The position numbers and the translations under genes are program-made. Below, piece by piece: positions 1 to 64,000 of a stretch of DNA of 64,000 nt. How positions within the stretch are numbered: position 1 is the stretch's first letter; every line of letters begins with the position of its first letter. The notes beneath the pieces were generated by a model, which saw only the letters and a program-made list of their open reading frames with translations, was not told where the DNA came from and ran no database searches. The DNA comes from Candidatus Doudnabacteria bacterium RIFCSPHIGHO2_02_FULL_43_13b. GTDB taxonomy: Bacteria; Patescibacteriota; Doudnabacteria; UBA920; O2-02-FULL-48-8. Location of the stretch: the NCBI GenBank assembly GCA_001777655.1, contig MFER01000013.1, forward strand, positions 2,619 through 66,618, written 5' to 3'.

Positions 1-39
1 GTTTGGAAACCCGATCTTCACCAAGCTTACCTGTACTCA

Positions 40-432
40 TCAACGTCGGCTAGGGATGTATTTGTTCCTCATCTGCTCGTGCTCGTATTCTTTTTTTTCT
101 TTGGCAAAATTGAAAATCAAATACTTCAAAATAAAGATCAACCACACTATCCCCATCAACCCGATTAATCCAACCCAGAACCTGCGGCTAAATAACGGGG
201 TATTTTCGTATCGAAACAAAAACCAAAATCCACCGCTGATGGCTAAAGTCAAGCTTAGGTGCCAAATTCTTTTCCAAATATTCTTGATTGTTTGATGCTT
301 CGCAAATCTGGCGATGACCAAAAAGATAATCGCCACCGCCAAACAGGCAGCAAAAAAATAACCTATGTAAAAATCGGTTTGATTTAAGATGGTTGAAGGT
401 TGTGAAAACCAAAAATAGTAATTAATAGGCAT
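40..432 (-). CDS. hypothetical integral membrane protein (several TM helices)
   Basis: 130 aa ORF with hydrophobic helices; no recognisable motif. Confidence 0.35.
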   Translation of the reverse strand: MPINYYFWFSQPSTILNQTDFYIGYFFAACLAVAIIFLVIARFAKHQTIKNIWKRIWHLSLTLAISGGFWFLFRYENTPLFSRRFWVGLIGLMGIVWLIFILKYLIFNFAKEKKEYEHEQMRNKYIPSRR

Positions 433-986
433 TACTTTATAAACATCAACCCGTAATGATAAATATCGACCGGCAGCATACCCAGTTCTTTTAAGTTGGT
501 TTGACTGGCGAGTTTCACAATTTCAGTAGGCGCTAACCGATCGGCAATTTGCGGACCGATCGGTGATGGTTGATCATTCCATTCCAATGCAATCAGTTTG
601 CCCCCGGTTTTTAATAACCGATAGACTTCAGTCAACAATCCTTTCCGATTTTTTATTTGATGCAAGGTGTTAGCCAATAAAACATAATCCAAGCTGCCTG
701 TTGGGATACCCGAACAAGAACTGGCTTGTTCCAAATCACAGCGAATCATTTTAACATTACGCAGTCCCTTGACTCGAGCTTCCGCCGCGATATGATCCAG
801 CGCTGATTCTAAAATATCAACGGCGAAAACTGATCCTCGCTCGCCCACAATTTTTCCCGCGGCCATCACATAAAAACCGCTCCCTGCTCCCAAGTCAGCC
901 AGGGTCTGGCCGCTGGTCAAACCTGCGGCAAATAAAGTTTTCTCTGGATCCAAAAATTTCGGCGGTTCAAAAAGAAATTTATTCAT
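432..986 (-). CDS. class I SAM-dependent methyltransferase
   Basis: Motif I LADLGAGSGFY and post-I acidic residue, LKTGGKLIALEW motif. Confidence 0.6.
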   Translation of the reverse strand: MNKFLFEPPKFLDPEKTLFAAGLTSGQTLADLGAGSGFYVMAAGKIVGERGSVFAVDILESALDHIAAEARVKGLRNVKMIRCDLEQASSCSGIPTGSLDYVLLANTLHQIKNRKGLLTEVYRLLKTGGKLIALEWNDQPSPIGPQIADRLAPTEIVKLASQTNLKELGMLPVDIYHYGLMFIK

Positions 987-1088
987 CCCGTTAGAAATAG
1001 TGATTAGTTAATAAATCTAATTATTGATAATTGACCCGTCAAATATAAATGTTATAAATAATAAGCAACGCAAAATTTCTAACGGGAT

Positions 1089-1937
1089 TCATGCTAATTT
1101 CACGATTTGATGTACTGCTCTAATTTCCGTTGCCTTGCCAGTCGATTCATCTACTATAATAATAACATAACTTAACTCCACAGATGAAGCATCATCTGGA
1201 ATATCGAAAGAGACCCGGTTGCCGGTTAAAAACCGTTCTAAAGACAGTTCTTTTTTCACCCCCAGCACCGAGCCTGCCGCCCCGCACATGCCAACGTCGG
1301 TAATATAAGCAGTGCCGCCTGGCAAAACTTTCGCGTCAGCTGTGGGAATATGAGTATGCGTTCCTAAGATAGCGCTGACCTTGCCATCCAGAAAATAACC
1401 GAACGCGATCTTTTCGCTGGTGGCTTCCGCGTGGAAATCAATCAGTGTGGCCACAACATCGGGGCTTTGATTCTGTTTCTGCCAAAACTCAACCCCGGCG
1501 AATGCCGAGGTAATCGGATCATGAAACTGATTTTCCATAAACACTTGGCCCAAAAAATTTCCAACCAACACTGCTCCCTTGGAAGTGACAAGTTTAATTG
1601 CGGTATTCCCAGCATAAGTATCAGGAATGTTCGCCGGGCGAACTAAGCGATCGGAATATTTCGTTAAGGCTTCGTCGGAAAACTCCTTTTTGGAAAAAAT
1701 ATGATTACCGCCGGTAAACCCATTAATCCCCGCTCTGATCAGTTCTTCCAATGTTTTGACAGTTACTCCTTTGCCGTGCGCCAAATTTTCGACATTAGCC
1801 AAAACTAAATCCGGTTTCTCTGTCTCCAAAAGTCCGGGCAATGATTGTTTCACCGCCTTGCGTCCGGGTTCACCTGTAATGTCACCAAAGAATAATACTT
1901 TTAGCATAGATTGTTGAACGTTACCTCGCATACTCAA
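1089..1937 (-). CDS. ymdB: YmdB-family metallophosphoesterase (2',3'-cyclic nucleotide phosphodiesterase)
   Basis: N-term MLKVLFFGDITGEPGRKAV, GNHIF, GTHTHIPTAD metallophosphatase motifs; conserved synteny downstream of rny. Confidence 0.7.
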   Translation of the reverse strand: MSMRGNVQQSMLKVLFFGDITGEPGRKAVKQSLPGLLETEKPDLVLANVENLAHGKGVTVKTLEELIRAGINGFTGGNHIFSKKEFSDEALTKYSDRLVRPANIPDTYAGNTAIKLVTSKGAVLVGNFLGQVFMENQFHDPITSAFAGVEFWQKQNQSPDVVATLIDFHAEATSEKIAFGYFLDGKVSAILGTHTHIPTADAKVLPGGTAYITDVGMCGAAGSVLGVKKELSLERFLTGNRVSFDIPDDASSVELSYVIIIVDESTGKATEIRAVHQIVKLA

Positions 1938-3468
1938 TCACCCGAGTCTCTCGAATGACCATCACTTTGATTTCTCCCGGATATTTCAAATCCTGTTCGA
2001 TTTTATTTGCAATCTCTCGCGCCAGTTTGGTAGCGGCCCAATCATCCACTTTACCAGGTGTCACAAATACCCGAATCTCTCTTCCAGCTTGAATTGCGTA
2101 GACTTTATCCACCCCTTCGAACGCAGAAGCTAGGCGCTCTAAGTCTTCCAGCCGTTTGACGTAATTTTCATAAGTGTCGCGTCGCGCCCCCGGTCTGGAG
2201 CCGGAAATATTATCCGCCGCATCCACGATCGCGGCTTCAATCGACGAATATTCCACGTCGCCGTGATGGGCTTCAATCGCGTTAATAATTTTTTCAGGTA
2301 GGTTAAATTTCTGGGCAATTTGTTTGCCGATTTCCACGTGCGTGCCTTCCATGTCTTGATCCAAGGCCTTGCCAATGTCATGCAACAGCGCTCCCCGCTT
2401 GATGGTCGGGATATCGGCCCCCAACTCTTCGCCCATCAGAGCGGCCAATTTCGCCATCTCGACCGAGTGCTTTAAGACATTCTGCCCATAGCTGGTGCGG
2501 AACTTTAAGCGGCCGATCAGTTGCACCAATTTGGCCGGAAAGTCAGTGATGCCCAATTCATAAACCGCGGCTTCCCCGGCTTCGCGGATCATTTCCGCCA
2601 CTTCTTTTTTCGCTTTTTCCGTGGCTTCTTCGATTTTCGCCGGGTGAATCCGGCCATCAGCAATCAGCCGCTCCAAAGCCAGCTTGGCGATATGGCGCCT
2701 GACTGAATTGAATCCGGAAATTATCACGGCGTCCGGAGTATCATCCACGATCACTTCCACCCCCAGCATTTGTTCGAAAGTTCGGATATTGCGGCCTTCT
2801 TTGCCGATGATCCGGCCTTTCATTTCATCGTTAGGCAAACTGACGGCCGTGGTGGTGGTTTCACTCGTGACTTCCGAAGCGCAGCGCTGAATGGCCAAGG
2901 CCACGATCTCGCGGGCTTTTTTATCCGCCTCGTCCCGCGCTTGATTCAAAAGTTTATGAGTCAGCATGGTCAATTCGTCCTTGACATTCTTTTCCGTGGC
3001 TTCCAACAGCACTCGTTTCGCATCTTCGGTGGAAAGATTGGCAATTTTCTGCAATTTTTCCAATTGCTGTTGTTTAACCTCTTTAAGCTGTTCTTGATTT
3101 TTTTCCAAATCCAGCTTTTTTTGGGCTAAATCTTCTTTGGTTTTGTCATTATCCGAGACTCGACGATCCAGATCAGCCTCTTTTTTGGTTAATCGCTCTT
3201 CGACTTTAATAATTTGGCTGCGAAAATCCGTTTCCGCTTTTTTGCCCTGCTCGATAATCTCCATGGCCTTGGTTTTGGCTTCCAGCAATATTTCTTTTTC
3301 TTTATTGCGAGCAATTTCCTCAACCCGGGCGACTTTCGCCTCGATGGAATTAACCTTGCTGGCAATCTGCACTTTGCGGATGAAATAGCCGGCAATTCCC
3401 CCCACTAATATCCCGATTACAATATATAAACCAATCATACCCAGTATATCAACTTTCAGAGACGCCAA
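1921..3468 (-). CDS. rny: ribonuclease Y
   Basis: N-terminal TM helix, coiled-coil, KH domain (IGKEGRNIR), HD domain (HSVEMAKLA...LHDIGKA); 515 aa. Confidence 0.85.
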   Translation of the reverse strand: MASLKVDILGMIGLYIVIGILVGGIAGYFIRKVQIASKVNSIEAKVARVEEIARNKEKEILLEAKTKAMEIIEQGKKAETDFRSQIIKVEERLTKKEADLDRRVSDNDKTKEDLAQKKLDLEKNQEQLKEVKQQQLEKLQKIANLSTEDAKRVLLEATEKNVKDELTMLTHKLLNQARDEADKKAREIVALAIQRCASEVTSETTTTAVSLPNDEMKGRIIGKEGRNIRTFEQMLGVEVIVDDTPDAVIISGFNSVRRHIAKLALERLIADGRIHPAKIEEATEKAKKEVAEMIREAGEAAVYELGITDFPAKLVQLIGRLKFRTSYGQNVLKHSVEMAKLAALMGEELGADIPTIKRGALLHDIGKALDQDMEGTHVEIGKQIAQKFNLPEKIINAIEAHHGDVEYSSIEAAIVDAADNISGSRPGARRDTYENYVKRLEDLERLASAFEGVDKVYAIQAGREIRVFVTPGKVDDWAATKLAREIANKIEQDLKYPGEIKVMVIRETRVIEYAR

Positions 3469-3790
3469 ACGCTGTTTGGTTACGTTTGAAGTCCATTAAT
3501 CTTAAGCCTAAAAACCGACGACCCTGTGTGGTTTTTAAATAATTCTCACGGCGTTTGGCGTCTACTTCACTCAAACACCCCTCGAAGTATATCAATTTAA
3601 AAGGCGTTCTAAACTTTGTTGAAAAATTTAAACCCCTATTATGTTCTTCTAATCTCTTTCTTAAATTAGTAGTAAAACCAATATATCTTTTAAAATCTTC
3701 TAAACTTTCCAATACGTAGACATAGAAGAACATACTGAAAGTTGTATTACTGGGCATAAAAAACACTCCAATCTCTATAATTGGCCGCAT
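3449..3790 (-). CDS. GIY-YIG nuclease family protein (true start probably internal Met at MFFYVYVLES)
   Basis: YVYVLES...YIGFTTNLRKRLEEHN...KLIYFE motif set of small free-standing GIY-YIG proteins. Confidence 0.6.
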   Translation of the reverse strand: MRPIIEIGVFFMPSNTTFSMFFYVYVLESLEDFKRYIGFTTNLRKRLEEHNRGLNFSTKFRTPFKLIYFEGCLSEVDAKRRENYLKTTQGRRFLGLRLMDFKRNQTAFGVSES

Positions 3791-4062
3791 CTTTACTGGT
3801 TTAGGTTTGTGTCAAAATTAAACGGACGCTAAAACAAGCCCTCGAGTTAAGGGTAATTTTTTTGCGACTCCGACGATTCTGTCGGAGCTCCGACCTGACA
3901 GAGTCAGCGTCGGAGTAGATTGAGACAAAACTATGGACATATCGAGAATAAAGATGCAGTCAAACAGTTATAAAGAATAATAACGAATTCTTACACTTAG
4001 CTTTACTAAGCTAATTGCAATATACCACAAATAGGCGGAATGTCAACAGACCAGAATACAAA

Positions 4063-4626
4063 TTATATTACGATCCCGATGCACTTGGTGGCATAAGCCT
4101 TGAGCATGTTGCTATAATCAGATTCCCAAGCTGCTAAGGTTGCCTCGACATCCCTAATTTTACTTTCAATAGACCAGCCTGAATCAGGATCAACATAACC
4201 TGGCGAAACACGGCTGTAATATTCTAAAGCAAGTTTTTTATCGCCGATCCTTTCTTCCAGCTCCATAATACTTTGTATCAACAATGCACAATCGAGCTGC
4301 GGTTCCGTAAACTTATCTCTGGGCTGTTGGTCATCGCCAGAGTCGCCATCATAAGCTGCGCTTAAATTTAGCTCCACGCGAGAGCGATTAAAAAAATCAG
4401 CGACACTTTGAGTTTGGGCAAACTTTGGAGCATATGCTTCAACCAACTGTCCAAGTTCCGAGACATTTGTTATTTTGGCCGCCGCAACATCAAAGTCTTT
4501 CTTTAAATTCTGGCGGATAAAATAACTAGAGACCTCGTTGATGGCAAGAGCAACCAACAGCAAGCCCGCGATGAGCAATAATCCGCTTTTCCAATTTAAC
4601 TTATTCCAGTTGAATTTTAGTTTCAT
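4063..4626 (-). CDS. hypothetical membrane-anchored/secreted protein
   Basis: N-terminal signal-anchor (LLLIAGLLLVALA), acidic middle region. Confidence 0.35.
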   Translation of the reverse strand: MKLKFNWNKLNWKSGLLLIAGLLLVALAINEVSSYFIRQNLKKDFDVAAAKITNVSELGQLVEAYAPKFAQTQSVADFFNRSRVELNLSAAYDGDSGDDQQPRDKFTEPQLDCALLIQSIMELEERIGDKKLALEYYSRVSPGYVDPDSGWSIESKIRDVEATLAAWESDYSNMLKAYATKCIGIVI

Positions 4627-4694
4627 TTGCTTTGGTTTCTCCTAAGTTAATTGCTTCTGCTTTTAGTATACCCCGATGAAATTTGTCAACAAAC

Positions 4695-5009
4695 CTATAA
4701 ATTCTTTAGCAATCGTGGGACTTCAGTCGTGGCAACATCAAACACAATCTCCAGATCCACATCCATATAATCATGGACTAATCGATCTCGCATGGCCATT
4801 GCCCGTTTCCAATCAACATGAGGATAAGTATCTTTGGTTGCCTGAGAAGTCCGCTTGGCGGCTTCCCCGATATTTTCAATTAGTTTGACAATTGCCAAAT
4901 GCAATTGTTCGTTCGCGACGAAATGCTCAAAGCTAACTTTGCTGGTAAATTCAATGATTTTGCTACAAAATTCCTTGATCTGCGCAATGTAGATTTTATC
5001 TTTGTCCAT
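4695..5009 (-). CDS. hepT: HepT-like (DUF86) toxin of nucleotidyltransferase TA pair
   Basis: R-x4-H-x-Y motif (RDRLVHDY); 4-nt overlap with upstream MntA gene. Confidence 0.65.
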   Translation of the reverse strand: MDKDKIYIAQIKEFCSKIIEFTSKVSFEHFVANEQLHLAIVKLIENIGEAAKRTSQATKDTYPHVDWKRAMAMRDRLVHDYMDVDLEIVFDVATTEVPRLLKNL

Positions 5010-5286
5010 AGATGAGTTTCAAGTCGCGTTCGATTTGTGGCCGTAAAAACTTATTTACTGCGCCAACTGTCACCAAATCAATATCATGATTAAGCACTCT
5101 GCGTAAATTTTCATCAAGTTTGAGATATCCGGCGAATGTCGGCGATGATTGAAATTTAACTAATATATCCACGTCGCTGGAAGCGGACGCATCCCCGCGC
5201 GCCACACTACCAAAAATTCCGGCATACTCCACACCAGATTGTTTTAGCACCGGAACAATTTTTTCTTTCACTTCTTCGATAGTCAT
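4996..5286 (-). CDS. mntA: MntA-like minimal nucleotidyltransferase antitoxin
   Basis: GIFGSVARGDASASSDVDILV (GS-x9-DxD) nucleotidyltransferase signature. Confidence 0.7.
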   Translation of the reverse strand: MTIEEVKEKIVPVLKQSGVEYAGIFGSVARGDASASSDVDILVKFQSSPTFAGYLKLDENLRRVLNHDIDLVTVGAVNKFLRPQIERDLKLIYGQR

Positions 5287-5361
5287 GTTTATATTTTACC
5301 ACCTCCCAGCTCTTATGGTCAACAATACCAAAAACCCGCCATTGCAAGACAAGATTGCCTA

Positions 5362-6012
5362 TTACACACTAATTCTTAAAATAAAAAACATGGCGATGGC
5401 GAAGCCGGCGAAGCCGAAAAGAATACTGCTGATAATCCAGGTATAGACCCGGAACCGAGGAACCACTAAAAAATCGTTCCGGAAACTTTCGGCAAATCGG
5501 TCAATCTTCCGATCAACATCTTCTTCTCTTACTGCCGCCCGAATTGGGACTTTATAATATTTGGCGAAGTCCGACAGAGAAAGCACGCCTTTTAGAACAT
5601 TATTATCATCCACGACCGGCACCGGGTCTGCCGTGGCGGGATCCAAAAACAGCGCATGGGCATCCTCGATGGACTGTGAAATATTCAGCGTCCTCGGGTT
5701 TGGGTTCATGACCTTTTTCATATCCAGCGGGACCGCTTCCTTCAGTTCTTCTAAGATCGCGGATTTCTTTTTTTTATAATATTGCAGATCGGAAAATAGC
5801 GTGAGTAAGGTGCGCAAATGGACATAAGATTGATCGGCTAACAATTTCTTTTCCGTAAACAATCCGACCAATTTGCCAGCTCGATCCACGACCGGCAAAC
5901 CGCTAAATCTATGATGAACGACAGAAACCACCGCCTCAGTTAAGGGGGTATCTTCAGTCACGGTCACGACTTGCTTGGTCATTAGGTCTTCAAGTTTTTC
6001 AATCTGTGTCAT
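5362..6012 (-). CDS. CBS-domain pair protein with C-terminal TM anchor
   Basis: Two CBS-like repeats (VVTVTED..., PVVDDNNVLKGVLSLSD) and terminal hydrophobic helix. Confidence 0.55.
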   Translation of the reverse strand: MTQIEKLEDLMTKQVVTVTEDTPLTEAVVSVVHHRFSGLPVVDRAGKLVGLFTEKKLLADQSYVHLRTLLTLFSDLQYYKKKKSAILEELKEAVPLDMKKVMNPNPRTLNISQSIEDAHALFLDPATADPVPVVDDNNVLKGVLSLSDFAKYYKVPIRAAVREEDVDRKIDRFAESFRNDFLVVPRFRVYTWIISSILFGFAGFAIAMFFILRISV

Positions 6013-6072
6013 GACAATCTATTAAAGTTTACGTATAATCATTATATACTAAATCATTAACCTAATAAACTT

Positions 6073-6654
6073 ATGAAATACACACTGCCCCGGCTTCCCT
6101 ACGCCTATGATGCCTTAGAGCCATACATCGATGCGAAAACCATGGAAATTCACCATACCAAGCATCATCAAGCTTACATTGATAAACTTAATACCGCCTT
6201 GGACAAATATCCGGCCTTGGCGGAACAACCGCTCGATGGACTTTTGAAAAACTTGGATTCACTGAAAGTAGACGAAGCGGACCGCACGGCCATCCGCAAT
6301 CATGGCGGCGGGCATGTTAATCACACACTGTTCTGGACCCTGATGGATCCGAAGAACAAAAAAGATGATAAGTTGATTGCGGATATCAATACCACTTTCG
6401 GCTCGGTGGAAGAATTCAAAAAACAATTTACTGATGTCGCGGCGAAAGTCTTCGGTTCTGGTTGGGCTTGGCTAGCGCGCGATGAACAGGACAAACTCCA
6501 TATGCATGGCCTGCCCAACCAAGACTCTCCCTATCTGCACGGCCACACGCCCATCATCGGCCTCGATGTTTGGGAACACGCCTATTACCTGAAGTATCAG
6601 AACAAGCGGCCGGATTATATCACCGCTTGGTGGAACGTTTTAAAATTAATCTAA
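6073..6654 (+). CDS. sodA: Fe/Mn superoxide dismutase
   Basis: LPYAYDALEPYID, HHTKHHQAY, DVWEHAYY canonical SOD motifs. Confidence 0.9.
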   Translation: MKYTLPRLPYAYDALEPYIDAKTMEIHHTKHHQAYIDKLNTALDKYPALAEQPLDGLLKNLDSLKVDEADRTAIRNHGGGHVNHTLFWTLMDPKNKKDDKLIADINTTFGSVEEFKKQFTDVAAKVFGSGWAWLARDEQDKLHMHGLPNQDSPYLHGHTPIIGLDVWEHAYYLKYQNKRPDYITAWWNVLKLI

Positions 6655-6708
6655 ACTTAAAGTCGCTGAATAAAAAAACCGCCCCGGACCAAGATCCAGG
6701 GTCTATTT

Positions 6709-7050
6709 TTACTCTTTAATTTTTGCTTCTTGACCACTGCGGGTATAATAAAGTTTCGCTTTGCGAGCCGGGGTGGCTTTGACGACTTCAATCTTTTCGA
6801 TATTTGGCGAATGAATGGGAAAAATTCGCTCCACGCCGATACCAGAGGAAATCTTGCGCACGGTCACGGTGCCATTCATGGCTTTTCCGCCCTTGGTAGC
6901 GATGACCTGGCCTTCGAAGACCTGGATCCGCTCTTTTTCTTTCCCTTCAGCCGAAATATCTTTAATCTTTTGGTGCACGCGGACAACGTACCCGGCTTTT
7001 AGTACCGGAATATCTTTTAGTTGTTCGGGTCGAAATGTTGGAATCATCAT
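6709..7050 (-). CDS. rplS: 50S ribosomal protein L19
   Basis: [15 protein letters not shown] and IFPIHSP motifs; sits at end of rpsP-trmD operon. Confidence 0.85.
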
Positions 7051-7105
7051 ATGAATATCTTAGTATCGCGCGAAGCGCTTAGTATCCAAATATCGATATT
7101 GGATA

Positions 7106-8053
7106 TTAAGATACTGGGATATTAATGTTTAACTTAGTCAATACTTCTCTCAAATCCGTCGGCAGTTCTGACACTAGTTCTAACCACGTCCCGTCCATCA
7201 ATTGAAATTTCAGTCGGGCTGCGTGGAGAAACTGTCTATCTAAAATTGGGGAAGCTTTCCCATAGAGCTTGTCTCCCACAATCGGGCACCCAATGTGCGC
7301 CAGGTGCGCTCGAATCTGATGAGTGCGCCCTGTGTGCAATTTTACACGAAGAAGAGCAACTTGTAAAGACTCGCCAGAGTCTTTACCCCGAGCGGAGTGA
7401 AGCGAAGTCGAGGGGTCCAATTTCCCTTCACCCAAAACCCAATACTCGGTAATGGCTTCCTTGCCTGACCCCACTCGCATTTTCTGCTTCAAGGGAACTT
7501 TCTCTAACGGCAAATTAATAATGTCGTGTTGTTTAGCTGGCACCCCTGATACTAACGCCAAATACTCTTTTTCAATCTTATGATCCAAAAACTGCTGTTT
7601 GAAATACTCATACCCTCTTGGGGTTTTCGCAATCAAAATCAAGCCAGACGTATATTCATCCAAACGGTGGACGATCCCAGGCCGATGCGGCTCGCCGACG
7701 TTCTCAATTCCTGGAAATCTGGTTAAGAGCGCGTTGGCCAAAGTATCTTCCGTGTTGCCAGCGCCTGGGTGGACGACGAGCCCGGCCGGCTTATCAATCA
7801 CGGCGAAATCTTCATTTTCAAACACGACTTTCAGCGCCAAAGTAGAAGCTGTCAACGCTTCTGGTTTGAATTCCGGCAGTTCAATTTGGTCTTCAATTTT
7901 CAATGGCCAATCCGGTTCCGAAACTTTATGGCCATTAACCGAAACTGCGCCGGTCTTGATGGCCTTCTGAATCCTCCCCCGCGAAACATCGGGAATTTTC
8001 CCAGCCAAAAATTTATCCAATCGGTCTTTTTTTTCAACTGCGAATTCAAGCAT
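7106..8053 (-). CDS. rluD: RluA-family 23S rRNA pseudouridine synthase (RluD-like) with S4 domain
   Basis: S4 domain (GRIQKAIKTGAVSVNG), HRLDEYTSGLILIAKT catalytic Asp motif. Confidence 0.8.
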   Translation of the reverse strand: MLEFAVEKKDRLDKFLAGKIPDVSRGRIQKAIKTGAVSVNGHKVSEPDWPLKIEDQIELPEFKPEALTASTLALKVVFENEDFAVIDKPAGLVVHPGAGNTEDTLANALLTRFPGIENVGEPHRPGIVHRLDEYTSGLILIAKTPRGYEYFKQQFLDHKIEKEYLALVSGVPAKQHDIINLPLEKVPLKQKMRVGSGKEAITEYWVLGEGKLDPSTSLHSARGKDSGESLQVALLRVKLHTGRTHQIRAHLAHIGCPIVGDKLYGKASPILDRQFLHAARLKFQLMDGTWLELVSELPTDLREVLTKLNINIPVS

Positions 8054-8151
8054 ATTATGATAATTATAATTAACTATATCCCTATTTTGTGCGACCTGCC
8101 CGCTCGTGCCTCGCAGAGGCAGGCGGGTCGCACATTTTAAGGATATTGCTC

Positions 8152-8673
8152 TTAGCGAATCCCCCCTTCGATAACTTTTACATACTGGATTAATTTCATC
8201 TCTTTCAGCAAATCATAAAATTCTTGAGGTAGAACGTCCGGGGCAATGAATACACTTTTTTGGATCATGGTAAACTTCATTTGCTTAAGCAACCGCCTCA
8301 AGAAATTTCTATACGTTCTCTTTTCTTCTGGTATATCAAAAATTATTATAGTGGCCTGATTCCCTCTTTGGTTCCTAGAAGTCCTAATCTTGAAAATTAA
8401 ATATTTAATTTTACCTTTTCTAGTAATTTCATAATATATTTTATCCTCAATTTTTTTCTTGTCGAGCCATCCTTGTTGGCGCATTCTTTCTGCGGTTTTA
8501 TACAGTTGTTTTCGCGGGATTTCTTTGGGGTGTATCGGCAATCCATACATCTGGCGCCTGGATTCGGAGAAAGTCAAGGGCGAAGCATAATACATCCCTA
8601 AAATTTCATTAGTAACCGACTTAATTGTTTTTGCGATTATTTTTTTAATCTTGCTTTTCTTAAGTTTCTTCAT
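8152..8673 (-). CDS. PaaX-like protein: N-terminal PadR/PaaX winged helix plus C-terminal Cas2/VapD-like domain
   Basis: wHTH (LYKTAERMRQQGWL...YYEITRKG); C-terminal TIIIFDIPEEKRTYRNFLRRLLKQMKFTMIQKSVF pattern resembles Cas2 core (YDI..D..R..V...L...G.R.Q.SVF). Confidence 0.4.
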   Translation of the reverse strand: MKKLKKSKIKKIIAKTIKSVTNEILGMYYASPLTFSESRRQMYGLPIHPKEIPRKQLYKTAERMRQQGWLDKKKIEDKIYYEITRKGKIKYLIFKIRTSRNQRGNQATIIIFDIPEEKRTYRNFLRRLLKQMKFTMIQKSVFIAPDVLPQEFYDLLKEMKLIQYVKVIEGGIR

Positions 8674-8844
8674 AAAGCCATGATATCCCTATTTTGTGCG
8701 ATCGTCAAATTTAGGGATATAGGTCACCAGTATTTTTTAGGGATTCTTAATTTCTTACTATTCTTTGAACAAACCAAAACCCGCCCCTGCCTACCGGCAG
8801 GCAGGCTTTCGGGCGGATTAGGAATTTAATTAACTTCTAATTTA

Positions 8845-9348
8845 TTATTCAGTCAAATCCCGGCAATTATTCATCCATGTCTCCATGCCAAGCGCTAATA
8901 ATCTTCTAATAAGGTTTATTGAATCTTGCCATGCTCTAATCATATCTATAATTACACTATCATCAAACCGTTGGAAATCCTCTATAGCTGCTTCGTATAC
9001 TCCGATCCGGTACAACAAATCATTAATATTCTTCACCAGACCTGCACAATTAACCTCTCCATCTCTATCACAATCTTGGTCATCTCCTGAACAAGGATTA
9101 TCGGTACTGGCGCTACTTATGTTAAAAGAAATTCTTGAATCACTGACTATAATTTTACTGAAATCATAATTTTGTACAAAAGCGTTTTTATCTTTAGCTT
9201 GGTCATACTCTTGGGCGAAAGCTGTAAATCTCTGAGCGGTTTGCTTCGCCTCATACTGCTCCATTCCCCACTGCACCCCCAACGTGGCCAAGACCCCGGC
9301 CAAGATACCTCCCGCGACCCATTTGGTCGCTTGTTCACTAAATTTCAT
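8845..9348 (-). CDS. hypothetical secreted Cys-rich protein
   Basis: N-terminal signal/TM, CSGDDQDCDRDGEVNCAG segment; followed by hairpin terminator at ~8775-8815. Confidence 0.35.
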   Translation of the reverse strand: MKFSEQATKWVAGGILAGVLATLGVQWGMEQYEAKQTAQRFTAFAQEYDQAKDKNAFVQNYDFSKIIVSDSRISFNISSASTDNPCSGDDQDCDRDGEVNCAGLVKNINDLLYRIGVYEAAIEDFQRFDDSVIIDMIRAWQDSINLIRRLLALGMETWMNNCRDLTE

Positions 9349-9410
9349 TTGATTTATATTAATTGCTTCTGCTTTTATTCTACCCCCCCCCGATAAGTTT
9401 AGTCAAATGA

Positions 9411-10088
9411 TTACTTGAGTAAATCTGGTCTTCGTTTTTTTGTGCGCTTTAGGGCTTCTTTTGCTCGCCACGCGGCAATCTTGGCGTGGTTGCCGGAAAG
9501 CAATACCTTAGGCACTTTTTTACCCTTGAAATTTTCCGGCCTCGTGTATTGTGGGTACTCCAATAATCCGTCTGAAAAACTTTCCTGTACTAATGATTCT
9601 GACTTACCCACGACTCCGGGAACTAATCGCGCGACTGTATCCAAAACCGCCAGCGCCGGGATTTCCCCGCCGGTTAAGACAAAATCCCCAATGCAAATTT
9701 CCATATCAACCATAGAACGGATCCGTTCATCGAATCCTTCATAACGTCCGCAGATAAGGACCAAGGTCTTGTAGTCAGCCAATTTATTGGCTATTTTTTG
9801 ATTGAATTTTTGTCCTTGTGGCGTTAGTAAAATTATTTTTGAATTTTGAATTTTGAATTTTGATTTCAAAGCACGGAGTGCTTTGGCCATGATATCCACT
9901 CGCAACACCATCCCCGCTCCGCCGCCATAAGGAGGCAAGTCCACGACTTTGTGCGGCCCCTCACCAAAGTCGCGCAAATTGACTAATTCAATTTTAATTA
10001 TTTTTTTCGCTACCGCGCGCTTAAGCAAGCTTATATTAAAATAAGACTCAAAGGCTTCGGGAAAGAGTGTTAGTATTATGAACCTCAT
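9411..10088 (-). CDS. trmD: tRNA (guanine37-N1)-methyltransferase
   Basis: MRFIILTLFPEAF N-terminus, SPOUT knot motifs (GRYEGFDERI, GDFVLTGGE). Confidence 0.9.
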   Translation of the reverse strand: MRFIILTLFPEAFESYFNISLLKRAVAKKIIKIELVNLRDFGEGPHKVVDLPPYGGGAGMVLRVDIMAKALRALKSKFKIQNSKIILLTPQGQKFNQKIANKLADYKTLVLICGRYEGFDERIRSMVDMEICIGDFVLTGGEIPALAVLDTVARLVPGVVGKSESLVQESFSDGLLEYPQYTRPENFKGKKVPKVLLSGNHAKIAAWRAKEALKRTKKRRPDLLK

Positions 10089-10120
10089 TTTTTAAAATCC
10101 GCCGTGAGGCGGATTTTGTT

Positions 10121-10444
10121 TTATAGCTTGAATTCGTCAATGTCAGATGTAAGATCTTGGGCCGGTTGCGCTTCGCGAGCTGGCCGGCGGGACCCTTCTG
10201 GTTCGTAAATCTTGAGGTTTACTCGAGACTTTCTTTTTGCCCCGACCACTCGAAGCAGGGTCCGAATGGATTTGGCGGTTTGTCCTTGGCGACCAATTAC
10301 TTGCCCCATATCTTCCGGATGAAGATGAAGAGTAATCAATACTCCCATCTCATCAACAGTACGCTCGGTTTTCACATCTTCTGGATGATCAACCAGCGCA
10401 CGGACGAGGTATTCTACGAATTCCTGATCTTGTTCTTGTGCCAT
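10121..10444 (-). CDS. KH-domain RNA-binding protein (YlqC-like)
   Basis: GQVIGRQGQTAKSIRTLL KH GxxG motif; position between rpsP and trmD. Confidence 0.6.
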   Translation of the reverse strand: MAQEQDQEFVEYLVRALVDHPEDVKTERTVDEMGVLITLHLHPEDMGQVIGRQGQTAKSIRTLLRVVGAKRKSRVNLKIYEPEGSRRPAREAQPAQDLTSDIDEFKL

Positions 10445-10539
10445 TGCAGTATTGGTTAATTTCTTTTAAAGAACCCTGATTTCGGCCTGATTCGACTAAA
10501 TCTCGCCTGGATCAGTATTTCGAAAACATTATAACAAAA

Positions 10540-10860
10540 TTAGGCCACGGCTTCAACTTTTACATCAATAGGCTTTTCTTCTTTAGCCTTTTTCTTCGGT
10601 CGCCAAGCTTTAACCTTTTTTCCTTCAATCATTTTCTTTTCTACCAATAGATTATGGACAGTTGGTGAAACATGGACGTGTTGAGCAAGCCAATGCTGCA
10701 ATCGTTCCGGATTTTTGATACCAAATTCTTTCCGGTGCGGATTATAATGTCCTAATACCTCAATCACCTGCTTGCTCGCGGCTCTATACGCTTGCGCCAA
10801 AACCACCCTAAAGCTAGGTTTATTTTTAGTCCCAGTCCGTTGTAGTCGTATCGTCAGCAT
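10540..10860 (-). CDS. rpsP: 30S ribosomal protein S16
   Basis: MLTIRLQRTGTKNKPSFRVVLAQ canonical S16 N-terminus. Confidence 0.85.
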   Translation of the reverse strand: MLTIRLQRTGTKNKPSFRVVLAQAYRAASKQVIEVLGHYNPHRKEFGIKNPERLQHWLAQHVHVSPTVHNLLVEKKMIEGKKVKAWRPKKKAKEEKPIDVKVEAVA

Positions 10861-11047
10861 ACCCGGTAGTGAAAGTTCGGTTTAATAATAAATGAATTTA
10901 AAAAAATAATATCCTTAATCTAGATAATTCCGGTAATCTATAATCCGATGTTAATCTTTATCTGTTCCGCTTCGCGGAACAGATATCGAACTTCTACTAC
11001 CGGGCATATTTTATGCTTGCGTAGTATAACAAAAATTTAAAATTTGG

Positions 11048-11656
11048 TCAACGCTTAAAGTGTCGCCTAATCCACCAAGCGATACCGACCAAAATCAAAA
11101 TCACGATCAGAACATCAAATTTTTGAAAATACCCTTGTAATTGCGCCCAATTTTCTCCCAGCTTAAAACCCAAATAGGCCAGAAAATAAGACCAAATAAA
11201 CGAACCTAAAAAATACAAGCTCAAAAATGTTTTGAGCTTAACCTTACCGATACCGGCAGGGATCGAGATGAACGTTCGCACGATCGGCGTCATGCTCCCC
11301 AACAAAGTTGCCCAATTACCAAATTTGGCAAAAAACTTTTGGGTTAACTGCAAATCATACTCGTTGATCAACACAAACCTGCCATATTTTTTGATTAATG
11401 CAGTCCCGCCATAAAAACCTAAACCATAGGTTAAAAGCGCCCCAATGATCGAAGCGCCACTGGCGACCAAGGCGAGTAAAAAAAGTGAAAATCTTCCAGA
11501 GGCTGCCAGAAAACCGGCAAACGGCATGATAACTTCCGAAGGGATAGGAACAGCCGCGGATTGAACTGCCATCAAAACTGCCACGCCTAAATAACCCAAC
11601 TGATCAATGGTCTGGATAACAAAATTTGTAATTGATGAGAGTAAATCAGTTAACAT
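11048..11656 (-). CDS. DedA/SNARE-associated family membrane protein
   Basis: VPIPSEVIMPFAGFLAA and GRF..L motifs typical of DedA. Confidence 0.65.
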   Translation of the reverse strand: MLTDLLSSITNFVIQTIDQLGYLGVAVLMAVQSAAVPIPSEVIMPFAGFLAASGRFSLFLLALVASGASIIGALLTYGLGFYGGTALIKKYGRFVLINEYDLQLTQKFFAKFGNWATLLGSMTPIVRTFISIPAGIGKVKLKTFLSLYFLGSFIWSYFLAYLGFKLGENWAQLQGYFQKFDVLIVILILVGIAWWIRRHFKR

Positions 11657-11659
11657 AAG

Positions 11660-13789
11660 TTACTCGACTAATTGCTCGGCTTTTTCAAGTTTAATCGACA
11701 GAACCTTTGACATCCCCCGATCGTCCATGGTCACGCCATACAAGGTATGGGCTTGCCGCATGGTCTCGCGGTTGTGGGTAATAGTTACAAACTGTGTTTG
11801 ATGGGACAATGTCCCCAAAATTTTCGCAAACCGAATGGAGTTGGCTTCATCCAGTGCCGCATCCACTTCATCCAAAACCACGAAGGGTGAAGGATAGCAA
11901 GCCAACATACTGCAAAGCAGAGCAATGGCCGTCATCGCCCGCTCGCCGCCGGATAACGCAGTAATCGTCGTCAGTTTTTTACCGGGAGGAGTTGCTCGAA
12001 TTTCAATCCCGACAATTTCCGACGCGGGTTTTTTGGGCCGAATCCCGTCCAGTTGCTCTTTGGATTCTGTTTCTGATTCCTCTTCTTCTGATAATTCCTC
12101 ATTAACTGTCGCCTTTAGCAAACTCATCTGGGCCCGACCGCCATTGAATAAAATTCTAAAATATTCCGAAAATTTTTCTGAAATTCTGCTAAATGCTTCA
12201 TCAAATTGTTGTTTGATCACATGATCCAATTCGTCAATCACGGACCGTAAATCAACCGAAGCCTGGGATAAATCTTGGGACTGGGACGACAAATAATCAA
12301 ACCGTTCTTCTGTTTCTTTGTATTCCTTAATAGTTGCTTCATCAACTCCACCAGCCAACTCTAGTTGATGTTTCAGTTTGGCAATTTTATTTATCAAATC
12401 AGGCGAGGTTTGAGCTTGCTTAAAATCAGAAAAATCAGGAATCTCACCAAAAATTTCCAAAACCTCTTTATTTAAATTTTCTAATCTTGTATCAATTCTG
12501 ACTTTTTCCACCAAAATTGAGTTCCGTTCATCTTTTAGTTTGGTCAGCTCCGTGTTTTTTTGGCGAAATTGTTTCTCTTCATTCGATAAAAAGGTTCTTT
12601 TTTGTTTTTCCTCTACGATTAGCTTTGCCTTGGTCTTTCTCTGTCCTTCCATTTCCCTGCTAATCTCTGCCAACTGCTGATTTAGAGCTTCTTGTTTTGT
12701 AAGCAATTCGGTCTTTTTTACCTGACCAAAATCCGCAACCAAAACTTTTAATTTTTGTTTAATCTCTGCAATGTTGGCGAGGCTAAGTGTGTCCAAAATC
12801 GCCTCAAATGAATTTTTAAATTCCATAAAATCCATGCCGGAAGGAAGCTGGGATTTTAACAAGCCTCGAATTTCCGCTAATTTTTCCAATAACCCAAACC
12901 TGCTGTCTTCTAAGCTTTGGAGCTTTTTCTCAAGGATATCTAGAAAGTCATTTGACTTTTCTGTCTGTCGCTCTTCCCTGTCAACTCTTGTTTGGAAATT
13001 TTTAATTTCAGCTTCGAATTTGGCAGTTTGGCTATTTTTCAGCTCCAGATTTTTTGAAACTACACTAAGCTCAGCCTCAAGCAAAAAATACTGATTGCCA
13101 AAATATTGCTTCTGTAAGACGGACAGCTCATTGGCAATCAATTCCCGCTCCGCCATGCGTTTCGCCTGTCGCCTCAGTGATCGTAATCTCGGTTCGATTT
13201 CCTTTAACAAATCAGCGACTCGCGATAAATTCTCTTCGGTTTGCTCAAGCCGCCTGGTGGTTTTTTCCCGTTTCAGATAATACGGTTTAACCCCGGACGC
13301 TTCTTCAATTAAATTTTTAATTTCAGCCGGACCGGCAATCACCAACTGGTCAATCGTTCCTTGCCCGATCACAGTATAATTGACAGCTCCAAATCCCGAA
13401 CGAATTAGAGCATCCACAATATCTAAAAGCCTGACCTTCTGATGATTGATTAAATATTCGGAATCGCCGTTACGGAACAGTTGCCTGGTGATCACCACTT
13501 CTGAATATTCTAAGGGCATTTTATGATCGCGGTTGTCAAAAGTTAAAGACACCTCCGCCATCGAAAGCTTAGATTTTTTATCACTCCCTGCAAAAATCAC
13601 GTCTTCAGATCTTTTCCCGCGCAAAAGTTTGAGTGATTGCTCGCCCATTACCCATCGAACCGCATCTGCGACATTCGATTTGCCGCTACCATTTGGTCCG
13701 ACAATTCCCGTAAACCCTGGATCAAAATCCAAAACAGTCTTATGGGCAAATGATTTAAACCCGTGAAGTTCTAACCTTTTTAGATACAT
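11660..13789 (-). CDS. smc: SMC-like chromosome segregation ATPase, shortened (709 aa)
   Basis: N-terminal Walker A GPNGSGKSNVADAVRWVMGE, C-terminal LSGGERAMTAIALL signature plus VVLDEVDAALD Walker B; adjacent to rnc as in the rnc-smc synteny. Confidence 0.7.
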   Translation of the reverse strand: MYLKRLELHGFKSFAHKTVLDFDPGFTGIVGPNGSGKSNVADAVRWVMGEQSLKLLRGKRSEDVIFAGSDKKSKLSMAEVSLTFDNRDHKMPLEYSEVVITRQLFRNGDSEYLINHQKVRLLDIVDALIRSGFGAVNYTVIGQGTIDQLVIAGPAEIKNLIEEASGVKPYYLKREKTTRRLEQTEENLSRVADLLKEIEPRLRSLRRQAKRMAERELIANELSVLQKQYFGNQYFLLEAELSVVSKNLELKNSQTAKFEAEIKNFQTRVDREERQTEKSNDFLDILEKKLQSLEDSRFGLLEKLAEIRGLLKSQLPSGMDFMEFKNSFEAILDTLSLANIAEIKQKLKVLVADFGQVKKTELLTKQEALNQQLAEISREMEGQRKTKAKLIVEEKQKRTFLSNEEKQFRQKNTELTKLKDERNSILVEKVRIDTRLENLNKEVLEIFGEIPDFSDFKQAQTSPDLINKIAKLKHQLELAGGVDEATIKEYKETEERFDYLSSQSQDLSQASVDLRSVIDELDHVIKQQFDEAFSRISEKFSEYFRILFNGGRAQMSLLKATVNEELSEEEESETESKEQLDGIRPKKPASEIVGIEIRATPPGKKLTTITALSGGERAMTAIALLCSMLACYPSPFVVLDEVDAALDEANSIRFAKILGTLSHQTQFVTITHNRETMRQAHTLYGVTMDDRGMSKVLSIKLEKAEQLVE

Positions 13790-13801
13790 TGATGTTTATT
13801 T

Positions 13802-14485
13802 CTAAAGCTCGGAGACTTTCAGCCCATTTTCGGCAGCGGAAATTTCTGCTTCTTGTTTGGAAGGACCCTTGCCCGTGGCGATTTGCTTCTCCCCGATAAA
13901 AACGCCGACTTCAAAATTTTTATTATGGTCCGGACCCCATTCCGCCAAAACTTTATAATGCGGAGTGACTCCCAGTTTTTCCTGAGCCAGCTCCTGGAAT
14001 TTACTTTTTGGATCCAAAATTTGACCATCCGACATGATCTGGTTTAAGTGTTTAATCACAAACTCATCAATAAACTTTTTCACCGTTTCAAATCCACCAT
14101 CGAGATAAATTGCGCCAATCAATGCTTCGAGCGCGTTGGCTAAAATCACCTGCCTGGCGCGACCGATGTCTTTCGACTCGCCTTTGGAAAGTAAAATAAA
14201 ATTTTCTAAATCCAAATCAGCCGCAATTTCTGACAACATTTTATAATTCACCAGGGCGGAGCGAAAATTCGTCAGCTCTCCTTCTGGGTTAGGGTAATGG
14301 GAATATAGATATTCAGTAGTAATTAATTCCAAAACCGCATCACCTAAAAATTCCAAGCGTTCGTTGTGAGGTAGTGGCCATTTCCGATTCTCGTTTAAAT
14401 AAGACCGGTGGGTCAGAGCGGTTTGCAATAAATCGCGGTCTTTAAATTGAATCTGAATTTGTTTTTCTAATTCTGATAATTCCAT
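13802..14485 (-). CDS. rnc: ribonuclease III
   Basis: ERLEFLGDAVLELI catalytic signature, C-terminal dsRBD. Confidence 0.9.
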   Translation of the reverse strand: MELSELEKQIQIQFKDRDLLQTALTHRSYLNENRKWPLPHNERLEFLGDAVLELITTEYLYSHYPNPEGELTNFRSALVNYKMLSEIAADLDLENFILLSKGESKDIGRARQVILANALEALIGAIYLDGGFETVKKFIDEFVIKHLNQIMSDGQILDPKSKFQELAQEKLGVTPHYKVLAEWGPDHNKNFEVGVFIGEKQIATGKGPSKQEAEISAAENGLKVSEL

Positions 14486-14508
14486 ATTCTGGAAACGTCA
14501 AACGTTTC

Positions 14509-14585
14509 TGGTGGACGCGCTCAGATTCGAACTGAGGACCTTCTCGACGTCAACGAGACGCTCTAACCAGCTGAGCTACGCGTCC
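14509..14585 (-). tRNA. tRNA-Val (anticodon GAC)
   Basis: Reverse complement folds as GGACGCGTAGCTCAGCTGGTTAGAGC...anticodon loop TTGACGT...GGTTCGAATC...CCA. Confidence 0.75.
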
Positions 14586-14589
14586 TAAC

Positions 14590-15438
14590 TTATATAACCT
14601 CTGGTTGAGGAACAGCTTTTGCTTCCTCCAGTTTTTGAGGTTTAACTAACTGATTAAACAACAAAAACCAACTGGCTTGTTGAAAAACGATCAACCACGC
14701 TTGAGTGCTTAAAAAAACAATTGAGCCAAATAAAAATAACAGCAAGCTCAATATCAATCCTCCTTTATAATACGATATCAGTGCCAAAATCACAAATGGA
14801 GAAGCCAAGGCGGCTCCGGTAATTATTCCGCCCAATAGTATGAGGGTCAGGATCAAGCCGGCCTTGAGTAATTTTGTCCAAAACTGCCCGATAAAATTCA
14901 GGCTATTTTTTACACTATCCATAAAGGAAAGATTGAAAATCACGATAAACAGCGGACCAAAAATATTCAACATCCAAATCACAAACAACAAAGGAAACAG
15001 CACCAAGCTTCCCAAGATTGAAAGCAGGACGGCGCGGATGATCAGATCGTGGGAATAAAGATAAGCAATCGGCGAAATAATAATTATGATGGATAAAAAT
15101 AAAAGTGTTTGAACACTAATAGTCAACCACAACAGGCGAACCACAAATAAACCTCCGGTCGAAAATGAGCGGCGAAAAGAGACTTCTTTTTTTTCCGATA
15201 AGGTCCGCAGGGCTAAAATCATGCCGGCTTTGGCGCGAAAATAGACTAAGAGTAACAAACAAACCAGAAAAAGGATCAGTAAAAAATTACTCAGATCATC
15301 CCAAGTATTTATACTATAAAAAAAGTTTATTAAATTGCCAAAAATCAATAACAGGCCATACCGCCACAAAACTTTCTCTTGTTTTGTGATTTCGTAGGCC
15401 TGTTTGAAAATATTAGACAGTGGCTGCAGATGGTTCAA
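14590..15438 (-). CDS. hypothetical polytopic membrane protein
   Basis: 282 aa, >6 hydrophobic helices, no motif. Confidence 0.35.
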   Translation of the reverse strand: MNHLQPLSNIFKQAYEITKQEKVLWRYGLLLIFGNLINFFYSINTWDDLSNFLLILFLVCLLLLVYFRAKAGMILALRTLSEKKEVSFRRSFSTGGLFVVRLLWLTISVQTLLFLSIIIIISPIAYLYSHDLIIRAVLLSILGSLVLFPLLFVIWMLNIFGPLFIVIFNLSFMDSVKNSLNFIGQFWTKLLKAGLILTLILLGGIITGAALASPFVILALISYYKGGLILSLLLFLFGSIVFLSTQAWLIVFQQASWFLLFNQLVKPQKLEEAKAVPQPEVI

Positions 15439-17290
15439 GAAGTGATGGTTTAGCTAATTTTTCTTTGGGGATAATATCCGAAACCAATGCTTCAAACTCC
15501 CTTCGCTCAATGGTTTCTTTTTCGATCAGTCTTTGAGCAATCAAGGTCAAATGTTTACGATATTTCTTAAGAATATCCGCGGCGGTCTTGTAGGCCCGCT
15601 CGATAAAACCCGAGACTTCTTCGTCAATTTTCGCCGCCACTTTTTCTGAATAATTTTTTTGCTCAGCAATTTCACGACCCAAAAAAATCATGTCATGGGT
15701 TTCGCCAAACGTCATGGGACCCAAATTTTCCGACATACCATAACTAGTGACCAATTTGCGGGCTAAGGTTGTCGCTACTTTCAAATCATTTGACGCCCCA
15801 GTGGTCAGTTCGTTGAAAATCATCTTTTCTGTGGTGTACCCGCCTAACGAAACCGCCAAGTCGGCCAAAAACTCCGATTTGGAGTGAAGATTTTTATCTT
15901 CGGTCGGCAGCTTCATGGTGAAACCGGCGGCCCGACCCCGCGAAACAATCGAAACTTTATGCACTGGATCGGCATGAGGCAAAACTGTGGCTACCAAGGC
16001 GTGCCCGGCTTCATGCCAAGCGGCAATTTCTTTTTCTTTCTTGGATAACAAGTGGCTTTTCCGCTCCGGTCCCAACATAACCTTCTCAATCGCGGTCAGT
16101 AATTCAAGTTGAGACACTTCTTTTAGATTTTTGCGGGCGGCTAAAATCGCCCCTTCATTCATCAAATTCGACAAATCAGCGCCAGTAAACCCAGGGGTTC
16201 GTTCGGCAACGGATCGCAAATTGACATTCTTCGATAACGGCTTGCCTTTCGCGTGGACTTTCAAAATCGCTTCCCGATCCGCAATATCCGGCGGGTCCAA
16301 AACTACCTGCCGGTCAAACCGACCCGGGCGAAGCAGGGCTGGGTCCAACACATCAGGGCGGTTGGTGGCCGCAACAACTATGACGTTTGCGTCAGATTCA
16401 AACCCGTCCATCTCCACTAAAATTTGATTCAGGGTTTGCTCGCGTTCATCATGGGAACCGCCCAAGCCCGCTCCCCGCTGTCGTCCCACTGCGTCAATCT
16501 CGTCAATAAACACAATACACGGGGCATTGCGCTTGGCTTTCTTAAATAAATCACGGACTCGAGAAGCTCCCACTCCGACGAACATTTCTACAAATTCCGA
16601 TCCAGAGATGTGGAAAAAAGGCACATTGGCTTCCCCAGCCACTGCTCGGGCCACTAAAGTTTTACCAACCCCCGGGGGTCCTAACAACAGGACTCCTCTT
16701 GGAATCCTCGCCCCTAATGAAAAGAATTTTTGTGGAAATCGCAAAAACTCGACAATTTCTTTCAATTCTTCTTTGGCTTCTTTGATGCCAGCCACGTCAG
16801 CAAATGTGATTCGACGTTTGCGGTCTGACTCATCCATAAGTTTGGCTCCCGATTGGCCAAACGACATGGCGCGGTTATTCGAACCTTGCACTTGGCGCAT
16901 GAGAAACCAAATAAATAACGCAATCAATAAAAATGGAATCAAAAATGGTAAAATCGTGGAAACCCAAAACGAAGAGGAGCTGCTGGCTTTAACTTCAATT
17001 TTAACCTCTTTGAGTTTGGCTGAATCCACGCCATAATTTTTCAAAGTCTCAGACAAAGCCACTTCCCGTTCCTTAGTGGAAGATTGCTCACTCCCGTCTT
17101 TTAAAAATACCGCCAGTTTATCATCCGTAATTTCGATCCGATCAACCAAGCCCTGATTTACCTCGTCCGCGATTTGTGAAATAGAAACCATATTCGCAGT
17201 GGTATTGTCAGTTTCAAACAAGGTGAAAAACCCGGCCACCACCAGGAAAATTAATAAGATGATCAAAATGTTCCGAATAAATCTATTCAT
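15413..17290 (-). CDS. ftsH: ATP-dependent zinc metalloprotease FtsH
   Basis: AAA+ Walker [20 protein letters not shown] zinc motif, N-terminal TM helices. Confidence 0.9.
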
Positions 17291-17364
17291 GGATAGGTAT
17301 TAAATGCCTAAAAATTTTACAGAAAATTCTTCCTTCTGTCAACCTTGGGAACGCCCAACGTTCT

Positions 17365-17451
17365 TGGTGCCGGGGACAGGAGTTGAACCTGCACACCCTT
17401 TCGGGTACAAGGTCCTAAACCTTGCGTGTCTGCCAATTTCACCACCCCGGC
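17365..17451 (-). tRNA. tRNA-Leu (anticodon TAG), long variable arm
   Basis: Reverse complement GCCGGGGTGGTGAAATTGGCAGACACGCAAGGTTTAGGACCTTG...GGTTCAACTCC...CCA. Confidence 0.7.
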
Positions 17452-17525
17452 ATGTTTGCCAGCCTGCCCCGAACTGACGCGAAGCGTCTAGTGCGGGGTT
17501 CCGCCACCCAGGCTAGTATCAGCAT

Positions 17526-17783
17526 TTACTTATAGACTTCATGCGTCCCTACAGCATGAAAATATATTAATTCACTTGATGCAAGCTCAAAAACAATTCT
17601 GTGTTGATAGTCTATTGAAAAGGACCAAAAATCTCTTAGCCTGCCGGAAAGTTTATGAGTTTTAAGTTTAGGATCAAAAGGATTTTTACGAAATAACTTT
17701 TCTTTTTGTTCAGCAAGTGTTTTTATTTGTTGTGGCAGTTTCCGGTATTCCCTGGCGAATTTAGGAGAATAAACAATTTTCAT
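17526..17783 (-). CDS. RelE/ParE-family (YafQ-like) type II toxin
   Basis: 85 aa, ...DFWSFSIDYQHRIVFE...IYFHAVGTHEVY pattern; immediately downstream of RHH antitoxin. Confidence 0.6.
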   Translation of the reverse strand: MKIVYSPKFAREYRKLPQQIKTLAEQKEKLFRKNPFDPKLKTHKLSGRLRDFWSFSIDYQHRIVFELASSELIYFHAVGTHEVYK

Positions 17784-17784
17784 T

Positions 17785-18000
17785 TTACCTTAAATCCTTC
17801 AAACTCCGCAAAACCTTTCCACGGCCCCGAGCAATTTGCGTTTGGCTTTCTCGCAGCTCTTGTAATAATTGTTCTTCTTTCCAAAGCCTCATTAAATCTC
17901 GGACAAATTCACTTTTAGTCGCATACCCGCCTTTTTTTACAGCTTCCTCCACCTCTTTTTTTAAAACTTGCGGCATTGATATATTTATTATAGATCTCAT
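17785..18000 (-). CDS. ribbon-helix-helix (CopG/ParD-like) antitoxin
   Basis: 71 aa, KSEFVRDLMRLW RHH motif, 2-nt gap to toxin gene. Confidence 0.55.
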   Translation of the reverse strand: MRSIINISMPQVLKKEVEEAVKKGGYATKSEFVRDLMRLWKEEQLLQELRESQTQIARGRGKVLRSLKDLR

Positions 18001-18089
18001 ATTTTATTTAGCTTTAATAATATATAAGATTGTAATACAATGTGTTACCGTTGTCAAATCTTAAATTTGTTAATCCTCCTCGCTCAGTA

Positions 18090-18169
18090 TTGACAAAATC
18101 TTCAAAATCTGCTAGGATATGCTGTTTACATATTAATTTTGTCTTGCCAGAAGGACAGATATTATAATG
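18090..18169 (+). promoter_or_regulatory. two tandem sigma70-type promoters upstream of GC-island first gene
   Basis: TTGACA(18090-95)-17-TAGGAT and TTGTCT(18140-45)-18-TATAAT(18164-69); AAGGAAGG SD before ATG 18270. Confidence 0.45.
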
Positions 18170-18269
18170 TTATCTTTCCTTCCGGCAAAGAGAAATCTTC
18201 GCCGCCTATTTTTTACAGGAGGTTCTTTCATAAACGAATAGCTAGACAATATCACAAGGAAGGTGACGA

Positions 18270-19340
18270 ATGACAGAGGCCGCGCCAGACCCGGAGGCCA
18301 CTGGGCCCCCGGTGCCAGAACCCGCCAACCCAGGCAAGTGCCCGGGCTGCGGACAGCCGACTCAACCGACCGACGAGTTCTGCGGCCATTGTGGTATCGA
18401 GTTGATCGCCTCTTCTGTGCCGGCGGAAACCCCGCCGAACACAGATGATCCGCCGCTCGATCCCCCACGCGCCGAAGAACTCAAGTTACTCACCCTGCCC
18501 AAAACGCCGATCAACGTCTCGACGGCCGGTGCGACTCATGTCGGACTGGTCAAAGAGAACAACGAGGATACTATTTTTGTCACCGAGGTATCTTACCCGG
18601 TGCATAAAATCGCAGTCCACGTCATGATCGTCGCCGACGGCATGGGCGGAGAACCAGCTGGTGAAGTGTTCGGACAGATCGCGGCCTTGGAGACATGGCT
18701 GGGAATTCGCTGGCTGCTGCCCTTCGAGGAACAGCAACACGGATTTTCGCGCCTCGACTTCTGGCGCTTTCTGGACGGACAATTCACCAACCACCTACCA
18801 GCCCAAATTGCTGCGGCTAACTCGCGCATCCTTCGATACGCGAAAGCCAAGCAGTTGAAAGCCGGCCAGTGCGGCGCCACCATTGCGGTGGCTGTGGCAA
18901 TCTGCGACCTGGAAACAGGCCGCGTGAAAATCCACGGCTACAACGAAGGCGACGCCCGAGTGGGATTGGTCATTGACGGGAAGTTTCAGCTCCTGTCAAC
19001 AGATCAAACCATCTCGGGGTATCCGTTCCGGTTCTTGGGACGACACGAACACATCGGCGGAAACAAATTCAGCTGGGATGTTTGGATGAGTGAACAGCAA
19101 TTCCAATCCTTCTGGGTACTCGCGTACTCGGACGGGCTCTGGAACATGCTCTCGCCCGAACAGATCACCCAAGCCGCCGACTCAACCGCTGACCCCAAAT
19201 CGCTTTGCGACGTTCTGGTGGCCACCGCACTGACGGTGCGGGAACCACACGGACGAACGCTCGGCGACGAGAAGGTTACCACCGGAGATGACAACATCTC
19301 CATCACCACGTTCTACTGTCAAAAGGAGACCGACCGATGA
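18270..19340 (+). CDS. N-terminal C4 zinc-ribbon fused to PP2C-family Ser/Thr phosphatase
   Basis: CPGCG...CGHCG ribbon; PP2C motifs KENNEDT, VADGMGG, YSDGLWNML, DDNISITT; GC-rich. Confidence 0.75.
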   Translation: MTEAAPDPEATGPPVPEPANPGKCPGCGQPTQPTDEFCGHCGIELIASSVPAETPPNTDDPPLDPPRAEELKLLTLPKTPINVSTAGATHVGLVKENNEDTIFVTEVSYPVHKIAVHVMIVADGMGGEPAGEVFGQIAALETWLGIRWLLPFEEQQHGFSRLDFWRFLDGQFTNHLPAQIAAANSRILRYAKAKQLKAGQCGATIAVAVAICDLETGRVKIHGYNEGDARVGLVIDGKFQLLSTDQTISGYPFRFLGRHEHIGGNKFSWDVWMSEQQFQSFWVLAYSDGLWNMLSPEQITQAADSTADPKSLCDVLVATALTVREPHGRTLGDEKVTTGDDNISITTFYCQKETDR

Positions 19341-20617
19341 ACGTTCCACTGTCAGTCACTGTGCAGTCCCTGGTCGCGGCCATGCTGGCCAAGTCCGGGC
19401 TCCGTTCCCAGTTCCACCTCATGATCGAGGTGGGGCTTGGCAAGCTCGAACAGGCCATCAGCGCGGCCTGCGACTACGTGCTGCTCCTCGACGTTTCCGG
19501 CTCCATGAGCGGGATCGTCGGCGAGGTAAGCAAGCTCGATGCGCTCAAGGCGGCATGCGAAAACGTGATCAACCGATTCAACCCGGATGACCGCGTGAGC
19601 ATCATCGCCTTCGATGAACAACCCACCACGATGATGGCGCTCGCCAACTGCGACCACCGCGGCAAGACCGAGGCGATCAACACCGTCTACGGACTTGGTC
19701 TCGGCGGTGCCACCTGCTTCGCTTCGGCTCTGCTGGCGGCCAAGCAGCTGCTGCACGATTCCAGTCACAAGCGCGCCGTCTTGTTCTTCACCGACGGCGA
19801 AAACACCGGCGGCGGGGATCCCCTCCCTGTCGTGACCCAGATGCGCGAAGCCGGCATCACTCTCTACGCCGGCGGCCTGGGCGTCAACAACCAAGGCGAG
19901 CAGGTGCTCGACCAACTGGCGGGAGCCAACTTCCGCTCGCTTACCACCGCGGCCGATGTCGACGCGTTCCTCAAGGACGCGGCGGCGCAGGCAGCCGGAG
20001 CCATCGTCACCAACGCGCAACTTCGGCTGACCCCTGTGACGTTCGCCCAGGTCAACAACTTCGACCTGGTCGCACGGAACGGAACGCCGAACTACGCGCT
20101 CGCAGACAGCACGATGCGCCTCCTGCCCATCGGCGATCTGGCCGAAGGCGACCGCTACCAGGCCTACCTCGGCCTGAACATCGTTCTGCCCGAAGACATC
20201 CGGGCCGGACGGCGAGCGTTCGGCAAGGTTGAGGTCATCGGCGACGTCGTGGCCATGGGCATCAAAGGCCAGGTGCTGGCCCAAACCCCCATCGCAGTCA
20301 TGTTCGGCGACCAGGCGGTCGCCACGGTCAACTCGACCGTCAAGGACATGATCAACACAGCGGCGACTGCCCGCGAGCTCTACTTGGCGGGACAGGCGAC
20401 CAACACGGCGGACGCGGCGGCTCACGTGGCCAACGCGCGCAAGACCGCGGCGTTCTCCCAGGACGCTGTGGCCTCGGCACTGCGGGCACAGATGAGCACG
20501 ATCGAAGCCCAGATTGCCAAGGATCCCGACGCGGCGCAGAAGGCGGCGCGGCGGGCGACCCGCGGCTTCTCGGCTGAAGATGCGGCGGCGGCACTCCGGA
20601 ACCTGCGTCAGAGCTAG
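19337..20617 (+). CDS. von Willebrand factor A domain protein (TerY-like) with Ala-rich C-terminal region
   Basis: MIDAS DVSGSMSG, GGATCFASAL, FFTDGENTGG; start overlaps upstream stop (ATGA). Confidence 0.75.
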   Translation: MNVPLSVTVQSLVAAMLAKSGLRSQFHLMIEVGLGKLEQAISAACDYVLLLDVSGSMSGIVGEVSKLDALKAACENVINRFNPDDRVSIIAFDEQPTTMMALANCDHRGKTEAINTVYGLGLGGATCFASALLAAKQLLHDSSHKRAVLFFTDGENTGGGDPLPVVTQMREAGITLYAGGLGVNNQGEQVLDQLAGANFRSLTTAADVDAFLKDAAAQAAGAIVTNAQLRLTPVTFAQVNNFDLVARNGTPNYALADSTMRLLPIGDLAEGDRYQAYLGLNIVLPEDIRAGRRAFGKVEVIGDVVAMGIKGQVLAQTPIAVMFGDQAVATVNSTVKDMINTAATARELYLAGQATNTADAAAHVANARKTAAFSQDAVASALRAQMSTIEAQIAKDPDAAQKAARRATRGFSAEDAAAALRNLRQS

Positions 20618-20674
20618 TCTCTGGCGCAGGAGCAAGTTCACACGCGACTTCAACCCCTTTCAAGGAGATTCATC

Positions 20675-21100
20675 ATGGTCTGCCCAAACTGCTCTACCCC
20701 GGTTCCGACTGGCGAACAGTTCTGCCCCGGATGCGGCACGGAACTGACCAGCGCTGACCCCACCAACACGCCGACCCCGACTACCGATGCCAGCGCCAGC
20801 TCCCAGCCGGCACTCGCCACGCTCACGTACGGCGCGACCAACATCCCACTGCGCGAGGGCAGCAAGGTGATCATCGCGCGGGAAGGCACAGACAAGTGCA
20901 CGCCCGACCTGGCCATCAACTCCGATGGCGTCTCCTCGACTCCGGTCGAGGTCAGTGTCGAGAACGGTGTGATCACCGTTCGCGATACCGGCACGAGCGT
21001 CGGGATCCGGGTGGTCAAGTACATCAAGCCCGGCGGCTCGATGACGGTCGAGCCCGGCGACATGGTGATGCTCGGCAACGAGATCATCGCCGTCGGGTAA
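20675..21100 (+). CDS. zinc-ribbon plus FHA-like phosphopeptide-binding domain protein
   Basis: CPNCS...CPGCG ribbon, Pro/Thr linker, then TLTYG...IIAREG...PDLAIN...VSSTPVEV...NGVITVRDTGTSVGIRV FHA-like pattern. Confidence 0.55.
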   Translation: MVCPNCSTPVPTGEQFCPGCGTELTSADPTNTPTPTTDASASSQPALATLTYGATNIPLREGSKVIIAREGTDKCTPDLAINSDGVSSTPVEVSVENGVITVRDTGTSVGIRVVKYIKPGGSMTVEPGDMVMLGNEIIAVG

Positions 21101-21124
21101 GTAGTCTCTAGCTATTCGAGTTCC

Positions 21125-21180
21125 GAGAGAAGGCGCGAAGGAAACCCAAATTTCCTTCCCCTTCTCTCATTCTTTCTTTA
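21125..21180 (+). terminator. rho-independent terminator inside GC island
   Basis: GAGAGAAGG...CCTTCTCTC stem with nested GAAGGAAA/TTTCCTTC, followed by ATTCTTTCTTTA. Confidence 0.5.
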
Positions 21181-21285
21181 TTGAGAATGCTATGGAATTA
21201 AAAATTTGATTTCATGGCGGTCTCTGTAAAGACCACAGTTCTTTTCGTCAACAATCAAGCACATTCCGCCAGGAGGCGGATCATC

Positions 21286-23031
21286 ATGGACAAATACTGT
21301 CCGTCATGCAAGCTTGTCCTCCCACCAACCGCGAAGCGGTGTACTGCTTGCGGTAAGATCGCAACGCTCTCCCCCAACACCGTCGTCAACTCCGGCGCTG
21401 ATCGATACACCATTGACTCGGTGCTCGGCATCGGCGGCATGGGCATCGTCTACCGAGCGACTGACAGCTTCAGCTTGACTGCCGTGGTCAAGCAGCTGCA
21501 CGTTGACAACCCGGCCGATCTGCCGGATGCCCAGCGCCGCTTCAAGCGCGAAGCCCAAGTCCAGGCCGGACTCAATTCCCCCTTCTATCCGGCCGGCTAT
21601 GGCTACTTTGTGGACCAAAACCTCGAGTTCATGGCCATGGAGTTCGTGGCTGGCCGAGATCTCGAAAAAACCCTGACGACTTTGGGCGGCAAGATGAGCG
21701 AAGATGAGGTGTTGCGGCTAGGAATCCAGATTTGTGACGGACTATCAGTCCTGCACAACCACATTGACCCCGCCACCAACACACCGGAACCGCACGTTCA
21801 CCGTGACATCAAACCGGCCAACGTAATTCTCCGGCCGTCGGGCCAGATCTGCATTCTGGATCTGGGCATCGCGCGGACCCTGAATCAATCGGCCGGCACA
21901 CAGGTGCGCGCCACGCGCGCTGGCACGTTCGAATACGCCAGTCCGCAGCAGGTTTCGGGAACGGACATGTCAATCCGCGACGATATTTATTCGCTCGCGG
22001 CGACCCTGTTCCATCTCGTCACCGGAGCGCCGTTTACTGGGGACTTCACCCAGCGTGCGGCGGAAATCGACGCTCTGCCTCCCACCTGGCGTGCCGCCTT
22101 CCGACGGGCAATCCACAACGACACCAACTTACGGCAGCGCAGTGTCGATGAGTTCAAGACCGATCTCATCGCCCTGCTTCCGCCGCAGTTGCGACCCGCC
22201 CTACCTGCCCCCGCGGGAGCCCCCGCTCCGATCCCAGCCACTGGCTTTCTTTCCATCCGCTGGCGAGTGACCCTCCCCTACATGACCAACCCTAACGAAT
22301 GGGTGCAGTCGGTAGCGGGCCAGGTCATCCAAGGCACCGTCGGCATGCCGGGCGTAAACATCGTCCCGATCATGACCGATACCGGAGCCGGGGCGATGGC
22401 TCACAACACGCGCGGCGCTTCGGTCAACACCGGGCCTCACGGCGACTTCGGACTGAATCTGCCTGACGTGACCATTCCAGTCACGGTGGACAGGCGGCAG
22501 ATCATCGTCATCGTCGAGGACCCCAACTCTGGACAGGAGCTCTATCGGGAAACCGTGGAGCTCAATCGGCCCGGGGTGGCGCGTCGGATACAAGCCCGTG
22601 GTGGGGCGGGTGTCCGAGCGGCTGCTCATGCCGCAGCCGCGCCGTTTCAGGCAGTCGGGCATGCTATGGCAGCAGGCGCTCGTGGCCTCGGCCGCGGGAT
22701 CGCTTGGCCGTTTCAGAAGCTGTGGCAAGTCGGAACTGCGTTGACGGGAATCAAAACCGTCCTCGCAATCGCCGGCCTGTTCATGGCTGCCACGCTCGTC
22801 CTGGCCCGGCTCCAGCAGTCGATGCCGTTTGTGCTCTACATCTGGCCGCATACGTGGATTGCGGCGTTGGCTTCGGCCTTCGTTGCATTCCGGATGCGCA
22901 GACGTGGCGGCATCTTCACGGCGAAAGTCAAACAGCGATCGCTCGGCCAAGCGCTGCGAAGCCCTGTCCTTATTGCCACCGTCACGATGTGGGCGGCGGC
23001 AACGATCGGCTGGGTCTTCGGTCCGCACTAA
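21286..23031 (+). CDS. zinc-ribbon plus Hanks-type Ser/Thr protein kinase with C-terminal TM segments
   Basis: CPSCK...CTACG ribbon; GIGGMGIVY...VVK, HRDIKPANVIL, DLGIAR, SPQQ; AGGAGG SD before ATG 21286 (ORF-track start 21214 probably too early). Confidence 0.75.
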   Translation: MDKYCPSCKLVLPPTAKRCTACGKIATLSPNTVVNSGADRYTIDSVLGIGGMGIVYRATDSFSLTAVVKQLHVDNPADLPDAQRRFKREAQVQAGLNSPFYPAGYGYFVDQNLEFMAMEFVAGRDLEKTLTTLGGKMSEDEVLRLGIQICDGLSVLHNHIDPATNTPEPHVHRDIKPANVILRPSGQICILDLGIARTLNQSAGTQVRATRAGTFEYASPQQVSGTDMSIRDDIYSLAATLFHLVTGAPFTGDFTQRAAEIDALPPTWRAAFRRAIHNDTNLRQRSVDEFKTDLIALLPPQLRPALPAPAGAPAPIPATGFLSIRWRVTLPYMTNPNEWVQSVAGQVIQGTVGMPGVNIVPIMTDTGAGAMAHNTRGASVNTGPHGDFGLNLPDVTIPVTVDRRQIIVIVEDPNSGQELYRETVELNRPGVARRIQARGGAGVRAAAHAAAAPFQAVGHAMAAGARGLGRGIAWPFQKLWQVGTALTGIKTVLAIAGLFMAATLVLARLQQSMPFVLYIWPHTWIAALASAFVAFRMRRRGGIFTAKVKQRSLGQALRSPVLIATVTMWAAATIGWVFGPH

Positions 23032-23058
23032 AACACCAAGGAGGTGTTCGATAGGTTT

Positions 23059-23115
23059 CGGAGGGAAGTGTTCAGGTTTCAACCCTGACACTCCCCTCCA
23101 CCCTTTCTTTATAAA
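23059..23115 (+). terminator. rho-independent terminator inside GC island
   Basis: GGAGGGAAGTGT...ACACTCCCCTCC stem then T-rich tract. Confidence 0.5.
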
Positions 23116-23264
23116 TCTTTTAGCTCAAATTTTTAGTTCCAAAACTTGGAGCCAGAAACTTGGGCTCAAAAATCCCAAGACGGTTCTTTTGAATCAAATA
23201 GTTTAGTTCTAGTTGTTCGTTTCGTCAACCAGCTTCAGAGCCGCCTAGGTGCGGGAGGTGAGTC

Positions 23265-24122
23265 ATGGCAGAGAAAGGCAGAATCGTGAAGCTGAATCCG
23301 AAAGGGTTTGGCTTTGTCTCCCGCGCTGGCGGCCGAGACGTGTTCGTTCCATCCTTCGAGCTCCAACGAAGTAGGGCTGGGATGAATGATGAAGTGGAGT
23401 TCGAGGTTGGTCCTGACCCGAGAAATCCGGGAAAGGAAATGGCTTCGAGCCTGACGGTGGTTGCGAAAGCGGCCCCGTCAGCGCCACCAACGCCACTCGC
23501 ACTTGGGGTGGCGTGGAAATTCGGTACGGTCGTCAAGGGCTTCTTGCCCGTGATGATCGTGGTGATGCGCGGAAACGTCGCTGCGCTGGATCTGATAGTG
23601 AAGTTGATGGCTAATGGGAAGCGAGTTTCGAATCCCAAGGCCACGCTTTCACCGGACAGCGCCGGCACGGTGACGTTCGTGGTCGAGCTGGTGAAGGTGG
23701 GTCTGCCAATGGATGCCAACCAGTGCGTGCTGATGGCCCAAATCAACGGGCAGATCTACAGCACGCTTTGGGAAGCCGCCAAGGCACCCGCGCCAACGCC
23801 AGCCAAGCCGCCCGAGCCACCGAAAGTGGAGCGGCTCAACATCAGCACGGACCGGATTTACACCTACCGCGTAACTTTCGCCCCTGGGGTTGAAGTCAAT
23901 GTGGAAGGAGTGATTCCGATCCAGTTCCGCCAGCACGGCAAGATCAGCTGGTCCAACCAGCCGGTCCCTGCCGAGCCTGACGGCACGCTGATGGTCGAAG
24001 TGCAAGTCACCCAAGACGGCGCGCGTGGAGACGTGTTCTTCCTCGCTGCCGGTCTTCGTTCGAAACCCGAATACGTCACCCACGTCAATCCGCCGGTGCG
24101 ACCCGCACCGGCCAAGAAGTAG
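23265..24122 (+). CDS. hypothetical protein with N-terminal cold-shock/S1-like OB domain and Pro-rich segments
   Basis: GRIVKLNPKGFGFVSRAGGRDVFVP...EVEFEV resembles CSD; remainder unknown. Confidence 0.4.
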   Translation: MAEKGRIVKLNPKGFGFVSRAGGRDVFVPSFELQRSRAGMNDEVEFEVGPDPRNPGKEMASSLTVVAKAAPSAPPTPLALGVAWKFGTVVKGFLPVMIVVMRGNVAALDLIVKLMANGKRVSNPKATLSPDSAGTVTFVVELVKVGLPMDANQCVLMAQINGQIYSTLWEAAKAPAPTPAKPPEPPKVERLNISTDRIYTYRVTFAPGVEVNVEGVIPIQFRQHGKISWSNQPVPAEPDGTLMVEVQVTQDGARGDVFFLAAGLRSKPEYVTHVNPPVRPAPAKK

Positions 24123-24133
24123 GAGAACGAACA

Positions 24134-24772
24134 ATGGCAGACACACCGAAGGGCGGCAGTCATACCATCAAAGATTTTCTTTTTGATGGTTTCCGTGAGC
24201 TGTTCGTCACCCACGGCCTCCCCATGATGGTCAAACTGGCTAACCGAGCCAGTGAGACAAGACTTGCGGAGAGAGAGGGGCGGAAACGCAACAAGCACTA
24301 CTTCGCGGCCGCCATGGTCAAGCTTCGGCTGCGCGATGGTCGCGCCGCCGACGTGATCGGCGACTTTGTCGATCACTGGCTCAACACTGACGCTGACCGC
24401 GAGGATTTTCAACACAACGCGGCCTGTGTCGGCACGGACAAGGACGAGAAGATGGGCGACACGGTGGAATTCCTCTGGCAGCTGGCACATCTGCCTGATC
24501 ACGCCGCTCGTGAAGTCCATCTGACTGCTCTTGGCTTCATCGGCGCACGCAGCGTCGACATGGCTGAGAAGGCAGTGGAGTTGCTCAAGCGGGTTCGTGA
24601 CGAGGTCAAGGACCTGCCGGCTGATGCCAAGAAGAAATTGAACGAAGGCACCAAGGCACTGCGGGAACTCAACAACAAGCAGTGGATGCAGAATGCCGAG
24701 AAGTCCTCGGCAGCATTCAGACAGACAGCAGCCACCCGGCTGACGGGCTACAGAGCTCGCCGGCGTTCGTAG
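24134..24772 (+). CDS. hypothetical protein
   Basis: 212 aa GC-rich ORF with SD (GTAGGAGAA) at correct spacing; no motif recognised. Confidence 0.35.
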   Translation: MADTPKGGSHTIKDFLFDGFRELFVTHGLPMMVKLANRASETRLAEREGRKRNKHYFAAAMVKLRLRDGRAADVIGDFVDHWLNTDADREDFQHNAACVGTDKDEKMGDTVEFLWQLAHLPDHAAREVHLTALGFIGARSVDMAEKAVELLKRVRDEVKDLPADAKKKLNEGTKALRELNNKQWMQNAEKSSAAFRQTAATRLTGYRARRRS

Positions 24773-24783
24773 GAGAGACTCAC

Positions 24784-25635
24784 ATGATCACGATCCTTGG
24801 AATTCTCATCTACGGGCTGATTGTCTGGTGCTTGTTCAGTCCGCGCGTTCGCAACCAGGTCCGCGACGTCCTCGTCGGGGCCTGGGACTACCTGCAACTG
24901 GGTGGCCTCAGCGCCTACGACGCTGCGGTCGCTTTCCTCTACGGGCTCATCGTGCTCGTGGTGGTGGACATCGTGGTCCTAATCATCGCAGTGGCGATCG
25001 GCATCCCCGGGATCTTGGTTGCCTTCTTCGTCACCAACGCGCTGCTGTGGTTCGTGCCGATGTATGTGCTGTGGCTTCTGCATCTGCCAGTGGCAGCGGC
25101 AGGGGCCCAGATCAGGTGGTTGGGAACAAAATTGGGGTCCGTCCCACTCTTGTTTTTCCCATTTTTCCCAGTCCGACTGATCGGCCGGTGTGTTCACGCA
25201 GTTGGCACGATCGTCGTGCTCTCGGCAGCGCTGGCGCGCTGGATGACCGGGTTGCTGGTGCAAGTCACTCTCATCTCCTTGCTTCTGTCAGGGCTGGCCC
25301 TGCTGGACTTGGAGATGGGATGGCACATCGTCAATCCGTTCACCATGACGATGGCGGGACTGCTGTGGATGACGATCACATCACTGCAGATCTTCCGCCA
25401 AACCCACCCGGGTTCTGTCGGAATCAAAATCCTGGGGCGGGCGGCAATCGGTGTACTACTCGCGGTCGGAGTAGTCCACTACTGGCCGCTTTGGAAAAGT
25501 GTCGGGCTCAGCGTTCTGAGCTTCGATTTCGGCGATGAGGAAATGATGTTTCGAGGCCTCATCGTCGTGGCGCTGCTGGCGGCTCTCGTCGTTGGCCTGC
25601 GCACTCGCAGCTCATCATCAACAACCGCTCGCTGA
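24784..25635 (+). CDS. hypothetical polytopic membrane protein
   Basis: TAGGAGAG SD then ATG 24784 (MITILGILIYG...); 7-8 hydrophobic helices. Confidence 0.45.
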   Translation: MITILGILIYGLIVWCLFSPRVRNQVRDVLVGAWDYLQLGGLSAYDAAVAFLYGLIVLVVVDIVVLIIAVAIGIPGILVAFFVTNALLWFVPMYVLWLLHLPVAAAGAQIRWLGTKLGSVPLLFFPFFPVRLIGRCVHAVGTIVVLSAALARWMTGLLVQVTLISLLLSGLALLDLEMGWHIVNPFTMTMAGLLWMTITSLQIFRQTHPGSVGIKILGRAAIGVLLAVGVVHYWPLWKSVGLSVLSFDFGDEEMMFRGLIVVALLAALVVGLRTRSSSSTTAR

Positions 25636-25647
25636 GGAGACACGGAC

Positions 25648-26436
25648 ATGAAAAAAGTGCTAATCAGCGTCGCGACGTTCGTGTTCATCCTCGCAGCGGG
25701 ATCTGGGGTTGGCTTGCTGTGGACCAGTTTCTTCCCGCCGGAAGAGCGGGGGGTCAGGGTTGCCACGACTGATGCCAACGGAATGGTCAAAGCGCACGCA
25801 GGTGACGCCAAGACCATTCTCAAGCAAACCGGCTTCCGCGGCGGCAACGGCCGGGTCAGCGTGACGATGTTTAAGGACACCAGAACACCGGTGTCTATGG
25901 ATATCGCCAATGCCAGGCAAGCTCGCGACGAGCAAATCGCCATTGCTCGCGGCGGGTTCCTGCCAGCGCCGGATCGGTTCCTCGAAGGCTACACCCACGA
26001 CTGGGTGAGCAGCGGGATTCCGGTCTACACCTGCACGCACGTTACGGCAGCGGGTAGGATCACTCGAGATCCCATCACCGCTGCCGGGCCAGACGGCATC
26101 AATCTGGATGCCATGAATGCAGAAACGCGCAGCGCGTTTGTGCAAGAACATGGCGACAGGGCCAAGGTGCTCCCTGGGGTTCCCTGGGGAACGTTCATCG
26201 GCAAAGTCTGCGCAGACGCTGGCGGGAACAGCTGTCAAACGCCGTTCCCAATCGGCCAAAGCGCGTACCTGTCGGCTGAGCGGGTCGGTGCAGGGACGTT
26301 GTGGATCTGGACCAACGGTTTCGTAGCCCAATCAAGTACGGGGCTGTTGAATCGTTCGGACTTCAACGTCTATCAGGGCGGCTTCCGGTTCGAGCACGAG
26401 GCCGCGCCTGAATACAAGTGTAAGGGGGGGTTCTAG
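25648..26436 (+). CDS. hypothetical secreted protein
   Basis: Signal peptide MKKVLISVATFVFILAAGSG; GAGGAG SD. Confidence 0.4.
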   Translation: MKKVLISVATFVFILAAGSGVGLLWTSFFPPEERGVRVATTDANGMVKAHAGDAKTILKQTGFRGGNGRVSVTMFKDTRTPVSMDIANARQARDEQIAIARGGFLPAPDRFLEGYTHDWVSSGIPVYTCTHVTAAGRITRDPITAAGPDGINLDAMNAETRSAFVQEHGDRAKVLPGVPWGTFIGKVCADAGGNSCQTPFPIGQSAYLSAERVGAGTLWIWTNGFVAQSSTGLLNRSDFNVYQGGFRFEHEAAPEYKCKGGF

Positions 26437-26473
26437 TCCGTCGGCAGGTTCGCTTGCCAGCGGAGCAACACCG

Positions 26474-26520
26474 GGGTGTTGGGAAGACCACAAATCTTCT
26501 CACACCCCGCTTTTTTATTT
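26474..26520 (+). terminator. rho-independent terminator
   Basis: GGGGTGT...ACACCCC stem followed by GCTTTTTTATTTT. Confidence 0.5.
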
Positions 26521-26572
26521 TGCGAAGCAAAATACCCCGACCTTTAGCGTCGGGGTCATAAATATCAATGCC

Positions 26573-26601
26573 TTGACTTTTTGTAGCTTTTTTGATATTA
26601 T
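26573..26601 (+). promoter_or_regulatory. sigma70-type promoter for last island gene
   Basis: TTGACT-17-TATTAT, then AAGGAGGG SD 7 nt before ATG 26691. Confidence 0.4.
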
Positions 26602-26690
26602 ACTTCGTCGCATTCATCATTTCTTTTTTCGCGACATTTATACGATACGTTCAATTCGCACACTCTCAAGTCCAAGGAGGGACTTTACCA

Positions 26691-27685
26691 TGAAGCGCGC
26701 TCTACTCGTCGCTCTCGTTTTCGTCGCACTGGGCATGCCAGCAATGGCTGCTCAGACGCCACCCTCACCGATTTTCGAGCAAAAGCTCGAGGCGGTGGCG
26801 GTGAAAACTGTTACTTCGGTTCCCGTGCTTCTCGCGGAGATCGCGAAGAAGCACCAGCTCCAAGTCTCGATCGACGAAAAACTGGACATGGATCGGATGT
26901 ATTTGGGCGAAGTCCCGGCTGGGACGCTGAAAAGCCAGATCGAATTTCTGGCCAAGCAGTGGGACGGCAGCGCAAGTTTGGTCGGAGGCGACTCGGTCGT
27001 CATCCTCTCGACCAAGTCTTTGCCCACCAAGGCCAAGGAGACCCCGACCGCAACCACGCCGCCACCCACCACGCCCCCCCAACCCCTGCCACAGCAAACG
27101 ACAGTTGCCCGGTTGCCCTACCCATCACTGTCGGCCGCAGTAATGTCCGACAGCATGCTACCGATAACCGGGCCCACCTGGATGGACCTTCGGATGCAAG
27201 AATACAACGCCTGGGCAGAAGCCAACCAGGCATACCGAACATTCCGGTCCGCCCAGCCGTACTACTTCGGGGCTGACCAGGTCTATTCGGACGCGTACTA
27301 CCAAGGCGGGTACGGCGGTGGACTCATGTGGGGCAATCAGTTGCTCCGAATCAAAGGAGCCGCCACCCACGGCTACCTAAAAATAAACGCCATCGGCGAC
27401 ACGAAGTTTATCAAGTACGTCGTGGTGCTGCGACAGGACACGGACGGCGTTTGGATTACGGAGGGCTCCGCTGGAAAGTCCTTCCGAGATTTTCACGAGC
27501 CGATCGAGCTACCCGTCGGACGGTGGCGACTGCGGTTTGAGCTACGGAGGGATGGAGTGACCAAGTACTTGGAAGAGGTGTTTAACATCGAATCCAAGTA
27601 CGATCTATTCCATCCCAAGCAGTACGCCATTTCGGAAGAAATGATGAGAAGCTTTGGTACAACCGAAGCTATCATCAGGCGCTGA
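26691..27685 (+). CDS. hypothetical secreted protein with Pro/Thr-rich linker
   Basis: Signal peptide MKRALLVALVFVALGMPAMAAQ; TPTATTPPPTTPPQPLPQQTT linker; ORF-track start 26573 is upstream read-through. Confidence 0.45.
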
Positions 27686-27699
27686 CGGCGACGCTGAAA

Positions 27700-27745
27700 A
27701 CGCCAAAGGCCGACACCCTCCGGGTGTCGGCCTCTTTTTTTATAT
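27700..27745. terminator. bidirectional hairpin terminator at right edge of GC island / end of pilin array
   Basis: GGCCGACACCCTCCGGGTGTCGGCC perfect stem flanked by A-run and T-run. Confidence 0.55.
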
Positions 27746-27760
27746 TAGCTTGTTTAAAAC

Positions 27761-28123
27761 TTAGATTCCGCGACCTCCCGGTAGCAGCGCATTCCCAATT
27801 ACTATCACAATAACGTAAGATAGAATAATTATTATCAACCCGATGATCGAATTTTGAATAATTTTTTTGGCTGATTCTGCTTGTTCTTCATTCCCGGCAG
27901 ACGTGATGTAGCGAAAACCGCCGTAAATCAGAAAGGCTACTGCCAGAACACCAACGACTCCCAAAAATACTTTTATATAGTAATTGAATACCGTTGTAAA
28001 CGTAGACGATTGGTTTCCTGGAAGAGTAGTTTGATTAATTGGAATAATTTGTTGAGCCAAAACAATCACTGGCACCAAGAGGCTGAATAGGGCAAGTTGA
28101 ATTGTCTGTTTCAGATTCTTCAT
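27761..28123 (-). CDS. type IV secretion system pilin-like protein (VirB2/TrbC-like, CPR type), paralogue 1
   Basis: Signal peptide, two hydrophobic helices separated by GGFRYITSAGNEEQAESAKKII loop. Confidence 0.55.
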   Translation of the reverse strand: MKNLKQTIQLALFSLLVPVIVLAQQIIPINQTTLPGNQSSTFTTVFNYYIKVFLGVVGVLAVAFLIYGGFRYITSAGNEEQAESAKKIIQNSIIGLIIIILSYVIVIVIGNALLPGGRGI

Positions 28124-28139
28124 TTTAGAGTTTTTAGGA

Positions 28140-28511
28140 TTAAACCTGACCGCTGACTAGGGCGTTGGAGATAACGCGGACGATGACGAAAGCCAAGATA
28201 ATCACGACGATACCGATAATGGCGTTGGTGATAATCTTTTTGGCTTGTTCGGCCGTCTCTTCATTCCCGGCAGATGTGATGTAGCGGAAACCGCCGATGA
28301 TTAAGAACAATACAGCAATCAAGCCGGCAATGGCCAGAGCGATATTGATGATCCGCAGCACGAATGTCGAAACCCGATCATCGCCCGGCAAGCCGGTTCC
28401 TCCCGGGCTGGGAGTTTGAAATTGTGCCAATGCCACGGGAGTAAGAACGAAAGCCAAAGTCAAAACTATCGACAGTATCGGGACGAGTTTAGAGGTTGAA
28501 AGTTTTTTCAT
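28140..28511 (-). CDS. T4SS pilin-like protein, paralogue 2
   Basis: GGFRYITSAGNEETAEQAKKII loop motif, same architecture. Confidence 0.55.
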   Translation of the reverse strand: MKKLSTSKLVPILSIVLTLAFVLTPVALAQFQTPSPGGTGLPGDDRVSTFVLRIINIALAIAGLIAVLFLIIGGFRYITSAGNEETAEQAKKIITNAIIGIVVIILAFVIVRVISNALVSGQV

Positions 28512-28594
28512 CTTTGTTTTTCCCTTTCTATTTCTTATCCGCCGAAGCTTTATGCGAAGGCGGATATTTCGACCTTTAAGGATATTTAAATTAA

Positions 28595-28960
28595 TTAAAC
28601 CTTGCCAAAGAAAGCGTTCATTATCACTACCACAATTATGTAAGAGAAGATCGTAACGACTAAACCTATTATAGCATTAGTCAGGGTTTTTTTGCCAGTG
28701 GTGGCCGCTTCCTCGTCCCCGCGGGAGGTAATGTATTGAAAACCGCCCAGGATAATGAATAAAACTGAAAGCAAGCCAACAATGCCTAAGAGTGCTTGGA
28801 CAATAAACAGTAAAATTCCGGCAAAGGTATTGCCACCGGTTCGGTTGGCGAAATTCACCAAATACTTATCGGCGGGGTTGGTAAAATTAACCGCCCAAAC
28901 AGTTAACGGAGCAATCAAACCCGCTAGGCTGGGTAAAACAAATTTTGTGATTTTCTTCAT
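28595..28960 (-). CDS. T4SS pilin-like protein, paralogue 3 (start at internal MKKITKF; track start 29041 likely too early)
   Basis: GGFQYITSRGDEEAATTGKKTL loop motif. Confidence 0.5.
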   Translation of the reverse strand: MKKITKFVLPSLAGLIAPLTVWAVNFTNPADKYLVNFANRTGGNTFAGILLFIVQALLGIVGLLSVLFIILGGFQYITSRGDEEAATTGKKTLTNAIIGLVVTIFSYIIVVVIMNAFFGKV

Positions 28961-28962
28961 GT

Positions 28963-29619
28963 CTAGCCTCCGAAAAAAGTTAGGGTTGCTCGAACCAAGA
29001 CGTACGATAGTATTATAACACCTAAACCAATCACCGCCCACTGCAGGCTTTGTTTGGCGCTGGTAACTTGTTCTTCATCCCCCCGGGCAGTGGCGTAACG
29101 AAAGCCGCTGACGATGATCATCAAAATCGCCATGATACCAACCACTGACAAAAAGCCGGTTAACATCCGGATCAAAAAATCCAAGAAGGTATTATCAAGG
29201 AGCGGATTACGCACTGGGTTGTTGCCAATATAGGAACTCGGGGCCAAATCTTTCGCTCCCAAATAATCGGCCATGGCATTGACAATGATAAAAGCAAATA
29301 AAGACAAAATTAATCCTGACAGCGCCCACTTCAGTCCATCCTTGGCTGTGGTTAAGGCTTCAGAGTTGCCTTGGGCAACAATCATCCGAAAACCGGCAAA
29401 GATAATCATTATTAGAGCGGTAATGGCGAAAAAATTCGTAAAAGAGGCAATCACAGCAAAGATAAACTCGCCCAAATCGTCAAGAGAATACCGAATCGGA
29501 TTGCACAAATTCGTGTTGGTGCTACCCGGGACACAATCACTGCTTTGTTGCGCCAACGCGACGGAGGAGGTTGAAAATAAAACCAAACCAATAAATAAAG
29601 CGATAAGAAAAATTTTCAT
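28963..29619 (-). CDS. tandem-duplicated T4SS pilin-like protein (two pilin domains fused), paralogue 4
   Basis: Two copies of the helix-loop-helix unit (AGFRMIVAQGNSEALTTAKDGL and SGFRYATARGDEEQVTSAKQSL). Confidence 0.5.
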   Translation of the reverse strand: MKIFLIALFIGLVLFSTSSVALAQQSSDCVPGSTNTNLCNPIRYSLDDLGEFIFAVIASFTNFFAITALIMIIFAGFRMIVAQGNSEALTTAKDGLKWALSGLILSLFAFIIVNAMADYLGAKDLAPSSYIGNNPVRNPLLDNTFLDFLIRMLTGFLSVVGIMAILMIIVSGFRYATARGDEEQVTSAKQSLQWAVIGLGVIILSYVLVRATLTFFGG

Positions 29620-29623
29620 ATAA

Positions 29624-30037
29624 TCATCTGATATTTTTCAAAATATTATCCAAAGCCCCGGCTCCCGGGTTAGTACTGGTCAACAACCCGACAATTACAT
29701 TGACCAATAAATACGCGGACATAATCAAGAAAAATCCAATGATCGCGTGCTTAAAAGTATCTTTACCGACGGTGATCCGCTCTTGGTTGCCGCCGGAATT
29801 CATCATTTCCCACCCTGCCCAAAGAATAAAGAAAATCGAAACCAACCAGGCCCAGGCCAGCAGATAATTGATTATCCGCTCAACCGTAAAAACCATATCA
29901 ACCAGCTGACAACCTGTTTGGGCGCTGCCATCGGGATTCCGACCGCCGCAGGTGATGAGTTGCGCCGAAGCAAAATTAGCAGTTAGTAACACTGCGAGAA
30001 AAAAACTGGCCAGGATAATTTTTATTTTTGGTTTCAC
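29624..30037 (-). CDS. T4SS pilin-like protein, divergent paralogue 5
   Basis: AGWEMMNSGGNQERITVGKDTF loop motif, signal peptide. Confidence 0.45.
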   Translation of the reverse strand: MKPKIKIILASFFLAVLLTANFASAQLITCGGRNPDGSAQTGCQLVDMVFTVERIINYLLAWAWLVSIFFILWAGWEMMNSGGNQERITVGKDTFKHAIIGFFLIMSAYLLVNVIVGLLTSTNPGAGALDNILKNIR

Positions 30038-30081
30038 TGAAGTTTAGACAATCGTAAAGTTTCTACATTATACCATAAACC

Positions 30082-31392
30082 TCATCGTCTTTGCAAATTT
30101 AAATTGATTTGTTGGGCGGCATTGCGCAGCGCCTCATTGGCTTCAAAATTTCTTAAAATTACGTCATCAATCATTTTCAAAAATACGCTTTCAAACAAAT
30201 TGGCGTCTTGCTTATAAACACTGCGCGCAGTCAAAGCGTTTTCGGCAAACACGCCGATTTGGGTATCCGAAGCTTGAATAGGCAGAATATCTTTGCGGGA
30301 AGCCGGCAGTTTGTGTTTGGCGTAATATTTATTCAATTCCGTCTGACCGGAAATAAACTTCAAAAAATCCCAAGCGGCCTCAGAATTGTTGGACGTTCGC
30401 GAAACCGCTTCCCCCCAGTAATTGGCAAAGTTAACTTTCAATCCCGCTTCGCTGGTTTGAGGAATTGCCGCTACGTCCCAATTCAAATTCGGCGCCTTGT
30501 CCATGATCACGGGAATCATATAAGAGTAGTTAATCATCATGGCGACTTTCCCTTGGGTGAAGGCGTCTACGCTAAAATTGGATTTAGCATTCCAGTTATA
30601 GGTCGTTTTGGCCGGCTGGGCAAATTGGGTAAAAAACAACAGCGCCGCCTCGCCGGGATTGAAGTTGTTATCGCTACCCGCCAAGTCTTGCTGCTGATCA
30701 AAAGTTGCGGAATTAAAATCGTCGGAATAAAATTTCGTGCCGTTTTGTAGCATCAGTAAAGACAAAATATCCACAGCCCGATTAATGTTACTACCAGTCC
30801 CCAAGGCTATCCCCGAACGGGAAAAACTGCCCGGTTGGGAAATTTTGGTTAACTTTGGCACATTAGCGATTACTTCAGCCCAAGTGGAGGGGGGCTGGGA
30901 AATGCCAGCCGATCCCAATAGATCTTTATTGTAATAAAGAGCCATGACATCCACTGAAAGAGGGATGGCAAAAATCTTATCTTCCCTCACAAAATCGGAA
31001 TAAGCGACATCCACAAAAGTATCTTTATATGTTCTTAAGTTCATCAGCGCACTCGGCATGGGGGAGAGTTTGTCTGAATGCTTCGGTAGCCAATCGTTAT
31101 GAATCGAGAAAATATCAGGTCCCGTGCCAGCCGCAATGGCGTTGACTAATTCTTGCTCGTAGGTCGTGATGTCTTTTTTGACAAATGTGATTTGGATATT
31201 CTTGTGACTCGATTGATAATCAGAAATCAAATCCTGCACATTTTCATTCTCTTCAAAAGTCTTCCACCAGGTTAAAGTGACTTTATCTGAAAGAGGGCGC
31301 GGGCCAGAGCCCCCGCTAAAAAATAAGGCACCGGCCACGATCAGCAGCAGAACCAAAATCCCGCCTAAAATATAGTATTTTTTATTATTCAC
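30082..31392 (-). CDS. ABC transporter extracellular solute-binding protein (family 1, sugar-type)
   Basis: N-terminal TM anchor, 436 aa, TWWKTFEENEN... family-1 SBP pattern. Confidence 0.65.
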   Translation of the reverse strand: MNNKKYYILGGILVLLLIVAGALFFSGGSGPRPLSDKVTLTWWKTFEENENVQDLISDYQSSHKNIQITFVKKDITTYEQELVNAIAAGTGPDIFSIHNDWLPKHSDKLSPMPSALMNLRTYKDTFVDVAYSDFVREDKIFAIPLSVDVMALYYNKDLLGSAGISQPPSTWAEVIANVPKLTKISQPGSFSRSGIALGTGSNINRAVDILSLLMLQNGTKFYSDDFNSATFDQQQDLAGSDNNFNPGEAALLFFTQFAQPAKTTYNWNAKSNFSVDAFTQGKVAMMINYSYMIPVIMDKAPNLNWDVAAIPQTSEAGLKVNFANYWGEAVSRTSNNSEAAWDFLKFISGQTELNKYYAKHKLPASRKDILPIQASDTQIGVFAENALTARSVYKQDANLFESVFLKMIDDVILRNFEANEALRNAAQQINLNLQRR

Positions 31393-31450
31393 GTTTGTTT
31401 TCTAAAATAACTTTACTAGTCTTTATTTTACTCCAAAAGGCGCGAAAAGT

Positions 31451-32350
31451 CTAAAATTTCAAAGATTTCAAAAACTCTTTAAATTCTTTTCGCAAGTCGT
31501 CGTGTTTCAAACCAAACTCTACTACTGCCTTTAGATATTCTAATTTATTCCCGCAATCATAAAATTTACCATTTTTTATTTCCACTCCATAACATTTTTT
31601 CTGCTCCTCCAATAGTATATTGATCGCATCAACATAGACCAGCTCTTGCCCACTATTACTCTTTTCCAGCCGACGTTTTGCTTCCTCAATAGCCTCAAAT
31701 ATTTCTGGACTATATATAGCTCCACCGGGAATCGCCAAATCTGAATTTATTTTGCCCCTACCTGGCTTTTCTATAATTTGATTGACTTGCATTACTCCAT
31801 CCGCAATTATATTCCCGGCAGCAAAAGCATAACGATCATAATCTTGGGGTTTAGTGGCTTTGATACAACTAAGCACTGCGCTTCCTCCAAACTTCTCGTA
31901 TGTCGCCACTAGTTGTTGCGCTCGGGTCGGAGTCGCATCCATAAAATCGTCACCCCATAACACCATAAATGGTTCGTCACCTATCAAATGTTTCGCATTC
32001 AAAATCGGGGTTGCATTACCAATTGGTCCTCTTTGCCTAATGTATGTAAAATTAGCCAAATCACCAATTCGACGAATCTCTTCAACTTCTTTGAGTTTCC
32101 CCGCTTCTTCCAATCGTTTCTCCAATTCAAATGGATAATCAAAATGATCTTCGATATTACGTTTAGACCAGCCAGTGACAATAATAATATCTTCAATGCC
32201 GGCAGAAACTGCATCTTCCACGACATACTGAATAATCGGTTTGTCGACAACCGGTAACATTTCCTTGGGTTGGGCCTTGGTTGCCGGTAAAAACCGGGTG
32301 CCGAAGCCGGCCGCCGGAATAACTGCTTTGCGAACTTTTTTCATAGTCAT
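31451..32350 (-). CDS. galU: UTP-glucose-1-phosphate uridylyltransferase
   Basis: KAVIPAAGFGTRFLPATKAQPKEMLPVVDKP canonical GalU N-terminus. Confidence 0.85.
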   Translation of the reverse strand: MTMKKVRKAVIPAAGFGTRFLPATKAQPKEMLPVVDKPIIQYVVEDAVSAGIEDIIIVTGWSKRNIEDHFDYPFELEKRLEEAGKLKEVEEIRRIGDLANFTYIRQRGPIGNATPILNAKHLIGDEPFMVLWGDDFMDATPTRAQQLVATYEKFGGSAVLSCIKATKPQDYDRYAFAAGNIIADGVMQVNQIIEKPGRGKINSDLAIPGGAIYSPEIFEAIEEAKRRLEKSNSGQELVYVDAINILLEEQKKCYGVEIKNGKFYDCGNKLEYLKAVVEFGLKHDDLRKEFKEFLKSLKF

Positions 32351-32415
32351 GTTTTATATTATAGCCTGTTGATAAAAAATAATAAATGATCACAAAAGCC
32401 CAAAAAATAAGGTTC

Positions 32416-32445
32416 TTGACAGTAGGTGAACGATCGTTTACCATA
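32416..32445 (+). promoter_or_regulatory. sigma70-type promoter with overlapping LexA (Cheo-type) SOS box
   Basis: TTGACA(32416-21), palindrome TGAACGATCGTTTA (32427-40) matching GAAC-N4-GTTC with one mismatch, -10 TACCAT. Confidence 0.45.
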
Positions 32446-32575
32446 GATTATGGAAGATGTAGAACGAAGAAACTGGTGTGAAACCACGCCGCCGGAATAA
32501 CACTGGTTTCTTCGCCCCCTTCCAGGGTAAAATAAGTTTTTAAATTTAGAGTTTGTAATTTCGAATCAATATCTA

Positions 32576-32833
32576 ATGAACGAATATTCTAATAAAAAGT
32601 ACGATTCGGAAGAAAGAACTGCTAAATTTGGCGAAAACACCATAGAATTATGTACGAGTCTAGAGCAAACCGCTATTTCAAAACCCATAATTAATCAACT
32701 AGTAAGATCGGGAACAAGTGTGGGTGCTAATTACATGGAAGCAAATGGAGCAAGCTCCAGGAAAGACTTTAAAAACAAAATTCATTTATTGAAAATTCAT
32801 TCGAAATTCAAAATTGATAATTTAAAACTATGA
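32576..32833 (+). CDS. four-helix-bundle protein (23S rRNA intervening-sequence protein family), C-terminally truncated
   Basis: LVRSGTSVGANYMEANGASSRKDF matches RSATSIPANIAEG..R.S.KEF core; only 85 aa. Confidence 0.5.
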   Translation: MNEYSNKKYDSEERTAKFGENTIELCTSLEQTAISKPIINQLVRSGTSVGANYMEANGASSRKDFKNKIHLLKIHSKFKIDNLKL

Positions 32834-33444
32834 ATGAACTAGCTCCTAGGCAAAAACAATTACTAGACCATTTAACGCACGAAATCACAACCAAGGGATT
32901 ACCTCCCTCTATTTCGGAAATTGCCAAGGCTATTAAAGTTAAATCTAAAAATGCCGTGGTTAAATTGCTACGAAGTTTGGAAACGAAAGGTTATATTCGG
33001 CGATCAAACAAAGCTCGCGGTATCGAAGTTTTAAATCCGGAAGGCGAACCAATCGGTCGTGGATTATTTAGCGTTCCCCTCTTAGGTCATATTACTGCCG
33101 GACTACCCATGCTGGCTGAAGAACAGATTGAAGATTGGTTAAATTTACCCGCCAGTTTAATCAAAGGACGAAAAGATGTATTCCTACTCCGAGTGATCGG
33201 TATGAGTATGAAAGACGCGGGAATTCTGGATGGGGATTTAGTAATAGTAAAACAACAAAAACTCGCGGAAGTTAATGACATCGTCGTCGCCCTATTAGAG
33301 GATGAGGCCACGGTCAAACGATTGGTTAAAAAAGACAGTAAGTTTTATTTAAAAGCCGAAAATAAGGAATATCCAAATATCTACCCTGAACATGAATGGT
33401 CGATTCAGGGCAAAGTAATCGGAGTTATCAGACGCATGGAGTAA
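32830..33444 (+). CDS. lexA: LexA repressor (S24 peptidase)
   Basis: N-terminal wHTH, AG cleavage region, GMSMKDAGILDGD Ser-Lys dyad motifs. Confidence 0.85.
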   Translation: MNELAPRQKQLLDHLTHEITTKGLPPSISEIAKAIKVKSKNAVVKLLRSLETKGYIRRSNKARGIEVLNPEGEPIGRGLFSVPLLGHITAGLPMLAEEQIEDWLNLPASLIKGRKDVFLLRVIGMSMKDAGILDGDLVIVKQQKLAEVNDIVVALLEDEATVKRLVKKDSKFYLKAENKEYPNIYPEHEWSIQGKVIGVIRRME

Positions 33445-33446
33445 GT

Positions 33447-33629
33447 ATGAGTGAGTTGGAGAAACAAAAATACACGATCATCGCGCAGTTAAAAGGGTTA
33501 TGCGCCCACTGCTCGAATGAAGTGCATCATAATTGCAAACTTCAAACTATAGTTTCTGAAGTTTCCAGCCTGTCCGGAGTCCCACTGATCGTCAATGATA
33601 GATTCAATGGATTATTGTTAAATCATTAA
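33447..33629 (+). CDS. small hypothetical Cys/His-rich protein
   Basis: 60 aa ORF starting right after lexA stop; CAHCSNEVHHNC. Confidence 0.25.
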   Translation: MSELEKQKYTIIAQLKGLCAHCSNEVHHNCKLQTIVSEVSSLSGVPLIVNDRFNGLLLNH

Positions 33630-33641
33630 GGAAAAAACTAT

Positions 33642-33875
33642 ATGCAAGAATTTGCACCAGCACTTTTCTCAACCAGGGTTTCTGCCGGACGTCGAACCTA
33701 TTTTTTCGACGTCAAATCTGCGAAAAACGACAAGCCGTTTTTAAAGATCACCCAATCAGAAATTAATGGGGAAGAGAAAAAGAAAAGCTATCTCAATATT
33801 TTTGAGAACGAAGTTAGCGGTTTCCGACAAGCTGTCGAGGAAGCCGTCGGGTTCATGGAAGAAAAAGCAAAATAA
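33642..33875 (+). CDS. Pur-alpha-like (DUF3276-like) nucleic-acid-binding protein
   Basis: RRTYFFDVKSAKNDKPFLKITQSE pattern of bacterial PUR repeats. Confidence 0.45.
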   Translation: MQEFAPALFSTRVSAGRRTYFFDVKSAKNDKPFLKITQSEINGEEKKKSYLNIFENEVSGFRQAVEEAVGFMEEKAK

Positions 33876-33926
33876 TTAGCAGAGGCCTGCTTTTAGCAGG
33901 CCTCTTTGAATGATAATTAGATACAT

Positions 33927-34592
33927 ATGACAACTAAAGTTTTTTCCGCAGCATTAGTGGGGCTTGATGCTGCACCGGTAGAGGTGGAAGTAGATATCTC
34001 AGGGGGGCTGCCAAAAGTAATTGTCGTTGGGCTTCCCGACACTGCGATCCAAGAGGCTAGAGAGCGAGTCAAATCGGCAATTAAAAATTCTAACGCGATT
34101 TTCCCGCCCAGCCGGGTGGCGGTGAATTTAGCCCCAGCGGACTTGCCCAAAAATGGCACCCATTTTGATTTGCCAATCGCGATTTCAATTTTGCTGAATT
34201 CCGGCCAAATCTTTTTTGATCCCAAAAACAAATTATTCGTTGGCGAATTAGCCTTAGATGGCAATTTGAGAGCGGTCTCTGGCATTTTGCCAATTGCTTT
34301 GATGGCCAAACAACTTGGCTTTAAGCAATTATTCATTCCGAAAGACAATAACCAAGAAGCCGGCTTAGTCGATGGAATCGAAATCATTCCAATCAAAAAT
34401 CTTTATGAGATTATCGGGTATTTGCAAAATTTGATTAAAATAGCTCCTTTGCCCAAACCAAACTGGAACCGATTCTTAAAATCCCCCGAAACTTTATTCG
34501 ACATGAAATTAATCAAGGGCCAAGAAGCCGCGAAGCGGGCGCTAGAAATAGCCGCTGCGGGTGGGCACAATATTCTTAAGTTATATTCCTAA
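33927..34592 (+). pseudogene. comM: comM/yifB (Mg-chelatase-like AAA+ competence protein) 5' fragment, interrupted by insertion
   Basis: ChlI/YifB N-terminal domain; ends ...ALEIAAAGGHNIL-KLYS*, i.e. stops at the first codons of Walker A. Confidence 0.75.
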
Positions 34593-34726
34593 TTCAACAT
34601 CCGTTAAGTTCAAGATAATTAAGCCAATATCCGTAAAAAGATAGGCATTTTTATATCTAACCAAAACTTGACGTTGGGCTTTCCATTCGATAGATTTTAC
34701 AAAATAAGTAATGAAAATGTAATTTT

Positions 34727-35635
34727 ATGCAAAAAGATTTAACTTTAAGCCCTGAAGCAAATCACGACAACGCTAAGAAGATTTTTGATAATTTGGATGT
34801 AAGCGAATCTACCAGAAAGGATTATCAATACAGAGTTGGATTATTCGTGGATTACATCCGTAGAAATAATTTTAGTCGCAACAGTTATTTAGAATACAAG
34901 CGATATCTAGCTGGAAGAAATGATGTGTCTACTTCCACGAAAAATAAATTTTTGATTGTCGCCAAAATCTTTTTAAGAGAACTTAGCCGCCTTGGTGTGA
35001 TGCAATCAGACATCACTCAGAACATAAAGACCTTCAAAGAAAATCACAAACATAAAAAAGAAGGTTTGAATGAAGAAGAAATGCAGAAGTTGGTAAGTTG
35101 GTTGCGTGAGCTTCCCTCCACTCCACAGAATACTAGACTGAGAGCCATTATAGCGTTACTCACGCTTAACGGCCTGCGACAGATTGAGATAGTAAGGTTA
35201 GACTTCAAGGATTTAGATTTAGTAGCCAAAACCGCTTTCGTTTTGGGGAAGGGGCAAGATGACCGGGAAATAGTTCATTTGCATCCCGAAGCAGTCAAAG
35301 CAGTCAGTGAATACTTGAAAGTAAATAAAATAGCTGATGGAGCTTTGTTCGTAAGTATCAGCAACGGTAGTAGAAACCATCGCCTGACAACCAGAGGACT
35401 AAGACAGATTGTGCAGAAGAGCCTTAAAAGTTTGGATATTGAAAGATGTGTTCACGGCTTCCGACATTATTTCGCTACGGCATTGATTAACAGCTACAAG
35501 GGAGATTTGCTGGAAGTGAGTCGGTATACAAGACATAAAAGTATCCAAATGCTTGAAGTATACAATGATAATATAAAGCAGAAGGCAGATTTACCACGAT
35601 ACTATAAGGTCTTTGAATCAATTAACTTTAGTTAG
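34727..35635 (+). CDS. tyrosine recombinase / phage-type integrase
   Basis: R (LNGLRQIE), HGFRHYF (H-x-x-R), terminal EVY catalytic Tyr. Confidence 0.8.
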   Translation: MQKDLTLSPEANHDNAKKIFDNLDVSESTRKDYQYRVGLFVDYIRRNNFSRNSYLEYKRYLAGRNDVSTSTKNKFLIVAKIFLRELSRLGVMQSDITQNIKTFKENHKHKKEGLNEEEMQKLVSWLRELPSTPQNTRLRAIIALLTLNGLRQIEIVRLDFKDLDLVAKTAFVLGKGQDDREIVHLHPEAVKAVSEYLKVNKIADGALFVSISNGSRNHRLTTRGLRQIVQKSLKSLDIERCVHGFRHYFATALINSYKGDLLEVSRYTRHKSIQMLEVYNDNIKQKADLPRYYKVFESINFS

Positions 35636-35662
35636 CCGTAATAATGTGATAAAATTCAAAAT

Positions 35663-36616
35663 ATGACAACAGAAAACCTAAACTTACTTCCCAAAAATAA
35701 GTTAAAATTTTCAGAGAAATATTCTGATGCCTCCGATGTAGTTTTGTTTCATGGGGACAGATTAGATTTTATGAAATCCTTACCAAGCAAATCAGTCAAA
35801 CTTGTAATTACATCTCCTCCTTACAATATAGGAAAAGCATACGAAAAAAGAAAAGACCTTGATTTATATCTGGCCGAGCAGGAAGAATCGTTCAAGGAAT
35901 GTGTTCGAATTTTAGATGACCAGGGAAGCTTGTGTTGGCAAGTCGGGAATCATATCGCTAAAGATGGAGAAGTTTTTCCACTGGACACTCTTCTATATCC
36001 GATTGGTAAGAAGTTTGGATTGAAACTAAGAAACAGAATCATTTGGCATTTCGGTCACGGACTGCATTCAACCTACAGATTTTCAGGTCGCCACGAAAGT
36101 ATTTTATGGTTCACAAAAACTGATGATTATACTTTTAACTTAGACCCAATCCGTGTGCCACAAAAATACCCTGGCAAAAAGAATTTCAAAAAAAATGGGA
36201 AGCACGGAGAATTTTCTGGCAACCCCTTAGGTAAAAATCCGTCAGACGTATGGGAAATCCCAAATGTTAAAAGCAATCATCCAGAAAAAACTTCTCATCC
36301 TTGTCAGTTTCCAATAGAGTTAGTAGAAAGATTGGTTTTATCAATGACCAACGAAGGCGATATAGTTTACGACCCATATGCAGGTGTCGGAAGTGCTTTG
36401 TGTGCTGCCGTTTTGCATAATAGAAAGGCATATGGTTCTGACATAATGGAAGAATACCTAGACATTGCAAAAGATAGAATTATAAAAGCCGTCAATGGAA
36501 CACTGAAACGGCGAATTATGGGAACTGAAGTTTATAAAGCAGAAAATTCCAATTTATCAAAAACACCTGAAGAATTTACTAAAGCAAGGTTAAAATTGTT
36601 TGGGTCCAGGAGGTGA
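35663..36616 (+). CDS. beta-class DNA methyltransferase (N4-C or N6-A), type II R-M
   Basis: Motif IV VITSPPYN precedes motif I DPYAGVGSA (permuted order of beta group). Confidence 0.8.
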   Translation: MTTENLNLLPKNKLKFSEKYSDASDVVLFHGDRLDFMKSLPSKSVKLVITSPPYNIGKAYEKRKDLDLYLAEQEESFKECVRILDDQGSLCWQVGNHIAKDGEVFPLDTLLYPIGKKFGLKLRNRIIWHFGHGLHSTYRFSGRHESILWFTKTDDYTFNLDPIRVPQKYPGKKNFKKNGKHGEFSGNPLGKNPSDVWEIPNVKSNHPEKTSHPCQFPIELVERLVLSMTNEGDIVYDPYAGVGSALCAAVLHNRKAYGSDIMEEYLDIAKDRIIKAVNGTLKRRIMGTEVYKAENSNLSKTPEEFTKARLKLFGSRR

Positions 36617-37267
36617 ACCATTATAAGTTGTTAGTTTAAGTATTTTTAAGGCCGCTTCTCTATCAGTTTCAAAAAGTTTTCGAAGTTTTGAACACTTAAT
36701 TTCTTCTTCTGGAGTAAGTCCTAGACTAATTACAAATACTGGAATATCGATATTGCTTTCACCCCGGAATTCAAAGTCTACTAAAAGTTGTTCAAAATCA
36801 GAAACACCAGTCGACATTTGTCTGGCTAATTTATGTCCAGGCACAACTTCAATTCCACATTCAATCAAACCTACTTTATTAAAAATCACCATCTTGGAAA
36901 AAATATCATAACCCATAAAAGCGTATTTCCCAAACTGGATTTCCAAACCAACATTATTTTTTATCCCGTCCATTTCTCTAAACCTATTATTACCGAATGC
37001 GTGACGAGGTTCGGTAAAAGCCTTCTTCTTCCCCACCGCTTTTTCAGTCCAACCCTTTGCATGCATAGTGGTTTTAAGCAACTTATTCATAGTAGAAGGA
37101 GAAAATAAAAGTTTACCCTTCATCGTTTTTTCTTGACTTTCCTTTACCAAACAGACAGTAGCATCTAAACTTTCAATTGCACCCAAAACTTCCCTCAATT
37201 CTTTTGGGTGTTTTACTTTTATAAATTTTTCTCCGCCTTTGAATGAGTAAGTGTCTACAACTTGCAT
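36590..37267 (-). CDS. BglII/BamHI-family type II restriction endonuclease candidate
   Basis: Convergent with MTase, overlapping 3' ends; REMDGIKNNVGLEIQFG gives D-x8-E-x-Q spacing like BglII D84/E93/Q95. Confidence 0.45.
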   Translation of the reverse strand: MQVVDTYSFKGGEKFIKVKHPKELREVLGAIESLDATVCLVKESQEKTMKGKLLFSPSTMNKLLKTTMHAKGWTEKAVGKKKAFTEPRHAFGNNRFREMDGIKNNVGLEIQFGKYAFMGYDIFSKMVIFNKVGLIECGIEVVPGHKLARQMSTGVSDFEQLLVDFEFRGESNIDIPVFVISLGLTPEEEIKCSKLRKLFETDREAALKILKLTTYNGSPPGPKQF

Positions 37268-37663
37268 AAAATCTTATTTTTGTTTCTCTATTCTAGCACT
37301 TAATGGTTAAGTTTAAAAGCTCCTGTTAGGCATCCAACTTCTTCTCTTTATACTTACAGGAAATACAAACTTAGGTAATTTTCAGGTATGATTAGGGCAT
37401 GCAGAAAAAGTTTACATTGCCTATACAACCGCCTCGACTCAAAGGAAAACTAAACCATAATGATTTGCAGGATATCTATAGAACTATTTGTAGAAACACT
37501 GGAATAGAAGTCAGGTTGGTAGATATGTGGCATCTTAGAAATAAATATAAAACTTCTCACTACGGTTTAGTGGTGAGCTATGGTAAAAATACACATGACA
37601 TATATCTCAAAAATTTATTCATCATAAAATAATAGGTTTATTATAAATATAGGTTGTAAGTGA

Positions 37664-38959
37664 TTAGCCTTTTGATGCAGGAGTTGTAGAGAAGAGCTTA
37701 AGGATAATTTCAATCTTACGCCGTAGCTCGTCAAAACCGACAATCTCAACATCTTTATTACTGTTCCTGAAAAGTTCAAAAGATTTTAGTTGTGGTTTTT
37801 TTAAATCAGAGACATTCCCAGCCACTACAATGCATTTTGAGTTAAACGATTCTATATCCTCGCCGTTCATAACTGAGTAAAAATCTTTTTGGAGAGTATG
37901 TCTCTGGTCTAGCACCTGGTTGATTGCTCCGCTTAAACCTCTACTGATTGAAAACACGTCCTTGCCACGATAAGGTCTTCCCTCAAGAAGCTTACTTTTA
38001 TGAGTTTTAATTTCAATTATGGCTAAGTTTTTTGAGAACTCGCTTTTATAAATAAAATCTGCGTACTTACCACCTTTGTTTTCGAAACTTTTGCCGCCTA
38101 CATAGGCTTGGTTTTTAAAAATAACCATCGGGTAAGAAAAGAGCTGAGAGAATATCCAGCCGTTCTCTTTGAAAAACGCCTGCCATTTTTTTTCCAGCGT
38201 TTCTGTTTCAGTCTTTTGTTCAATTAAAGCATTAAAATTTTCTAAAATAGTTTCGATGAACACCTTATCAATAGCTTCCTTTGTAGCTATAACTTTTTCG
38301 TGAGACACATTTGAATTTGGCAGTGTCTGAATAAGCTGTGTTATCTTGTCAATATCATAATCAGAGAGTTTTTCATTCGTTAATCGGTTCTCTTCAATGT
38401 AGTTGCCTAGGGAGCCAGTTACATATTTTTTATCTTCAATTTCAAATTTCTTAGGAAATATTGAATGAAGAATATCACTGGCAAGAATATTAATCTCTTG
38501 TCTGTGTCTTTTAAGAAGTGGTGAGATACGGTTGTAGGCCTTATCTAAATCTGAAGCGTTAAATACAATTTTGTTTCTATTGGGAAAAAATTCACTAGCT
38601 AATTTAGAAGATACAATTATATTTGAGATGATGGGGCACTTCTCTTCAAGGAAGTAAATTAGCGGACTTAATTCTCTAGTAAATCCATAACCATTTGCCC
38701 AAGTTTTTAGAAATCCCCTGGGTAGGGTTTCGGGCATCTCGTGGTACTCAATGCATTGAATAAATTTGTATTTATTCTCTCCAGTCTTGCGGTTATACGG
38801 GTAATGTAAAACTATCTTCTTTTTCTTAAATATTTCTCTAGATAATAACTCAAATCCATTTTCTCCATCGGTATAGAAATAAACATCCTTGGTAGCTAAG
38901 GATTTATGTAAAGTTTCTTCGGGGTCTGCACCAGTAATTTTAATTTTATTCTTATTCAT
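37664..38959 (-). CDS. Shedu-like (DUF4263) PD-(D/E)xK nuclease-domain protein
   Basis: C-terminal KKWQAFFKENGWIF...YADFIYK...LAIIEIK...AINQVLDQRH...CIVVAGN...VEIVGFDELRRK mirrors DUF4263 core. Confidence 0.5.
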   Translation of the reverse strand: MNKNKIKITGADPEETLHKSLATKDVYFYTDGENGFELLSREIFKKKKIVLHYPYNRKTGENKYKFIQCIEYHEMPETLPRGFLKTWANGYGFTRELSPLIYFLEEKCPIISNIIVSSKLASEFFPNRNKIVFNASDLDKAYNRISPLLKRHRQEINILASDILHSIFPKKFEIEDKKYVTGSLGNYIEENRLTNEKLSDYDIDKITQLIQTLPNSNVSHEKVIATKEAIDKVFIETILENFNALIEQKTETETLEKKWQAFFKENGWIFSQLFSYPMVIFKNQAYVGGKSFENKGGKYADFIYKSEFSKNLAIIEIKTHKSKLLEGRPYRGKDVFSISRGLSGAINQVLDQRHTLQKDFYSVMNGEDIESFNSKCIVVAGNVSDLKKPQLKSFELFRNSNKDVEIVGFDELRRKIEIILKLFSTTPASKG

Positions 38960-39332
38960 AGTTGGACGGTTTAGTTACCGAATCTAAATACCTCATAACA
39001 TCTGCCTTATCTATAAGGTAGCGTTTTATTTTCGTCGTGGGGTTAGAGAGTTGTGCTTTTATTTTGCCCCCATCAATCAGCTTCCTCAAGGTAATAACTG
39101 ATTTAATGGGAAACCAAGGCTGCTTTACTAACTGGGGGCAGGTAAAAACTTCCGAGCTTCCCGTTGACTCTCCCCTTAACCCATCAGGCCGTAGTATTTG
39201 GTGAATTCTTGCTCTGGACACATTAAACTTGTTACCTATTTCTTCCAAAGTATGACGGTGATAGCCATTTCGCCCCCACCTCATATCCAGCATAGTTTTT
39301 ATTTGTGCCTCACTATATTTACTTTTACTCAT
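38952..39332 (-). CDS. small DNA-binding protein: sigma-70 region-4-like HTH plus excisionase/MerR-like HTH
   Basis: TLEEIGNKFNVSRARIHQI and ITLRKLIDGGKIKAQ...RYLIDKADVMRYL; 8-nt overlap with Shedu-like gene. Confidence 0.5.
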   Translation of the reverse strand: MSKSKYSEAQIKTMLDMRWGRNGYHRHTLEEIGNKFNVSRARIHQILRPDGLRGESTGSSEVFTCPQLVKQPWFPIKSVITLRKLIDGGKIKAQLSNPTTKIKRYLIDKADVMRYLDSVTKPSNYE

Positions 39333-39570
39333 AAGGATTTTCTATATTGTAGCACTATTTACAAACCATATAAAATGATATAATAACATCACAATTTAAT
39401 AAGACCTAAATCTTTCAATTTTTTGATTGAAAGACATGGACTCAAAACCTGAAACATATTGAACCCTCACCAGGTCCTGTTTCAGGTTATATGGGGAAAC
39501 CCATATAGGTGCCGTAAGGCATCACTGGTGGGGGCTTTATGTTGCCCACCTCCAGAGAAAGAAAAAATTT

Positions 39571-40098
39571 ATGAAATGCCCATATTGTGCGGAGGAGATT
39601 CAAAACGAAGCTAAAATTTGCAAGCATTGCAAAAGTAATTTGGTGAATCCTGCCAACAATCCTTCATTGTCAGTAGACAAGCCAAAAAGGATTTTGCATC
39701 AAAAGTTGGGAACGGGAAGCTGTTTAATTTTATTCTCGGCTATTTTTTTCATAATAATAGTTTCAGTTGCAGTTATGTCTCTAGGCGGAAATGAATCCTC
39801 TTCGGTTTCCACTCCCCAGCAATCCACGGTAGACTTCGCCAAGGTTGAAAAAGCGATGGAAGATTTAACCAAGGCGGGACTGGTCAAGAAAACAGACCCA
39901 AGCCTAAACCAGGTCTATGTAAGCAAGCCATATTGGGATGCCCAGGACATTGAAGCCAAGGAAACCGCCGCAAAAGCCTTTGCCTACTATGTCGGCTACA
40001 AGAAGGGAACCAACCTTTACTGGGTGGACATTTATGATTGGCAATCAGGCAAGCGATTAGCAAAATACAGCGAATCTTGGGGCTTCACGGTTTATTAG
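39571..40098 (+). CDS. zinc-ribbon membrane-anchored protein with extracytoplasmic domain
   Basis: CPYCAEE...CKHCKSN ribbon, one TM helix, 100-aa C-terminal domain. Confidence 0.4.
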   Translation: MKCPYCAEEIQNEAKICKHCKSNLVNPANNPSLSVDKPKRILHQKLGTGSCLILFSAIFFIIIVSVAVMSLGGNESSSVSTPQQSTVDFAKVEKAMEDLTKAGLVKKTDPSLNQVYVSKPYWDAQDIEAKETAAKAFAYYVGYKKGTNLYWVDIYDWQSGKRLAKYSESWGFTVY

Positions 40099-40168
40099 TT
40101 ACGTGTAACCATTTTCAGAAGAAACGGCAGCTATTTAATTTAATCTGAAATCGGGATATAATTTATCT

Positions 40169-40690
40169 ATGGCAAAAGACCTTGAGAACAAAATCAACAA
40201 GAATTCCATATCCCTGGCTGGCGAATTTGCCGTGCTTTCCCAACTGGCCTTGCGTGGTTACGACGCAAACATGACCTTGGGTCATACCAAAAGCGTTGAT
40301 ATTTTGGTTTCCAATCCCAAGAATCATCAAATGTATCAGTTGGAGGTTAAAACCAACTTTGCCAGCTCACGCTCTCAAGGTTCAAATTCCAAATTGTTTG
40401 GCAAGATAGTCAGTGCCTGGATTATGGGTGATAAGCACGAAACCATAACCAGCCCTAATCTTTTTTACTGCTTCGTCAACATTGGCAGAGATACTAACGT
40501 CTTTCGTTTCTTTATCGTCCCAAGCAAAGCGGTGGCTGAATACGTTAAGGTGCAACATCAGTTATTCAGGAGCAACGGAGGCAATGATAACCCAATGCGT
40601 ATGTTTCGTATCGGTTTGAAAGCCGAACAATACGCAATTCCAACTCCGACAGTCGAGCAGTATGAAAATAATTGGGAATTTAAGGAATAA
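40169..40690 (+). CDS. PD-(D/E)xK nuclease-fold protein (Hjc/DUF4365-like core)
   Basis: GEFAVLSQLALRGYDAN...VDILVSN...YQLEVKT gives E...D...E-x-K arrangement. Confidence 0.4.
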   Translation: MAKDLENKINKNSISLAGEFAVLSQLALRGYDANMTLGHTKSVDILVSNPKNHQMYQLEVKTNFASSRSQGSNSKLFGKIVSAWIMGDKHETITSPNLFYCFVNIGRDTNVFRFFIVPSKAVAEYVKVQHQLFRSNGGNDNPMRMFRIGLKAEQYAIPTPTVEQYENNWEFKE

Positions 40691-40696
40691 ATTTTT

Positions 40697-40858
40697 ATGG
40701 CTTGGTACGGAAATTCAAAAGGACACGCCGAATCGGGTAGGAAAGGCGGCAAGGCCCAGGGCAAGCGTAATAACCCAGGCAACTTTGCCAATGACAGAAA
40801 GAAAGCGGCAAGAGCTGGGCGTAAGGGCGGATTAAGCAAGCCGAGTATTACTAAATAA
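40697..40858 (+). CDS. KGG-repeat general stress protein (YciG-like), 53 aa
   Basis: Not in ORF track (<60 aa); GRKGGKAQGKRNNPGNFANDRKKAARAGRKGG repeats. Confidence 0.6.
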   Translation: MAWYGNSKGHAESGRKGGKAQGKRNNPGNFANDRKKAARAGRKGGLSKPSITK

Positions 40859-40902
40859 AATTCAAAGAATAGTTGCGGTCAGAATTATTATTTTGAATAA
40901 CA

Positions 40903-41526
40903 TTGAAAAAAAAGAAATCCACCCCGATTAGCAAACTTGAATTATTGAGATATAAATCGGATTTTCAATCGGGCATAATTAAATTACGAAAAAAGTGGGG
41001 AGTCCCAGAGAACGGTTTTGATATTTATAAGGAATATAGAGCATGGGAAAATAAAGTCTTTTATAAAAATGGCGAAGCAATTATTTCAGACCTAAATTTA
41101 CTTAAGAAGGAGGGCCTAAAATCAAATCCGGTTTATAATATATTATTTTTGTGGGATTATTTTGCAAAAAGCGAACGTATAAGAAACATCGAGCCGAAAA
41201 ACGAGCTTTCGGTTCAGCTTCACACAAAGGACTTGAGAGTTACCGTTAATAATCTAAACCCCTCGACTACCCAGGAAGATTGGCTTGATTTGTGGCCTAT
41301 GATTAAAAAATTCCAACATTTTTTACCCAATTATGTTGCAAATAGGCGTTCAAGAAAATCAACGAACTGGATAATTGCCAAATTCGCACATGAACAGGCA
41401 CTAAATGGGATTAAACATAAGGATATAAAGACAAGTATAAAAAAAGAATTCGGAATAACATACGACACTTCATATATTTCAAAGTTAATACGAAGGTTCA
41501 AGGAATTTATAGAAAAAGACACTTAA
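40903..41526 (+). CDS. hypothetical protein
   Basis: 207 aa, followed by clear hairpin terminator. Confidence 0.3.
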   Translation: MKKKKSTPISKLELLRYKSDFQSGIIKLRKKWGVPENGFDIYKEYRAWENKVFYKNGEAIISDLNLLKKEGLKSNPVYNILFLWDYFAKSERIRNIEPKNELSVQLHTKDLRVTVNNLNPSTTQEDWLDLWPMIKKFQHFLPNYVANRRSRKSTNWIIAKFAHEQALNGIKHKDIKTSIKKEFGITYDTSYISKLIRRFKEFIEKDT

Positions 41527-41559
41527 GTCTGGCTTAACTGACTTCGACACTTTTATAGG

Positions 41560-41592
41560 CTACATCTTATACTGGATGTAGTTTTATTTTTG
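41560..41592 (+). terminator. rho-independent terminator
   Basis: CTACATC...GATGTAG stem then TTTTATTTTT. Confidence 0.55.
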
Positions 41593-41877
41593 CAAATTTA
41601 TTTTTAATCAGTGATTTAATTCACGGTCAAAGACCCGATAGAGGGCTTGAGCATTCATCTGACCGTGAACTCAAGCCTTGTGTCGGTTTTTAATTAGCAT
41701 TGTAATTTTATGTCCAAAGAAGAATTCGAAATTAGCTGGAATCACGTTGCCAGCCAAGATTCAGAAGATAAAATCCTTGAGGCCTTTAAGATTCTTTTAG
41801 GGGAATAGTTTCATCGTAACTAAAAAAACTTTAATTCCCAGTCGTTACGCAAATCTTAACAAATTTATGGAAATGTC

Positions 41878-42114
41878 ATGCAAACTAAATCATATCAAAC
41901 CAAAGATTTCTACATAGCCGCCGTGCTTTACGCTTCCGGTCAGGTGATTTCGTCATCGGAGTGGAGCAATGGCAAGTGTTATTTTAATTTTGAAAATCCA
42001 AAGAAATGCGAACAGGTAGTCGGCGGATATTATCAAAACAAGGTCATTATGGACGCAAAAAAATTGATTGATGCAATTCAGACGATAAAAAGCATCATCC
42101 ACTCGGAGAACTAA
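41878..42114 (+). CDS. hypothetical small protein
   Basis: 78 aa. Confidence 0.3.
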   Translation: MQTKSYQTKDFYIAAVLYASGQVISSSEWSNGKCYFNFENPKKCEQVVGGYYQNKVIMDAKKLIDAIQTIKSIIHSEN

Positions 42115-42142
42115 ATTATTAAGAAAGATGAGATGAAATGTT

Positions 42143-42622
42143 ATGAAAGACTTCACGATGATTCCTAACGAGACATACGAAGCGTTTTTGTGTGGCGAAA
42201 TTACACTTTCCGAGTGGGCGGTGCTTATATGGATATACCAAAAATCCAATCCTACTAAGGGCAGAAGCGTTGTTAACTATCCAGACATGGTTTCTCAATT
42301 CAAACCGTTAATAAAATATGACAATGCCAGAAAAATCCTCTCATCACTACGGAAGCACAAGTGGGTATATTTCAAGCCCCATCGGGGAAGTGGTGGAGCA
42401 TTTCCCGTATATCCATGCCCACTCATGCTGTCGAGCGGGCAAATACAAGTGATTGACAGGGTTACGGGAGAGAGAAAAGTTATAGATGACCCCGACCCTA
42501 GACCTAAACTTAGACGCAAACGAACCCTTGTTCCGCCAAACTCATCACAACTTTCGTCCTCGAATCACAACAGTGACAAGCAAAATGCCCCGTCAATTAA
42601 AGGTCAAGGTCAGCTTGAATAA
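42143..42622 (+). CDS. hypothetical protein with possible N-terminal winged helix
   Basis: 159 aa; followed by GGCGGCGTAAACGCCGCC hairpin. Confidence 0.3.
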   Translation: MKDFTMIPNETYEAFLCGEITLSEWAVLIWIYQKSNPTKGRSVVNYPDMVSQFKPLIKYDNARKILSSLRKHKWVYFKPHRGSGGAFPVYPCPLMLSSGQIQVIDRVTGERKVIDDPDPRPKLRRKRTLVPPNSSQLSSSNHNSDKQNAPSIKGQGQLE

Positions 42623-42808
42623 TAGTTCGTTCACAACCCTCTATATTTAGACTGATACTTAAACCTAGACCTAGACGAAGTAAAGAAAAGATAAGTAAAG
42701 AGAGAGGCGGCGTAAACGCCGCCACAACATCAAAGTGCTCACTTAAACGAATTAAGTAATATATTCAGATTAGAGTTAAAACCTGTCCGTCCCGCCAATT
42801 TAATGTCG

Positions 42809-43053
42809 CTGTTTCTTGAGAAATACGACGTATTGCGACAAGAACGACAATAAAATTTATGGAAAATGAAATTGTAGGAAATTTAGATTTGGCCTGTACA
42901 CGCCTGTACGAGCCTGTGAATTTATGAATTTGTTGTTTCTTGAGAAAAACGACGCACAGCGACGCAGACGACGCAGAATTTTATGGAAAATGAGATTGTA
43001 AAAAATTAAGAATTTGCCTGTACATGACTGTATAAGCCTGTGAACTTATGGAA
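42809..43053. repeat. two ~124-bp tandem repeat units with internal short direct repeats (iteron-like)
   Basis: Units begin GTTTCTTGAGAAA (42811, 42935); each contains GACGCA-type and 3x GCCTGTAYR sub-repeats. Confidence 0.6.
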
Positions 43054-43379
43054 GAAAGAGACTGTCAAAATTAAGGGTTTAGTCTTGCGTTTAGGGTGCA
43101 AAAGTGGGTTAAGGGAAATAAATCATAATTTTTGCACAAGGTTTCAAAATCCATAGGAGGACGGTGGCGGGCTTGGTTCTGTCCTACCACTCCAACAATC
43201 GCATCCCTGCCGTCATAAGCGGTAAATCGAAAATTACGAACGTCGGGGGCTAATCAAACCAAAGCCCAACCACCCAAAGAAGCCAAAGGATAATTTTGTT
43301 TCTCTTACTTGCGGTCATGTGGTCAAAAGTTATGATTCAATCATAAACCACCAACGCAGGAGGGAGAAAGCAAAAATTT

Positions 43380-44351
43380 ATGGGCAAGGCTAAGAATCAA
43401 ACTTTGTTTGGAAACGAAATGCCAGAACACAACGGTTTCCCCACGAACTTGTTGACATCAGGGTTGCAAAAAGCTATTAGGAGGAACGATGAACAAAGGG
43501 CGTTGAAGATAACCAAGGCCCTATTCCGGCAGGACCCGCAGTCATTCCTTCGTCGCATAGTGGTAATAGCCGCAGAAGATTGCCTAGTTTTGCCAGCCAC
43601 CGGCAAAATCGTGGAGCTTGCCAGAGAGTACGGCTCCAAAAAACGGATAGCGGCAATGACGAAAGAAAAAATCCAAGCCGATTGCCAGTTTGCTCTTGAA
43701 ATCGTCCAACAGCTTGCTCTCTGTCCCGTGCGAGACTATGACGGCGGAGGATATGTTCCTTATCTTTACCACAAGAAGGACATCAACAAGTTGCCGACTG
43801 ACACGACAGGGTTATCTAAAAAAGAAGCCGAGCTGGTGGGAGCCATCCGCAAGCGTAAGGCGATGGGAGGTATGCGTGGTGACTTATGGACGTTGGAAAT
43901 AGTTGCCCATATATGGACTGACCGCTTCAAGCGAAAACAATTCACCGTCAAGCAGTTGGAAAATTATTTCCCAGAGCCGACGGTCAAGGCCGAAGAAATA
44001 TCAGACCAACCTGACGAGTCGGACATTCCGATAGAAACGATTGACAGCCATTGTTCGGGAATTGTGCCGATATTGCTGAAAAAGCCGCAAGTCACGGCGG
44101 CGATTAAAGCGGCGTGGGGAAACATGACGAGTGAGATGATGGAAACTAAACTGAAGCAGACGTTGTTTTATTGCAGAAGCTGGATAAATTTCAAGGCAGA
44201 CATCATTTCCGGCAGAACGTTCGACAGGTTCGGGACAATTGTTTACGAAGACAAGCCGCTTGAGCAGGAAAAAATAAGGAGGGTGTATGAGGAAATAGCG
44301 CAGGAGGTAAATAAACTTAGTCGCTGGATTATCCAGCAGTCATTAAAGTAA
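43380..44351 (+). CDS. hypothetical protein (323 aa) downstream of iteron-like repeats
   Basis: No motif recognised. Confidence 0.3.
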   Translation: MGKAKNQTLFGNEMPEHNGFPTNLLTSGLQKAIRRNDEQRALKITKALFRQDPQSFLRRIVVIAAEDCLVLPATGKIVELAREYGSKKRIAAMTKEKIQADCQFALEIVQQLALCPVRDYDGGGYVPYLYHKKDINKLPTDTTGLSKKEAELVGAIRKRKAMGGMRGDLWTLEIVAHIWTDRFKRKQFTVKQLENYFPEPTVKAEEISDQPDESDIPIETIDSHCSGIVPILLKKPQVTAAIKAAWGNMTSEMMETKLKQTLFYCRSWINFKADIISGRTFDRFGTIVYEDKPLEQEKIRRVYEEIAQEVNKLSRWIIQQSLK

Positions 44352-44613
44352 TCAAGAAAGTAAATAATTTATGAGCATTTTATGCAAAGGTTATCAACTG
44401 GGTGGTTCGTCCGAGGCAAGATTGACAAGTATAATGAAAAATTTTGCCAACAGGCGGACAAGAGAAGGCAAGCAAAGGTCGCAAAAAAGCAAAAGACCCA
44501 AGCCGATAAGCAGTAGGTCTTTAGCGGAAACCAATTAAGCGTCGTAACGCCTAACCGTTTGTCTGTATTATAATACGACATTCGGAAAAGCGGAAGACCT
44601 GAAGATTAGAATT

Positions 44614-46347
44614 ATGAATGTTACAATTTATGGTCGTGTTTCAACGGAAGAGCAGAAAAAGAAGGAAAATATCGACTCCCAAGTCGACGAGTTAGAAAAA
44701 TTGGCTAAAGAGAGCAAGGGAGAGTATTCGCTAATCAATGATTATAAATATCTTGATGATGGTTGGAGCGGAGGCATCTTAAACCGTCCGGCGTTAGATA
44801 AGTTAAGAGAGGATGCGACTAGGGGTTTATTCTCGGCCGTATTGGTCAATGATGTAGACAGGCTTTCAAGGGACAATACCCACTTAGGAATCATAATAAA
44901 AGACCTGAGGCGTAAGGGCGTGCGGGTAATTTTTCGAAAGCATCCTGGCGAGCAGAACCCCCAAACGAATTTACTCATAAACATTTTGGGGTCGTATGCG
45001 GAGTTTGAGAAAGAAATGATAGCGGGAAGAACTCGGAGAGGGCGAATGTATAAAGCTCAGGTGCTGAAAAAAATTGTCGGGAGCAGACCGCCTTATGGTT
45101 ATAGATACATCAAAGGTGATAAGAGCAAAAATATATTCGGTTATTATGAAGTGGTTCCATCTGAAGCCGAAGTCGTTAAAATGATGTTTAATTGGGTAGC
45201 CTATGAAAAGAAAACCGCCAGAGAAGTTGTTAGAGAATTAACGAGAAGAAAAATTCCAACCAAGAAAAAAAATACGAAGTGGGCGAAAAGCACGGTTCTA
45301 AGAATCCTGCATAGAACTGATTATATATGCAAGCTGTATTACAACAAGCAAGAATGTGTTGAAACTGACAAACACATCAATACTGATTTGAAGCCTCGCA
45401 AACAGTTAAAATCAGGCAGACGGACAAGACCAATCGAAGAATGGATACTCATACCCTTACCTGAACATTTGAGAATTATCAGCGATAAGACTTTTGATTT
45501 AGTTCAAAAATCAATAACAAATAATTTGTCGTTTTCTCCCAGAAACGGTAAGCGGGAATACTTGCTTAGAGGCAGGGTGTATTGCGGTTTGTGCGGATGT
45601 CTTTATCAGGGCATACCGTGCCACGGGAAAACTTACTATCGTTGCGGAAACAGGGGCAAGACATTCCCAGAACCAAGAACGTGCTTTGCACCGACCATAA
45701 CGACTTCTAAACTTGACCAGCCTGTATGGGAAGCATTGACTAGAGCAATACAGAATCCCAGATTGATTGTGGAACAGGTCAAAAAAATTAAATCTTCTCG
45801 ATATTCGGAAGAAGACAAAATTCGGGGGCAGATAGACGAATTAGCAAAGCAGGTTAACAGCTACGACCAAGAAGAAGAACGGGTCTTGGAGGCTTACAGG
45901 CATAAGGTGATTACGCTTGAGCAGTTGAATAAAGAGATGACTAAAATTCGCCAGGAAAGAGCCGTCTTTATTCAGCAACGTGATGAATTATTAGCCAAGC
46001 TAAGCAAGGTTTTACCCGAAGACGCTGAAAAGTCCGTCATAGCATACTGTGCGATTGTAAAAGCCAAATTAGAGAAAATGAGCTTTACAGAGAAACAACA
46101 ACTATTGCGGCTATTGGTTAGCAAGATAGTTTTGCAGGACAAGAGATTTGAGATAGACGCAGAGATACCATTGGTTGACAGCGATTATCTAAAATCCTTC
46201 AAAAACAGCAAAATCCTTGAAAATGATGAAGCAAGTTCAATTAGGAACATAAGCTCCTGCTTTCCGGACCCCCCGGTACAGGCAAAACCTTGTTGGCGAA
46301 AGCCCTCTCCTCTATTTTACCCAAACCCACGGTCAGCGAGGTGCTAG
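44614..46347 (+). CDS. large serine recombinase (resolvase/invertase N-domain plus recombinase and zinc-ribbon domains)
   Basis: YGRVSTEEQ catalytic Ser, DRLSRD, Cys cluster CGLCGC...YYRCGN; ORF tail runs across the comM junction. Confidence 0.85.
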   Translation: MNVTIYGRVSTEEQKKKENIDSQVDELEKLAKESKGEYSLINDYKYLDDGWSGGILNRPALDKLREDATRGLFSAVLVNDVDRLSRDNTHLGIIIKDLRRKGVRVIFRKHPGEQNPQTNLLINILGSYAEFEKEMIAGRTRRGRMYKAQVLKKIVGSRPPYGYRYIKGDKSKNIFGYYEVVPSEAEVVKMMFNWVAYEKKTAREVVRELTRRKIPTKKKNTKWAKSTVLRILHRTDYICKLYYNKQECVETDKHINTDLKPRKQLKSGRRTRPIEEWILIPLPEHLRIISDKTFDLVQKSITNNLSFSPRNGKREYLLRGRVYCGLCGCLYQGIPCHGKTYYRCGNRGKTFPEPRTCFAPTITTSKLDQPVWEALTRAIQNPRLIVEQVKKIKSSRYSEEDKIRGQIDELAKQVNSYDQEEERVLEAYRHKVITLEQLNKEMTKIRQERAVFIQQRDELLAKLSKVLPEDAEKSVIAYCAIVKAKLEKMSFTEKQQLLRLLVSKIVLQDKRFEIDAEIPLVDSDYLKSFKNSKILENDEASSIRNISSCFPDPPVQAKPCWRKPSPLFYPNPRSARC

Positions 46348-47129
46348 AAATAACTAAAATTTACAGCGTGGCGGGCTTGCTGCATTCGAACAAGAATCTG
46401 GTCACCACCAGACCGTTTCGCCATCCTCATCATACTTCTTCGTCCATCGCTTTAGTGGGCGGTGGCTCGATGCCCAAACCCGGTGAAATATCCTTAGCTC
46501 ATCGGGGGGTGCTATTCCTAGATGAATTCCCTGAATTTGGCCGGTCGGCTTTGGAAAACTTAAGACAACCCTTAGAAGATGGGGTGGTTACGGTTGCCCG
46601 CGCTGCCGCCACCCTGACTTTTCCCGCCCAATTCACGATGGTTGCTGCCCAAAATCCCTGTCCTTGCGGCTATTATTCCGATCCGGGCAAAACCTGTACT
46701 TGTTCACCATCACAAATCATGAAGTACCAAAAAAAAATCTCAGGTCCTCTCCTTGATCGGATTGATCTTTGCGTCGAGGTCGGCAGGGTGGAGTATGAAA
46801 AACTGGCTTCTGATGATCTAACCGAATCATCTGCAGATATACAAAAACGCGTGCAAACTGCGCGCAATGTTCAAACTAAGCGATTTGCCAAATACCCAAA
46901 TATAAAAACTAATTCAGAAATGGGGATTCGAGAAATCAGGGAGTTTTGTAAACTTGATGATAGTGGTCAAAATTTTATGAAATCTGCCGTGATTAAGATG
47001 TATCTATCCGCGCGTTCTTATCATCGGATCTTAAAACTTGGACGAACAATCGCAGACCTCGAAGGTTCAGAGGATATTAAAATTCCGCACTTGGCGGAAG
47101 CAATTCAGTATCGCCCCAAGGTAGAATAA
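46245..47129 (+). pseudogene. comM: comM/yifB 3' fragment (AAA+ ATPase and C-terminal domains)
   Basis: Frame opens after TAG at 46242: EHKLLLSGPPGTGKTLLAKAL (Walker A), VLFLDEFPEF (Walker B), Mg-chelatase C-terminus. Confidence 0.8.
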
Positions 47130-47132
47130 TTT

Positions 47133-47211
47133 TTGGTGGGCCTGCCTGGACTTGAACCAGGAACCGTTCGGATATAAGCCGAATGCTCTAACCAGTTGAG
47201 CTACAGGCCCG
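47133..47211 (-). tRNA. tRNA with anticodon TAT (Ile, AUA-reading) - anticodon assignment tentative
   Basis: Reverse complement GCGGGCCTGTAGCTCAACTGGTTAGAGCATTCGGCTTATATCCGAA...GGTTCAAGTCC...CCA. Confidence 0.55.
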
Positions 47212-47229
47212 CAATCAAACTATTATATT

Positions 47230-47979
47230 TTATTTCCGAAACAAGGGCAAGACGGCGCCAATTATTCCTGCGTGCTTGAGTTGGGAAATCTTAACGAGAG
47301 TTTTGATTTGGAAACGCTGATTGTTTCTAATCAGTTCATCAAATAACTGTTGCATACCCTTCAGTCTCGACCAGCCCCCGCCAACAATGATTATTTCTGG
47401 GTCGAACGATCGGGTAATGAAATATAATAATAATTCCAAATACTTGCGGGCGTATCTGGCGTTTTTAAAATTACCCGCCCGTTTCACATACTGCTCGAAG
47501 GTTTTTCCATTCGGAATCACAAAGTGTCCCATTTCGCCGGCGATCGAATTCGCACCAAAATAAATTTTCTTATTCATGACAATCCCCACCCCAATGCCGG
47601 TGCCTAAAATAACACCCACGACAATATTAAATTTTTTTCCGCTACCCAGAATCGCTTCCGCCAAAGCAAACGCTTTCGCGTCATTCATCACATTAACCGG
47701 AACACAAAACTTTTTTTGGAATACTTGTTTTAAATTAACCAACTTTAGATGTTGAATATTCGGCAGATGAACTACTAAGCCAGAAGATAAGACCTGACCA
47801 GGAACCCCGATCCCAATCGCATCAAAATTATGATAAGACAAAACCAGATCCCGAAGCTGGCTAATCAGATCCGTCTGAGAAGTGCGCAAAACCTTAATTT
47901 TGCTGACTCGAAAGGACTTATCCACAAGACCTGCAGCGATTTTCGTCCCCCCCACATCAATCCCTAGAATTTGTTTCAT
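47230..47979 (-). CDS. ROK-family sugar kinase (glucokinase-like)
   Basis: ILGIDVGGTKIAAGLV N-terminus, ROK glycine-rich motifs. Confidence 0.7.
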   Translation of the reverse strand: MKQILGIDVGGTKIAAGLVDKSFRVSKIKVLRTSQTDLISQLRDLVLSYHNFDAIGIGVPGQVLSSGLVVHLPNIQHLKLVNLKQVFQKKFCVPVNVMNDAKAFALAEAILGSGKKFNIVVGVILGTGIGVGIVMNKKIYFGANSIAGEMGHFVIPNGKTFEQYVKRAGNFKNARYARKYLELLLYFITRSFDPEIIIVGGGWSRLKGMQQLFDELIRNNQRFQIKTLVKISQLKHAGIIGAVLPLFRK

Positions 47980-48398
47980 AATTCTATTTTATCACTCGCG
48001 GAACTATTAGTTAACAATAACAAAAATAGTCCCAATGCAATCAACACATCAGCAAAGTTAAAAGTAAATGCCCAGCCCAAATCTAAAAAGTCTCGAACGT
48101 AACCAAGGTAGATCCTGTCGGCGAGGTTTGAAATCGCGCCGGCAAAAATCAAAACCGCTGACGATTGTCCGAGGAATTTCAAACCGCGACGGTGCTTGAA
48201 ATAATAATAAATAAAAAATCCCAGGGCAGCCAGGATGATTATTAAATTATTAAGTAGACCAAAGTTAAAGGAAAAAAATATCCCGAAATTTTTTACTGGG
48301 TGAATATGAAGCAAGCCTATAAAAAAATCACGACCCCAGAAAATTAGCTTCGTGATTTGATCAAGTAAAATTAAAAGAAAAATTTTCCTGTGCATCAA
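47976..48398 (-). CDS. lspA: lipoprotein signal peptidase II
   Basis: GAISNLADR and FNFADV conserved LspA motifs. Confidence 0.8.
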   Translation of the reverse strand: MMHRKIFLLILLDQITKLIFWGRDFFIGLLHIHPVKNFGIFFSFNFGLLNNLIIILAALGFFIYYYFKHRRGLKFLGQSSAVLIFAGAISNLADRIYLGYVRDFLDLGWAFTFNFADVLIALGLFLLLLTNSSASDKIEL

Positions 48399-48400
48399 AA

Positions 48401-48757
48401 CTATTTACTATGTTTGATGCAAGTCTCCGCCGCCGGCTCAGCTCGGAGTCTGGCCTCATCGATATCGTCTCCCCCCACACATTTACCATATGATCCATCG
48501 GCAATCCGTTTTAGCGCGGCCTCAACTTTCGTAAGACGCGCTTCCAAATCTTGACTTAGTGAAAGATCGTTGGCGAACTGTTCAACCTCGGAAGCGTTCT
48601 CGCCTTCTTCACTGCCAAGTTCGGTAAAGGTAGGTTTATATTCGCCGGGAAATTCTCCCTTCCCTTCAAGCTTGCCTTCGTGGCCAAGAGTTATTCGCAG
48701 TTGTTTTTGCTCTGCTAGTAGTTTGACCTTGTTTTCTTCCATTAGTGATTTATTCAT
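48401..48757 (-). CDS. DksA/TraR-family zinc-finger protein
   Basis: C-terminal G.YGKCVGGD...ETCIKH zinc-finger-like region, coiled-coil N-terminus. Confidence 0.55.
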   Translation of the reverse strand: MNKSLMEENKVKLLAEQKQLRITLGHEGKLEGKGEFPGEYKPTFTELGSEEGENASEVEQFANDLSLSQDLEARLTKVEAALKRIADGSYGKCVGGDDIDEARLRAEPAAETCIKHSK

Positions 48758-49259
48758 ATGTCATCATTATATCAAGCGTTTAAATTTTTAGCCAAGTCCG
48801 ACGCTAGGTCGGACTTGCTCCGACTCGATAACCCGACGTCGGAGCAACAAAAAAAGCCTAGGTTCAACTTTGGCTCTGTATGTCAACTAACTATTTAGTG
48901 GATACAGAGCGGATCATACCGCCCGTAAATAAAATATTATGTGACGAGATCCGCCCTGTGAGCGGCTTCTACTGAAGCTCGTCCCCGCTTATCCAAAAAA
49001 GGAAAAGCAGAGGCCAACATTCATATTGTAGATGCCGTAGAAAGAACGCCTATATATCTAACCGCTATATAAGTGTGAGGTTCTTCACTGTTCTTGTGGT
49101 CGCTTGCGCAACCTAACAAACTTTTGTTTTGTATTTATTTTATTTTATATACAAAGATTTTTGTTTTTGTTTTACAGTCAGCTGGGTTAGAACAGCTATG
49201 ACGAATAGTGGAGAACGCCAAAGGCTCAATTTTTAAGCATTTGGCTTTCTCCGCTACCT

Positions 49260-49295
49260 GTCCCGCCGCTGGCGGGACCCTTTTGTATTTATTTT
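49260..49295 (+). terminator. orphan plus-strand rho-independent terminator in dksA-recA intergenic region
   Basis: GTCCCGCC-GCTG-GGCGGGAC stem then CCTTTTGTATTTATTTTT; no plus-strand CDS upstream. Confidence 0.5.
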
Positions 49296-49474
49296 TCAAA
49301 GTTCTACGACTATTTTAGCAAAAAAATCGCGCTTTGTCAACTTTTGGATTTAAACAAGACGAAAATAATAAAAACCTCAGCAATTCTTGAGGTTTTTATT
49401 TGGCATTGGTCCCCACTTCCGCAGGAATGGACGCTGACGCGTCCACTTATTCACACCTTTAGAGCACAATTTGC

Positions 49475-50506
49475 CTACTCCGCTTCGGAAAGTGCCAAGT
49501 CTGAATCTTTGGCCTTCTTCCGCACCGTTGTTTCGATCTCGGTCACCGTTTTCGGGTTATCTTTCAAGAAATTTTTGGCATTTTCACGGCCCACCCCAAG
49601 TTTCATCTCCCCAAAACTGTAAGTATTGCCGGTTTTAGTCACCACATTATGAATCGTGGCCGTATCAAGAAGATCCCCCAGGAAAGAAATACCGCCTTCG
49701 CCAAACATAATGTCGAATTCCGTGGATTTGAAAGGCGCGGCGACTTTATTTTTCACAATTTTCGCTTTCACCCGGTTACCGACAATATTTTCGCCTTGTT
49801 TGATCTGAGCAAGCCGGCGAACTTCGATTCGAACCGAGGAATAAAATTTCAACGCCTGCCCGCCAGTCGTAGTTTCGGGATTGCCAAACATCACGCCGAT
49901 CTTCATGCGAATCTGATTGATAAAAATCACAGTGCTTTTCGACTTTGAAATAATCGCGGTTAATTTTCTTAAAGCCTGACTCATGAGTCTCGCGTGAAGT
50001 CCCATGTGTGAGTCGCCCATTTCTCCTTCAATCTCCGCGCGCGGTGTGAGAGCGGCGACAGAATCTACCACAATAATGTCGACACTGTTGGAACGAACCA
50101 ATGCTTCCACGATATCGAGCGCTTGCTCGCCGTTGTCTGGTTGTGAAATTAGAAGTTTGTCAATTTTCACGCCCACGGCTTTGGCGCGTTCTGGATCAAG
50201 CGCGTGCTCGGCATCGACAAACGCGGCCACCCCGCCTTCTTTCTGAACTTCAGCCACGATGTGTTCAGCTAAGGTAGTCTTGCCAGATCCTTCTGGTCCA
50301 TAAATTTCAATAACCCTGCCTTTCGGGATTCCGCCCACACCGAGTGCTAAATCCAGAGAAAGACAACCCGTTGAGACAACTTCAACGTTCATGGCTTTGT
50401 TTTTTTGCAAAGTCATAATTGAGCCTTCACCAAACTTATCTCGAATCCCCGCGAGTGCTTCTTCTAAATTACTACTGTCAGCGATTTTGTTTGAACCCTT
50501 AGCCAT
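49475..50506 (-). CDS. recA: recombinase A
   Basis: [11 protein letters not shown] Walker A, full-length RecA core. Confidence 0.95.
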
Positions 50507-50534
50507 ACGTTCCCTTTCTTAAATAATTATAAAC

Positions 50535-51485
50535 CTATTGCGATCGAAATTCAACGTTGCGGATCACTTCGCCTTCCCGGCCCAACTTCCCTAAATCTTT
50601 TCCATTATATACCACCACGGTTGAACCAGCATTAGCTGAGGTCAGCAGGATATCGATTTTCGCCGTCACGGTTCTACTAGAACCGGCCAACATGGTACCG
50701 CGCTGAACTACCACTCCATCAGCTTCCAGATAAACCCAGGCGCTGCCGGGACCAATATTAATTGTGATATTAACCGAACTGGGTGGAGTAGTTGGAACGG
50801 TCTGGGTTTGGCTATTTATCTGTCGGGTGATTTTACTGATTTTGCCAAACTTATTTTGACTGGAAATTTCCACAATATTTAAGCCCGGGCTTAACAGCAA
50901 ATTTTCGCTAAATTGGCCTGAGGAATCAGCTAAAACCTGTTGATTATTGATAAAAACATCTGCTCCAATTTCTGTTTTACCAGAAACCACGAGACTATTA
51001 CCATCAATAGTCAAATCAGAGCCCGGTTCAACAATTTCTAAAAAAGGAGGGGCAAGTACCGAACGGACTTGGTTGCCCACATACAATAAAGCAACCAGCC
51101 CTATGAGCAAACTGGATCCAATAATTAAAGTTTTGGGTGTTAAGACTGATTCAGTTCGGACTTTAGGTTTATGTTTTTGGGTGATGGGTTCAATTCCTCG
51201 TTCTTTTTCATATTGGTCAATTAAGATCTGTTCTTTAATTCGATAAAGTTGCGACAGACTTTTTAAAAAACCTCGAATATAAACTTCAGCCGGAAGCTTC
51301 GAATAATTTCCTGCTTCTAAATCCTCCAAGTAACTAAGTTTAATTTGGGACAGCAAACTGACAGTCTTTAGATCAAGATTTAATTGTTTTCGAACCAAAA
51401 CAAGATATTCCCCTAAAGTATCGATCTTAACGGTTTTGGTTTGAAATAAAGCGGCTTCGGCCATATTGTATAGATCCTGAATCAA
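50535..51485 (-). CDS. RodZ-like cytoskeleton protein (XRE-type HTH, TM, C-terminal DUF4115-like domain)
   Basis: LGEYLVLVRKQLNLDLKTVS...IKLSYLEDLEAGN N-terminal HTH typical of RodZ; single TM. Confidence 0.55.
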   Translation of the reverse strand: MIQDLYNMAEAALFQTKTVKIDTLGEYLVLVRKQLNLDLKTVSLLSQIKLSYLEDLEAGNYSKLPAEVYIRGFLKSLSQLYRIKEQILIDQYEKERGIEPITQKHKPKVRTESVLTPKTLIIGSSLLIGLVALLYVGNQVRSVLAPPFLEIVEPGSDLTIDGNSLVVSGKTEIGADVFINNQQVLADSSGQFSENLLLSPGLNIVEISSQNKFGKISKITRQINSQTQTVPTTPPSSVNITINIGPGSAWVYLEADGVVVQRGTMLAGSSRTVTAKIDILLTSANAGSTVVVYNGKDLGKLGREGEVIRNVEFRSQ

Positions 51486-51506
51486 GTTCAGGGTGACGCT
51501 ATCGCG

Positions 51507-52508
51507 TCATTTTTTATTGATCAAATTAACAATTAGTTTAATCATGATGTCTTTTTGCGCCGGCTTGGATTCCGCCACTAACAAAGTAATGGCAGTGAGC
51601 GCCGTGTCATTAATCTTACGTTCGCCTTTTTTATTAACTAAATAATTATTCTGTACTAAAAACAAAATAAATAACAAAGCGCCAATGCGTTTGTTGCCAT
51701 CAATGAATGGATGATTTTTCACTGCAAAGTATAAGAGATGCGCTGCTTTCTCATCCAATGTTGGATAGACATCTTTCCCGCCGAAAGTTTGTCGAAGGTT
51801 TCCAAGCAGTGACAATAATTTTTCAGAAACTTCCTGACCGAACAAATCACTAACTTCTTTTTCTTTCATCAATCTGGTGCGGAAACGCTCAATCGCCTTT
51901 TTCACTTCCGTATGATCGAGGTGCTTGATTTCTTTTTTCTTTGCGCCCTCGAGCACCAACGTTCCGGAATCAAAATTATACAAAGTTAGCCAGGTATTAG
52001 TGTAGTCGGTAATAATCTTCAACAAATCTTTTTCATATCCTTCGAGTCTGTGCACTTCCAAGGCTTGCTGCATGAGACTAATAGCTCCTTGCAATTCTTT
52101 AAACTTCAATTCTTCGTTTTCCTTAAGCCGCTTGTCGTTGATCAAGTAACCCTTGAGAATATAGTCCCGCAGATGCTTGGTCGCCCAAATACGAAACTGG
52201 GTCGCACGTTTAGAATTAACTCTATAACCGATAGAAATAATAGCATCCAGGTTATAGTATTGGACTTTATATGTTTTTCCGTCTGCAGCAGTATGTTCCA
52301 AAATGGAACTAACTGAATTTTGGCTAACCTCAGCACTTTTAAAGATATTATTTAAATGTTTTGTTATAGCTGGCCTTTGGGTACCAAATAGTTCAGCTAT
52401 TTGGTCTTGGTTCAGCCACACTGACTCATCCTTAACAATAACCCTAAGTTCTGGGCCTTCTTCAGCTTTATAGAGTATTATTTCCCCTTTATTTTCAGTG
52501 TTTTCCAT
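51507..52508 (-). CDS. RhuM-family protein with C-terminal Fic/Doc domain
   Basis: RhuM-like N-terminus (VWLNQDQIAELFG), C-terminal HPFIDGNKRIGAL Fic/Doc motif. Confidence 0.65.
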   Translation of the reverse strand: MENTENKGEIILYKAEEGPELRVIVKDESVWLNQDQIAELFGTQRPAITKHLNNIFKSAEVSQNSVSSILEHTAADGKTYKVQYYNLDAIISIGYRVNSKRATQFRIWATKHLRDYILKGYLINDKRLKENEELKFKELQGAISLMQQALEVHRLEGYEKDLLKIITDYTNTWLTLYNFDSGTLVLEGAKKKEIKHLDHTEVKKAIERFRTRLMKEKEVSDLFGQEVSEKLLSLLGNLRQTFGGKDVYPTLDEKAAHLLYFAVKNHPFIDGNKRIGALLFILFLVQNNYLVNKKGERKINDTALTAITLLVAESKPAQKDIMIKLIVNLINKK

Positions 52509-52892
52509 AATATTATAATCCTAATGACCCGAATGGATTATATCAAATCTGTGAATTTATTGAGAAAAATAGAAAAGCGGCTTTTTCAGTCCGTTAGAAG
52601 TAAGTCACCCTCGGGTGACTGCCGACACGATATCGTGTCGGACTTCTAACGGACTATAGCCGCCTTCTGTCCGCCGAAGCTTTATGCGTAGGCGGATCGA
52701 ATAAATAAAGTCTAAACCGAAGCTAAAAAGTTGTCAACCCAGTATATCAACTTCGATAATGGTTTTTGTTTTGCTTTTGCCTAAAGACTAAATTTATTTA
52801 ATCTCTTTAACCGATAATATATAGTTTAATTTTAAATAATCAAAAACCATTAAAGGCAAAAGCATCGAAGTTGTATTACTCGGTCAACTTAT

Positions 52893-55091
52893 CTATTCAT
52901 CCTCATAACGTCCCTTTTGCGATTTCTCGAATTCGGCCGCTTCATCTGATTCATCAGATTTTTCTGATACTCCATAAACTTCCCGCGGCTTGGCTCCTTC
53001 GCCTGGACCGATTACTCCTTGTTCTTCCAACATATCAAGCAACCGGGCAGCACGAGCATAACCAACTCTTAACCGTCGCTGCAAGAGAGAAGCCGAGGCT
53101 TTCTTAGCAGCGCGCACAACCTCCATCGCTTCCGAAAGCAACTCGTCATCATCATCGTTTGAATTGTCAAATCCAGGAATTAAAACGTCACGTTGTGGTT
53201 TTTGGGTTATCTGCTCGTCATAACTAATGCTGCCGGATTCGTCTTTAATAAATCCAACCACTTTTTTGATTTCTTTCTCACTAACAAACGAGCCTTGGAT
53301 GCGTTTCGGTTTTGACAGTTCTGCTGTTATGTATAACATATCTCCGGAACCTAATAACTTTTCGGCCCCAGCGATGTCCAAAATAGTTCGCGAATCAACT
53401 TGGCTGGCCACGGCAAAGGCCATTCGAGCCGTAATATTGGCTTTAATAAGTCCAGTAATCACGTCGACTGACGGTCGTTGAGTCGCCACCACCAAATGAA
53501 TACCCACCGCTCTAGCCATCTGAGCCAACCGAACAATTGCAGCTTCCACATCATTTTGAGCGACGCTCATCAAATCGGCCAACTCATCAACCACGACTAG
53601 AATGTAGGGCAAATGAATTAATGTCGAATTATTGTATTCCGAAATGTTTCGTTTATGAACTTCAGATAATAATTTGTAGCGCCGGTCCATTTCAGCCACT
53701 GTCCATTTGAGAGCATTGACGGCTTTTTGATGATCGATAATTACTGGAGTTAATAAGTGCGGCAGATTATTATACAAATTTAACTCAACCCGTTTTGGAT
53801 CAATGATGATAAATTTTAATTCTTGGGGAGTGGTCCGATACAAAAAACTCATAAGGATGGAGTTAATTGCTACTGATTTACCGGTGCCGGTAGCGCCGGC
53901 AATCAGCAAGTGCGGCATTCTAGCCAAATCAGCCACCATGGGATGTCCGGCCACGTCACGACCCAGGGCGAAAGCAAGCTTGGAAGAATTTTCAACAAAG
54001 ATTGGATGACCAATAATTTCTTTAATATGAACAGACGCCTTAGAAACATTCGGAATCTCAATTCCCACCAAGGCTTTCCCTGGAATCGGCAACTCCATTC
54101 GCAAAGAGCTGGCAGCCAGCGCTAATGCTAAATCATTTTGTAGGCTGGCAATTTGAGAAAGTTTGACTCCCACCGCGGGTCGAAAAGTATACTGCGTCAC
54201 TGTTGGACCGACGTTCACTTCTCCCATCTCAACCTCAATGCCAAAATCATTCAGAGTCTTTTGAATGATGGCAACATTGACCTCAATATTACCTGAATCA
54301 ACTTTGGTCTTAACGTCTTCCAAAAGCTCAAGGGGTGGAAATTTCCAATTTTTATCAATCGGTCCGGCAAGTTTAATCTTTTTCCCCACTTTTAATTCAT
54401 CCAGTCCGTTAACAGTCACTTCTCCTCTATCTTTCATGGCGCGATTTACCTCACCCACAGCTTCTTTGGTAAAACCAGCGTTCACCGCATTATTGATCTT
54501 TAACTGCCCATTAGTTTTAATCGCCGTTTGCCCAATTGACTCACTTTTTCTAAACAACCCAAAAAATGAAATATTAAAGGTAACCAGCACGGAAATAATA
54601 ATGCCAGCTAATAATACAATCAAACTGGCCAAAAAACCCATCAACTGAATAAGTGGATAGCTGGTTATTACCCCCAAATATCCACCACCCGAGCCTTCTT
54701 TTACTACCTCAAAAGCAGCCGCTGTGTCGCTGCGAATAACCAAAAGGTGCAAAAAGCCGGTCAAAGTTAAGGTTAACAACACTGCCCCGACATACGCATG
54801 GGTTGAAACCGAAGATGGTTCCGCTTCTGGGTTTTTCTGAATCAAGGCCGCTGCAACAATTAAAAAAATCACTGGAACTAAATAAGCCACCCAGCCGAAG
54901 GCCAGTTTTAGTACTTGATTCGCAACGTTGCCAAATGGCCCGGCCAACCCAATCAAGCTTAAACTAAACAACAGAGCTAAAAGCACAAATAATACAATCG
55001 CAACACCTTTGCGGGTGTCTTGTTTTAAATTTAACTGCGGTCGCTTAAACGGAACAAAGTCCGATGGATCTTGGTGTTTTTTTCTGGCCAT
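52893..55091 (-). CDS. ftsK: DNA translocase FtsK/SpoIIIE
   Basis: N-terminal TM helices, GATGTGKS Walker A, C-terminal gamma wHTH. Confidence 0.9.
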   Translation of the reverse strand: MARKKHQDPSDFVPFKRPQLNLKQDTRKGVAIVLFVLLALLFSLSLIGLAGPFGNVANQVLKLAFGWVAYLVPVIFLIVAAALIQKNPEAEPSSVSTHAYVGAVLLTLTLTGFLHLLVIRSDTAAAFEVVKEGSGGGYLGVITSYPLIQLMGFLASLIVLLAGIIISVLVTFNISFFGLFRKSESIGQTAIKTNGQLKINNAVNAGFTKEAVGEVNRAMKDRGEVTVNGLDELKVGKKIKLAGPIDKNWKFPPLELLEDVKTKVDSGNIEVNVAIIQKTLNDFGIEVEMGEVNVGPTVTQYTFRPAVGVKLSQIASLQNDLALALAASSLRMELPIPGKALVGIEIPNVSKASVHIKEIIGHPIFVENSSKLAFALGRDVAGHPMVADLARMPHLLIAGATGTGKSVAINSILMSFLYRTTPQELKFIIIDPKRVELNLYNNLPHLLTPVIIDHQKAVNALKWTVAEMDRRYKLLSEVHKRNISEYNNSTLIHLPYILVVVDELADLMSVAQNDVEAAIVRLAQMARAVGIHLVVATQRPSVDVITGLIKANITARMAFAVASQVDSRTILDIAGAEKLLGSGDMLYITAELSKPKRIQGSFVSEKEIKKVVGFIKDESGSISYDEQITQKPQRDVLIPGFDNSNDDDDELLSEAMEVVRAAKKASASLLQRRLRVGYARAARLLDMLEEQGVIGPGEGAKPREVYGVSEKSDESDEAAEFEKSQKGRYEDE

Positions 55092-55227
55092 ACCAGGTAG
55101 TAGAAATTTGATTAATGCGTAAAATTAGGCCAGGGTTTCTTTAACTAATTTCGCTCAGCGAAATTAGTTATCAAATTTTCACCACCTGGCATAAATGTTA
55201 AAATCGCTGATTAATTTTAACACAATG

Positions 55228-56178
55228 CTAACTGATCCGCCAAGCATTTCCCTCCCGTCGCAGCTTCCCTTTGATTTTAAATCCGGAGGCCAATTTATGC
55301 CCGCCGCCGCCGAAAGATTTGGCGATTTTTGAAACATCAACTTTTTTATGCGGCTCGGAACGTAAACTACCTTTAACTGTATCACCATCCTGGCGCAACA
55401 AGAGCGAAAACCGAGCCTGGGGCATATTATTTAAAAGTTCTACAAACCCGTCTAAATCTTCATCCGACGCTCCGATTTCTTTTAAGTCCTCTTCCGTCAA
55501 AACCGAAAACACCATTCTTTTTTCCGGATCAAACCGGGCATTTTCCAAACCCCGAGACCACGCCTTGATCGCCGATGGTCTTTTTCGTCCCATAGTTTGC
55601 AGCGCGATTTTATCGATCCTTGCCCCTTTTTTTAAAAGCTCGGCGGCAACCTCCAACGCTTCCGCGGAAGTATTCGCATGTTTAAAGCCGCCAGTATCGG
55701 TAAAAATTCCGGTTAGCAAATTAGTAGCGATTTCTTTATTAATCTGGGCTTGGGTGAATAATAAAAAATAATAAATTAATTCAGCAACCGCGGATGTTGT
55801 CGGGTCAACAACGTTTACCGCGCCAAAATTAGTATTGTCAGGATGATGGTCAAAATTAATTATAAAACCTTGAAAGGAAAGCAACTGGGGAAACCCAGGC
55901 CTGTCGAGTTTATTACAGCCAAAAGTAATCACCAAATCAATATAATCACTAGGGAATTCCTCTTCCACTTCGTCGCTTCCCGGTAAAAATACCAGATTCT
56001 TTGGAATTCCCCCTTTCACTGCCGCAAAAACCTCTTTATTAATTTGTTCCAAATAATTTTTCAAAGCCAGCAGACTACCCAAATCATCTCCATCGGTGCC
56101 TTCGTGGGTGGTTAGAAAAATTTTATGCGACTGCTTGATCAAATCCAGGGCTTTGATAAAATCCTGTTTATTCCTCAT
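55228..56178 (-). CDS. nrnA: DHH-family oligoribonuclease / pAp phosphatase NrnA
   Basis: HEGTDGDDLGS DHH motif, DHHA1 GGGH; follows rbfA as usual. Confidence 0.7.
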   Translation of the reverse strand: MRNKQDFIKALDLIKQSHKIFLTTHEGTDGDDLGSLLALKNYLEQINKEVFAAVKGGIPKNLVFLPGSDEVEEEFPSDYIDLVITFGCNKLDRPGFPQLLSFQGFIINFDHHPDNTNFGAVNVVDPTTSAVAELIYYFLLFTQAQINKEIATNLLTGIFTDTGGFKHANTSAEALEVAAELLKKGARIDKIALQTMGRKRPSAIKAWSRGLENARFDPEKRMVFSVLTEEDLKEIGASDEDLDGFVELLNNMPQARFSLLLRQDGDTVKGSLRSEPHKKVDVSKIAKSFGGGGHKLASGFKIKGKLRREGNAWRIS

Positions 56179-56500
56179 GGGTTTTACGAATCAATTCATT
56201 AATATGCGAAGCATATTCTTCGGCGTGGTCTAACACGAATGAGACTTTGGGAATAATTTTCATTCTTAGTTGGTGTAAAAGTTCCTCTTGTAAATCAAAT
56301 AAATCGGCTGATATGCGCTTTAAGGTTTCTTGTTGGGCCGCGGGCGGGCCCATGATCGTAACCCAAACCTTGCACCACTTCAAATCAGATGTGACCTCCA
56401 CTTTACTGATAGTAGTTAAAAAAGGAAGTTCCAGTCGCAACAAATATTCTCCAATAACTTTATGCATCAACGCTGAAACCTTTTTAGTTCTTCTTGTCAT
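56168..56500 (-). CDS. rbfA: ribosome-binding factor A
   Basis: 110 aa, KH-like RbfA pattern, immediately downstream of infB. Confidence 0.8.
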   Translation of the reverse strand: MTRRTKKVSALMHKVIGEYLLRLELPFLTTISKVEVTSDLKWCKVWVTIMGPPAAQQETLKRISADLFDLQEELLHQLRMKIIPKVSFVLDHAEEYASHINELIRKTHEE

Positions 56501-56505
56501 AAGTA

Positions 56506-58425
56506 TTACAAGGTTCTTTTTCTCACCGTTTCTTCAAATATGACTAGGATATCACCCTCTAAAATTTTATTTGATGTTTTTACGCTGCAACCAAATTCCG
56601 AACCTTTGAGTACTTCGTTCGTTTTAATTTTACTTTGCTGCAGTTCCAAAACCAAACCCTTGCCGACAATTTGATCATTTCTTTTAATCTCAAATTCTAC
56701 ACCGTCTTTAATTTTTCCTTCCGCAACGTTACCTCCAATAATCATCTTGTCTTTTTCAGTTCGAAAAATCGCCAAAATTTTAGCCCGACCGAGCTCGGTA
56801 CGAAGAACCTCCGGAGTTAGCATTTCGACGACTTCCAAGGTTAAATCCTCCACTAATTCGTAAATGATATCATAAAGCTGAACAGTCACCGCCTTGCTTT
56901 GGGCTAATTTGGCAGCTTGCACTGACATGCGGGTATGAAAACCAATGACGATTCCATCCGCTGCCGCGGCTCTCAATATGTCATTTTCGTTAATTTCCCC
57001 CACCCCTTCGCTCAAGATATTAATCTTCACTTCTGAATTTTTCAGTTTGGCCAAGGCTTCATTGATGGCTTCTAAGCTTCCCTGGACATCAACTTTGATA
57101 ATTAGATTTAAATCTTTGCCCAAAATATTCAACTGTTTTTTGCCACTAAATTTCTTCGCGCGTTCGGCCCTAACCAAAGCAGTCGCATGAACTTTGGCCT
57201 CATCTAAGGTGGCGTAAGTTTTTAAGATATCGCCAACGTTGGGCACGTCCGACAGCCCGGTAATAGCAACAGCTGCGCCTGGACCTGCAGTTTTTACTTT
57301 CAGCCCTGGCCCGTTGGTTAATGAACGAATTTTTCCGAAAGCCTTGCCAACGGCCACGATGTCTACCAAATTTAAAGTCCCGTTTTGAATCAGCACAGTT
57401 GCGGTTGATCCAATCGTTCTTGACATATGAGATTCGATTACCGTTCCCAGAGTCGATCCTTGCGGGTTGGCTTTCAGATCCAATACCTCAGATTGGAGTA
57501 AAATTAAATCCAAAAGTTCATTCACTCCTTCGCCAGTCAGGGCCGAAATTTTAGCCACCGGCACGCTGCCACCCCATTCTTCAATCAGCACTCCATAGTC
57601 TGACAGTTCTTTTTTGACTCGTTCAATATTCGAATCAGGTTTATCAACCTTATTAATCGCGACAATCAATGGCGTACCCGTAAGCTTGGCTCGATTAATC
57701 ACTTCGATGGTTTGGGGTTTCACTCCGTCATCAGCCGCCACCACCAAGACGATAATATCAGTGACATTCGCGCCACGCGCTCGCATCGCGGAAAAAGCCT
57801 CGTGTCCCGGCGTATCGAGGAAGGTAATCAATTTCCCATTGCGATTAACCTGGTAAGCTCCCACGTGTTGAGTAATTCTCCCGGCCTCCGTGTCTACCAC
57901 TTTGGTTTTTCGAATAGTATCCAACAGGGTAGTTTTGCCATGATCGACATGACCCATCACGGCTACGATTGGCGGACGAGGAACAAACTGATCTGCTTTT
58001 TCTGACAATTCTTTCTTTATCTCTTCCACTACGTAACCTAAGCCCAACCGGGCGGTTGGAGCAACTTTTTCTGAAACGGTAAAACCTAAATCAGCGGCCA
58101 CGATAGCCGCTGTATCATAATCAATCTCCTCATTAATTGAGGCCATAACCCCGCTTTGAATCAATTTTTTAATAACCACTGAAATCTCTAAATTTAAAAT
58201 CTGGGCCAATTCTTTGACTGACATGACTTTCGGCAAAACCACTTCTTTTGGTTCTGTGCTTGGTTTGATTTCCACCCGCTGGTTGAGCGCGTTTAAAATC
58301 TGTTTGGCCAAAAGGTTATCGATCTTGTTGGCTTTAGGCGATACATGGAAACCCGCTTCGCGGATTTTGTAACGAAGCTGGGTGACTGGCATATTCAGTT
58401 GTTTTGAGAGTGTCGATATATCCAT
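56506..58425 (-). CDS. infB: translation initiation factor IF-2
   Basis: [13 protein letters not shown]1, DTPGHEAF G3, NKVD G4. Confidence 0.9.
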
Positions 58426-58461
58426 GGAATCAAACTATTATGGCAAAAAACTTAATAAAGA

Positions 58462-59235
58462 TCAAGCCTTTTTCTTTTTATCTTCTTCTGATTGTTCCCA
58501 CATATACCAAAACCAAGTGCGATAACTTTCGGCAAGATCCTTGCTATGTAAAATAAAAAATACAGTATTTTCATTAATTCGACCAATCACACCTAACCCA
58601 GTATAAGTAATCACATAATCACCAAAGATCCCAACCCCGGAAGAAGTTGAATATTTCTTAGGCAGAAAACGATATTTTAAATCGCCTGGAAAATAATGAG
58701 GAAAATCCGGCATTTGCTCTTTTACCTCATAATCAAATAGTTGAATAAATTTGATTTTCTTTCGATTGGCTTCGCGGAAAAAAACGTCCCGGGCCGTTTT
58801 ATCAAGTCTGGGATCAAACCACCCGCCTTTAGCCCCAATAAAGTAACTATCTTTGCCAACCCGTAAAATATCGCGCCAAACATTTTTTTGGCCTTCTAAC
58901 CCGCGATAAATATAAGCTTCTTCGGTAGCGGTTCCTTTACGAAACTTTTTTTGCAGTTCAGGCAAAATTAATTGTAATTTTTCTTGTTTTTCCGCCACCA
59001 ATTCGGACAGTTTACCAGGATCCACTGCGCTGAATAAATTCCCAGCATTAGAAAAAATCTCGAAACACAAACCTTTTTCAATTAGCCGCTGGATCGAATC
59101 ATAAACATTCCGGCGGTGAACTTTAGCAGCAACCGCAATGTCGCCGATCGTGGATTCCCCGGCGCCGACTAAAGTTTCATAAATTTTGGCTTCGTTTGGA
59201 CTTAAACCCAAAGACTGGAGGGTTTCTTGATACAT
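58462..59235 (-). CDS. TrmB-family transcriptional regulator
   Basis: N-terminal LSPNEAKIYETLVGAGESTIGDIA wHTH of TrmB type. Confidence 0.55.
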   Translation of the reverse strand: MYQETLQSLGLSPNEAKIYETLVGAGESTIGDIAVAAKVHRRNVYDSIQRLIEKGLCFEIFSNAGNLFSAVDPGKLSELVAEKQEKLQLILPELQKKFRKGTATEEAYIYRGLEGQKNVWRDILRVGKDSYFIGAKGGWFDPRLDKTARDVFFREANRKKIKFIQLFDYEVKEQMPDFPHYFPGDLKYRFLPKKYSTSSGVGIFGDYVITYTGLGVIGRINENTVFFILHSKDLAESYRTWFWYMWEQSEEDKKKKA

Positions 59236-59357
59236 AAATTTGTGGTGGCATTTATCACCTTTTGGTGCTATTGGCCACTCAATCTATATAATATATGCTT
59301 CCCGGTTAATAGTCAACACTATTAGCTAGCGGCCAATTCAGGCCCTAATGTTTCCAA

Positions 59358-59960
59358 ATGGAGGAAACTATGAAAAACCTGATTCTCGCCGCTTGCCTGC
59401 TCGTCCTCCTCCCCTCTCTGGCCGCGGGCCAGACGCCGAATGACTACCAGTTCCGGCCCCTCATGCACTGGCAGATTGCGGATGCCAATGGCCAAGGTCT
59501 CGCCGGCTGGGTAATTCTTCCTGATGTGACCCAAACCAGGCCGCTCCGCGGACTTCTCGTTGGCGGTTGGTTAATCAAAGATGATCAAGGCTGGAAGGAA
59601 GCGATGTTCGGCGGCCTGTTTGGCACCGACGGCTCCATCATCCCTGTGGTCAACTTTCGCGCCTACTCGAAAGTCAAATGGACCGACCTCTACACCGAGT
59701 TTCAAATTCGGCCAACTCTCGCTCTAGGAAGCGTGTTTCTCACAGTCCCCATCAAATCCTCTTGGGGACTGCGCGCGGGAGTTGAATTTGAAACCATCGC
59801 CGGCTTTACCGGCCAAATAAAGAGTGCGGCTGGTATCGGCCCTCGAGTGAGTCTCAAACTACCGGGTTTGCCAAACGTAACCGTGGCCACGACTTGCTTC
59901 TTCAATATCCGAAGCAACATCGTGGTGCGAACCTACGTGGTCTACAAGCCCGGGAAGTAG
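59358..59960 (+). CDS. hypothetical secreted beta-strand-rich protein (small beta-barrel-like), GC-rich
   Basis: Signal peptide, alternating hydrophobic pattern in C-terminal strands; GGAGG SD; followed by hairpin terminator 59965-60000. Confidence 0.4.
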   Translation: MEETMKNLILAACLLVLLPSLAAGQTPNDYQFRPLMHWQIADANGQGLAGWVILPDVTQTRPLRGLLVGGWLIKDDQGWKEAMFGGLFGTDGSIIPVVNFRAYSKVKWTDLYTEFQIRPTLALGSVFLTVPIKSSWGLRAGVEFETIAGFTGQIKSAAGIGPRVSLKLPGLPNVTVATTCFFNIRSNIVVRTYVVYKPGK

Positions 59961-60027
59961 AACAAAAAAAGCAGGTCCTGCAATAGGGCCTGCTTTTCTC
60001 GTTTTGAGTTTTGTTTTATTTCTAGGT

Positions 60028-60510
60028 TTAGACGCGGGTGCCAACTTTCACTTTCTTGGCTTTCGCTTTGGCGGCTTTCGGCAAAATCACGGTTAAGATG
60101 CCATCTTTGAGGTCAGCTGAAACTTGTTCAATATCCACATCCACTGGCAAGACGACCGATCGGCTGAAACTGCCCCAATAACATTCTTGATAAAAATAAT
60201 CTTCGCTCGATGCCTCAAAATCCCGCTTGCGCTCGCCGCGGATTGTCACCATATCATTGGCAATCGTCACGTCAATATCCTCAGGACGGACGCCGGCAAT
60301 CGTGGATTTAATAATCACATTATCTTTGGTTTGAAACATGTCGATAGTTAACTGTCCTTCGTATTCCGAAAGCCAGTCCTCAGAAGAAGCCGTAGGGGCT
60401 TGATCTTTTTCTTCAGCCTCGTCGCTAATTGCTCCCAATTCCGCGTCGTCATCTTCGGTTATGGTCTGGGTCCCCATCAATTTGTTTATGAGATTCTTAT
60501 CTTTTGGCAT
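60028..60510 (-). CDS. Hsp20/alpha-crystallin family small heat-shock protein
   Basis: ACD core with GILTVILPK motif. Confidence 0.8.
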   Translation of the reverse strand: MPKDKNLINKLMGTQTITEDDDAELGAISDEAEEKDQAPTASSEDWLSEYEGQLTIDMFQTKDNVIIKSTIAGVRPEDIDVTIANDMVTIRGERKRDFEASSEDYFYQECYWGSFSRSVVLPVDVDIEQVSADLKDGILTVILPKAAKAKAKKVKVGTRV

Positions 60511-60626
60511 ATCGGGTAGTAGAAATTTGATTAAAGCTTAGGTTATGCCGGGTTTTTTAATCTGTTCGCTACGCGAACAGATATCAAATTTTCACTACCC
60601 GACATAGCTTGATATTAGAAAAACTA

Positions 60627-61790
60627 TTAAGACTTGTCAAATTGACTAGTGATTATCTGATTAATCGCGAATTTGACCCTCCTGCCTGCCTCTTTGGTAT
60701 CGATAACCTCGACTAAATTAGAATTTTTTTGAAGCTGCTTACGAAACTGGGCAGTCAACAATTCTTCCACGGCCGCCCGGATAACCCACGCGGGGTTGAT
60801 CCGTCGACTCGCCACCGGCATGATCAGATTCCGCTTGGTCAGATATTCAATATTAAGATCTTCCTGGCCTGGCAACCAATGAGTAATCAAAATTGGCAAC
60901 TCGTAACTTAGGGATTCAGCCACGGACAAACCCCCGGGTTTAGTAATAAATATATCCGCAATTGCATACAACTCCGGCATCGTTTGGTAAAAAGGAAAAA
61001 TTATAACATTGGGTAACCGGAAGGATTTTAGTTCCTCGTATAATTGCTTATTTTTCCCGCAAACAATAATTATCTGACCCTTTGCTTGCTTCTGCGTCAA
61101 TTCATTCAGAACCCCCTTTGCCAAAAATACTAAGGAATTAGCGTTAATCCCCGTGCCCATGGAGCCACTGGCCATCAAAATTACTTTCACCCCTCGATCG
61201 ATCCGCAACCGATCTTTAATTTCAAACTGATCCGCTGGGGGTTTTGGTTTCAAGGTCATCCCACAAATAAAAATCTTGGATCCGTCAATCCCTAAGGCCA
61301 TCATTTGGGTTTTTTGTTCAGCAATGTTGACCAAATAAAAATCCGCTTGATCATACAACCAAAACTTATGCATATGAAAGTCGCTAAACGCGATCCCAAA
61401 TAACTTTTGATACTGTTTTCTTTTCTTAATCAAAGCCGCTGCGGCTGAGGCGACGGTTTGAGTGGTGATAATAATATCAGGATTAAAACTTTGAATTAAG
61501 TTAAGCGCCCGAGCCGGGTGTTTCAACGCAGCCAACGGCAGCCGCAATCCTCTTAAAACGTGGAGGAGTGGGGTCTGATACAAAAAATTCCAGACCCAGG
61601 GAAGTTTATCGATAACAAAAGTATAAAGTCGTTCATTGAATTTTACAAACCAACCGGCCTCAACTTCCAAAATATTTTCAAGTTTAACCTCAAAACCCAA
61701 TTGCGCAAAATAGAACCCAATATTCTCGGCAATACTTTTGTGTCCCTGACCGACCGCTGTATAAAAAATCAATACTTTAGTTTTTGGCAT
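60627..61790 (-). CDS. GT28-family glycosyltransferase (MGDG synthase/UgtP-like)
   Basis: KVLIFYTAVGQGHKSIAENI N-terminal motif, GT-B C-terminal half. Confidence 0.65.
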   Translation of the reverse strand: MPKTKVLIFYTAVGQGHKSIAENIGFYFAQLGFEVKLENILEVEAGWFVKFNERLYTFVIDKLPWVWNFLYQTPLLHVLRGLRLPLAALKHPARALNLIQSFNPDIIITTQTVASAAAALIKKRKQYQKLFGIAFSDFHMHKFWLYDQADFYLVNIAEQKTQMMALGIDGSKIFICGMTLKPKPPADQFEIKDRLRIDRGVKVILMASGSMGTGINANSLVFLAKGVLNELTQKQAKGQIIIVCGKNKQLYEELKSFRLPNVIIFPFYQTMPELYAIADIFITKPGGLSVAESLSYELPILITHWLPGQEDLNIEYLTKRNLIMPVASRRINPAWVIRAAVEELLTAQFRKQLQKNSNLVEVIDTKEAGRRVKFAINQIITSQFDKS

Positions 61791-61811
61791 TTATCCCCAC
61801 ACCAAACGAGT

Positions 61812-62054
61812 TTAGGAAGAAATTGACTTCTTAATTCGTCTGATTAATTGTTGCTTAGCTCTTGCGCGAAGTTTTAGATTATGTTCGCGATGTCTTGCTT
61901 CTTCTTCTGAGGCATACGCCTCGTAATAAACAAGTTTTAACGGTATCCGATTTTTAGTCGAAAAAACTTGGCCTAGATTGTGTTTTTTAAAACGATCTCT
62001 TAAATCTTTAGTCGATCTTGGCGACCACTCTCGCCAGAGCTGAATCTCCATCAA
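61812..62054 (-). CDS. GIY-YIG nuclease family protein, N-terminally degenerate copy
   Basis: C-terminal KLVYYEAYASEEEARHREHNLK matches GIY-YIG small proteins; GIY/YIG motifs missing; overlaps upstream gene. Confidence 0.4.
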   Translation of the reverse strand: MMEIQLWREWSPRSTKDLRDRFKKHNLGQVFSTKNRIPLKLVYYEAYASEEEARHREHNLKLRARAKQQLIRRIKKSISS

Positions 62055-62634
62055 ACTTTAAAGGCAGAGCCATGACTTCAAACTTTTTATTTAATAACTG
62101 TTCTAGGTTGGTGAGATTTTCTAAAATTAAAATTTCTTGGCTTAATAGTATCTTATGGACAGCAAAAGGTGGTCGATCAGGGGTTGGAGTATCTGTCCCC
62201 ACCATTTTCACTTGCAACTGCACTAATTTTTGGGCAAAATCTTCGGTCAACTCGGGATATTTCTCATAATAGTCCGCATCATAAAATTTTGATCCAAACC
62301 CGGTTAAAACCAAAACGATGTCGCCTGCTTCGACGCCGGTAATTAAATCAGGAGTGATTTTATCTCTCCCTCGCGCATCGATGATTTTTCCTGAGCCAAC
62401 AAATCTTTCCGGATTTATTTCCGAGATCTTCTGCCCCTTGGTGGTCATATGCAAAGGGCCGTCCATATGAGTACCGATATGCATGCCGGTTTTAACTTCA
62501 TAATCCGACCACCCTTGTTTGGCGATGGTAGCGACTTGTTTGATTTCCGGTTTCGAATCGCCAGGGTAAACTGGCATATCGGCACTAAACGTATGAGTCA
62601 GATCAATAATTTCCATAAAATTACCACCAATCAA
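62008..62634 (-). CDS. cyclase-family protein (kynurenine formamidase-like)
   Basis: HIGTHMDGPLH metal-binding motif of PF04199 cyclases. Confidence 0.7.
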   Translation of the reverse strand: MIGGNFMEIIDLTHTFSADMPVYPGDSKPEIKQVATIAKQGWSDYEVKTGMHIGTHMDGPLHMTTKGQKISEINPERFVGSGKIIDARGRDKITPDLITGVEAGDIVLVLTGFGSKFYDADYYEKYPELTEDFAQKLVQLQVKMVGTDTPTPDRPPFAVHKILLSQEILILENLTNLEQLLNKKFEVMALPLKFDGDSALARVVAKID

Positions 62635-62707
62635 CTAATTTAGTAAACCGAACATAAAATCCGGCACATGGAGCTCAAGAATTAAATTATTTGATGGTTT
62701 ATCCATA

Positions 62708-62797
62708 AAATTCCAACTGGCGGTGGGTGCAGGACTCGAACCTGCAAGTCCCCGAAGGGACGCTGGTTTTCGAAACCAGTGCCTTAGCCAATTCGGC
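62708..62797 (-). tRNA. tRNA-Ser (anticodon CGA), long variable arm
   Basis: Reverse complement GGTGGGTTGTGCCGAATTGGCTAAGGCACTGGTTTCGAAAACCAG...GGTTCGAGTCC...CCA. Confidence 0.7.
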
Positions 62798-62864
62798 ACA
62801 ACCCACCTAAACTGACGGAGCGACCTCTCCTCTAAGATATTGTTCCACAAAACCGAAAGTTCGT

Positions 62865-63287
62865 CTATACACGGGACTGGGACCAAACTTCAACTTCAAT
62901 CTCCTTAACTTTCTTCAGACTCGAATCATTCGTGATAAATTTTTCAGCACCAAAATCGATGGCCGTAGCCAGATGGATGGCATCGGGAATTTTAATCAAA
63001 TATTTAGCGCTCAAATCAGAAGCAATTTCGATAATCGAATTATTAAGTCCGGCGATGGTCAAATTTGGAAAATGTGCAAAAACCTCCCGATATTGCGCGA
63101 CCAAATCCAAGCGTCTCTGTTTTTTTACCCCAGTTAAAATTTCTATTACCCCGACACTCGAAAAAACAGCTGGCAATAAACCATTTCGAATCGCTAGCAA
63201 AATTTCTTCCACGCGGTCCGCATACTCTGGATTGTTTTCGAAATAATAGATAAGAATCTGGGTATCTAAACCGACTTTTTGTCCCAT
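62865..63287 (-). CDS. vapC: PIN-domain ribonuclease (VapC-type toxin)
   Basis: LDTQILIYYFE N-terminal Asp, PIN acidic residues; overlaps upstream antitoxin gene. Confidence 0.65.
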   Translation of the reverse strand: MGQKVGLDTQILIYYFENNPEYADRVEEILLAIRNGLLPAVFSSVGVIEILTGVKKQRRLDLVAQYREVFAHFPNLTIAGLNNSIIEIASDLSAKYLIKIPDAIHLATAIDFGAEKFITNDSSLKKVKEIEVEVWSQSRV

Positions 63288-63517
63288 GATGCGCGTTCTT
63301 CTTTAATGTATTTATCAGCGCCGCCCAACGCATCCCAAACTTCTTTGCCTAAGCCCCGTAATGACTTAACATAATCTTCTGATTGCGTGGTCAATATCGC
63401 ATGAGTTTCATCCATCGGATATAGAAGAATCTTGCTTCCGGATTTCAAATTCAATCTCTCCCGAACATCTTTTGGAACCACGATTTGATTTTTGCTCGAT
63501 AACGTTGTTTTTGACAT
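63266..63517 (-). CDS. vapB: AbrB/MazE/SpoVT-family antitoxin (VapB-type)
   Basis: SKNQIVVPKDVRERLNLKSGSKILL swapped-hairpin motif. Confidence 0.65.
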   Translation of the reverse strand: MSKTTLSSKNQIVVPKDVRERLNLKSGSKILLYPMDETHAILTTQSEDYVKSLRGLGKEVWDALGGADKYIKEERASWDKKSV

Positions 63518-63579
63518 AGTTTTACTTTTAATTATATTCCTTTACATTTTACCTTAAGGTAAAGGGGATGTCAACCCCG

Positions 63580-64000
63580 TTAGAGGTTAACCTCTAACGG
63601 GGTCAAGCACCCTTGAATGAAAGCAAAACTTTTCCTATGCACAGGCAAGACGCCAAACTTGAGAATTGCCATTTTATGTTGCTTCGTCGGATAGCCTTTG
63701 TGTTTCATAAATCCGTACTGCGGGTATTTTTCATCAAGTTCCGATAAAATTTCATCTCGCGCCACCTTGGCCATGATCGACGCGGCCGCGATGGATAAAA
63801 CTTTCGCATCGCCATTAATAATCGCCTGCTGTGGAACGTCCAAGTTTTGAATCTTAAACCGGCCGTCGAGCAATAAAAAATCTGGTTTCACTTTCAAACC
63901 ATCCACGGATTTTTTCATAGCTAGCAATGAAGCTTGATGAATATTAATTCGATCAATCGTTCCATGTGTTACTATTCCCACTCCAAAGTCTAGACAATGC
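63580..64000 (-). CDS. rnhB: ribonuclease HII, 3' portion (N-terminus beyond window end)
   Basis: DEAGRGP...region absent but SIAAASIMAKVARD and HRKSF C-terminal RNase HII motifs present. Confidence 0.7.
   Translation of the reverse strand, partial: HCLDFGVGIVTHGTIDRINIHQASLLAMKKSVDGLKVKPDFLLLDGRFKIQNLDVPQQAIINGDAKVLSIAAASIMAKVARDEILSELDEKYPQYGFMKHKGYPTKQHKMAILKFGVLPVHRKSFAFIQGCLTPLEVNL

Follow-up and report, generated by a model that had tools for sequence, protein, structure and literature searches.

The question raised by this locus is whether nine GC-rich genes (g1 to g9), lying in a 64,000-nucleotide stretch of a low-GC bacterial chromosome (the window), were imported as a stress or defence island or belong to their host, and what their signalling genes might control.

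Composition and boundaries of the block

A high-GC island at 18050-27750 of a low-GC, CPR-type chromosome had been proposed in a first-pass annotation, which asked for GC and tetranucleotide scores as checks. Both bore the island out, and the host is indeed of CPR type, Candidatus Doudnabacteria. The GC-rich block is real and spans 18270-27735. Its GC content is 0.597 over 18270-27685 versus 0.418 in the remaining window (z = 10.8, relative to host 9.4-kb segments with mean 0.415, sd 0.017 and maximum 0.437), and its tetranucleotide L1 distance is 0.611 versus 0.140 ± 0.031 (z = 15). GC3 is 0.67-0.83 in the block genes and 0.23-0.59 in adjacent host genes. The proposed left edge had to be moved, as the GC step coincides with the g1 start codon at 18270, and 18001-18269 is an AT-rich (0.32 GC) promoter region and leader of g1. 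On the right, the block ends at a terminator. Between g8 and g9 lies a 253-nt spacer (GC 0.45), which contains the promoter-like site of g9.

Table 1. Features of the locus and its neighbours (positions in the window)
Feature	Position	Strand	Description
tRNA-Leu(TAG)	17365..17451	-	ARAGORN, Rfam; adjoins FtsH and slot
Type II toxin-antitoxin pair	17526..18000	-	AT-rich; YafQ/RelE-like toxin 17526-17783, RHH antitoxin 17785-18000
Sigma-70-like promoter candidates	18090..18168	+	TTGACA-17-TAGGAT with TG; TTGTCT-18-TATAAT; consensus matches only
g1, ZnR-PP2C phosphatase (putative eraser)	18270..19340	+	N-terminal 4-Cys Zn-ribbon and PP2C
g2, ArnB-type tripartite vWA protein	19337..20617	+	Split beta-sandwich, vWA with intact MIDAS, C-terminal helical bundle
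g3, ZnR-FHA-like (candidate pThr reader)	20675..21100	+	4-Cys Zn-ribbon, Pro/Thr/Ala linker, C-terminal FHA-like beta domain
g4, ZnR-Hanks Ser/Thr kinase (putative membrane-anchored writer)	21214..23031	+	Zn-ribbon, kinase, conserved cytoplasmic beta-rich region, 2-3 C-terminal TM helices
g5, CSD/Ig-like	23265..24122	+	N-terminal cold-shock/OB domain (KGFGFV...VFV), then beta-rich Ig-like regions
g6, soluble helical protein	24134..24772	+	No hydrophobic segment
g7, polytopic membrane protein	24784..25635	+	About 6 TM by hydropathy; BLAST to L008 d3
g8, N-terminally anchored or exported protein	25648..26436	+	Hydropathy; BLAST matches in core-less slots
Promoter-like site for g9	26573..26601	+	TTGACT-17-TATTAT with TG; consensus match only
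g9, secreted protein	26690..27685	+	Signal peptide, Pro/Thr linker, C-terminal domain (hydropathy)
Intrinsic terminator, strong	27707..27733	+	12-bp stem, 9 G-C pairs, T-run; common to cassette and convergent pilin array
Five VirB2-like T4SS_pilin (PF18895) genes, array	27761..30037	-	Pfam, L001 gene calls, local HMM scan

Signalling core and envelope genes

The first four genes had been read as PP2C, vWA/MIDAS, FHA and Hanks-type kinase proteins. The PP2C, vWA and kinase assignments are supported at the domain level, but the FHA assignment is without a Pfam match; the combination of vWA, PP2C, Ser/Thr kinase and candidate pThr reader as a package is present in g1-g4. For g1, scores of 25 bits with Pfam PP2C (cut-off 20.3) and 66.9 bits with NCBIfam Stp1_PP2C were obtained; across 9 homologues, C24/C27/C38/C41, E99-D100, D123-G-M-G126, S287-D-G289 and D340-D-N342 do not vary, and the stop codon of g1 lies in a 4-nt overlap with the g2 start. 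The vWA domain of g2 scored 69.6 bits, and its MIDAS residues (D52-x-S54-x-S56, T126, D153) are invariant in 16 sequences. Its N-terminal beta1-beta2 region is likewise invariant in homologues, and the C-terminal helical bundle carries two invariant Thr motifs, ARKT370xxF and RRAT408xGF; no match to the ArnB_C Pfam signature was found at E ≤ 0.1.

In g3, a Zn_Ribbon_1 match (31.3 bits) accompanies residues invariant in 12 homologues (C3/C6/C17/C20, R69, S87, T89, G106-T107, G128-x-M130). Family profiles matched the FHA structure 1uht at E = 0.008 and 0.067; R69 and S87 are FHA-like landmarks, other residues stand in place of the canonical FHA His and Asn, and a single-sequence structure model reached a pLDDT of only 44. 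g3 is described as a Zn-ribbon protein with a candidate FHA-like domain. For g4, Pkinase scored 101 bits; the G-loop, K93, E113, HRD-K-N and DLG, together with T229/T234/T238 of the activation loop, are invariant in 11 homologues, and TM segments were assigned from hydropathy. Its true start is probably M25 (21286), since other gene calls give a form of 581 aa and alignments with homologues begin at residue 25.

The next five genes had been annotated as CSD-like, membrane and three secreted. The CSD-like and membrane assignments hold for g5 and g7, but only g8 and g9 appear exported, as g6 is without TM segment or signal sequence. The CSD score of g5 is below cut-off (23.2 bits), with a PDB Csp match at E = 0.003 and family scores of 32.5 bits (L041) and 24.9 bits (L043); it belongs to a 7-member BLAST cluster, and the family also occurs in slots without the signalling core. 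g6, of a fast-evolving family, returned no Pfam, NCBIfam, PADLOC or PDB match and falls in a 4-member cluster including the core-less L034 and L036. Relatives encode one fused protein of 543-589 aa, whose N-terminal half is the counterpart of g7 and whose exported C-terminal half may be that of g8; g8 shares a 10-member BLAST cluster with g7 and L008 d3, and matches proteins in core-less slots at 37% (L036) and 38% (L042). g9 represents the most widespread slot family, a 14-member cluster across 12 core-less slots, and always adjoins the pilin array. Its UniProt label, 'Secretin/TonB short N-terminal domain-containing protein', was not reproduced by a Pfam search. Going by short or overlapping junctions, g5-g8 are taken as co-transcribed with the core.

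The nine genes had been considered one package. This was not upheld, as in Doudnabacteria species that lack g1-g4 the same GC-rich slot is taken up by homologues of g5-g9: members of the g5, g6, g7/g8 and g9 families lie in 15 core-less slots, all of them GC-rich, and in kinase-less genomes these genes always adjoin a VirB2-like pilin array. Most Doudnabacteria lack the core, which only some lineages have; to account for its patchy distribution on the FtsH tree, it must either have been lost several times or have been passed on within the lineage. By gene content, g1-g4 is read as an add-on layer and g5-g9 as a lineage-wide envelope module. As the two layers can be separated, the core could have another target.

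Residency of the locus in Doudnabacteria

The slot lies between the pilin array and tRNA-Leu-FtsH-RNase III-SMC, and the relatives L008, L012, L020 and L023 have the cassette in that slot too; its gene order is shared by at least 10 lineages. Identity of cassette proteins declines in step with that of host proteins (FtsH 67-82%): in L008, FtsH is 82% and the core proteins 59-65% identical, and in L012 the corresponding values are 67% and 49-69%. Downstream genes diverge very fast, with 26-42% identity where FtsH is at 82%. Four-fold sites are near saturation, at random identity between relatives, and GC4 is still 0.58-0.98; slot or cassette GC exceeds that of the flanks in 24/24 loci examined (mean difference +0.11). 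On the favoured reading, the persistent GC-richness would be a property of the block coding sequences, actively maintained and not an import relic.

As the first-pass annotation had stated, a toxin-antitoxin pair (YafQ_toxin 33 bits, RHH_1 25.3 bits) and a tRNA-Leu adjoin the block. Relatives do not share the pair at this place, where it is missing from L008 and L012. The tRNA-Leu lies beside the cassette in the window, L008, L012 and L023, and no duplicated tRNA end was found at it; its position beside FtsH and the slot is conserved and is not the mark of an integration.

Sharp compositional contrast is the sole support for an assembly chimera, in which a GC-rich fragment of another organism would have been mis-joined into a CPR contig. 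Both junctions are identical, gap-free and at 99.99-100% identity, in five assemblies from different assemblers and samples (including ENA k141 contigs of up to 156 kb, MFFB01000006.1 and JGI 3300002502), and therefore the block is not a chimera; more than 20 other genomes share the arrangement, leader and spacers within the block resemble the host in being AT-rich, and this explanation is effectively refuted. The same contrast could mark a recently acquired island at the tRNA-Leu and toxin-antitoxin pair, carrying a TerY-P-type stress or defence triad with cargo. The left-edge neighbours, the patchy core and a gene set that fits the TerY-P composition of vWA, PP2C and kinase (PMC11090510) speak for it. 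However, no integrase, recombinase or att-like direct repeat was found at the block, diverged relatives have the tRNA in the same syntenic place, slot position and GC excess hold in all 24 loci, with synonymous sites saturated, g5-g9 occur without the core, and no donor lineage outside this CPR group was found in 5.8 billion proteins, among which vWA family scores fall from 650 bits directly to 56 bits. TerY-P membership also fared poorly: g2 is ArnB-like and tripartite, with no tblastn match to enterobacterial plasmids; g1, g2 and g3 gave no match to PADLOC models even at E = 10; and the Zn-ribbon of the TerY-P kinase is described as C-terminal (PMC11090510), whereas that of g4 is N-terminal with C-terminal TM helices. 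The absence of ter genes (terD/terZ/terB) near the cassette was seen as claimed. Because integrase and att repeat are missing, the conserved slot is near synonymous saturation and no donor was found, recent acquisition, to which the earlier annotation had leaned, is unsupported, and the island explanation is very improbable. The best reading is a long-resident, vertically inherited Doudnabacteria locus, not freshly imported DNA; jointly with the two-layer ArnAB-like reading below, it is given an even chance.

Candidate function and comparison with known systems

The pilin genes are host-like in composition and convergent with the cassette; VirB2-like pilin arrays are reported from Patescibacteria (PMC12102498). 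Across the 64-kb window, T4SS_pilin genes are confined to this array, and none were found elsewhere in it or in 5' flanks. They directly follow the cassette in the window, L008, L012, L020 and L023, and also in an independent S21-YqeY-FtsA context (L011, L021/L022); counted as independent genomic contexts, these are about two and not seven. No pilin lies within about 6 kb of the core in L108; in L107 a HepT/MNT pair comes after the core, and the contig stops there.

By analogy, and with about equal weight for and against, we suggest an ArnA/ArnB-type Ser/Thr phospho-switch controlling a pilin-linked envelope apparatus in a resident two-layer locus. The g4 kinase would phosphorylate Thr in the C-terminal helical bundle of g2 (candidates T370, T408); g3 would pre-dock via its Zn-ribbon, then bind tightly via its FHA-like domain; and g1 would reset the switch. 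The N-terminal Zn-ribbons of g1, g3 and g4 are alike, so all three may dock at one common surface of g2. Such a switch would control the adjoining apparatus, as ArnAB controls the archaellum, with the first layer made up of predicted cytoplasmic CSD/Ig-like, soluble, polytopic membrane (with exported domain) and secreted proteins beside the convergent pilin array. No paper describing this signalling package for a Doudnabacteria host was found.

TerY-P-like modules have been reported as defence systems in their own right (PMC11090510), and an anti-phage or conflict system of this kind, or one akin to kinase-based abortive infection, would have the kinase, phosphatase and vWA sensor trigger g7 as membrane effector or the g5 CSD as RNA-binding effector. 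Fast divergence of the downstream genes, kinase-domain scores of g4 with PADLOC PD-T4-6 (169 bits) and mad6 (142 bits), and a weak likeness of the g5 CSD to the retron Se72 effector, the TOTE S1/CSD domain and PADLOC CSD_V are consistent with this. Yet the kinase matches span the generic catalytic domain only, the other core proteins are without PADLOC match, the chromosomal position is fixed lineage-wide and not that of a variable defence island, the real defence/mobile region of the window (34.6-46.3 kb) holds Shedu and a methylase, and exported proteins such as g8 and g9 are unusual among abortive-infection effectors; a defence role is unlikely. Clusters of FHA, PP2C and Hanks kinase genes tied to cell-wall growth are well known, and general envelope or division signalling, as by actinobacterial FhaA/FhaB-PstP-PknA/B, would make the pilins incidental and the FtsH/FtsA position meaningful, the cassette following FtsH in one lineage set and FtsA in another. 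Transcription is, however, divergent from FtsH with the tRNA and variable small genes between, the operon is free of division genes such as SEDS or PBP, the co-transcribed genes are g5-g8, and a core missing from most Doudnabacteria does not fit a core division function, which leaves this explanation improbable.

The phospho-switch is likened to an archaeal module. As in ArnB, a motility regulator, g2 is a tripartite vWA protein, and as in ArnA, g3 combines a 4-Cys Zn-ribbon with a beta domain bearing FHA-like landmarks; the Sulfolobus phosphatase is PP2A, whereas g1 is PP2C. Among bacteria, a vWA-STK-FHA-PP2C operon of Deinococcus includes a kinase, DRA0332, with C-terminal TM helices, as in g4.

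Base composition and chromosomal setting of the block

For the block of nine genes (g1-g9), a GC content of 0.597 (18270-27685) was determined against a window background of 0.418. Host segments of the same length (n = 46) had a mean GC of 0.415 (sd 0.017, maximum 0.437), placing the block at z = 10.8, and its tetranucleotide distance from the rest was 0.611 against a reference of 0.140 ± 0.031 (z = 15). The GC-rich block with GC3 bias described in the first-pass annotation was thus borne out, far beyond chance. GC3 of the nine genes ranged from 0.67 to 0.83 (0.23-0.59 in neighbouring host genes) and GC at four-fold sites from 0.69 to 0.85 (0.43-0.66). Codon choice differed accordingly, with TTA making up 1% of leucine codons in the block and 25% in host genes, ATC 80 and 27% of isoleucine codons, and AAG 68 and 22% of lysine codons; Ala, Gly, Pro, Arg, and Thr were raised, and Lys, Ile, Glu, and Asn lowered. 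As to the edges, the terminator expected near 27.72 kb could be located (12-bp stem, 27707-27733), but the left GC step coincides with the start codon of g1 at 18270 rather than lying at 18050. The leader before it (18001-18269) has a GC of 0.32 and contains sigma-70-like hexamers.

Five public assemblies, produced from separate samples with different assemblers, contain the block and both junctions at 99.99-100% identity to the window and without gaps (including a 156-kb contig, MFFB01000006.1, JGI 3300002502), and an assembly chimera was rejected on these grounds. On contig L002 the gene calls differ (an antisense 429-aa ORF and a 581-aa kinase) and the sequence does not; these differences arise from gene calling in GC-rich DNA. 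Outside the block the chromosome is of the ordinary CPR kind, with SMC, RNase III, FtsH, tRNA-Leu(TAG), and a YafQ/RelE-RHH pair on one side and five T4SS_pilin (PF18895) genes and a solute-binding protein on the other. The interval between the pilin array and the tRNA-Leu-FtsH-RNase III-SMC genes is referred to here as the slot.

Proximity to the tRNA-Leu and the toxin-antitoxin pair had been taken as a sign of acquired DNA, a reading that was not supported. No integrase or recombinase is encoded among the nine block genes, att-like repeats were not found, megablast of the block against plasmids gave no match, and the tRNA-Leu beside the cassette is part of a synteny conserved in relatives; a recent, mobile, or integrative island was dropped for these reasons. 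In all relatives examined, the slot is filled by homologous GC-rich genes, with no presence/absence polymorphism at the tRNA, and an Rfam scan returned no RNA family in or beside the island except the tRNA. The locus serves as a caution that compositional islands beside tRNAs need not be imports.

Small AT-rich genes between tRNA-Leu/FtsH and the slot differ from genome to genome (L029 9722-9979, L042 9722-9979, L029 8830-9207, and L030 9412-9789). Among them are ORFs that start with MFFVY(I/V)LKSLKD, GIY-YIG-like in appearance, or with MKY(K/T)(R/K)FEELPIWQESLKL, and the toxin-antitoxin pair of the window sits where relatives carry these variable genes. This stretch seems to collect small selfish genes.

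An outside donor was considered by way of the protein families themselves. In a 5.8-billion-protein index, searched with a single sequence or a profile as the query and with the same outcome, the vWA (g2) family proved very small: about 17 clusters scored at least 650 bits (46-99% identical to g2), and the next match scored 56 bits. Exhaustive phmmer with the C-terminal half of g2 recovered 17 proteins in 1.84 billion, the family of Zn-ribbon PP2C proteins (ZnR-PP2C, g1) showed the same pattern in the protein search, and a GTDB scan with vWA peptide patterns found no relative. Both families are small and CPR-restricted, with a cliff to generic domains, and an outside donor was rejected on this basis. 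GC in the slot exceeds that outside it in 24 of 24 loci, whether g1-g4 are present or absent (mean difference +0.11, range +0.005 to +0.178), and four-fold-site GC is 0.58-0.98 in every cassette lineage. At conserved residues, identity of four-fold sites across lineages is close to the saturation expectation (for the window and contig L012, 0.38 with 0.34 expected in the vWA gene, and 0.32 with 0.31 expected in the kinase gene). The GC excess has therefore outlived saturation of synonymous sites and is no fading relic of import.

The shift extends to all three codon positions and to amino-acid composition, and so looks like directional pressure on coding sequence. A purely regional mutational effect is argued against by the larger internal spacers (113, 233, and 253 nt), where GC is 0.39-0.45, near the genome average and far under that of coding sequence, with the proviso that these spacers are of limited length and contain sequences resembling promoters and terminators. 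Candidate causes of the GC-richness are biased gene conversion at an often-recombining locus, selection on codon usage or mRNA properties, and adaptation to expression elsewhere. A coding locus whose GC lies 5-18 points over that of its genome across a whole lineage despite saturated synonymous sites offers a clean natural case for the upkeep of local base composition. Elsewhere in the window, a second, isolated GC-rich gene (GC 0.56, GC3 0.66) encodes a 200-aa beta-rich protein with a signal peptide, for which neither a Pfam match nor significant similarity to the slot families was found; this secreted product hints that the GC effect may concern exported proteins more generally.

Signalling core and envelope module

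The block consists of a signalling core (g1-g4) and an envelope module (g5-g9). Coordinates of the core genes and of other features of the window are collected in the table.

Coordinates of core genes and other features in the window
Feature	Position	Strand	Description
ORF from public gene calls	8152-8673	-	173 aa; PaaX_M and CRISPR_Cas2 Pfam matches
g1	18270-19340		4-Cys Zn-ribbon fused to PP2C phosphatase
g2	19337-20617		vWA protein, 426 aa; 4-nt overlap with g1; 200-residue C-terminal extension
g3	20675-21100		4-Cys Zn-ribbon, Pro/Thr/Ala linker, beta-rich domain
g4	21214-23031		Zn-ribbon, Hanks kinase, conserved beta-rich region, 2-3 C-terminal TM helices
Pilin array	27761-30037		Five tandem T4SS_pilin (PF18895) genes
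Direct repeat	27807-27923 and 28180-28296		117 nt, 73% identity, between first two pilin genes
Split ComM/YifB-like Mg-chelatase gene	33927-47129		ChlI N-terminal part 33927-34592; Mg_chelatase C-terminal part 46290-47129
Tyrosine integrase	34727-35635		In ComM/YifB insertion
DNA methylase	35663-36616		In ComM/YifB insertion
Shedu SduA-like protein	37664-38959		In ComM/YifB insertion
LOOT RNA (Rfam RF03000)	39403-39523	+	In ComM/YifB insertion; 78.9 bits, gathering score 46.4
Large serine recombinase	44614-46347		In ComM/YifB insertion
Isolated GC-rich gene	59358-59960	+	Secreted beta-rich protein

The PP2C domain of g1 was matched by Pfam at 25 bits (cut-off 20.3) and by NCBIfam Stp1 at 66.9 bits, and nine homologues all preserve its metal-binding motifs (ED, DGMGG, SDG, and DDN) unchanged. 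For g2, the MIDAS residues (D52-x-S54-x-S56, T126, and D153) are invariant and the N-terminal beta1-beta2 region almost so, and the tail contains ARKT370xxF and RRAT408xGF, both invariant. A confident AlphaFold model of g2 (pLDDT 83, pTM 0.79) was obtained from a 16-sequence family alignment. In it, a pair of strands at the N terminus completes a beta-sandwich, and a vWA domain and a helical bundle make up the rest; ordinary vWA domains in the PDB align with it over ~170-200 residues only. The kinase g4, whose true start is probably M25 (21286), carries its Zn-ribbon at the N terminus (C29/C32/C43/C46 invariant), and all catalytic residues and three activation-loop threonines are invariant. 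Judged by these residues, kinase and phosphatase appear catalytically intact. No PADLOC model matched g1-g3, even at E = 10.

Assignment of g3 was less direct. Zn_Ribbon_1 was matched at 31.3 bits, with the four Cys invariant across 12 homologues, and no FHA domain was called by Pfam. Family profiles of 4 and 12 members matched the FHA structure 1uht with E = 0.008 and 0.067, and a family profile matched the Vps64 FHA structure 6a8w with E = 0.98. Conserved residues R69 and S87 occupy FHA phosphothreonine-binding positions, other residues take the place of the canonical His and Asn, and a single-sequence AlphaFold/AF2 model (pLDDT 44) was unusable. Because of the missing Pfam call, the weak E-values, the replaced residues, and the unusable model, g3 is termed FHA-like, and its FHA assignment is unproven. 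Of the four domains proposed for these genes, PP2C, vWA, and Hanks kinase were confirmed by Pfam/NCBIfam and FHA was not; the matches to g1, g2, and g4 uphold the reading of a phospho-signalling package of the vWA/PP2C/kinase type.

In the envelope module, g5 has an N-terminal cold-shock domain (CSD), weak in the window and at 32.5 bits in one homologue, g6 is a soluble protein, g7 has about six TM segments, and g8 and g9 have N-terminal hydrophobic leaders. No match to g6-g9 was found in Pfam, NCBIfam, PADLOC, or PDB sequences, the last searched with g6, g8, and g9, and Pfam applied to 20 downstream homologues from relatives gave only CSD and weak Big_1 matches. The C-terminal part of g8, and that of d3, a downstream gene on contig L011, may resemble a LecA/PA-IL-type lectin motif; g7 could be VirB6-like, and no TrbL/VirB6 Pfam match was obtained for it. 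Packing is operon-like, with the g1/g2 overlap and gaps of 11-12 nt between g5, g6, g7, and g8.

Slots lacking g1-g4 (core-less slots) were surveyed through FtsH, by retrieving representatives of 18 Doudnabacteria species in which this protein is 76-85% identical to that of the window. Genes g1-g4 are absent from all 18. The pilin array and the stretch up to FtsH were visible in 15, and every one of these stretches is GC-rich, 3-8 kb long, and on the same strand as the window cassette. BLAST clustering of the slot genes gave families for g9 (14 members), g7/g8 (10), g5 (7), and g6 (4). From this clustering in core-less genomes, g5-g9 can be described as a lineage-wide module by the pilin array, with g1-g4 as an addition in some lineages.

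Distribution of the cassette and association with pilins

The gene order PP2C, vWA, ZnR/FHA-like, kinase, followed by three or four fast-evolving genes, is constant on all carrying contigs (L008, L011, L012, L014-L018, L020-L023, L107, and L108; at least 10 lineages). On L008 and L012 the slot of the cassette corresponds to that in the window, between SMC/RNase III/FtsH plus tRNA-Leu and the pilin array, and on the shorter contigs L020 and L023 a pilin array follows the cassette, with tRNA-Leu seen upstream in L023. A second slot, after S21-YqeY-FtsA and before a pilin-domain gene, is used on L011 and L021/L022. Cassette and pilins lie next to each other in two independent contexts, one at FtsH and one at FtsA; there is no nearby pilin in the L108 context, and the L107 contig ends before one could show.

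Core proteins are 59-65% identical between the window and L008 (FtsH 82%, RNase III 78%) and 49-69% between the window and L012 (FtsH 67%, RNase III 64%), declining in step with the host genes. By FtsH phylogeny, L030, which lacks the core, groups with the window and L008, which have it, and the core-positive L012 is sister to all other Doudnabacteria. Such a pattern is compatible with an old core that was lost several times, or with exchange inside the lineage. L107, a distant relative of the cassette, carries two tandem g3-like genes (12417-13265), one complete ZnR/FHA-like gene (143 aa) and an FHA-like-only copy of 75 aa, and a HepT/MNT toxin-antitoxin pair directly after the kinase. FtsH of the related, Doudnabacteria-like contig L008 (5064-8264) has 1066 aa, with an intein (Intein_splicing, LAGLIDADG) in its AAA domain, and that of the window has 625 aa and no intein.

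The five pilin genes of the window are divergent in sequence and form an array by the definition of at least two PF18895/PF04956 genes. No pilin genes occur elsewhere in the window or in the 5' flanks, and neither VirB4 nor VirB6 was identified among the window genes scanned. The direct repeat within the array reflects paralogy. To our knowledge, nothing is known of the regulation of CPR VirB2-like pilin arrays or T4SS, and no paper was found that links such arrays to a Ser/Thr switch, a conserved GC-rich gene set, or a GC-rich neighbouring locus. In Patescibacteria, 441 VirB2-like pilin arrays of 2-11 genes have been described, one is reported to be essential in cultured Ca. Southlakia epibionticum, and such arrays and T4SS are among the few features experimentally tied to an epibiotic CPR lifestyle (PMC12102498). 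The array studied here is like these in its tandem, divergent PF18895 genes and differs in the added GC-rich set and Ser/Thr operon. Attachment of a conserved Ser/Thr switch and envelope genes to a pilin array provides a concrete, testable hypothesis.

Further along the window, the ComM/YifB-like gene is split by an insertion of ~11.7 kb (GC 0.33-0.41), which encodes an integrase, a methylase, a Shedu-like protein, and a recombinase, and contains the LOOT RNA; this insertion looks like the window's real mobile/defence element. Neither a CRISPR array nor further cas genes came to light near the ORF with PaaX_M and CRISPR_Cas2 matches.

Comparison with known phospho-signalling systems

The TerY-P triad (Anantharaman, Iyer and Aravind 2012), taken here from its summary in PMC11090510, combines a TerY-like vWA protein, a PP2C, and a kinase whose Zn-ribbon is C-terminal. 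It is associated with ter or with restriction systems, and in variants an OB fold replaces the kinase Zn-ribbon (PMC11090510). The cassette likewise encodes a vWA protein, a PP2C, and a Ser/Thr kinase in one operon (g2, g1, and g4), in an order kept in at least 10 lineages; its signalling proteins bear Zn-ribbons, and an OB/CSD domain (g5) is encoded right after the kinase, as a separate gene, whereas the OB fold is fused to the kinase in the TerY-P-like defence modules of Gao et al. 2020. The Zn-ribbon of g4, however, is N-terminal and its C terminus membrane-spanning, where the ribbon of the TerY-P kinase is C-terminal, and a separate Zn-ribbon/FHA-like gene (g3) is present. TerY is a short vWA-only protein, while g2 is tripartite and ArnB-like over its 426 aa. 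Neither the nine island genes nor the scanned flanking genes include ter, restriction/DNA-processing, or CoCoNuT genes, and tblastn of g2 against 72,556 plasmids returned generic vWA genes only, none from an enterobacterial plasmid; vWA matches on Nostoc and Deinococcus deserti plasmids were set aside as lying in unrelated contexts. In view of these differences and the missing PADLOC match, the cassette is not filed as TerY-P, and it may still work in a similar way. From the proposed match to TerY-P, the co-occurrence of three domain types and the absence of ter genes could be retained; other defining features, such as the C-terminal Zn-ribbon of the kinase, could not.

A closer parallel is offered by the ArnAB module that modulates archaellum expression in Sulfolobus acidocaldarius, where ArnB has a tripartite fold as in g2, and ArnA has an N-terminal zinc finger, which docks on the beta1-beta2 loop and helical bundle of ArnB, and an FHA domain, which binds tightly once ArnC and ArnD have phosphorylated threonines of the bundle, a step reversed by PP2A (PMC6509490, PMC12852372). 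In both systems the partner of the vWA protein begins with a 4-Cys zinc ribbon, and g3 keeps the domain order of ArnA with an FHA-like domain, unproven as FHA, at its C terminus. A Hanks kinase and a Ser/Thr phosphatase, in the cassette the candidate writer and eraser, are likewise common to both; the Sulfolobus module controls a surface filament, and the window cassette adjoins a pilin array. The system described here differs in being bacterial (CPR) rather than archaeal, with its four parts in one operon, a PP2C in place of PP2A, zinc ribbons on kinase and phosphatase as well, a membrane-anchored kinase, and VirB2-like T4SS pilins instead of archaellins. No sequence similarity between g3 and ArnA could be detected, and no ArnB_C (IPR040929) Pfam match to g2 was found at E ≤ 0.1; as modelled, the similarity of g2 to ArnB is structural only.

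The analyses establish which domains are present, that catalytic and MIDAS residues are intact, that g2 folds in three parts, that the kinase is anchored in the membrane, that the genes are packed as in an operon, and that their linkage to g5-g9 and pilins is conserved. Beyond this, a mechanism may be proposed. The kinase g4 would phosphorylate the tail of g2, where T370 and T408 lie in R-[KR]-(A)-T-x-x-F motifs, g3 would read the phosphorylated tail, and g1 would erase the mark; the three Zn-ribbons may share one docking surface on g2, and the output would act on the envelope module and pilin array. If so, the ArnA/ArnB (Sec23/24-like) vWA-FHA switch would extend from archaeal motility to bacterial surface filaments. 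A further-reaching proposal, which we regard as unlikely, is that the slot is a host-contact control locus, at which an ArnAB-type switch gates a VirB2-like pilus/envelope apparatus in an episymbiont and the GC-richness stems from an active, locus-specific process. That process could be biased gene conversion driven by repeated DNA exchange at the locus, or control of expression through codon usage; at the most extreme, the genes would be tuned to be expressed in a GC-rich host cell once the T4SS has transferred them.

Related bacterial arrangements can also be named. In the threonine phosphorylation pathway of the Pseudomonas H1-T6SS, an envelope machine is gated post-translationally by the Hanks kinase PpkA with its vWA domain, the PP2C PppA, and the FHA reader Fha1, a set of domain types comparable to that of the cassette. 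The vWA domain of that pathway is periplasmic and fused to the kinase, and no T6SS genes occur in the window. In Deinococcus radiodurans, an operon under study encodes a vWA protein (DRA0331), a kinase with three C-terminal TM helices (DRA0332), a FraH-like FHA protein (DRA0333), and a PP2C (DRA0334) (bioRxiv 10.64898/2026.01.23.701218). The four domain types encoded together (FHA-like in g3) and the C-terminal TM helices of the kinase are shared with the cassette, but gene order differs, DRA0334 has a KI-FHA domain instead of a Zn-ribbon, and the window operon runs on into the envelope module and pilin array. Among Deinococcus plasmids, the best vWA match to g2 reached 28.6% across that domain, and its genomic context is unrelated. 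Caci_2163 (PDB 4FX5), a vWA protein from structural genomics, was grouped with these bacterial vWA/kinase/Zn-ribbon-FHA/PP2C operons.

No published description of the cassette was found for a Doudnabacteria host. By comparison with these systems, it is ArnAB-like or a bacterial vWA-FHA-PP2C-kinase operon; what is new is its attachment to a lineage-wide envelope module by a VirB2-like pilin array and its persistent compositional anomaly.

Follow-up and report, generated by a model that had tools for sequence, protein, structure and literature searches.

Zinc ribbons on the kinase, phosphatase and FHA reader of a Doudnabacteria-type cassette with an ArnB-like vWA protein

Sulfolobus ArnA consists of a zinc finger (ZnF), a linker and an FHA domain, and its zinc finger has been co-crystallised docked on the vWA protein ArnB (PDB 8S05; PMC12852372). 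The contacts on ArnB are the beta1-beta2 loop, alpha5 and the helical domain, and a phosphorylated threonine in the same helical domain is the ligand of the ArnA FHA domain (PMC12852372, PMC6509490). PP2A, a phosphatase of Sulfolobus, co-purifies with ArnA/ArnB (bioRxiv 10.64898/2026.08.11.744115). Deinococcus has operons of vWA, TM-kinase, FHA and PP2C genes, and an OxyR mutant shows induction of its vWA/FHA operon (bioRxiv 10.64898/2026.01.23.701218). Actinobacteria combine a zinc ribbon (ZnR) kinase and a PP2C with a standalone vWA protein, and Kaur et al. described membrane-proximal systems whose ZnR-kinases carry beta-rich domains or TM helices (PMC7159879).

The region described here lies in a 64-kb window (the whole stretch of DNA that was analysed) and forms the signalling core of a conserved cassette of 8-9 genes in a Candidatus Doudnabacteria-type (CPR/Patescibacteria) genome. 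All features of the cassette given below, including the kinase, PP2C and FHA protein ORFs, are on the + strand. The cassette has the structure of an operon: two sigma-70-like promoter matches (TTGACA-17-TAGGAT and TTGTCT-18-TATAAT; consensus matches only) lie upstream at 18090..18168, the PP2C stop codon overlaps the vWA ATG (ATGA), and a strong intrinsic terminator with a 12-bp stem and a T-run (27707..27733) ends the GC-rich cassette. The GC content was strikingly high compared with that of the host genome.

The PP2C/PPM Ser/Thr phosphatase (18270..19340; 356 aa) was made up of a Pro-rich leader, a zinc ribbon, a Pro-rich linker and a PP2C domain at about residues 89-350 (NCBIfam Stp1_PP2C, E 1.9e-18; Pfam PP2C, E 1.7e-5). 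Its metal-binding motifs (NED98, DGMGG123, SDG287 and DDN340) were intact, strongly supporting a phosphatase that looks active. The Hanks-type Ser/Thr kinase (21286..23031; Pfam Pkinase, E 8e-29) has 581 aa from the preferred start, ATG 21286, which is more likely than 21214 because AGGAGG stands 7 nt upstream. Its zinc ribbon, linker and kinase domain were followed by a beta-rich middle region and C-terminal hydrophobic, TM-like helices at about residues 482-510 and 560-579. Motifs GIGGMG48, VVK69, HRDIKPAN172 and DLG192 were present, and an active-looking kinase, apparently anchored by these helices, is likewise strongly supported.

The third ribbon protein (20675..21100; 141 aa) is an ArnA-like reader with a zinc ribbon, a T/P/A-rich linker and a divergent FHA domain (residues 48-141). 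Since a Pfam search gave no FHA match for this protein, the FHA identity proposed by the sequence-only reading was established from structure prediction, which bore it out. In the AF2 model (pLDDT 74; linker below 50 and disordered), the best 50 Foldseek matches in the PDB were all FHA domains; OdhI/GarA matched at E 4e-4 and the ArnA FHA domain stood at rank 40, and the sequence profile gave weak FHA matches (1uht, E 0.023). R69 and S87 were invariant, whereas the canonical His (Pro90 in its place) and the Asn of the SxxH/NG motifs were absent. The predicted structure thus strongly supports a ZnR-linker-FHA reader of ArnA architecture.

Between the phosphatase and the reader lies an ArnB-like vWA protein (19337..20617; 426 aa), identified by Pfam VWA (E 5e-19), an AF2 model (pLDDT 83) and Foldseek. 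It was laid out as beta1/beta2, a MIDAS-bearing vWA domain, a beta-sandwich (222-324) and a helical C-terminal domain (333-424), and its MIDAS residues (D52-x-S54-x-S56, T126, D153) were invariant. The only full-length PDB matches of the model were 4fx5 (1.3e-24), ArnB 8s05_A (2.6e-21; TM 0.65/0.71) and ArnE 5a8j (1.3e-17). [quoted passage not shown] The likeness to ArnB was structural only (14% identity), and the sequence-profile match to ArnB (E 6e-5) was confined to the vWA domain.

Among the 11-mers of the vWA protein, conservation was highest at the beta1-beta2 loop and at the motifs around T408 and T370, and all three persisted at about 30% overall identity. The T408 window (400-410) was the most conserved, with a score of 0.93, and covers R-R-A-T408-x-G-F (20549..20569), an invariant T-x-x-F that was also present in the loci L018, L024 and L025. 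The beta1-beta2 window (18-28) was second, with a score of 0.91. The loop, together with the beginning of beta2 (residues 12-28, ...AMLAKSGLRSQFHL; 19370..19420), forms a candidate ribbon-docking surface, and the A-K-P-G/FHL motif was retained in cassettes of only 29-32% identity. By analogy, the loop would correspond in position to the ArnB loop that contacts the ArnA zinc finger (PMC12852372); a comparison with ArnB and 4fx5 found no sequence similarity in it. In the helical domain, A-R-K-T370-x-x-F (20435..20455) is a candidate phospho-acceptor and FHA ligand; R368, K369, T370 and F373 were invariant, and the motif was retained as T-x-x-[FM] in distant cassettes.

The sequence-only reading had given the phosphatase, FHA protein and kinase a similar N-terminal four-cysteine ribbon, each followed by a Pro/Thr/Ala-rich linker. 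ORFs, a six-frame scan and Pfam confirmed the ribbon on all three as C-P-x-C-x10-C-x-x-C-G: CPGC-x10-CGHCG in PP2C (residues 24-42, CPGCGQPTQPTDEFCGHCG; 18339..18395), CPNC-x10-CPGCG in the FHA protein (residues 3-21, CPNCSTPVPTGEQFCPGCG; 20681..20737), and CPSC-x10-CTACG, a distinct subtype, in the kinase (residues 5-23 counted from start 21286, CPSCKLVLPPTAKRCTACG; 21298..21354). Their position at the very N-terminus held for the FHA protein and for the kinase from start 21286, but the PP2C ribbon followed a 23-residue Pro-rich leader. Similarly, the linker was as described in PP2C (about 43 aa, 9 Pro) and the FHA protein (23 aa, T/S/A/P-rich), but not in the kinase, where 17 conserved residues (ATL[AS]PG), not Pro/Thr/Ala-rich, led straight into the Gly-rich loop.

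A search of all six reading frames across the 64-kb window for stop-free C..C-x(6-20)-C..C gave four matches, three being these ribbons and the fourth, at 39577, belonging to an unrelated host protein with a ribbon and TM segment (39571-40098). Three of the four motifs in the window thus fell within four adjacent genes, which is far beyond chance. Pfam placed all three ribbons in Zn_Ribbon_1/DZR; against a gathering score of 25, Zn_Ribbon_1 scored 31.3 bits for the FHA protein, and the ribbons of PP2C (19.5 bits; Zn_Ribbon_1/Zn_ribbon_3/DZR, E about 1e-3) and the kinase (14.7 bits) scored below it. Since hhalign matched the PP2C/FHA ribbon profile to the kinase ribbon profile with 96% probability, the ribbons belong to one Pfam family or clan and not to unrelated families. 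Within it, the PP2C and FHA ribbons formed one subtype, [DE]x FC xx CG TEL, with 35% non-Cys identity, whereas the kinase ribbon formed a separate one, R-C-T-x-C-G, with 18-21% non-Cys identity to the other two. The second-best PDB match of the PP2C/FHA profile was the ArnA zinc finger (5a8i/8s05_C, E 9e-4), which has the same CxxC-x10-CxxC spacing and acidic-x-F-C pattern; the kinase ribbon profile gave no match to it. The shared recruitment or co-assembly module proposed by the sequence-only reading is partly supported, the PP2C and FHA ribbons being of one ArnA-like subtype and the kinase ribbon of another.

Conservation of the cysteine pairs in homologous cassettes had been set beforehand as a test, and the pairs were kept. 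All three ribbons persisted across about 15 related metagenomic cassettes, in which vWA identity fell from 77% to about 28%. Among the first eight orthologous loci, the motif was retained in PP2C (6 of 6 complete genes), the FHA protein (8 of 8) and the kinase (7 of 8, the eighth keeping four Cys with an insertion). The distant locus L018 had an FHA ribbon without the fourth Cys, and L024 a Cys3His-like kinase ribbon.

With a ribbon on kinase, phosphatase and reader and an ArnB-like vWA protein adjoining them, the cassette most probably represents a bacterial version of the threonine-phosphorylation switch known from archaea as ArnA/ArnB. The likeness lies in the vWA fold, the ZnR-linker-FHA layout and the PP2C/FHA ribbon profile; unlike in the archaeal system, writer and eraser share the operon and are tagged like the reader. 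Because PF13240-type ribbons are promiscuous, their presence on three proteins could nevertheless reflect a general property and not a shared partner. The ribbons would then be generic caps, independently acquired or retained, serving folding and stability or contacting their own catalytic domains. Zn_Ribbon_1/DZR modules are extremely common at N-termini, as the fourth ribbon of the window and the N-terminally ribboned PP2C family PRK14559 (NCBIfam) illustrate, and the ZnR-FHA profile alone retrieved 2,940 cluster representatives, of which many carry 3-19 ribbons in tandem. The kinase ribbon, being of a different subtype on a rigid linker, could be an N-lobe cap. We consider this explanation unlikely, in that the three ribbons were retained, with freely varying linkers, at identities as low as about 30%, the PP2C and FHA ribbons resembled each other about as closely as PP2C ribbons do among themselves (34% non-Cys identity), and the closest characterised ribbon, the ArnA zinc finger, docks on an equivalent vWA partner (PMC12852372).

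The downstream genes bear on two further explanations. The product of g5 (23265..24122) had an N-terminal cold-shock/OB-like domain (Pfam CSD, 6e-5; NCBIfam retron Se72 effector, 9e-6; PADLOC CSD_V, 6e-7; all under curated cut-offs), and related cassettes had a gene of variable length at this position, with weak homologues in L007, L012 and L014 and a weak CSD in L024. Pfam, NCBIfam and PADLOC gave no family match for g6 (24134..24772; 212 aa), of which L007 contains a stretch 42% identical, or for g8 (25648..26436; 262 aa), which has an N-terminal signal/anchor. Gene g7 (24784..25635; 283 aa) encodes a polytopic membrane protein with multiple hydrophobic segments, as does its position in L007, L009, L010, L018, L019, L024 and L025, and g9 (26690..27685) a secreted protein of 331 aa with its own promoter-like site (26573-26601).

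It is quite unlikely that the ribbons assemble the three proteins mutually or at the membrane, through ribbon-ribbon contacts, the kinase beta-rich domain or g7, and not on the vWA protein. The C-terminal hydrophobic helices of the kinase, the conserved polytopic g7 and the membrane-proximal ZnR-kinases of Kaur et al. (PMC7159879) would fit such an arrangement. However, the strongly conserved surface loop of the vWA protein is dispensable for MIDAS and fold. Heteromerisation of PF13240 ribbons is, to our knowledge, without precedent, which also counts against it, and the ArnA precedent favours the vWA protein (PMC12852372).

The sequence-only reading had also suggested docking to nucleic acid, which would link the phospho-module to RNA or DNA with the CSD/OB-fold protein; nothing in the locus spoke for it beyond that CSD-like gene, and we regard it as very improbable. 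Ribbons of the RanBP2 type and related ones are able to bind ssRNA (cited in PMC6509490), and DNA binding has been proposed for ArnA/ArnB (PMC10470591), but it was not found in the 2026 ArnAB study, which shows the zinc finger occupied by ArnB (PMC12852372). Moreover, the PP2C and FHA ribbons are D/E-rich and net negative and therefore unfavourable for binding, and the CSD matches of g5 stayed under curated thresholds. A role of the Cys4 sites as redox or zinc sensors, switching kinase, phosphatase and reader jointly in response to oxidative stress or metal status, is hardly credible: zinc sites of the Cys4 type are capable of redox switching and the Deinococcus operon responds in the OxyR mutant, but the cassette itself yielded no specific evidence for such a role, and the conserved non-Cys residues of the second hairpin (TEL, the F preceding Cys3 and the G following Cys4) suggest a protein interface and not only a metal site.

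An Arn-like writer, eraser and reader acting on the vWA scaffold, with the ribbons as putative docking tags, is the reading we favour, at about even confidence. The kinase would phosphorylate T370 and T408, the invariant threonines of the two [RK]-x-T-x-x-F motifs in the vWA helical domain, the FHA domain, which keeps its phosphate-binding Arg and Ser, would clamp onto pT-x-x-F, and PP2C would reset the switch. By analogy with the ArnA zinc finger at the ArnB beta-sandwich/helical-domain junction, the Cys4 ribbons would be phosphorylation-independent docking tags that keep the enzymes near their common substrate. On their long flexible linkers, the ribbons of PP2C and the FHA protein probably share one site and may be competitors for it; the proposed site is the highly conserved beta1-beta2 loop region. 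The kinase ribbon, rigidly coupled to the N-lobe, probably contacts another surface or has a direct part in positioning the substrate; with its separate subtype and short rigid linker, a single docking mechanism for all three is not established. The output of the switch would probably fall on the products of g5-g9, the membrane, secreted and OB-fold proteins conserved along with it.

We found that three of the first four genes of the cassette, which comprises nine genes in the ORF listing (18270-27685, forward strand), encode the N-terminal motif C-P-x-C-x10-C-x-x-C-G. This upheld the sequence-only reading, in which the phosphatase, the FHA protein, and the kinase had been said to share a four-cysteine zinc ribbon (18339-18395, 20681-20737, and 21298-21354 respectively, all on the forward strand). 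When all six frames of the window were scanned for C..C-x(6-20)-C..C, only four matches came back, three of which were the cassette ribbons. The fourth was located in a 175-aa protein of host-like GC content (39571-40098, forward strand), MKCPYCAEEIQNEAKICKHC, followed by a TM helix; this protein was unrelated to the cassette and belonged to a common type of ribbon plus membrane anchor without the terminal CG. Pfam placed all three cassette ribbons in Zn_Ribbon_1 (PF13240)/DZR with 31.3 bits for the FHA protein, 19.5 for the PP2C, and 14.7 for the kinase, so that at a gathering threshold of 25 bits for PF13240 the FHA protein alone exceeded it. PF13240 was also present in the precomputed annotation of several PP2C orthologues.

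The PP2C and FHA ribbons followed one consensus, M-x-C-P-N-C-x-T-x-N-x-x-G-E-Q-F-C-x-x-C-G-T-E-L, in which the F ahead of the third Cys and the G behind the fourth were invariant, and their non-Cys identity to each other (0.35) equaled the level among PP2C ribbons themselves (0.34). The kinase ribbon had the consensus C-P-x-C-S-I-x-L-P-x-T-A-x-R-C-T-x-C-G-N-x-A-T-L-A-P-G and a non-Cys identity of only 0.18-0.21 to the other two. Aligned with hhalign, the PP2C/FHA ribbon profile matched the kinase ribbon profile at a probability of 96%, a score resting largely on the Cys/Gly skeleton. Based on these sequences, the three ribbons belong to a single family that splits into two subtypes, PP2C/FHA and kinase. 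When the PP2C/FHA ribbon profile was searched against the PDB, the second-best match was the finger of the archaeal protein ArnA (KCNLCGYENDDDALFCIKCG, E 9e-4); the kinase ribbon profile did not find the ArnA finger in the PDB. The best match of the PP2C/FHA profile was 9sfa_A (E 2e-7), namely a ribbon at the C-terminus (residues 355-379) of a 'putative regulatory protein' 386 aa long. The further claim, that a low-complexity Pro/Thr/Ala linker follows each ribbon, stood for the PP2C (43 aa, 9 Pro) and the small FHA protein (23 aa, rich in T/S/A/P) and failed for the kinase, in which a conserved 17-aa ATL[AS]PG linker leads from the ribbon to the Gly-rich loop.

The PP2C gene (18270-19340) is followed by the vWA gene (19337-20617), the stop codon of the former overlapping the ATG of the latter, and the gene of the 141-aa ZnR-FHA protein (20675-21100) lies immediately downstream of the vWA gene. 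The Ser/Thr kinase ORF runs from 21214, with a likelier start at 21286 that has AGGAGG 7 nt upstream; all four genes are on the forward strand. The catalytic motifs of the kinase (GIGGMG48, VVK69, HRDIKPAN172-179, and DLG192; Pkinase E 8e-29) and the metal-coordinating Asp motifs of the PP2C (NED98, DGMGG123, SDG287, and DDN340) were complete, and judging from these motifs both catalytic domains look active. The PP2C matched NCBIfam Stp1_PP2C at E 1.9e-18, yet under the equivalog cut-off. Five further forward-strand genes travel with the signalling module and encode an OB-fold-like protein (g5, 23265-24122), a 212-aa protein (g6, 24134-24772), a polytopic membrane protein (g7, 24784-25635), and two exported proteins (g8, 25648-26436, and g9, 26690-27685). 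Searches of g5-g9 and ten orthologues against Pfam, NCBIfam, and PADLOC gave nothing past a weak CSD and Big_1 hint. The N-terminus of g5 carried a weak cold-shock/OB-fold signature, with a central hydrophobic stretch after it; its weak matches (Pfam CSD and S1CSD-TOTE-2, NCBIfam retron Se72 effector, PADLOC CSD_V) were all under curated thresholds, and its orthologues varied in length between 222 and 514 aa. Antisense to the vWA gene, a shadow ORF of 433 aa covers it (19352-20653, reverse strand). In some public gene calls on the identical sequence (contigs L001 and L004), shadow or alternative-frame ORFs replace vWA, g7, and g8, so that database annotation of the cassette is partly wrong.

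The families ahead of a steep fall in score were small, with 16 clusters for the vWA protein, 23 for the PP2C, and 11 for the small protein, and about 15 distinct cassettes of the same gene order were collected from related metagenomic contigs (L007, L009/L016, L010, L012-L015, L018-L020, L024, and L025). The ZnF-FHA gene was next to the vWA gene, in the same order, in all related loci. Among the first eight orthologous loci, the PP2C ribbon had four Cys in all six complete genes (with a CxC first knuckle in two), the FHA-protein ribbon was retained in 8/8 (with a spacing of 8 in one), and the kinase ribbon in 7/8, the eighth having four Cys and an insertion in the second knuckle. Knuckle length varied among orthologues (CxC, Cx4C, Cx8C) and four Cys were present in nearly all. 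The PP2C bore a double ribbon in L018 and L025; a Cx4C first knuckle occurred in the L024 PP2C and the L025 kinase, a Cys3His-like ribbon on the L024 kinase, and, in one case (L018), a degenerate FHA ribbon without the fourth Cys. Since the ribbons stayed on all three proteins in cassettes of only ~28-39% identity, the conservation of the Cys pairs in homologous cassettes held. Identical proteins carried the name of a Candidatus Doudnabacteria MAG, and apart from that name no cultured or named relative came to light. Scans of GTDB species genomes, one with the vWA and one with the ZnR-FHA alignment, returned no relatives, and tblastn of the vWA protein against plasmids returned generic vWA domains only, with unrelated neighbourhoods in Nostoc and Deinococcus deserti.

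The most serious alternative to a common docking partner is that the ribbons are generic and promiscuous, because ZnR-FHA proteins are abundant: the ZnR-FHA profile matched 2,940 representatives, many with tandem ribbons, and ribbon-bearing PP2Cs and kinases were already known. Many distant relatives matched by this profile (representatives P0076, P0085, P0086, and others) carried this ribbon type in tandem arrays of 3-19 copies, a number of them with a terminal FHA domain, and their sequences suggest multivalent versions of the same tag. Cyanobacterial proteins of the FraH type likewise consist of a (double) zinc ribbon, a Pro-rich linker, and a C-terminal FHA domain. The small protein shares with these and other multi-ribbon FHA proteins the order of ribbon, low-complexity linker, and C-terminal FHA domain. 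Unlike the FraH type, however, it has a single ribbon, a compact length of 141 aa, and a very divergent FHA domain, and it is always paired with genes for an ArnB-like vWA protein and ribbon-tagged PP2C and kinase. A literature search on FraH and zinc ribbons found no usable description. We also considered that the ribbons assemble on the kinase or a membrane complex, that they bind nucleic acid, and that they serve as redox or zinc sensors.

Against Pfam, the small protein had no PF00498 match at E<0.1, and a profile of ten homologues gave only weak FHA matches in the PDB (1uht at E 0.023; also GarA and MDC1). The AF2 model (pLDDT 74) had a ribbon at ~80, a linker below 50, and a domain at 80-90. 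In a Foldseek search of this model against the PDB, the top 50 hits were all FHA domains with TM (target) of 0.6-0.7, led by OdhI/GarA (E 4e-4) and with the ArnA FHA domain at rank 40; the predicted domain has the eleven-stranded beta-sandwich of the FHA fold. The phosphate-binding Arg (beta3-beta4) and Ser (beta4-beta5) corresponded to R69 and S87, which were invariant in the 10 homologues and aligned with the GR and S of 1uht. The canonical SxxH His was replaced by an invariant Pro90, and the position of the NG Asn was variable. We conclude that the domain is a divergent FHA domain, which, going by these residues, has probably retained phosphothreonine binding.

The MIDAS of the vWA protein was intact, with D52, S54, S56, T126, and D153 all invariant. 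[quoted passage not shown] By Foldseek, the only full-length PDB matches of the model were 4FX5, an actinobacterial vWA protein (E 1.3e-24), ArnB 8S05 (8s05_A/B; E 2.6e-21, TM 0.65/0.71), and ArnE 5A8J (E 1.3e-17), and Sec23/24 matched at E 1e-11 to 1e-12. A sequence-level ArnB orthologue was rejected: the vWA sequence profile matched ArnB 8s05_A at E 5.9e-5, in a stretch confined to the vWA domain and less strongly than it matched many unrelated vWA domains, and a profile of the N-terminal loop had no sequence match to ArnB or 4fx5. The vWA protein is therefore an analogue or distant homologue of ArnB, and not its orthologue.

The most informative conserved 11-mers of the vWA protein were 400-410 AQKAARRATRG(F), 18-28 AKSGLRSQFHL, and 363-373 HVANARKTAAF, of which 18-28 is the beta1-beta2 loop, modelled at low confidence. 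T370 and T408 were invariant with F at +3, and both this T-x-x-F pattern and the A-K-P-G/FHL loop motif survived in cassettes of only 29-32% overall identity. T-x-x-hydrophobic is the classical form of an FHA ligand. On the strength of these conserved motifs we therefore propose T370 and T408 as candidate phospho-acceptors and the beta1-beta2 loop, which has no sequence similarity to that of ArnB, as a candidate ribbon-docking surface.

The whole nine-gene cassette (18270-27690) was foreign in composition to its surroundings, which comprise RNase III, FtsH, a RelE/RHH pair, tRNAs, and a T4SS_pilin array: GC was 57-65% vs ~42% in the flanks, and GC3 was 0.69-0.86 vs 0.24-0.48. The internal spacers at 21101-21285 and 26440-26690 were AT-rich and host-like. 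An assembly chimera behind this jump was rejected because no fewer than 20 contigs, drawn from independent assemblies (ENA, Logan, and JGI), showed the same junctions. The GC and GC3 excess over the flanks was found in every related cassette examined (L007, L009, L010, L018, L019, L024, and L025); candidate explanations for the lasting GC3 excess are repeated lateral replacement at one site and selection. A recently integrated island was likewise rejected: neither an integrase nor att-like direct repeats were present, the tRNA-Leu(tag) (17365-17451, reverse strand) is 800 bp upstream with the toxin-antitoxin pair between, a repeat of the tRNA end sought at the far side of the cassette was not found, and in four diverged genomes the cassette occupied the identical site, with RNase III/FtsH on one side and the T4SS-pilin array on the other. 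The pair directly upstream, at 17526-18000, encodes an 85-aa RelE/YafQ-like toxin and a 71-aa RHH antitoxin, and a tRNA-Val is farther upstream (14509-14585), all on the reverse strand; at a comparable position L007 had a PIN/PhdYeFM pair. The FtsH orthologue of L007 (3064-6264, reverse strand; 1066 aa) contained an intein (Intein_splicing and a faint LAGLIDADG match). When L009 and L024 were compared, their FtsH and RNase III were similarly close to those of the window (63-67%), whereas the cassette proteins were at 49-62% vs 29-41%. Cassette divergence was thus out of step with host divergence, which suggests either that the cassette was replaced at a single site or that evolutionary rates were very uneven.

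The closest known counterpart is the Arn system of Sulfolobus acidocaldarius, in which neighbouring genes encode ArnB and ArnA, the latter composed of a Cys4 zinc finger, a disordered linker, and an FHA domain, and ArnC phosphorylates ArnB threonines in the C-terminal helical domain, to which the ArnA FHA domain then binds (PMC6509490). In a 2026 co-crystal the ArnA zinc finger was docked on ArnB; the finger (Cys 21, 24, 35, and 38, the x2/x10/x2 spacing of the cassette ribbons) uses chiefly its second hairpin to touch three parts of ArnB, namely helix alpha5, the helical domain, and the beta1-beta2 loop (PMC12852372). The phosphatase PP2A is co-purified with both Arn proteins, and archaella and pili are under the control of this network (bioRxiv 10.64898/2026.08.11.744115). 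The cassette and ArnA/ArnB (kinases ArnC/ArnD, phosphatase PP2A; PDB 5A8I, 5A8J, and 8S05) have in common adjacent genes for a ZnF(CxxC-x10-CxxC)-disordered linker-FHA and a split-sandwich vWA protein, a ribbon sequence type, Thr sites in the helical domain (candidate sites in the cassette), and an accompanying kinase and phosphatase, which in the cassette would act on this pair. The cassette differs in being bacterial (CPR) instead of archaeal, in the ~14% identity of its vWA protein to ArnB, in a kinase and PP2C (not PP2A) that lie in the same operon and themselves bear ribbons, in a more divergent FHA domain (His to Pro), and in the five further conserved membrane, secreted, and OB-fold genes that follow.

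The T4SS_pilin (PF18895) paralogue array begins immediately downstream, from 27761 onward on the reverse strand (repeat 27807-27923/28180-28296), and this adjacency was conserved in L007, L009, and L024. By analogy to ArnAB/PP2A, it is possible that the adjacency reflects control of surface filaments; it may also be plain synteny. The ArnAB authors regard their complex as an archaeal counterpart of the Sec23/24 core. The Sec23/Sec24 COPII core combines a zinc finger, a vWA-like trunk, a beta-sandwich, and a helical domain, as does the cassette ensemble, but its zinc finger is fused in cis, whereas in the cassette up to three partners would supply it in trans, and there is no gelsolin domain.

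Other known systems have similar parts. In the PpkA-PppA-Fha1 T6SS threonine-phosphorylation pathway, a single switch is built from a PP2C, an FHA reader, and a Hanks kinase together with a vWA domain, which is carried by PpkA; this vWA is a periplasmic domain of the kinase, ribbons are missing, and T6SS genes are present, whereas the cassette has no vWA on the kinase and no T6SS genes, and its membership in the pathway was rejected. Deinococcus radiodurans DRA0331-DRA0334 have the same four functional parts as the cassette, with DRA0333 termed a FraH orthologue, but the phosphatase has a KI-FHA domain instead of a ribbon, and that paper nowhere mentions a ribbon ('zinc' has 0 occurrences; bioRxiv 10.64898/2026.01.23.701218). 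As in bacterial vWA/STPK/FHA/PP2C operons, the cassette kinase has C-terminal TM helices. The actinobacterial GAP1-N2 theme shares a ZnR-kinase, a PP2C, and a standalone vWA protein with the cassette but is tied to DO-GTPase/GAP1 genes (Kaur et al. 2020, PMC7159879); no GTPase or GAP1 family matched the nine cassette proteins or ten g5/g6 orthologues, and membership in these systems was likewise rejected. A known anti-phage defence system was dismissed, since PADLOC gave generic kinase-domain matches and a weak CSD_V only.

In the mechanism we propose, the kinase would be anchored in the membrane by its C-terminal helices, with its ribbon rigidly joined to the N-lobe, and would phosphorylate the helical domain of the vWA protein. 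The reader, tethered beforehand by its ribbon, would then clamp on through the FHA domain. The PP2C, tethered by the reader's ribbon type on a long Pro-rich linker, would return the switch to its starting state, and reader and PP2C may be rivals for the docking site. A farther-reaching reading is a shared address code: the Cys4 tags would dock writer, eraser, and reader in trans on one Sec23/24-core-like vWA scaffold, and competition between phosphatase and reader for one site would give a self-contained, possibly bistable phospho-switch over the adjacent membrane and secreted proteins, perhaps the T4SS-pilin array, paralleling ArnAB/PP2A control of archaella and pili. We regard this reading as rather improbable.

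ZnR-FHA, ZnR-kinase, and ZnR-PP2C proteins and operons of vWA, FHA, kinase, and PP2C are already known singly. In the literature we found no description of ribbons on PP2C, FHA protein, and kinase together beside an ArnB-like scaffold, nor of such a module in CPR bacteria. Addressing to one scaffold by a shared small domain is usually linked to eukaryotic signalling scaffolds. Should the ribbons prove to be docking tags, the cassette would be a compact natural case in which one small domain sends writer, eraser, and reader alike to a common scaffold. A function would also be gained for some of the N-terminal PF13240 ribbons on bacterial signalling proteins, a very large class that is mostly unexplained. 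The ArnA/ArnB mechanism, whose structure dates only from 2025-26, would then reach from Crenarchaeota to CPR bacteria. The address code, if true, would show a route from a trans-docking tag to the cis zinc finger of Sec23/24 and would carry the Arn paradigm over to ultra-small bacteria.

Follow-up and report, generated by a model that had tools for sequence, protein, structure and literature searches.

Patescibacteria, which live attached to host cells, account for much of the bacterial diversity that is still uncultured. The locus described here belongs to a genome of this group, Candidatus Doudnabacteria from Rifle groundwater, and lies in a 64-kb stretch of DNA that was analysed as a whole and is referred to as the window. 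At positions 27761–30037, five consecutive ORFs on the minus strand form a pilin array with six PF18895 hairpin units, the genes being numbered g5 to g1 in the order of transcription. The original prediction of five consecutive pilin genes, one of them with two units, was confirmed, with the ORFs where they had been placed and all of them positive for PF18895. The features of the array and its surroundings are collected in Table 1.

Table 1. Features of the pilin array and its surroundings (positions in the window; hyphen in the signal peptide end, predicted cut).
Feature	Position	Strand	Description	Evidence
331-aa secreted protein	26690–27685	+	Convergent to the array; signal peptide, Pro/Thr-rich linker, GC-rich; link to the array unproven	
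Terminator-like hairpin	27707–27733		Bidirectional; between the stops of g1 and the convergent 331-aa gene	
g1	27761–28123	-	Fifth pilin gene, 120 aa	PF18895 44.3 bits
g2	28140–28511	-	Fourth pilin gene, 123 aa	PF18895 56.8 bits
Stem-loop	28536–28566	-	8-bp GC-rich stem between the 8-mer and g2, no U-run after it	ViennaRNA spacer fold, -17.8 kcal/mol
8-mer AAGGTCGA	28569–28576	-	Conserved non-coding, in the 83-nt g3–g2 spacer	
g3	28595–28960	-	Third pilin gene, 121 aa from ATG 28960	PF18895 42.6 bits
g4	28963–29619	-	Tandem-fused pilin, 218 aa	PF18895 60.7 bits, two stretches
g4, unit 2	~28966–29253	-		
g4, unit 1	~29254–29619	-	With signal peptide	
g5	29624–30037	-	First pilin gene of the array, 137 aa, GTG start; predicted signal peptide end ASA-QL; exposed N-terminal segment with two Cys; divergent loop WAGWEMMNSGGNQE	ORF, hydropathy; PF18895 38.7 bits
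Sigma-70-like promoter match	30067–30096	-	TTGCAA, 18 nt, TG-TATAAT; overlaps the SBP gene at its 3' end; ~30 nt ahead of g5	10/12 consensus
Orphan carbohydrate-type solute-binding protein (SBP)	30082–31392	-	436 aa with a membrane anchor at the N-terminus; adjoins the array on its upstream side	SBP_bac_1 2e-30, SBP_bac_8
GalU-like UTP-glucose-1-phosphate uridylyltransferase	31451–32350	-	Upstream of the SBP gene	NTP_transferase; TIGR01099 galU 273 bits, below the cut-off of 326.8

The five genes are adjacent, with spacers of 2–83 nt, and their GC content of 0.44–0.45 is host-like. The start of g3 was given as GTG 29041 in the mechanical ORF list, while the real start is the ATG located 2 nt past the stop of g4, with its GGAGG ribosome-binding site inside the 3' end of g4; the resulting length is also found in public gene calls. 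With an identical g4, the locus recurs on at least 23 contigs that come from a number of independent assemblies, and it is no assembly artefact. Identical proteins are found in public records of Candidatus Doudnabacteria bacterium RIFCSPLOWO2_01_FULL (locus tags A3B10_02815 and A3B10_02825), on many contigs.

Each protein starts with a hydrophobic signal-like segment with a small-x-small end (ASA-QL, ALA-QQ, VWA-VN, ALA-QF or VLA-QQ), the signal-peptidase sites being placed by the -3/-1 rule and not by a dedicated predictor. Hydropathy and the domain alignment show two strongly hydrophobic helices after this segment, with a short polar loop of GGFRYITSAGNEE type between them. The structure models are helical hairpins with 4-residue loops, and in the model of g2 the helices span residues 46–79 and 84–121, with block-mean pLDDT values of 82–93 over residues 51–110. 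The order of signal peptide, helix, loop and helix, which had been proposed from the letters of the DNA, was thus seen in every gene by hydropathy and alignment.

All five genes passed the PF18895 (T4SS_pilin) model in an HMM search, with 38.7–60.7 bits against a curated gathering score of 26.6 bits. The NCBIfam model NF045849 (Mbov_0395/MMCAP2_0565 pilin-like conjugal transfer), built on pilin-like proteins of Mycoplasma ICEs and with a cut-off of 40 bits, was passed by g1 (41.2), g2 (41.4) and g4 (58.5) and missed by g3 (31.6) and g5 (11.3).

The architecture is shared with the TrbC/VirB2 pilins (PF04956; Agrobacterium VirB2, RP4 TrbC), which also have a long signal peptide, two hydrophobic helices, a short loop and about 70–90 mature residues. 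Some PF18895 relatives pass PF04956, among them the g3 orthologue of the related locus L007 and the tandem-fused proteins P0141, P0149 and P0171. The window proteins, however, stay below the PF04956 cut-off of 27.9 bits: the best is g4 with 21.6 bits (E 2.5e-4), followed by g1 with 12.1, and the others gave no match. When a g2-centred alignment was compared by hhalign with four VirB2/TrbC sequences of Ti-type and related plasmids, the probability was 0.7% (E 0.084), a weak negative since both alignments are shallow. A PDB sequence-profile search with the six units returned designed helical repeats only (E ~0.1). The window array also differs from the TrbC/VirB2 systems in its setting, with no adjacent VirB1 or VirB3–B11, a monoderm host and several paralogues instead of one gene. 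The earlier naming of these proteins as VirB2/TrbC-like CPR pilins therefore stands in its pilin part, through PF18895 for all five and NF045849 for three of them, but direct likeness to the PF04956 family or to Agrobacterium VirB2 was not found by these searches.

In g4, two units provide four hydrophobic helices, with a linker of about 25 residues between helix 2 and helix 3. The Cys pair C29/C39 (LCNP motif) is invariant. Its AlphaFold model, with a mean pLDDT of 68, has helices at residues 49–81, 86–120, 145–177 and 182–215. Nineteen full-length fused homologues were found at 38–100% identity. Moreover, such tandem-fused "poly-pilins" occur widely: a single protein can have as many as 17 matched units, and two of the related loci (L030 and L034) have fusions of three. 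No description of covalent tandem fusion as a general building mode was found in the literature searched, and such natural covalent pilin multimers constrain the packing of the subunits. A conserved A-x-A/G at the end of helix 2 was considered as an internal signal-peptidase site that would separate the two units of g4, but it stays a mere idea because no such site is kept in the linkers of other poly-pilins.

The window was scanned with Pfam over every ORF of at least 300 aa and many shorter ones, and neither VirB4 nor VirD4 was found among them, in agreement with the original prediction. The flanks were inspected for VirB4, VirB6 and VirD4, and no T4SS gene is annotated within 10 kb past either end of the window. 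A T4SS gene-cluster setting (VirB4, VirB6, VirB3/PrgI) was thus not found in these 64 kb plus 10 kb on each side, and no T4SS gene accompanies the array over some 28 kb in one direction and some 44 kb in the other. The two 10-kb extensions contain housekeeping genes and one 2510-aa ORF without Pfam match. Among 81 related loci, 22 of Saccharimonadia type have their arrays beside a VirB4-like ATPase (P-loop_TraG, AAA_10, DUF87), a PrgI protein and a 947-aa membrane protein. A link of the window array to a T4SS is proposed from the family annotation and from these Saccharimonadia relatives, whose arrays lie beside VirB4 and PrgI.

A survey by Quinonero-Coronel et al. (2025, PMC12102498) has described VirB2-like pilin arrays in Patescibacteria, 441 in all, with 2–11 genes each, a mean identity of 25% and a maximum of 54%. 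An array is defined there as at least two divergent pilin genes in tandem or with one non-pilin gene between them. By this definition the locus is an array, with five adjacent genes and core identities of 21–58% in the pairwise matrix. Both share PF18895, divergent paralogues in tandem on the same strand, and a chromosomal position with no relaxase nearby. As these arrays have already been described, the kind of system is known, and the locus is a well-preserved example of it and no new system. It differs from the described arrays in that it does not adjoin virB4 but follows an orphan sugar-binding protein gene and galU, and in that its members show positional orthology and very unequal rates. 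Its host class, Doudnabacteria, is not treated in the text of that paper, where a conserved two-unit fusion is also unmentioned; among the entries of its Table S1, one Doudnabacteria-class genome is marked VirB4 = Yes. In the Saccharibacterium Southlakia epibionticum ML1, an essential six-pilin array lies inside a T4SS cluster (Wang et al. 2023, PMC10633639; for arrays and this cluster see also PMC12102498 and PMC12857230). No report of a filament made of PF18895 proteins was found in the literature searched. The T4SS and pilin array of Patescibacteria are thus essential in the one species tested, and the present locus gives handles on their function.

The gene order single–fused–single–single–single was found in 17 other loci compared, 16 of Doudnabacteria type and one of Saccharimonadia (18 including the window), among them L007, L008 and the P0006 contig. 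In the comparison of the window with L007, every array position matched its own counterpart best, along the diagonal. Since the order recurs and each position is closest to its counterpart, the array is, as judged from these sequence comparisons, an old and fixed five-gene unit with positional orthologues across Doudnabacteria and no recent amplification. Members of Doudnabacteria and Saccharimonadia arrays could not be paired by position, since almost all of them match g2 best.

Rates of divergence are very unequal. Identity between the window and L007 was 78% for g2 and 47, 43, 43 and 44% for g5, g4, g3 and g1, respectively, compared with 56% for GalU, 67% for the SBP and 85% for FtsH. Thus, g2 is much more conserved than its array neighbours, and even than GalU and the SBP. 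The Cys pair of g5 is retained in the L007 orthologue. Over the 18 loci, mean core identity was 69% for g2 and 37–50% for the others, with 31–47% in the exposed N-terminal segments, and g2 has relatives in more than 120 clusters at 66–83% identity. In short, g2 evolves slowly and the other four fast. From its conservation, g2 looks like the main subunit, for which it is the candidate, and such a pattern is expected of subunits with specialised roles, one main and several accessory, rather than of a pool of variable copies. A conserved five-subunit set of this kind offers in g2 a main-subunit candidate to tag or image.

The non-coding sequence of the array was also studied. The 8-mer AAGGTCGA occurs a single time in the 64 kb. 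In at least 17 distinct related loci it lies 20–90 nt ahead of the g2 orthologue, with flanking sequence that is unconserved; this short motif may control the main subunit. Hairpins of related or unrelated sequence lie at the place of the stem-loop in L015, L016, L018, L020, L034 and L038. The promoter match ahead of g5 is taken as a lead only, because the region as a whole was not enriched over shuffles.

The explanation favoured here, held with somewhat better than even confidence, is that the locus is a chromosomal VirB2-like pilin array of Candidatus Doudnabacteria, for a proposed filament or conduit assembled by a T4SS with g2 as main subunit. After insertion of the precursors by Sec, signal peptidase I would cleave them at the small-x-small site, and the mature two-helix hairpin would have its two termini outside the cell and its short polar loop (GNEE) in the cytoplasm. 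In g4, the linker would connect the end of unit 1 with the start of unit 2; since both would be outside and topologically compatible, g4 could function as a covalent dimer. The subunits would be pulled out of the membrane by a T4SS (VirB4, VirB6, PrgI type, as in other Patescibacteria) whose genes would lie elsewhere in the genome, and this T4SS would assemble them into a pilus-like filament or conduit where the cell touches its host. The main building block would be g2, with g1, g3, g4 and g5 as accessory or exposed subunits adapting to the host surface, roles that are assigned by conservation. The genes g5, g4 and g3 are probably translationally coupled through their spacers of 4 and 2 nt, while the 83-nt spacer with AAGGTCGA and the hairpin before g2 and g1 probably gives the main subunit an expression level of its own.

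The genes upstream of the array suggest another explanation, in which the proteins belong to a membrane or cell-surface module independent of any T4SS, working with the orphan sugar-binding protein and GalU-derived UDP-glucose. The module would capture or channel host carbohydrates, or the pilins would be glycosylated, and the name pilin would reflect shared ancestry only. The closest solved relatives of the SBP are sugar- and maltose-binding proteins, and no ABC permease or ATPase was found as its partner in the window by the same Pfam scan. In 44 of the 81 related loci, the gene just before the array, on the same strand, encodes an SBP homologue; the gap is mostly between -13 and +110 nt, often with overlapping stop and start, and the SBP gene is usually preceded by galU. 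The order galU–SBP–pilins is kept in distant loci, at SBP identities of 34–41%, where the synteny with ComM and FtsH has been lost. The array is thus tightly linked to the SBP gene and usually to galU. In addition, the 44 SBP-linked loci do not overlap with the 22 T4SS-linked ones, none of the 44 has T4SS genes within 10 kb, and the exposed segments of g1 and g3 carry N-x-S/T sequons.

Against a T4SS-independent role, members of this family are found inside T4SS clusters, where they are essential. Genes that stay neighbours within one broad lineage may simply have inherited their order, with no function in common, and the Pfam matches to DctQ and TctB are far below threshold and probably compositional. 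To our knowledge, no transporter architecture is built from cleaved two-helix hairpins. This explanation is considered unlikely. The tight and widespread link to SBP and galU suggests what the structure might handle or how it is modified. A broader version is slightly more doubtful still. In it, the SBP-linked arrays (galU, orphan SBP and pilins, with no T4SS genes within 10 kb) would be a functional module distinct from the T4SS-embedded arrays of Saccharimonadia, a pilin-like filament or membrane conduit and a dedicated carbohydrate receptor would together take sugars from a host cell, and covalent tandem fusions would be a general building mode.

The original prediction took the amplification and divergence of the paralogues in the array as a sign of antigenic or functional variation of a surface filament. 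Recently amplified copies for antigenic or phase variation have been proposed for VirB2 in Bartonella and Anaplasma, an analogy offered by the 2025 survey (PMC12102498). The effector T4SSs of these bacteria also have several tandem divergent VirB2-type genes. The members of the window array are likewise divergent, and all but g2 evolve faster than the neighbouring housekeeping genes, above all in the exposed N-terminal segments. But the Bartonella and Anaplasma copies are lineage-specific amplifications adjoining T4SS genes, whereas the window set appears ancient and of fixed order, with gene number, fusion and positional orthologues conserved in many species and with g2 under strong constraint. 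Near-identical copies are excluded, the closest pair (g1, the nearest paralogue of g2) having 58% core identity, and all genes lie on one strand and appear to be expressed as a unit. The comparison of arrays thus largely contradicts antigenic variation, which is regarded as quite improbable.

If the match to Pfam reflected only hydrophobic composition, the genes would encode generic small membrane proteins with no role in a filament or in secretion. Sub-threshold Pfam matches to many unrelated membrane families were indeed observed. In addition, fold searches were non-specific: Foldseek with the models returned only generic helical hairpins and bundles. However, the PF18895 scores lie 12–34 bits above the curated cut-off, and the family counts 22,135 representatives at E ≤ 1e-10, with relatives embedded in T4SS clusters. 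The surroundings of the loop include invariant G, G, E and K in the domain alignment, and conservation covers the polar loop motif and flanking charged residues, beyond hydrophobicity. Thus, a generic origin of the match is very unlikely.

Compared with the Mycoplasma ICE proteins Mbov_0395/MMCAP2_0565, the window array shares the NF045849 match of g1, g2 (both just above the cut-off) and g4, and wall-poor or monoderm lineages with MPF-FATA-like T4SSs are involved in both cases. It differs in being an array and not a single gene, in the failure of g3 and g5, in having no CDS5/CDS17-type ATPases nearby, and in lacking an ICE context, since its flanks are conserved housekeeping genes. That the array is the remnant of an integrated conjugative element, its pilins being leftover conjugation genes, has in its favour the same NF045849 matches and the mobile DNA nearby (an element in comM at 34.6–46.3 kb and the GC-rich region at 18–27.7 kb), but it is hardly credible given the housekeeping context ComM–GalU–SBP–array–...–FtsH–RNase III–SMC kept in dozens of species, the host-like GC content, the absence of a relaxase, coupling protein or integrase of the array's own, and the absence or difference of the nearby elements in relatives.

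The GC-rich region ends beside the array with the 331-aa gene, whose product has no Pfam or NCBIfam match. Homologues were found at the same position in L014 (57%) and L015 (34%), and a related cluster in L018, L020, L023 and L038, while a relative carries a different GC-rich insert at the site of the region. The region was considered as a simple foreign island ended by a terminator, and this was rejected: since homologues of the 331-aa protein adjoin other arrays and the insert of the relative differs, the boundary is not simple. The shared terminator of the original prediction holds. The hairpin between the two convergent genes has 12 pairs, nine of them G–C, with a T-run on the plus strand and an A-run on the other side, so that it is real as a sequence feature.

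Five adjoining ORFs (g5, g4, g3, g2 and g1 in transcription order) were found on the minus strand at 27761-30037, with intergenic spacers of 4 nt (g5-g4), 2 nt (g4-g3), 83 nt (g3-g2) and 16 nt (g2-g1). The start of g3 is the ATG at 28960, 2 nt past the g4 stop and with GGAGG just 5' of it, in agreement with public gene calls; the mechanical ORF list used a GTG at 29041. All five products carry an N-terminal hydrophobic signal-like segment with a small-x-small site at its end, then a variable stretch of 15-25 residues and two very hydrophobic helices with a short polar GGFRYITSAGNEE-type loop between them. A Cys pair in the exposed N-terminal segment is kept in g5 and in the first unit of g4. 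AlphaFold models predicted the expected helix-loop-helix for g2 (helices 46-79 and 84-121, block-mean pLDDT 82-93 over residues 51-110) and for g4 (four helices, mean pLDDT 68). All five proteins passed the PF18895 (T4SS_pilin) model with 38.7-60.7 bits against a curated cut-off of 26.6, g4 with two matching stretches. Family membership and hairpin architecture are established, and the original prediction of a five-gene T4SS-type pilin array with one tandem-fused member was right on both the array and the family.

Features of the pilin locus, the remaining window and related loci
Feature	Position	Strand	Description
galU-like gene	31451-32350	-	uridylyltransferase
SBP gene	30082-31392	-	solute-binding protein, 436 aa
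g5	29624-30037	-	137 aa, GTG start
g4	28963-29619	-	218 aa, hairpin unit present twice
g3	28595-28960	-	121 aa
g2	28140-28511	-	123 aa
g1	27761-28123	-	120 aa
AAGGTCGA	28569-28576	-	8-mer in g3-g2 spacer
Hairpin after AAGGTCGA	28536-28566		
Strong hairpin	27707-27733		between g1 and convergent gene
331-aa protein gene	26690-27685	+	secreted, Pro/Thr-rich linker
GC-rich region	18000-27700		GC 0.55-0.66, between FtsH and array
comM, N-terminal part	33927-34592		
Tyrosine integrase	34727-35635		comM insert
Shedu SduA gene	37664-38959		comM insert, defence
LOOT RNA	39403-39523	+	comM insert, full-length (Rfam RF03000)
Large serine recombinase	44614-46347		comM insert
comM, C-terminal part	46290-47129		
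RhuM/Fic-domain protein	51507-52508	-	
FtsK	52893-55091		
PIN toxin, MazE-like antitoxin	62865-63517	-	overlapping genes
L007 insert	12000-15100		GC 0.58-0.63
L011 large ORF	13290-20555		at least 2510 aa
L030 fusion	7686-8777		three units
L034 fusion	8543-9604		three units

Database entries identical to g4 (A3B10_02825) and g2 (A3B10_02815) are annotated as hypothetical proteins of Candidatus Doudnabacteria bacterium RIFCSPLOWO2_01_FULL. At least 23 contigs, the longest of 156-165 kb and from several assemblies in all, carry the locus without change, and it is not a chimera. This kind of feature is known. In 2025, a survey of Patescibacteria (3,035 genomes, with PF18895 and PF04956) found VirB2-like pilins together with VirB4 in 1,948 assemblies, the pilin being near virB4 in 1,135, and counted 441 arrays with 2-11 pilin genes, at a mean identity of 25% and a maximum of 54% (PMC12102498). 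An essential array lies inside the T4SS cluster of Southlakia epibionticum (PMC10633639; PMC12857230). For this system, a pilus-like conduit to the host was suggested. The window locus is a further member of the Patescibacteria pilin arrays, from a class not discussed in the text of the survey (PMC12102498).

The scanned window ORFs are housekeeping or mobile-element genes, including RNase Y, SMC, FtsH, IF-2, RecA, LexA and an FtsK with the complete chromosomal FtsK domain set. As predicted for VirB4 and VirD4, neither these nor VirB6 or PrgI were found among them, and the 10 kb past each window end (TruD, Mur ligase, Wzy_C, bactofilin, NusA, ClpP and a 2510-aa ORF) held no T4SS gene either. 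The gene of a membrane-anchored SBP of sugar/MalE type immediately precedes g5 on the same strand and itself follows the galU-like gene; the scanned window ORFs gave no ABC permease or ATPase. A scan of species-representative genomes gave 80 loci, to which L007, a homologous locus from a related genome, was added for the context count (window left out). An SBP homologue was immediately upstream on the same strand in 44 of these 81 loci, the gap to the pilin gene mostly lying between -13 and +110 nt and the genes overlapping in several, and none of the 44 had T4SS genes within 10 kb. Another 22, all of the Saccharimonadia type, had a divergent 947-aa membrane protein with a PrgI protein and a VirB4-like ATPase, the last two confirmed by Pfam, while 15 were too short to classify. 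No locus combined both, so that these are two exclusive genomic contexts. The galU-SBP-pilin order was kept even at SBP identities as low as 34-41%, in loci that have lost ComM and FtsH as neighbours; since it outlasts this synteny, the linkage argues against inherited gene order as the whole cause, shared function not being proven thereby. No description of the SBP/galU linkage was found in the literature searched, and it deserves follow-up.

SBP and galU linkage, with no T4SS-gene linkage at this locus, is established, and the T4SS link is putative for this genome. The array probably encodes a T4SS-assembled pilus-like filament or conduit. Precursors would be inserted by Sec and lose their signal peptides, and the subunits would stay stored in the membrane, both ends outside, until extraction by a T4SS encoded elsewhere, which would polymerise them into the filament or conduit at host contact. 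In this assembly, g2 would be the bulk subunit, the other members accessory or surface-exposed, and g4 would act as a covalent dimer. The main alternative, that SBP-linked arrays form a module working with the sugar-binding protein independently of T4SS, is given a low but appreciable probability.

Relatives with g4 at 42-54% identity have the same neighbourhood and the same five genes, the second one fused, in the order RecA ... LexA, ComM, GalU, SBP, five pilins, variable region, FtsH, RNase III, SMC. Of the 80 loci, the window and L007, 18 match this gene order exactly (single, double, single, single, single). Some related arrays have seven or eight genes, and two Doudnabacteria loci (L030 and L034) have a three-unit gene, the counterparts of g5 and g4 being joined in L034. 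Between window and L007, each pilin gene was closest to its positional counterpart. The array is ancient and fixed. In the same comparison, identity was 78% for g2, and 47, 43, 43 and 44% for g5, g4, g3 and g1, which are less conserved than GalU (56%) and SBP (67%). More than 120 database clusters are at 66-83% identity to g2. Over the 18 loci, mean pairwise identity of the hairpin core was 69% for g2 vs 37-50% for the other members, and the exposed N-terminal segments were the least conserved part. The rate pattern is that of one main structural subunit with fast-evolving accessory subunits, not of an interchangeable-variant pool. The earlier step from amplification and divergence to antigenic or functional variation needs revision, the five-gene set being one of fixed positional orthologues with one constrained member, both established; antigenic variation through recent amplification is unlikely. 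The unequal rates, for which no description was found in the literature searched, deserve follow-up.

No direct tie to pilins already solved or characterised was obtained. The classical TrbC/VirB2 model stayed below threshold for all five proteins (best g4, 21.6 vs 27.9 bits), hhalign against four real plasmid VirB2/TrbC proteins gave a probability of 0.7%, and the PDB sequence-profile search with the array proteins was empty. PF04956 was passed by the g3 orthologue of a relative and by several multi-unit relatives, through which the array proteins may be bridged, indirectly, to TrbC/VirB2. g1, g2 and g4 narrowly exceeded the NCBIfam model for Mycoplasma ICE pilin-like proteins; an ICE remnant is unlikely at this locus amid housekeeping genes. 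Foldseek matches were generic helical hairpins only, and generic membrane proteins are likewise an unlikely reading of five PF18895 members.

Fused pilin units are common. With a profile built from the six units, 90,173 cluster representatives were matched at E<=0.001, 22,135 of them also at E<=1e-10; the best-scoring 150 all had at least two matched stretches, with a maximum of 17. These poly-pilins (P0140-P0287, 2-17 matched tandem PF18895 stretches) start with a single N-terminal signal peptide, after which the hairpin unit repeats seamlessly with short linkers, several PF18895 stretches being confirmed by Pfam. Examples are P0149 (1775 aa, 17 stretches with our profile), P0171 (1147 aa, 11) and P0141 (820 aa, 8). 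Hairpin units can be chained because each begins and ends outside the membrane. Poly-pilins are widespread and deserve follow-up; no description of natural multi-unit VirB2-like pilins was found in the literature searched.

The 8-mer AAGGTCGA occurs only once in the 64-kb window. At least 17 distinct related loci have it, strictly conserved, 20-90 nt 5' of their g2 orthologue and within AT-rich, otherwise unconserved sequence; the corresponding sites are in L007, L013-L025, L029, L031, L032, L034, L038 and L046. The motif is followed by a hairpin in several loci, the window included, and in some by a good sigma-70-like promoter (e.g., TTGACT, 17 nt, TATAAT in L007). Our guess is a control element for the main subunit. 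No description of the motif was found in the literature searched, and it also deserves follow-up.

Downstream of the array, past the strong hairpin, the convergent gene of the 331-aa protein lies at the edge of the GC-rich region, in line with the GC island originally noted there. This protein has no family match; several relatives encode a homologue at the equivalent position (57% in L014). The region, against a GC of about 0.42, encodes PP2C, VWA, zinc-ribbon and Ser/Thr kinase proteins and unassigned ones. Since L007 has a different, non-homologous GC-rich insert at the same site, a recurrent insertion hotspot is suggested. Just past window position 1, the large ORF of L011 adjoins ClpP and NusA and has no Pfam match; it could be a giant surface protein, as is typical of Patescibacteria.

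comM (Mg-chelatase-like), a classic insertion hotspot, is split because of an insert of about 11.7 kb, while ComM of relatives is intact (506 aa). The insert also carries an N6/N4 methyltransferase, a BglII-type endonuclease and several unassigned ORFs, and resembles an integrative element with defence genes as cargo. Its LOOT RNA (78.9 bits vs gathering 46.4) lies just 5' of unassigned ORFs, beside a small sigma70_r4-like gene. The RhuM/Fic-domain gene and the PIN toxin-antitoxin pair lie amid housekeeping genes.
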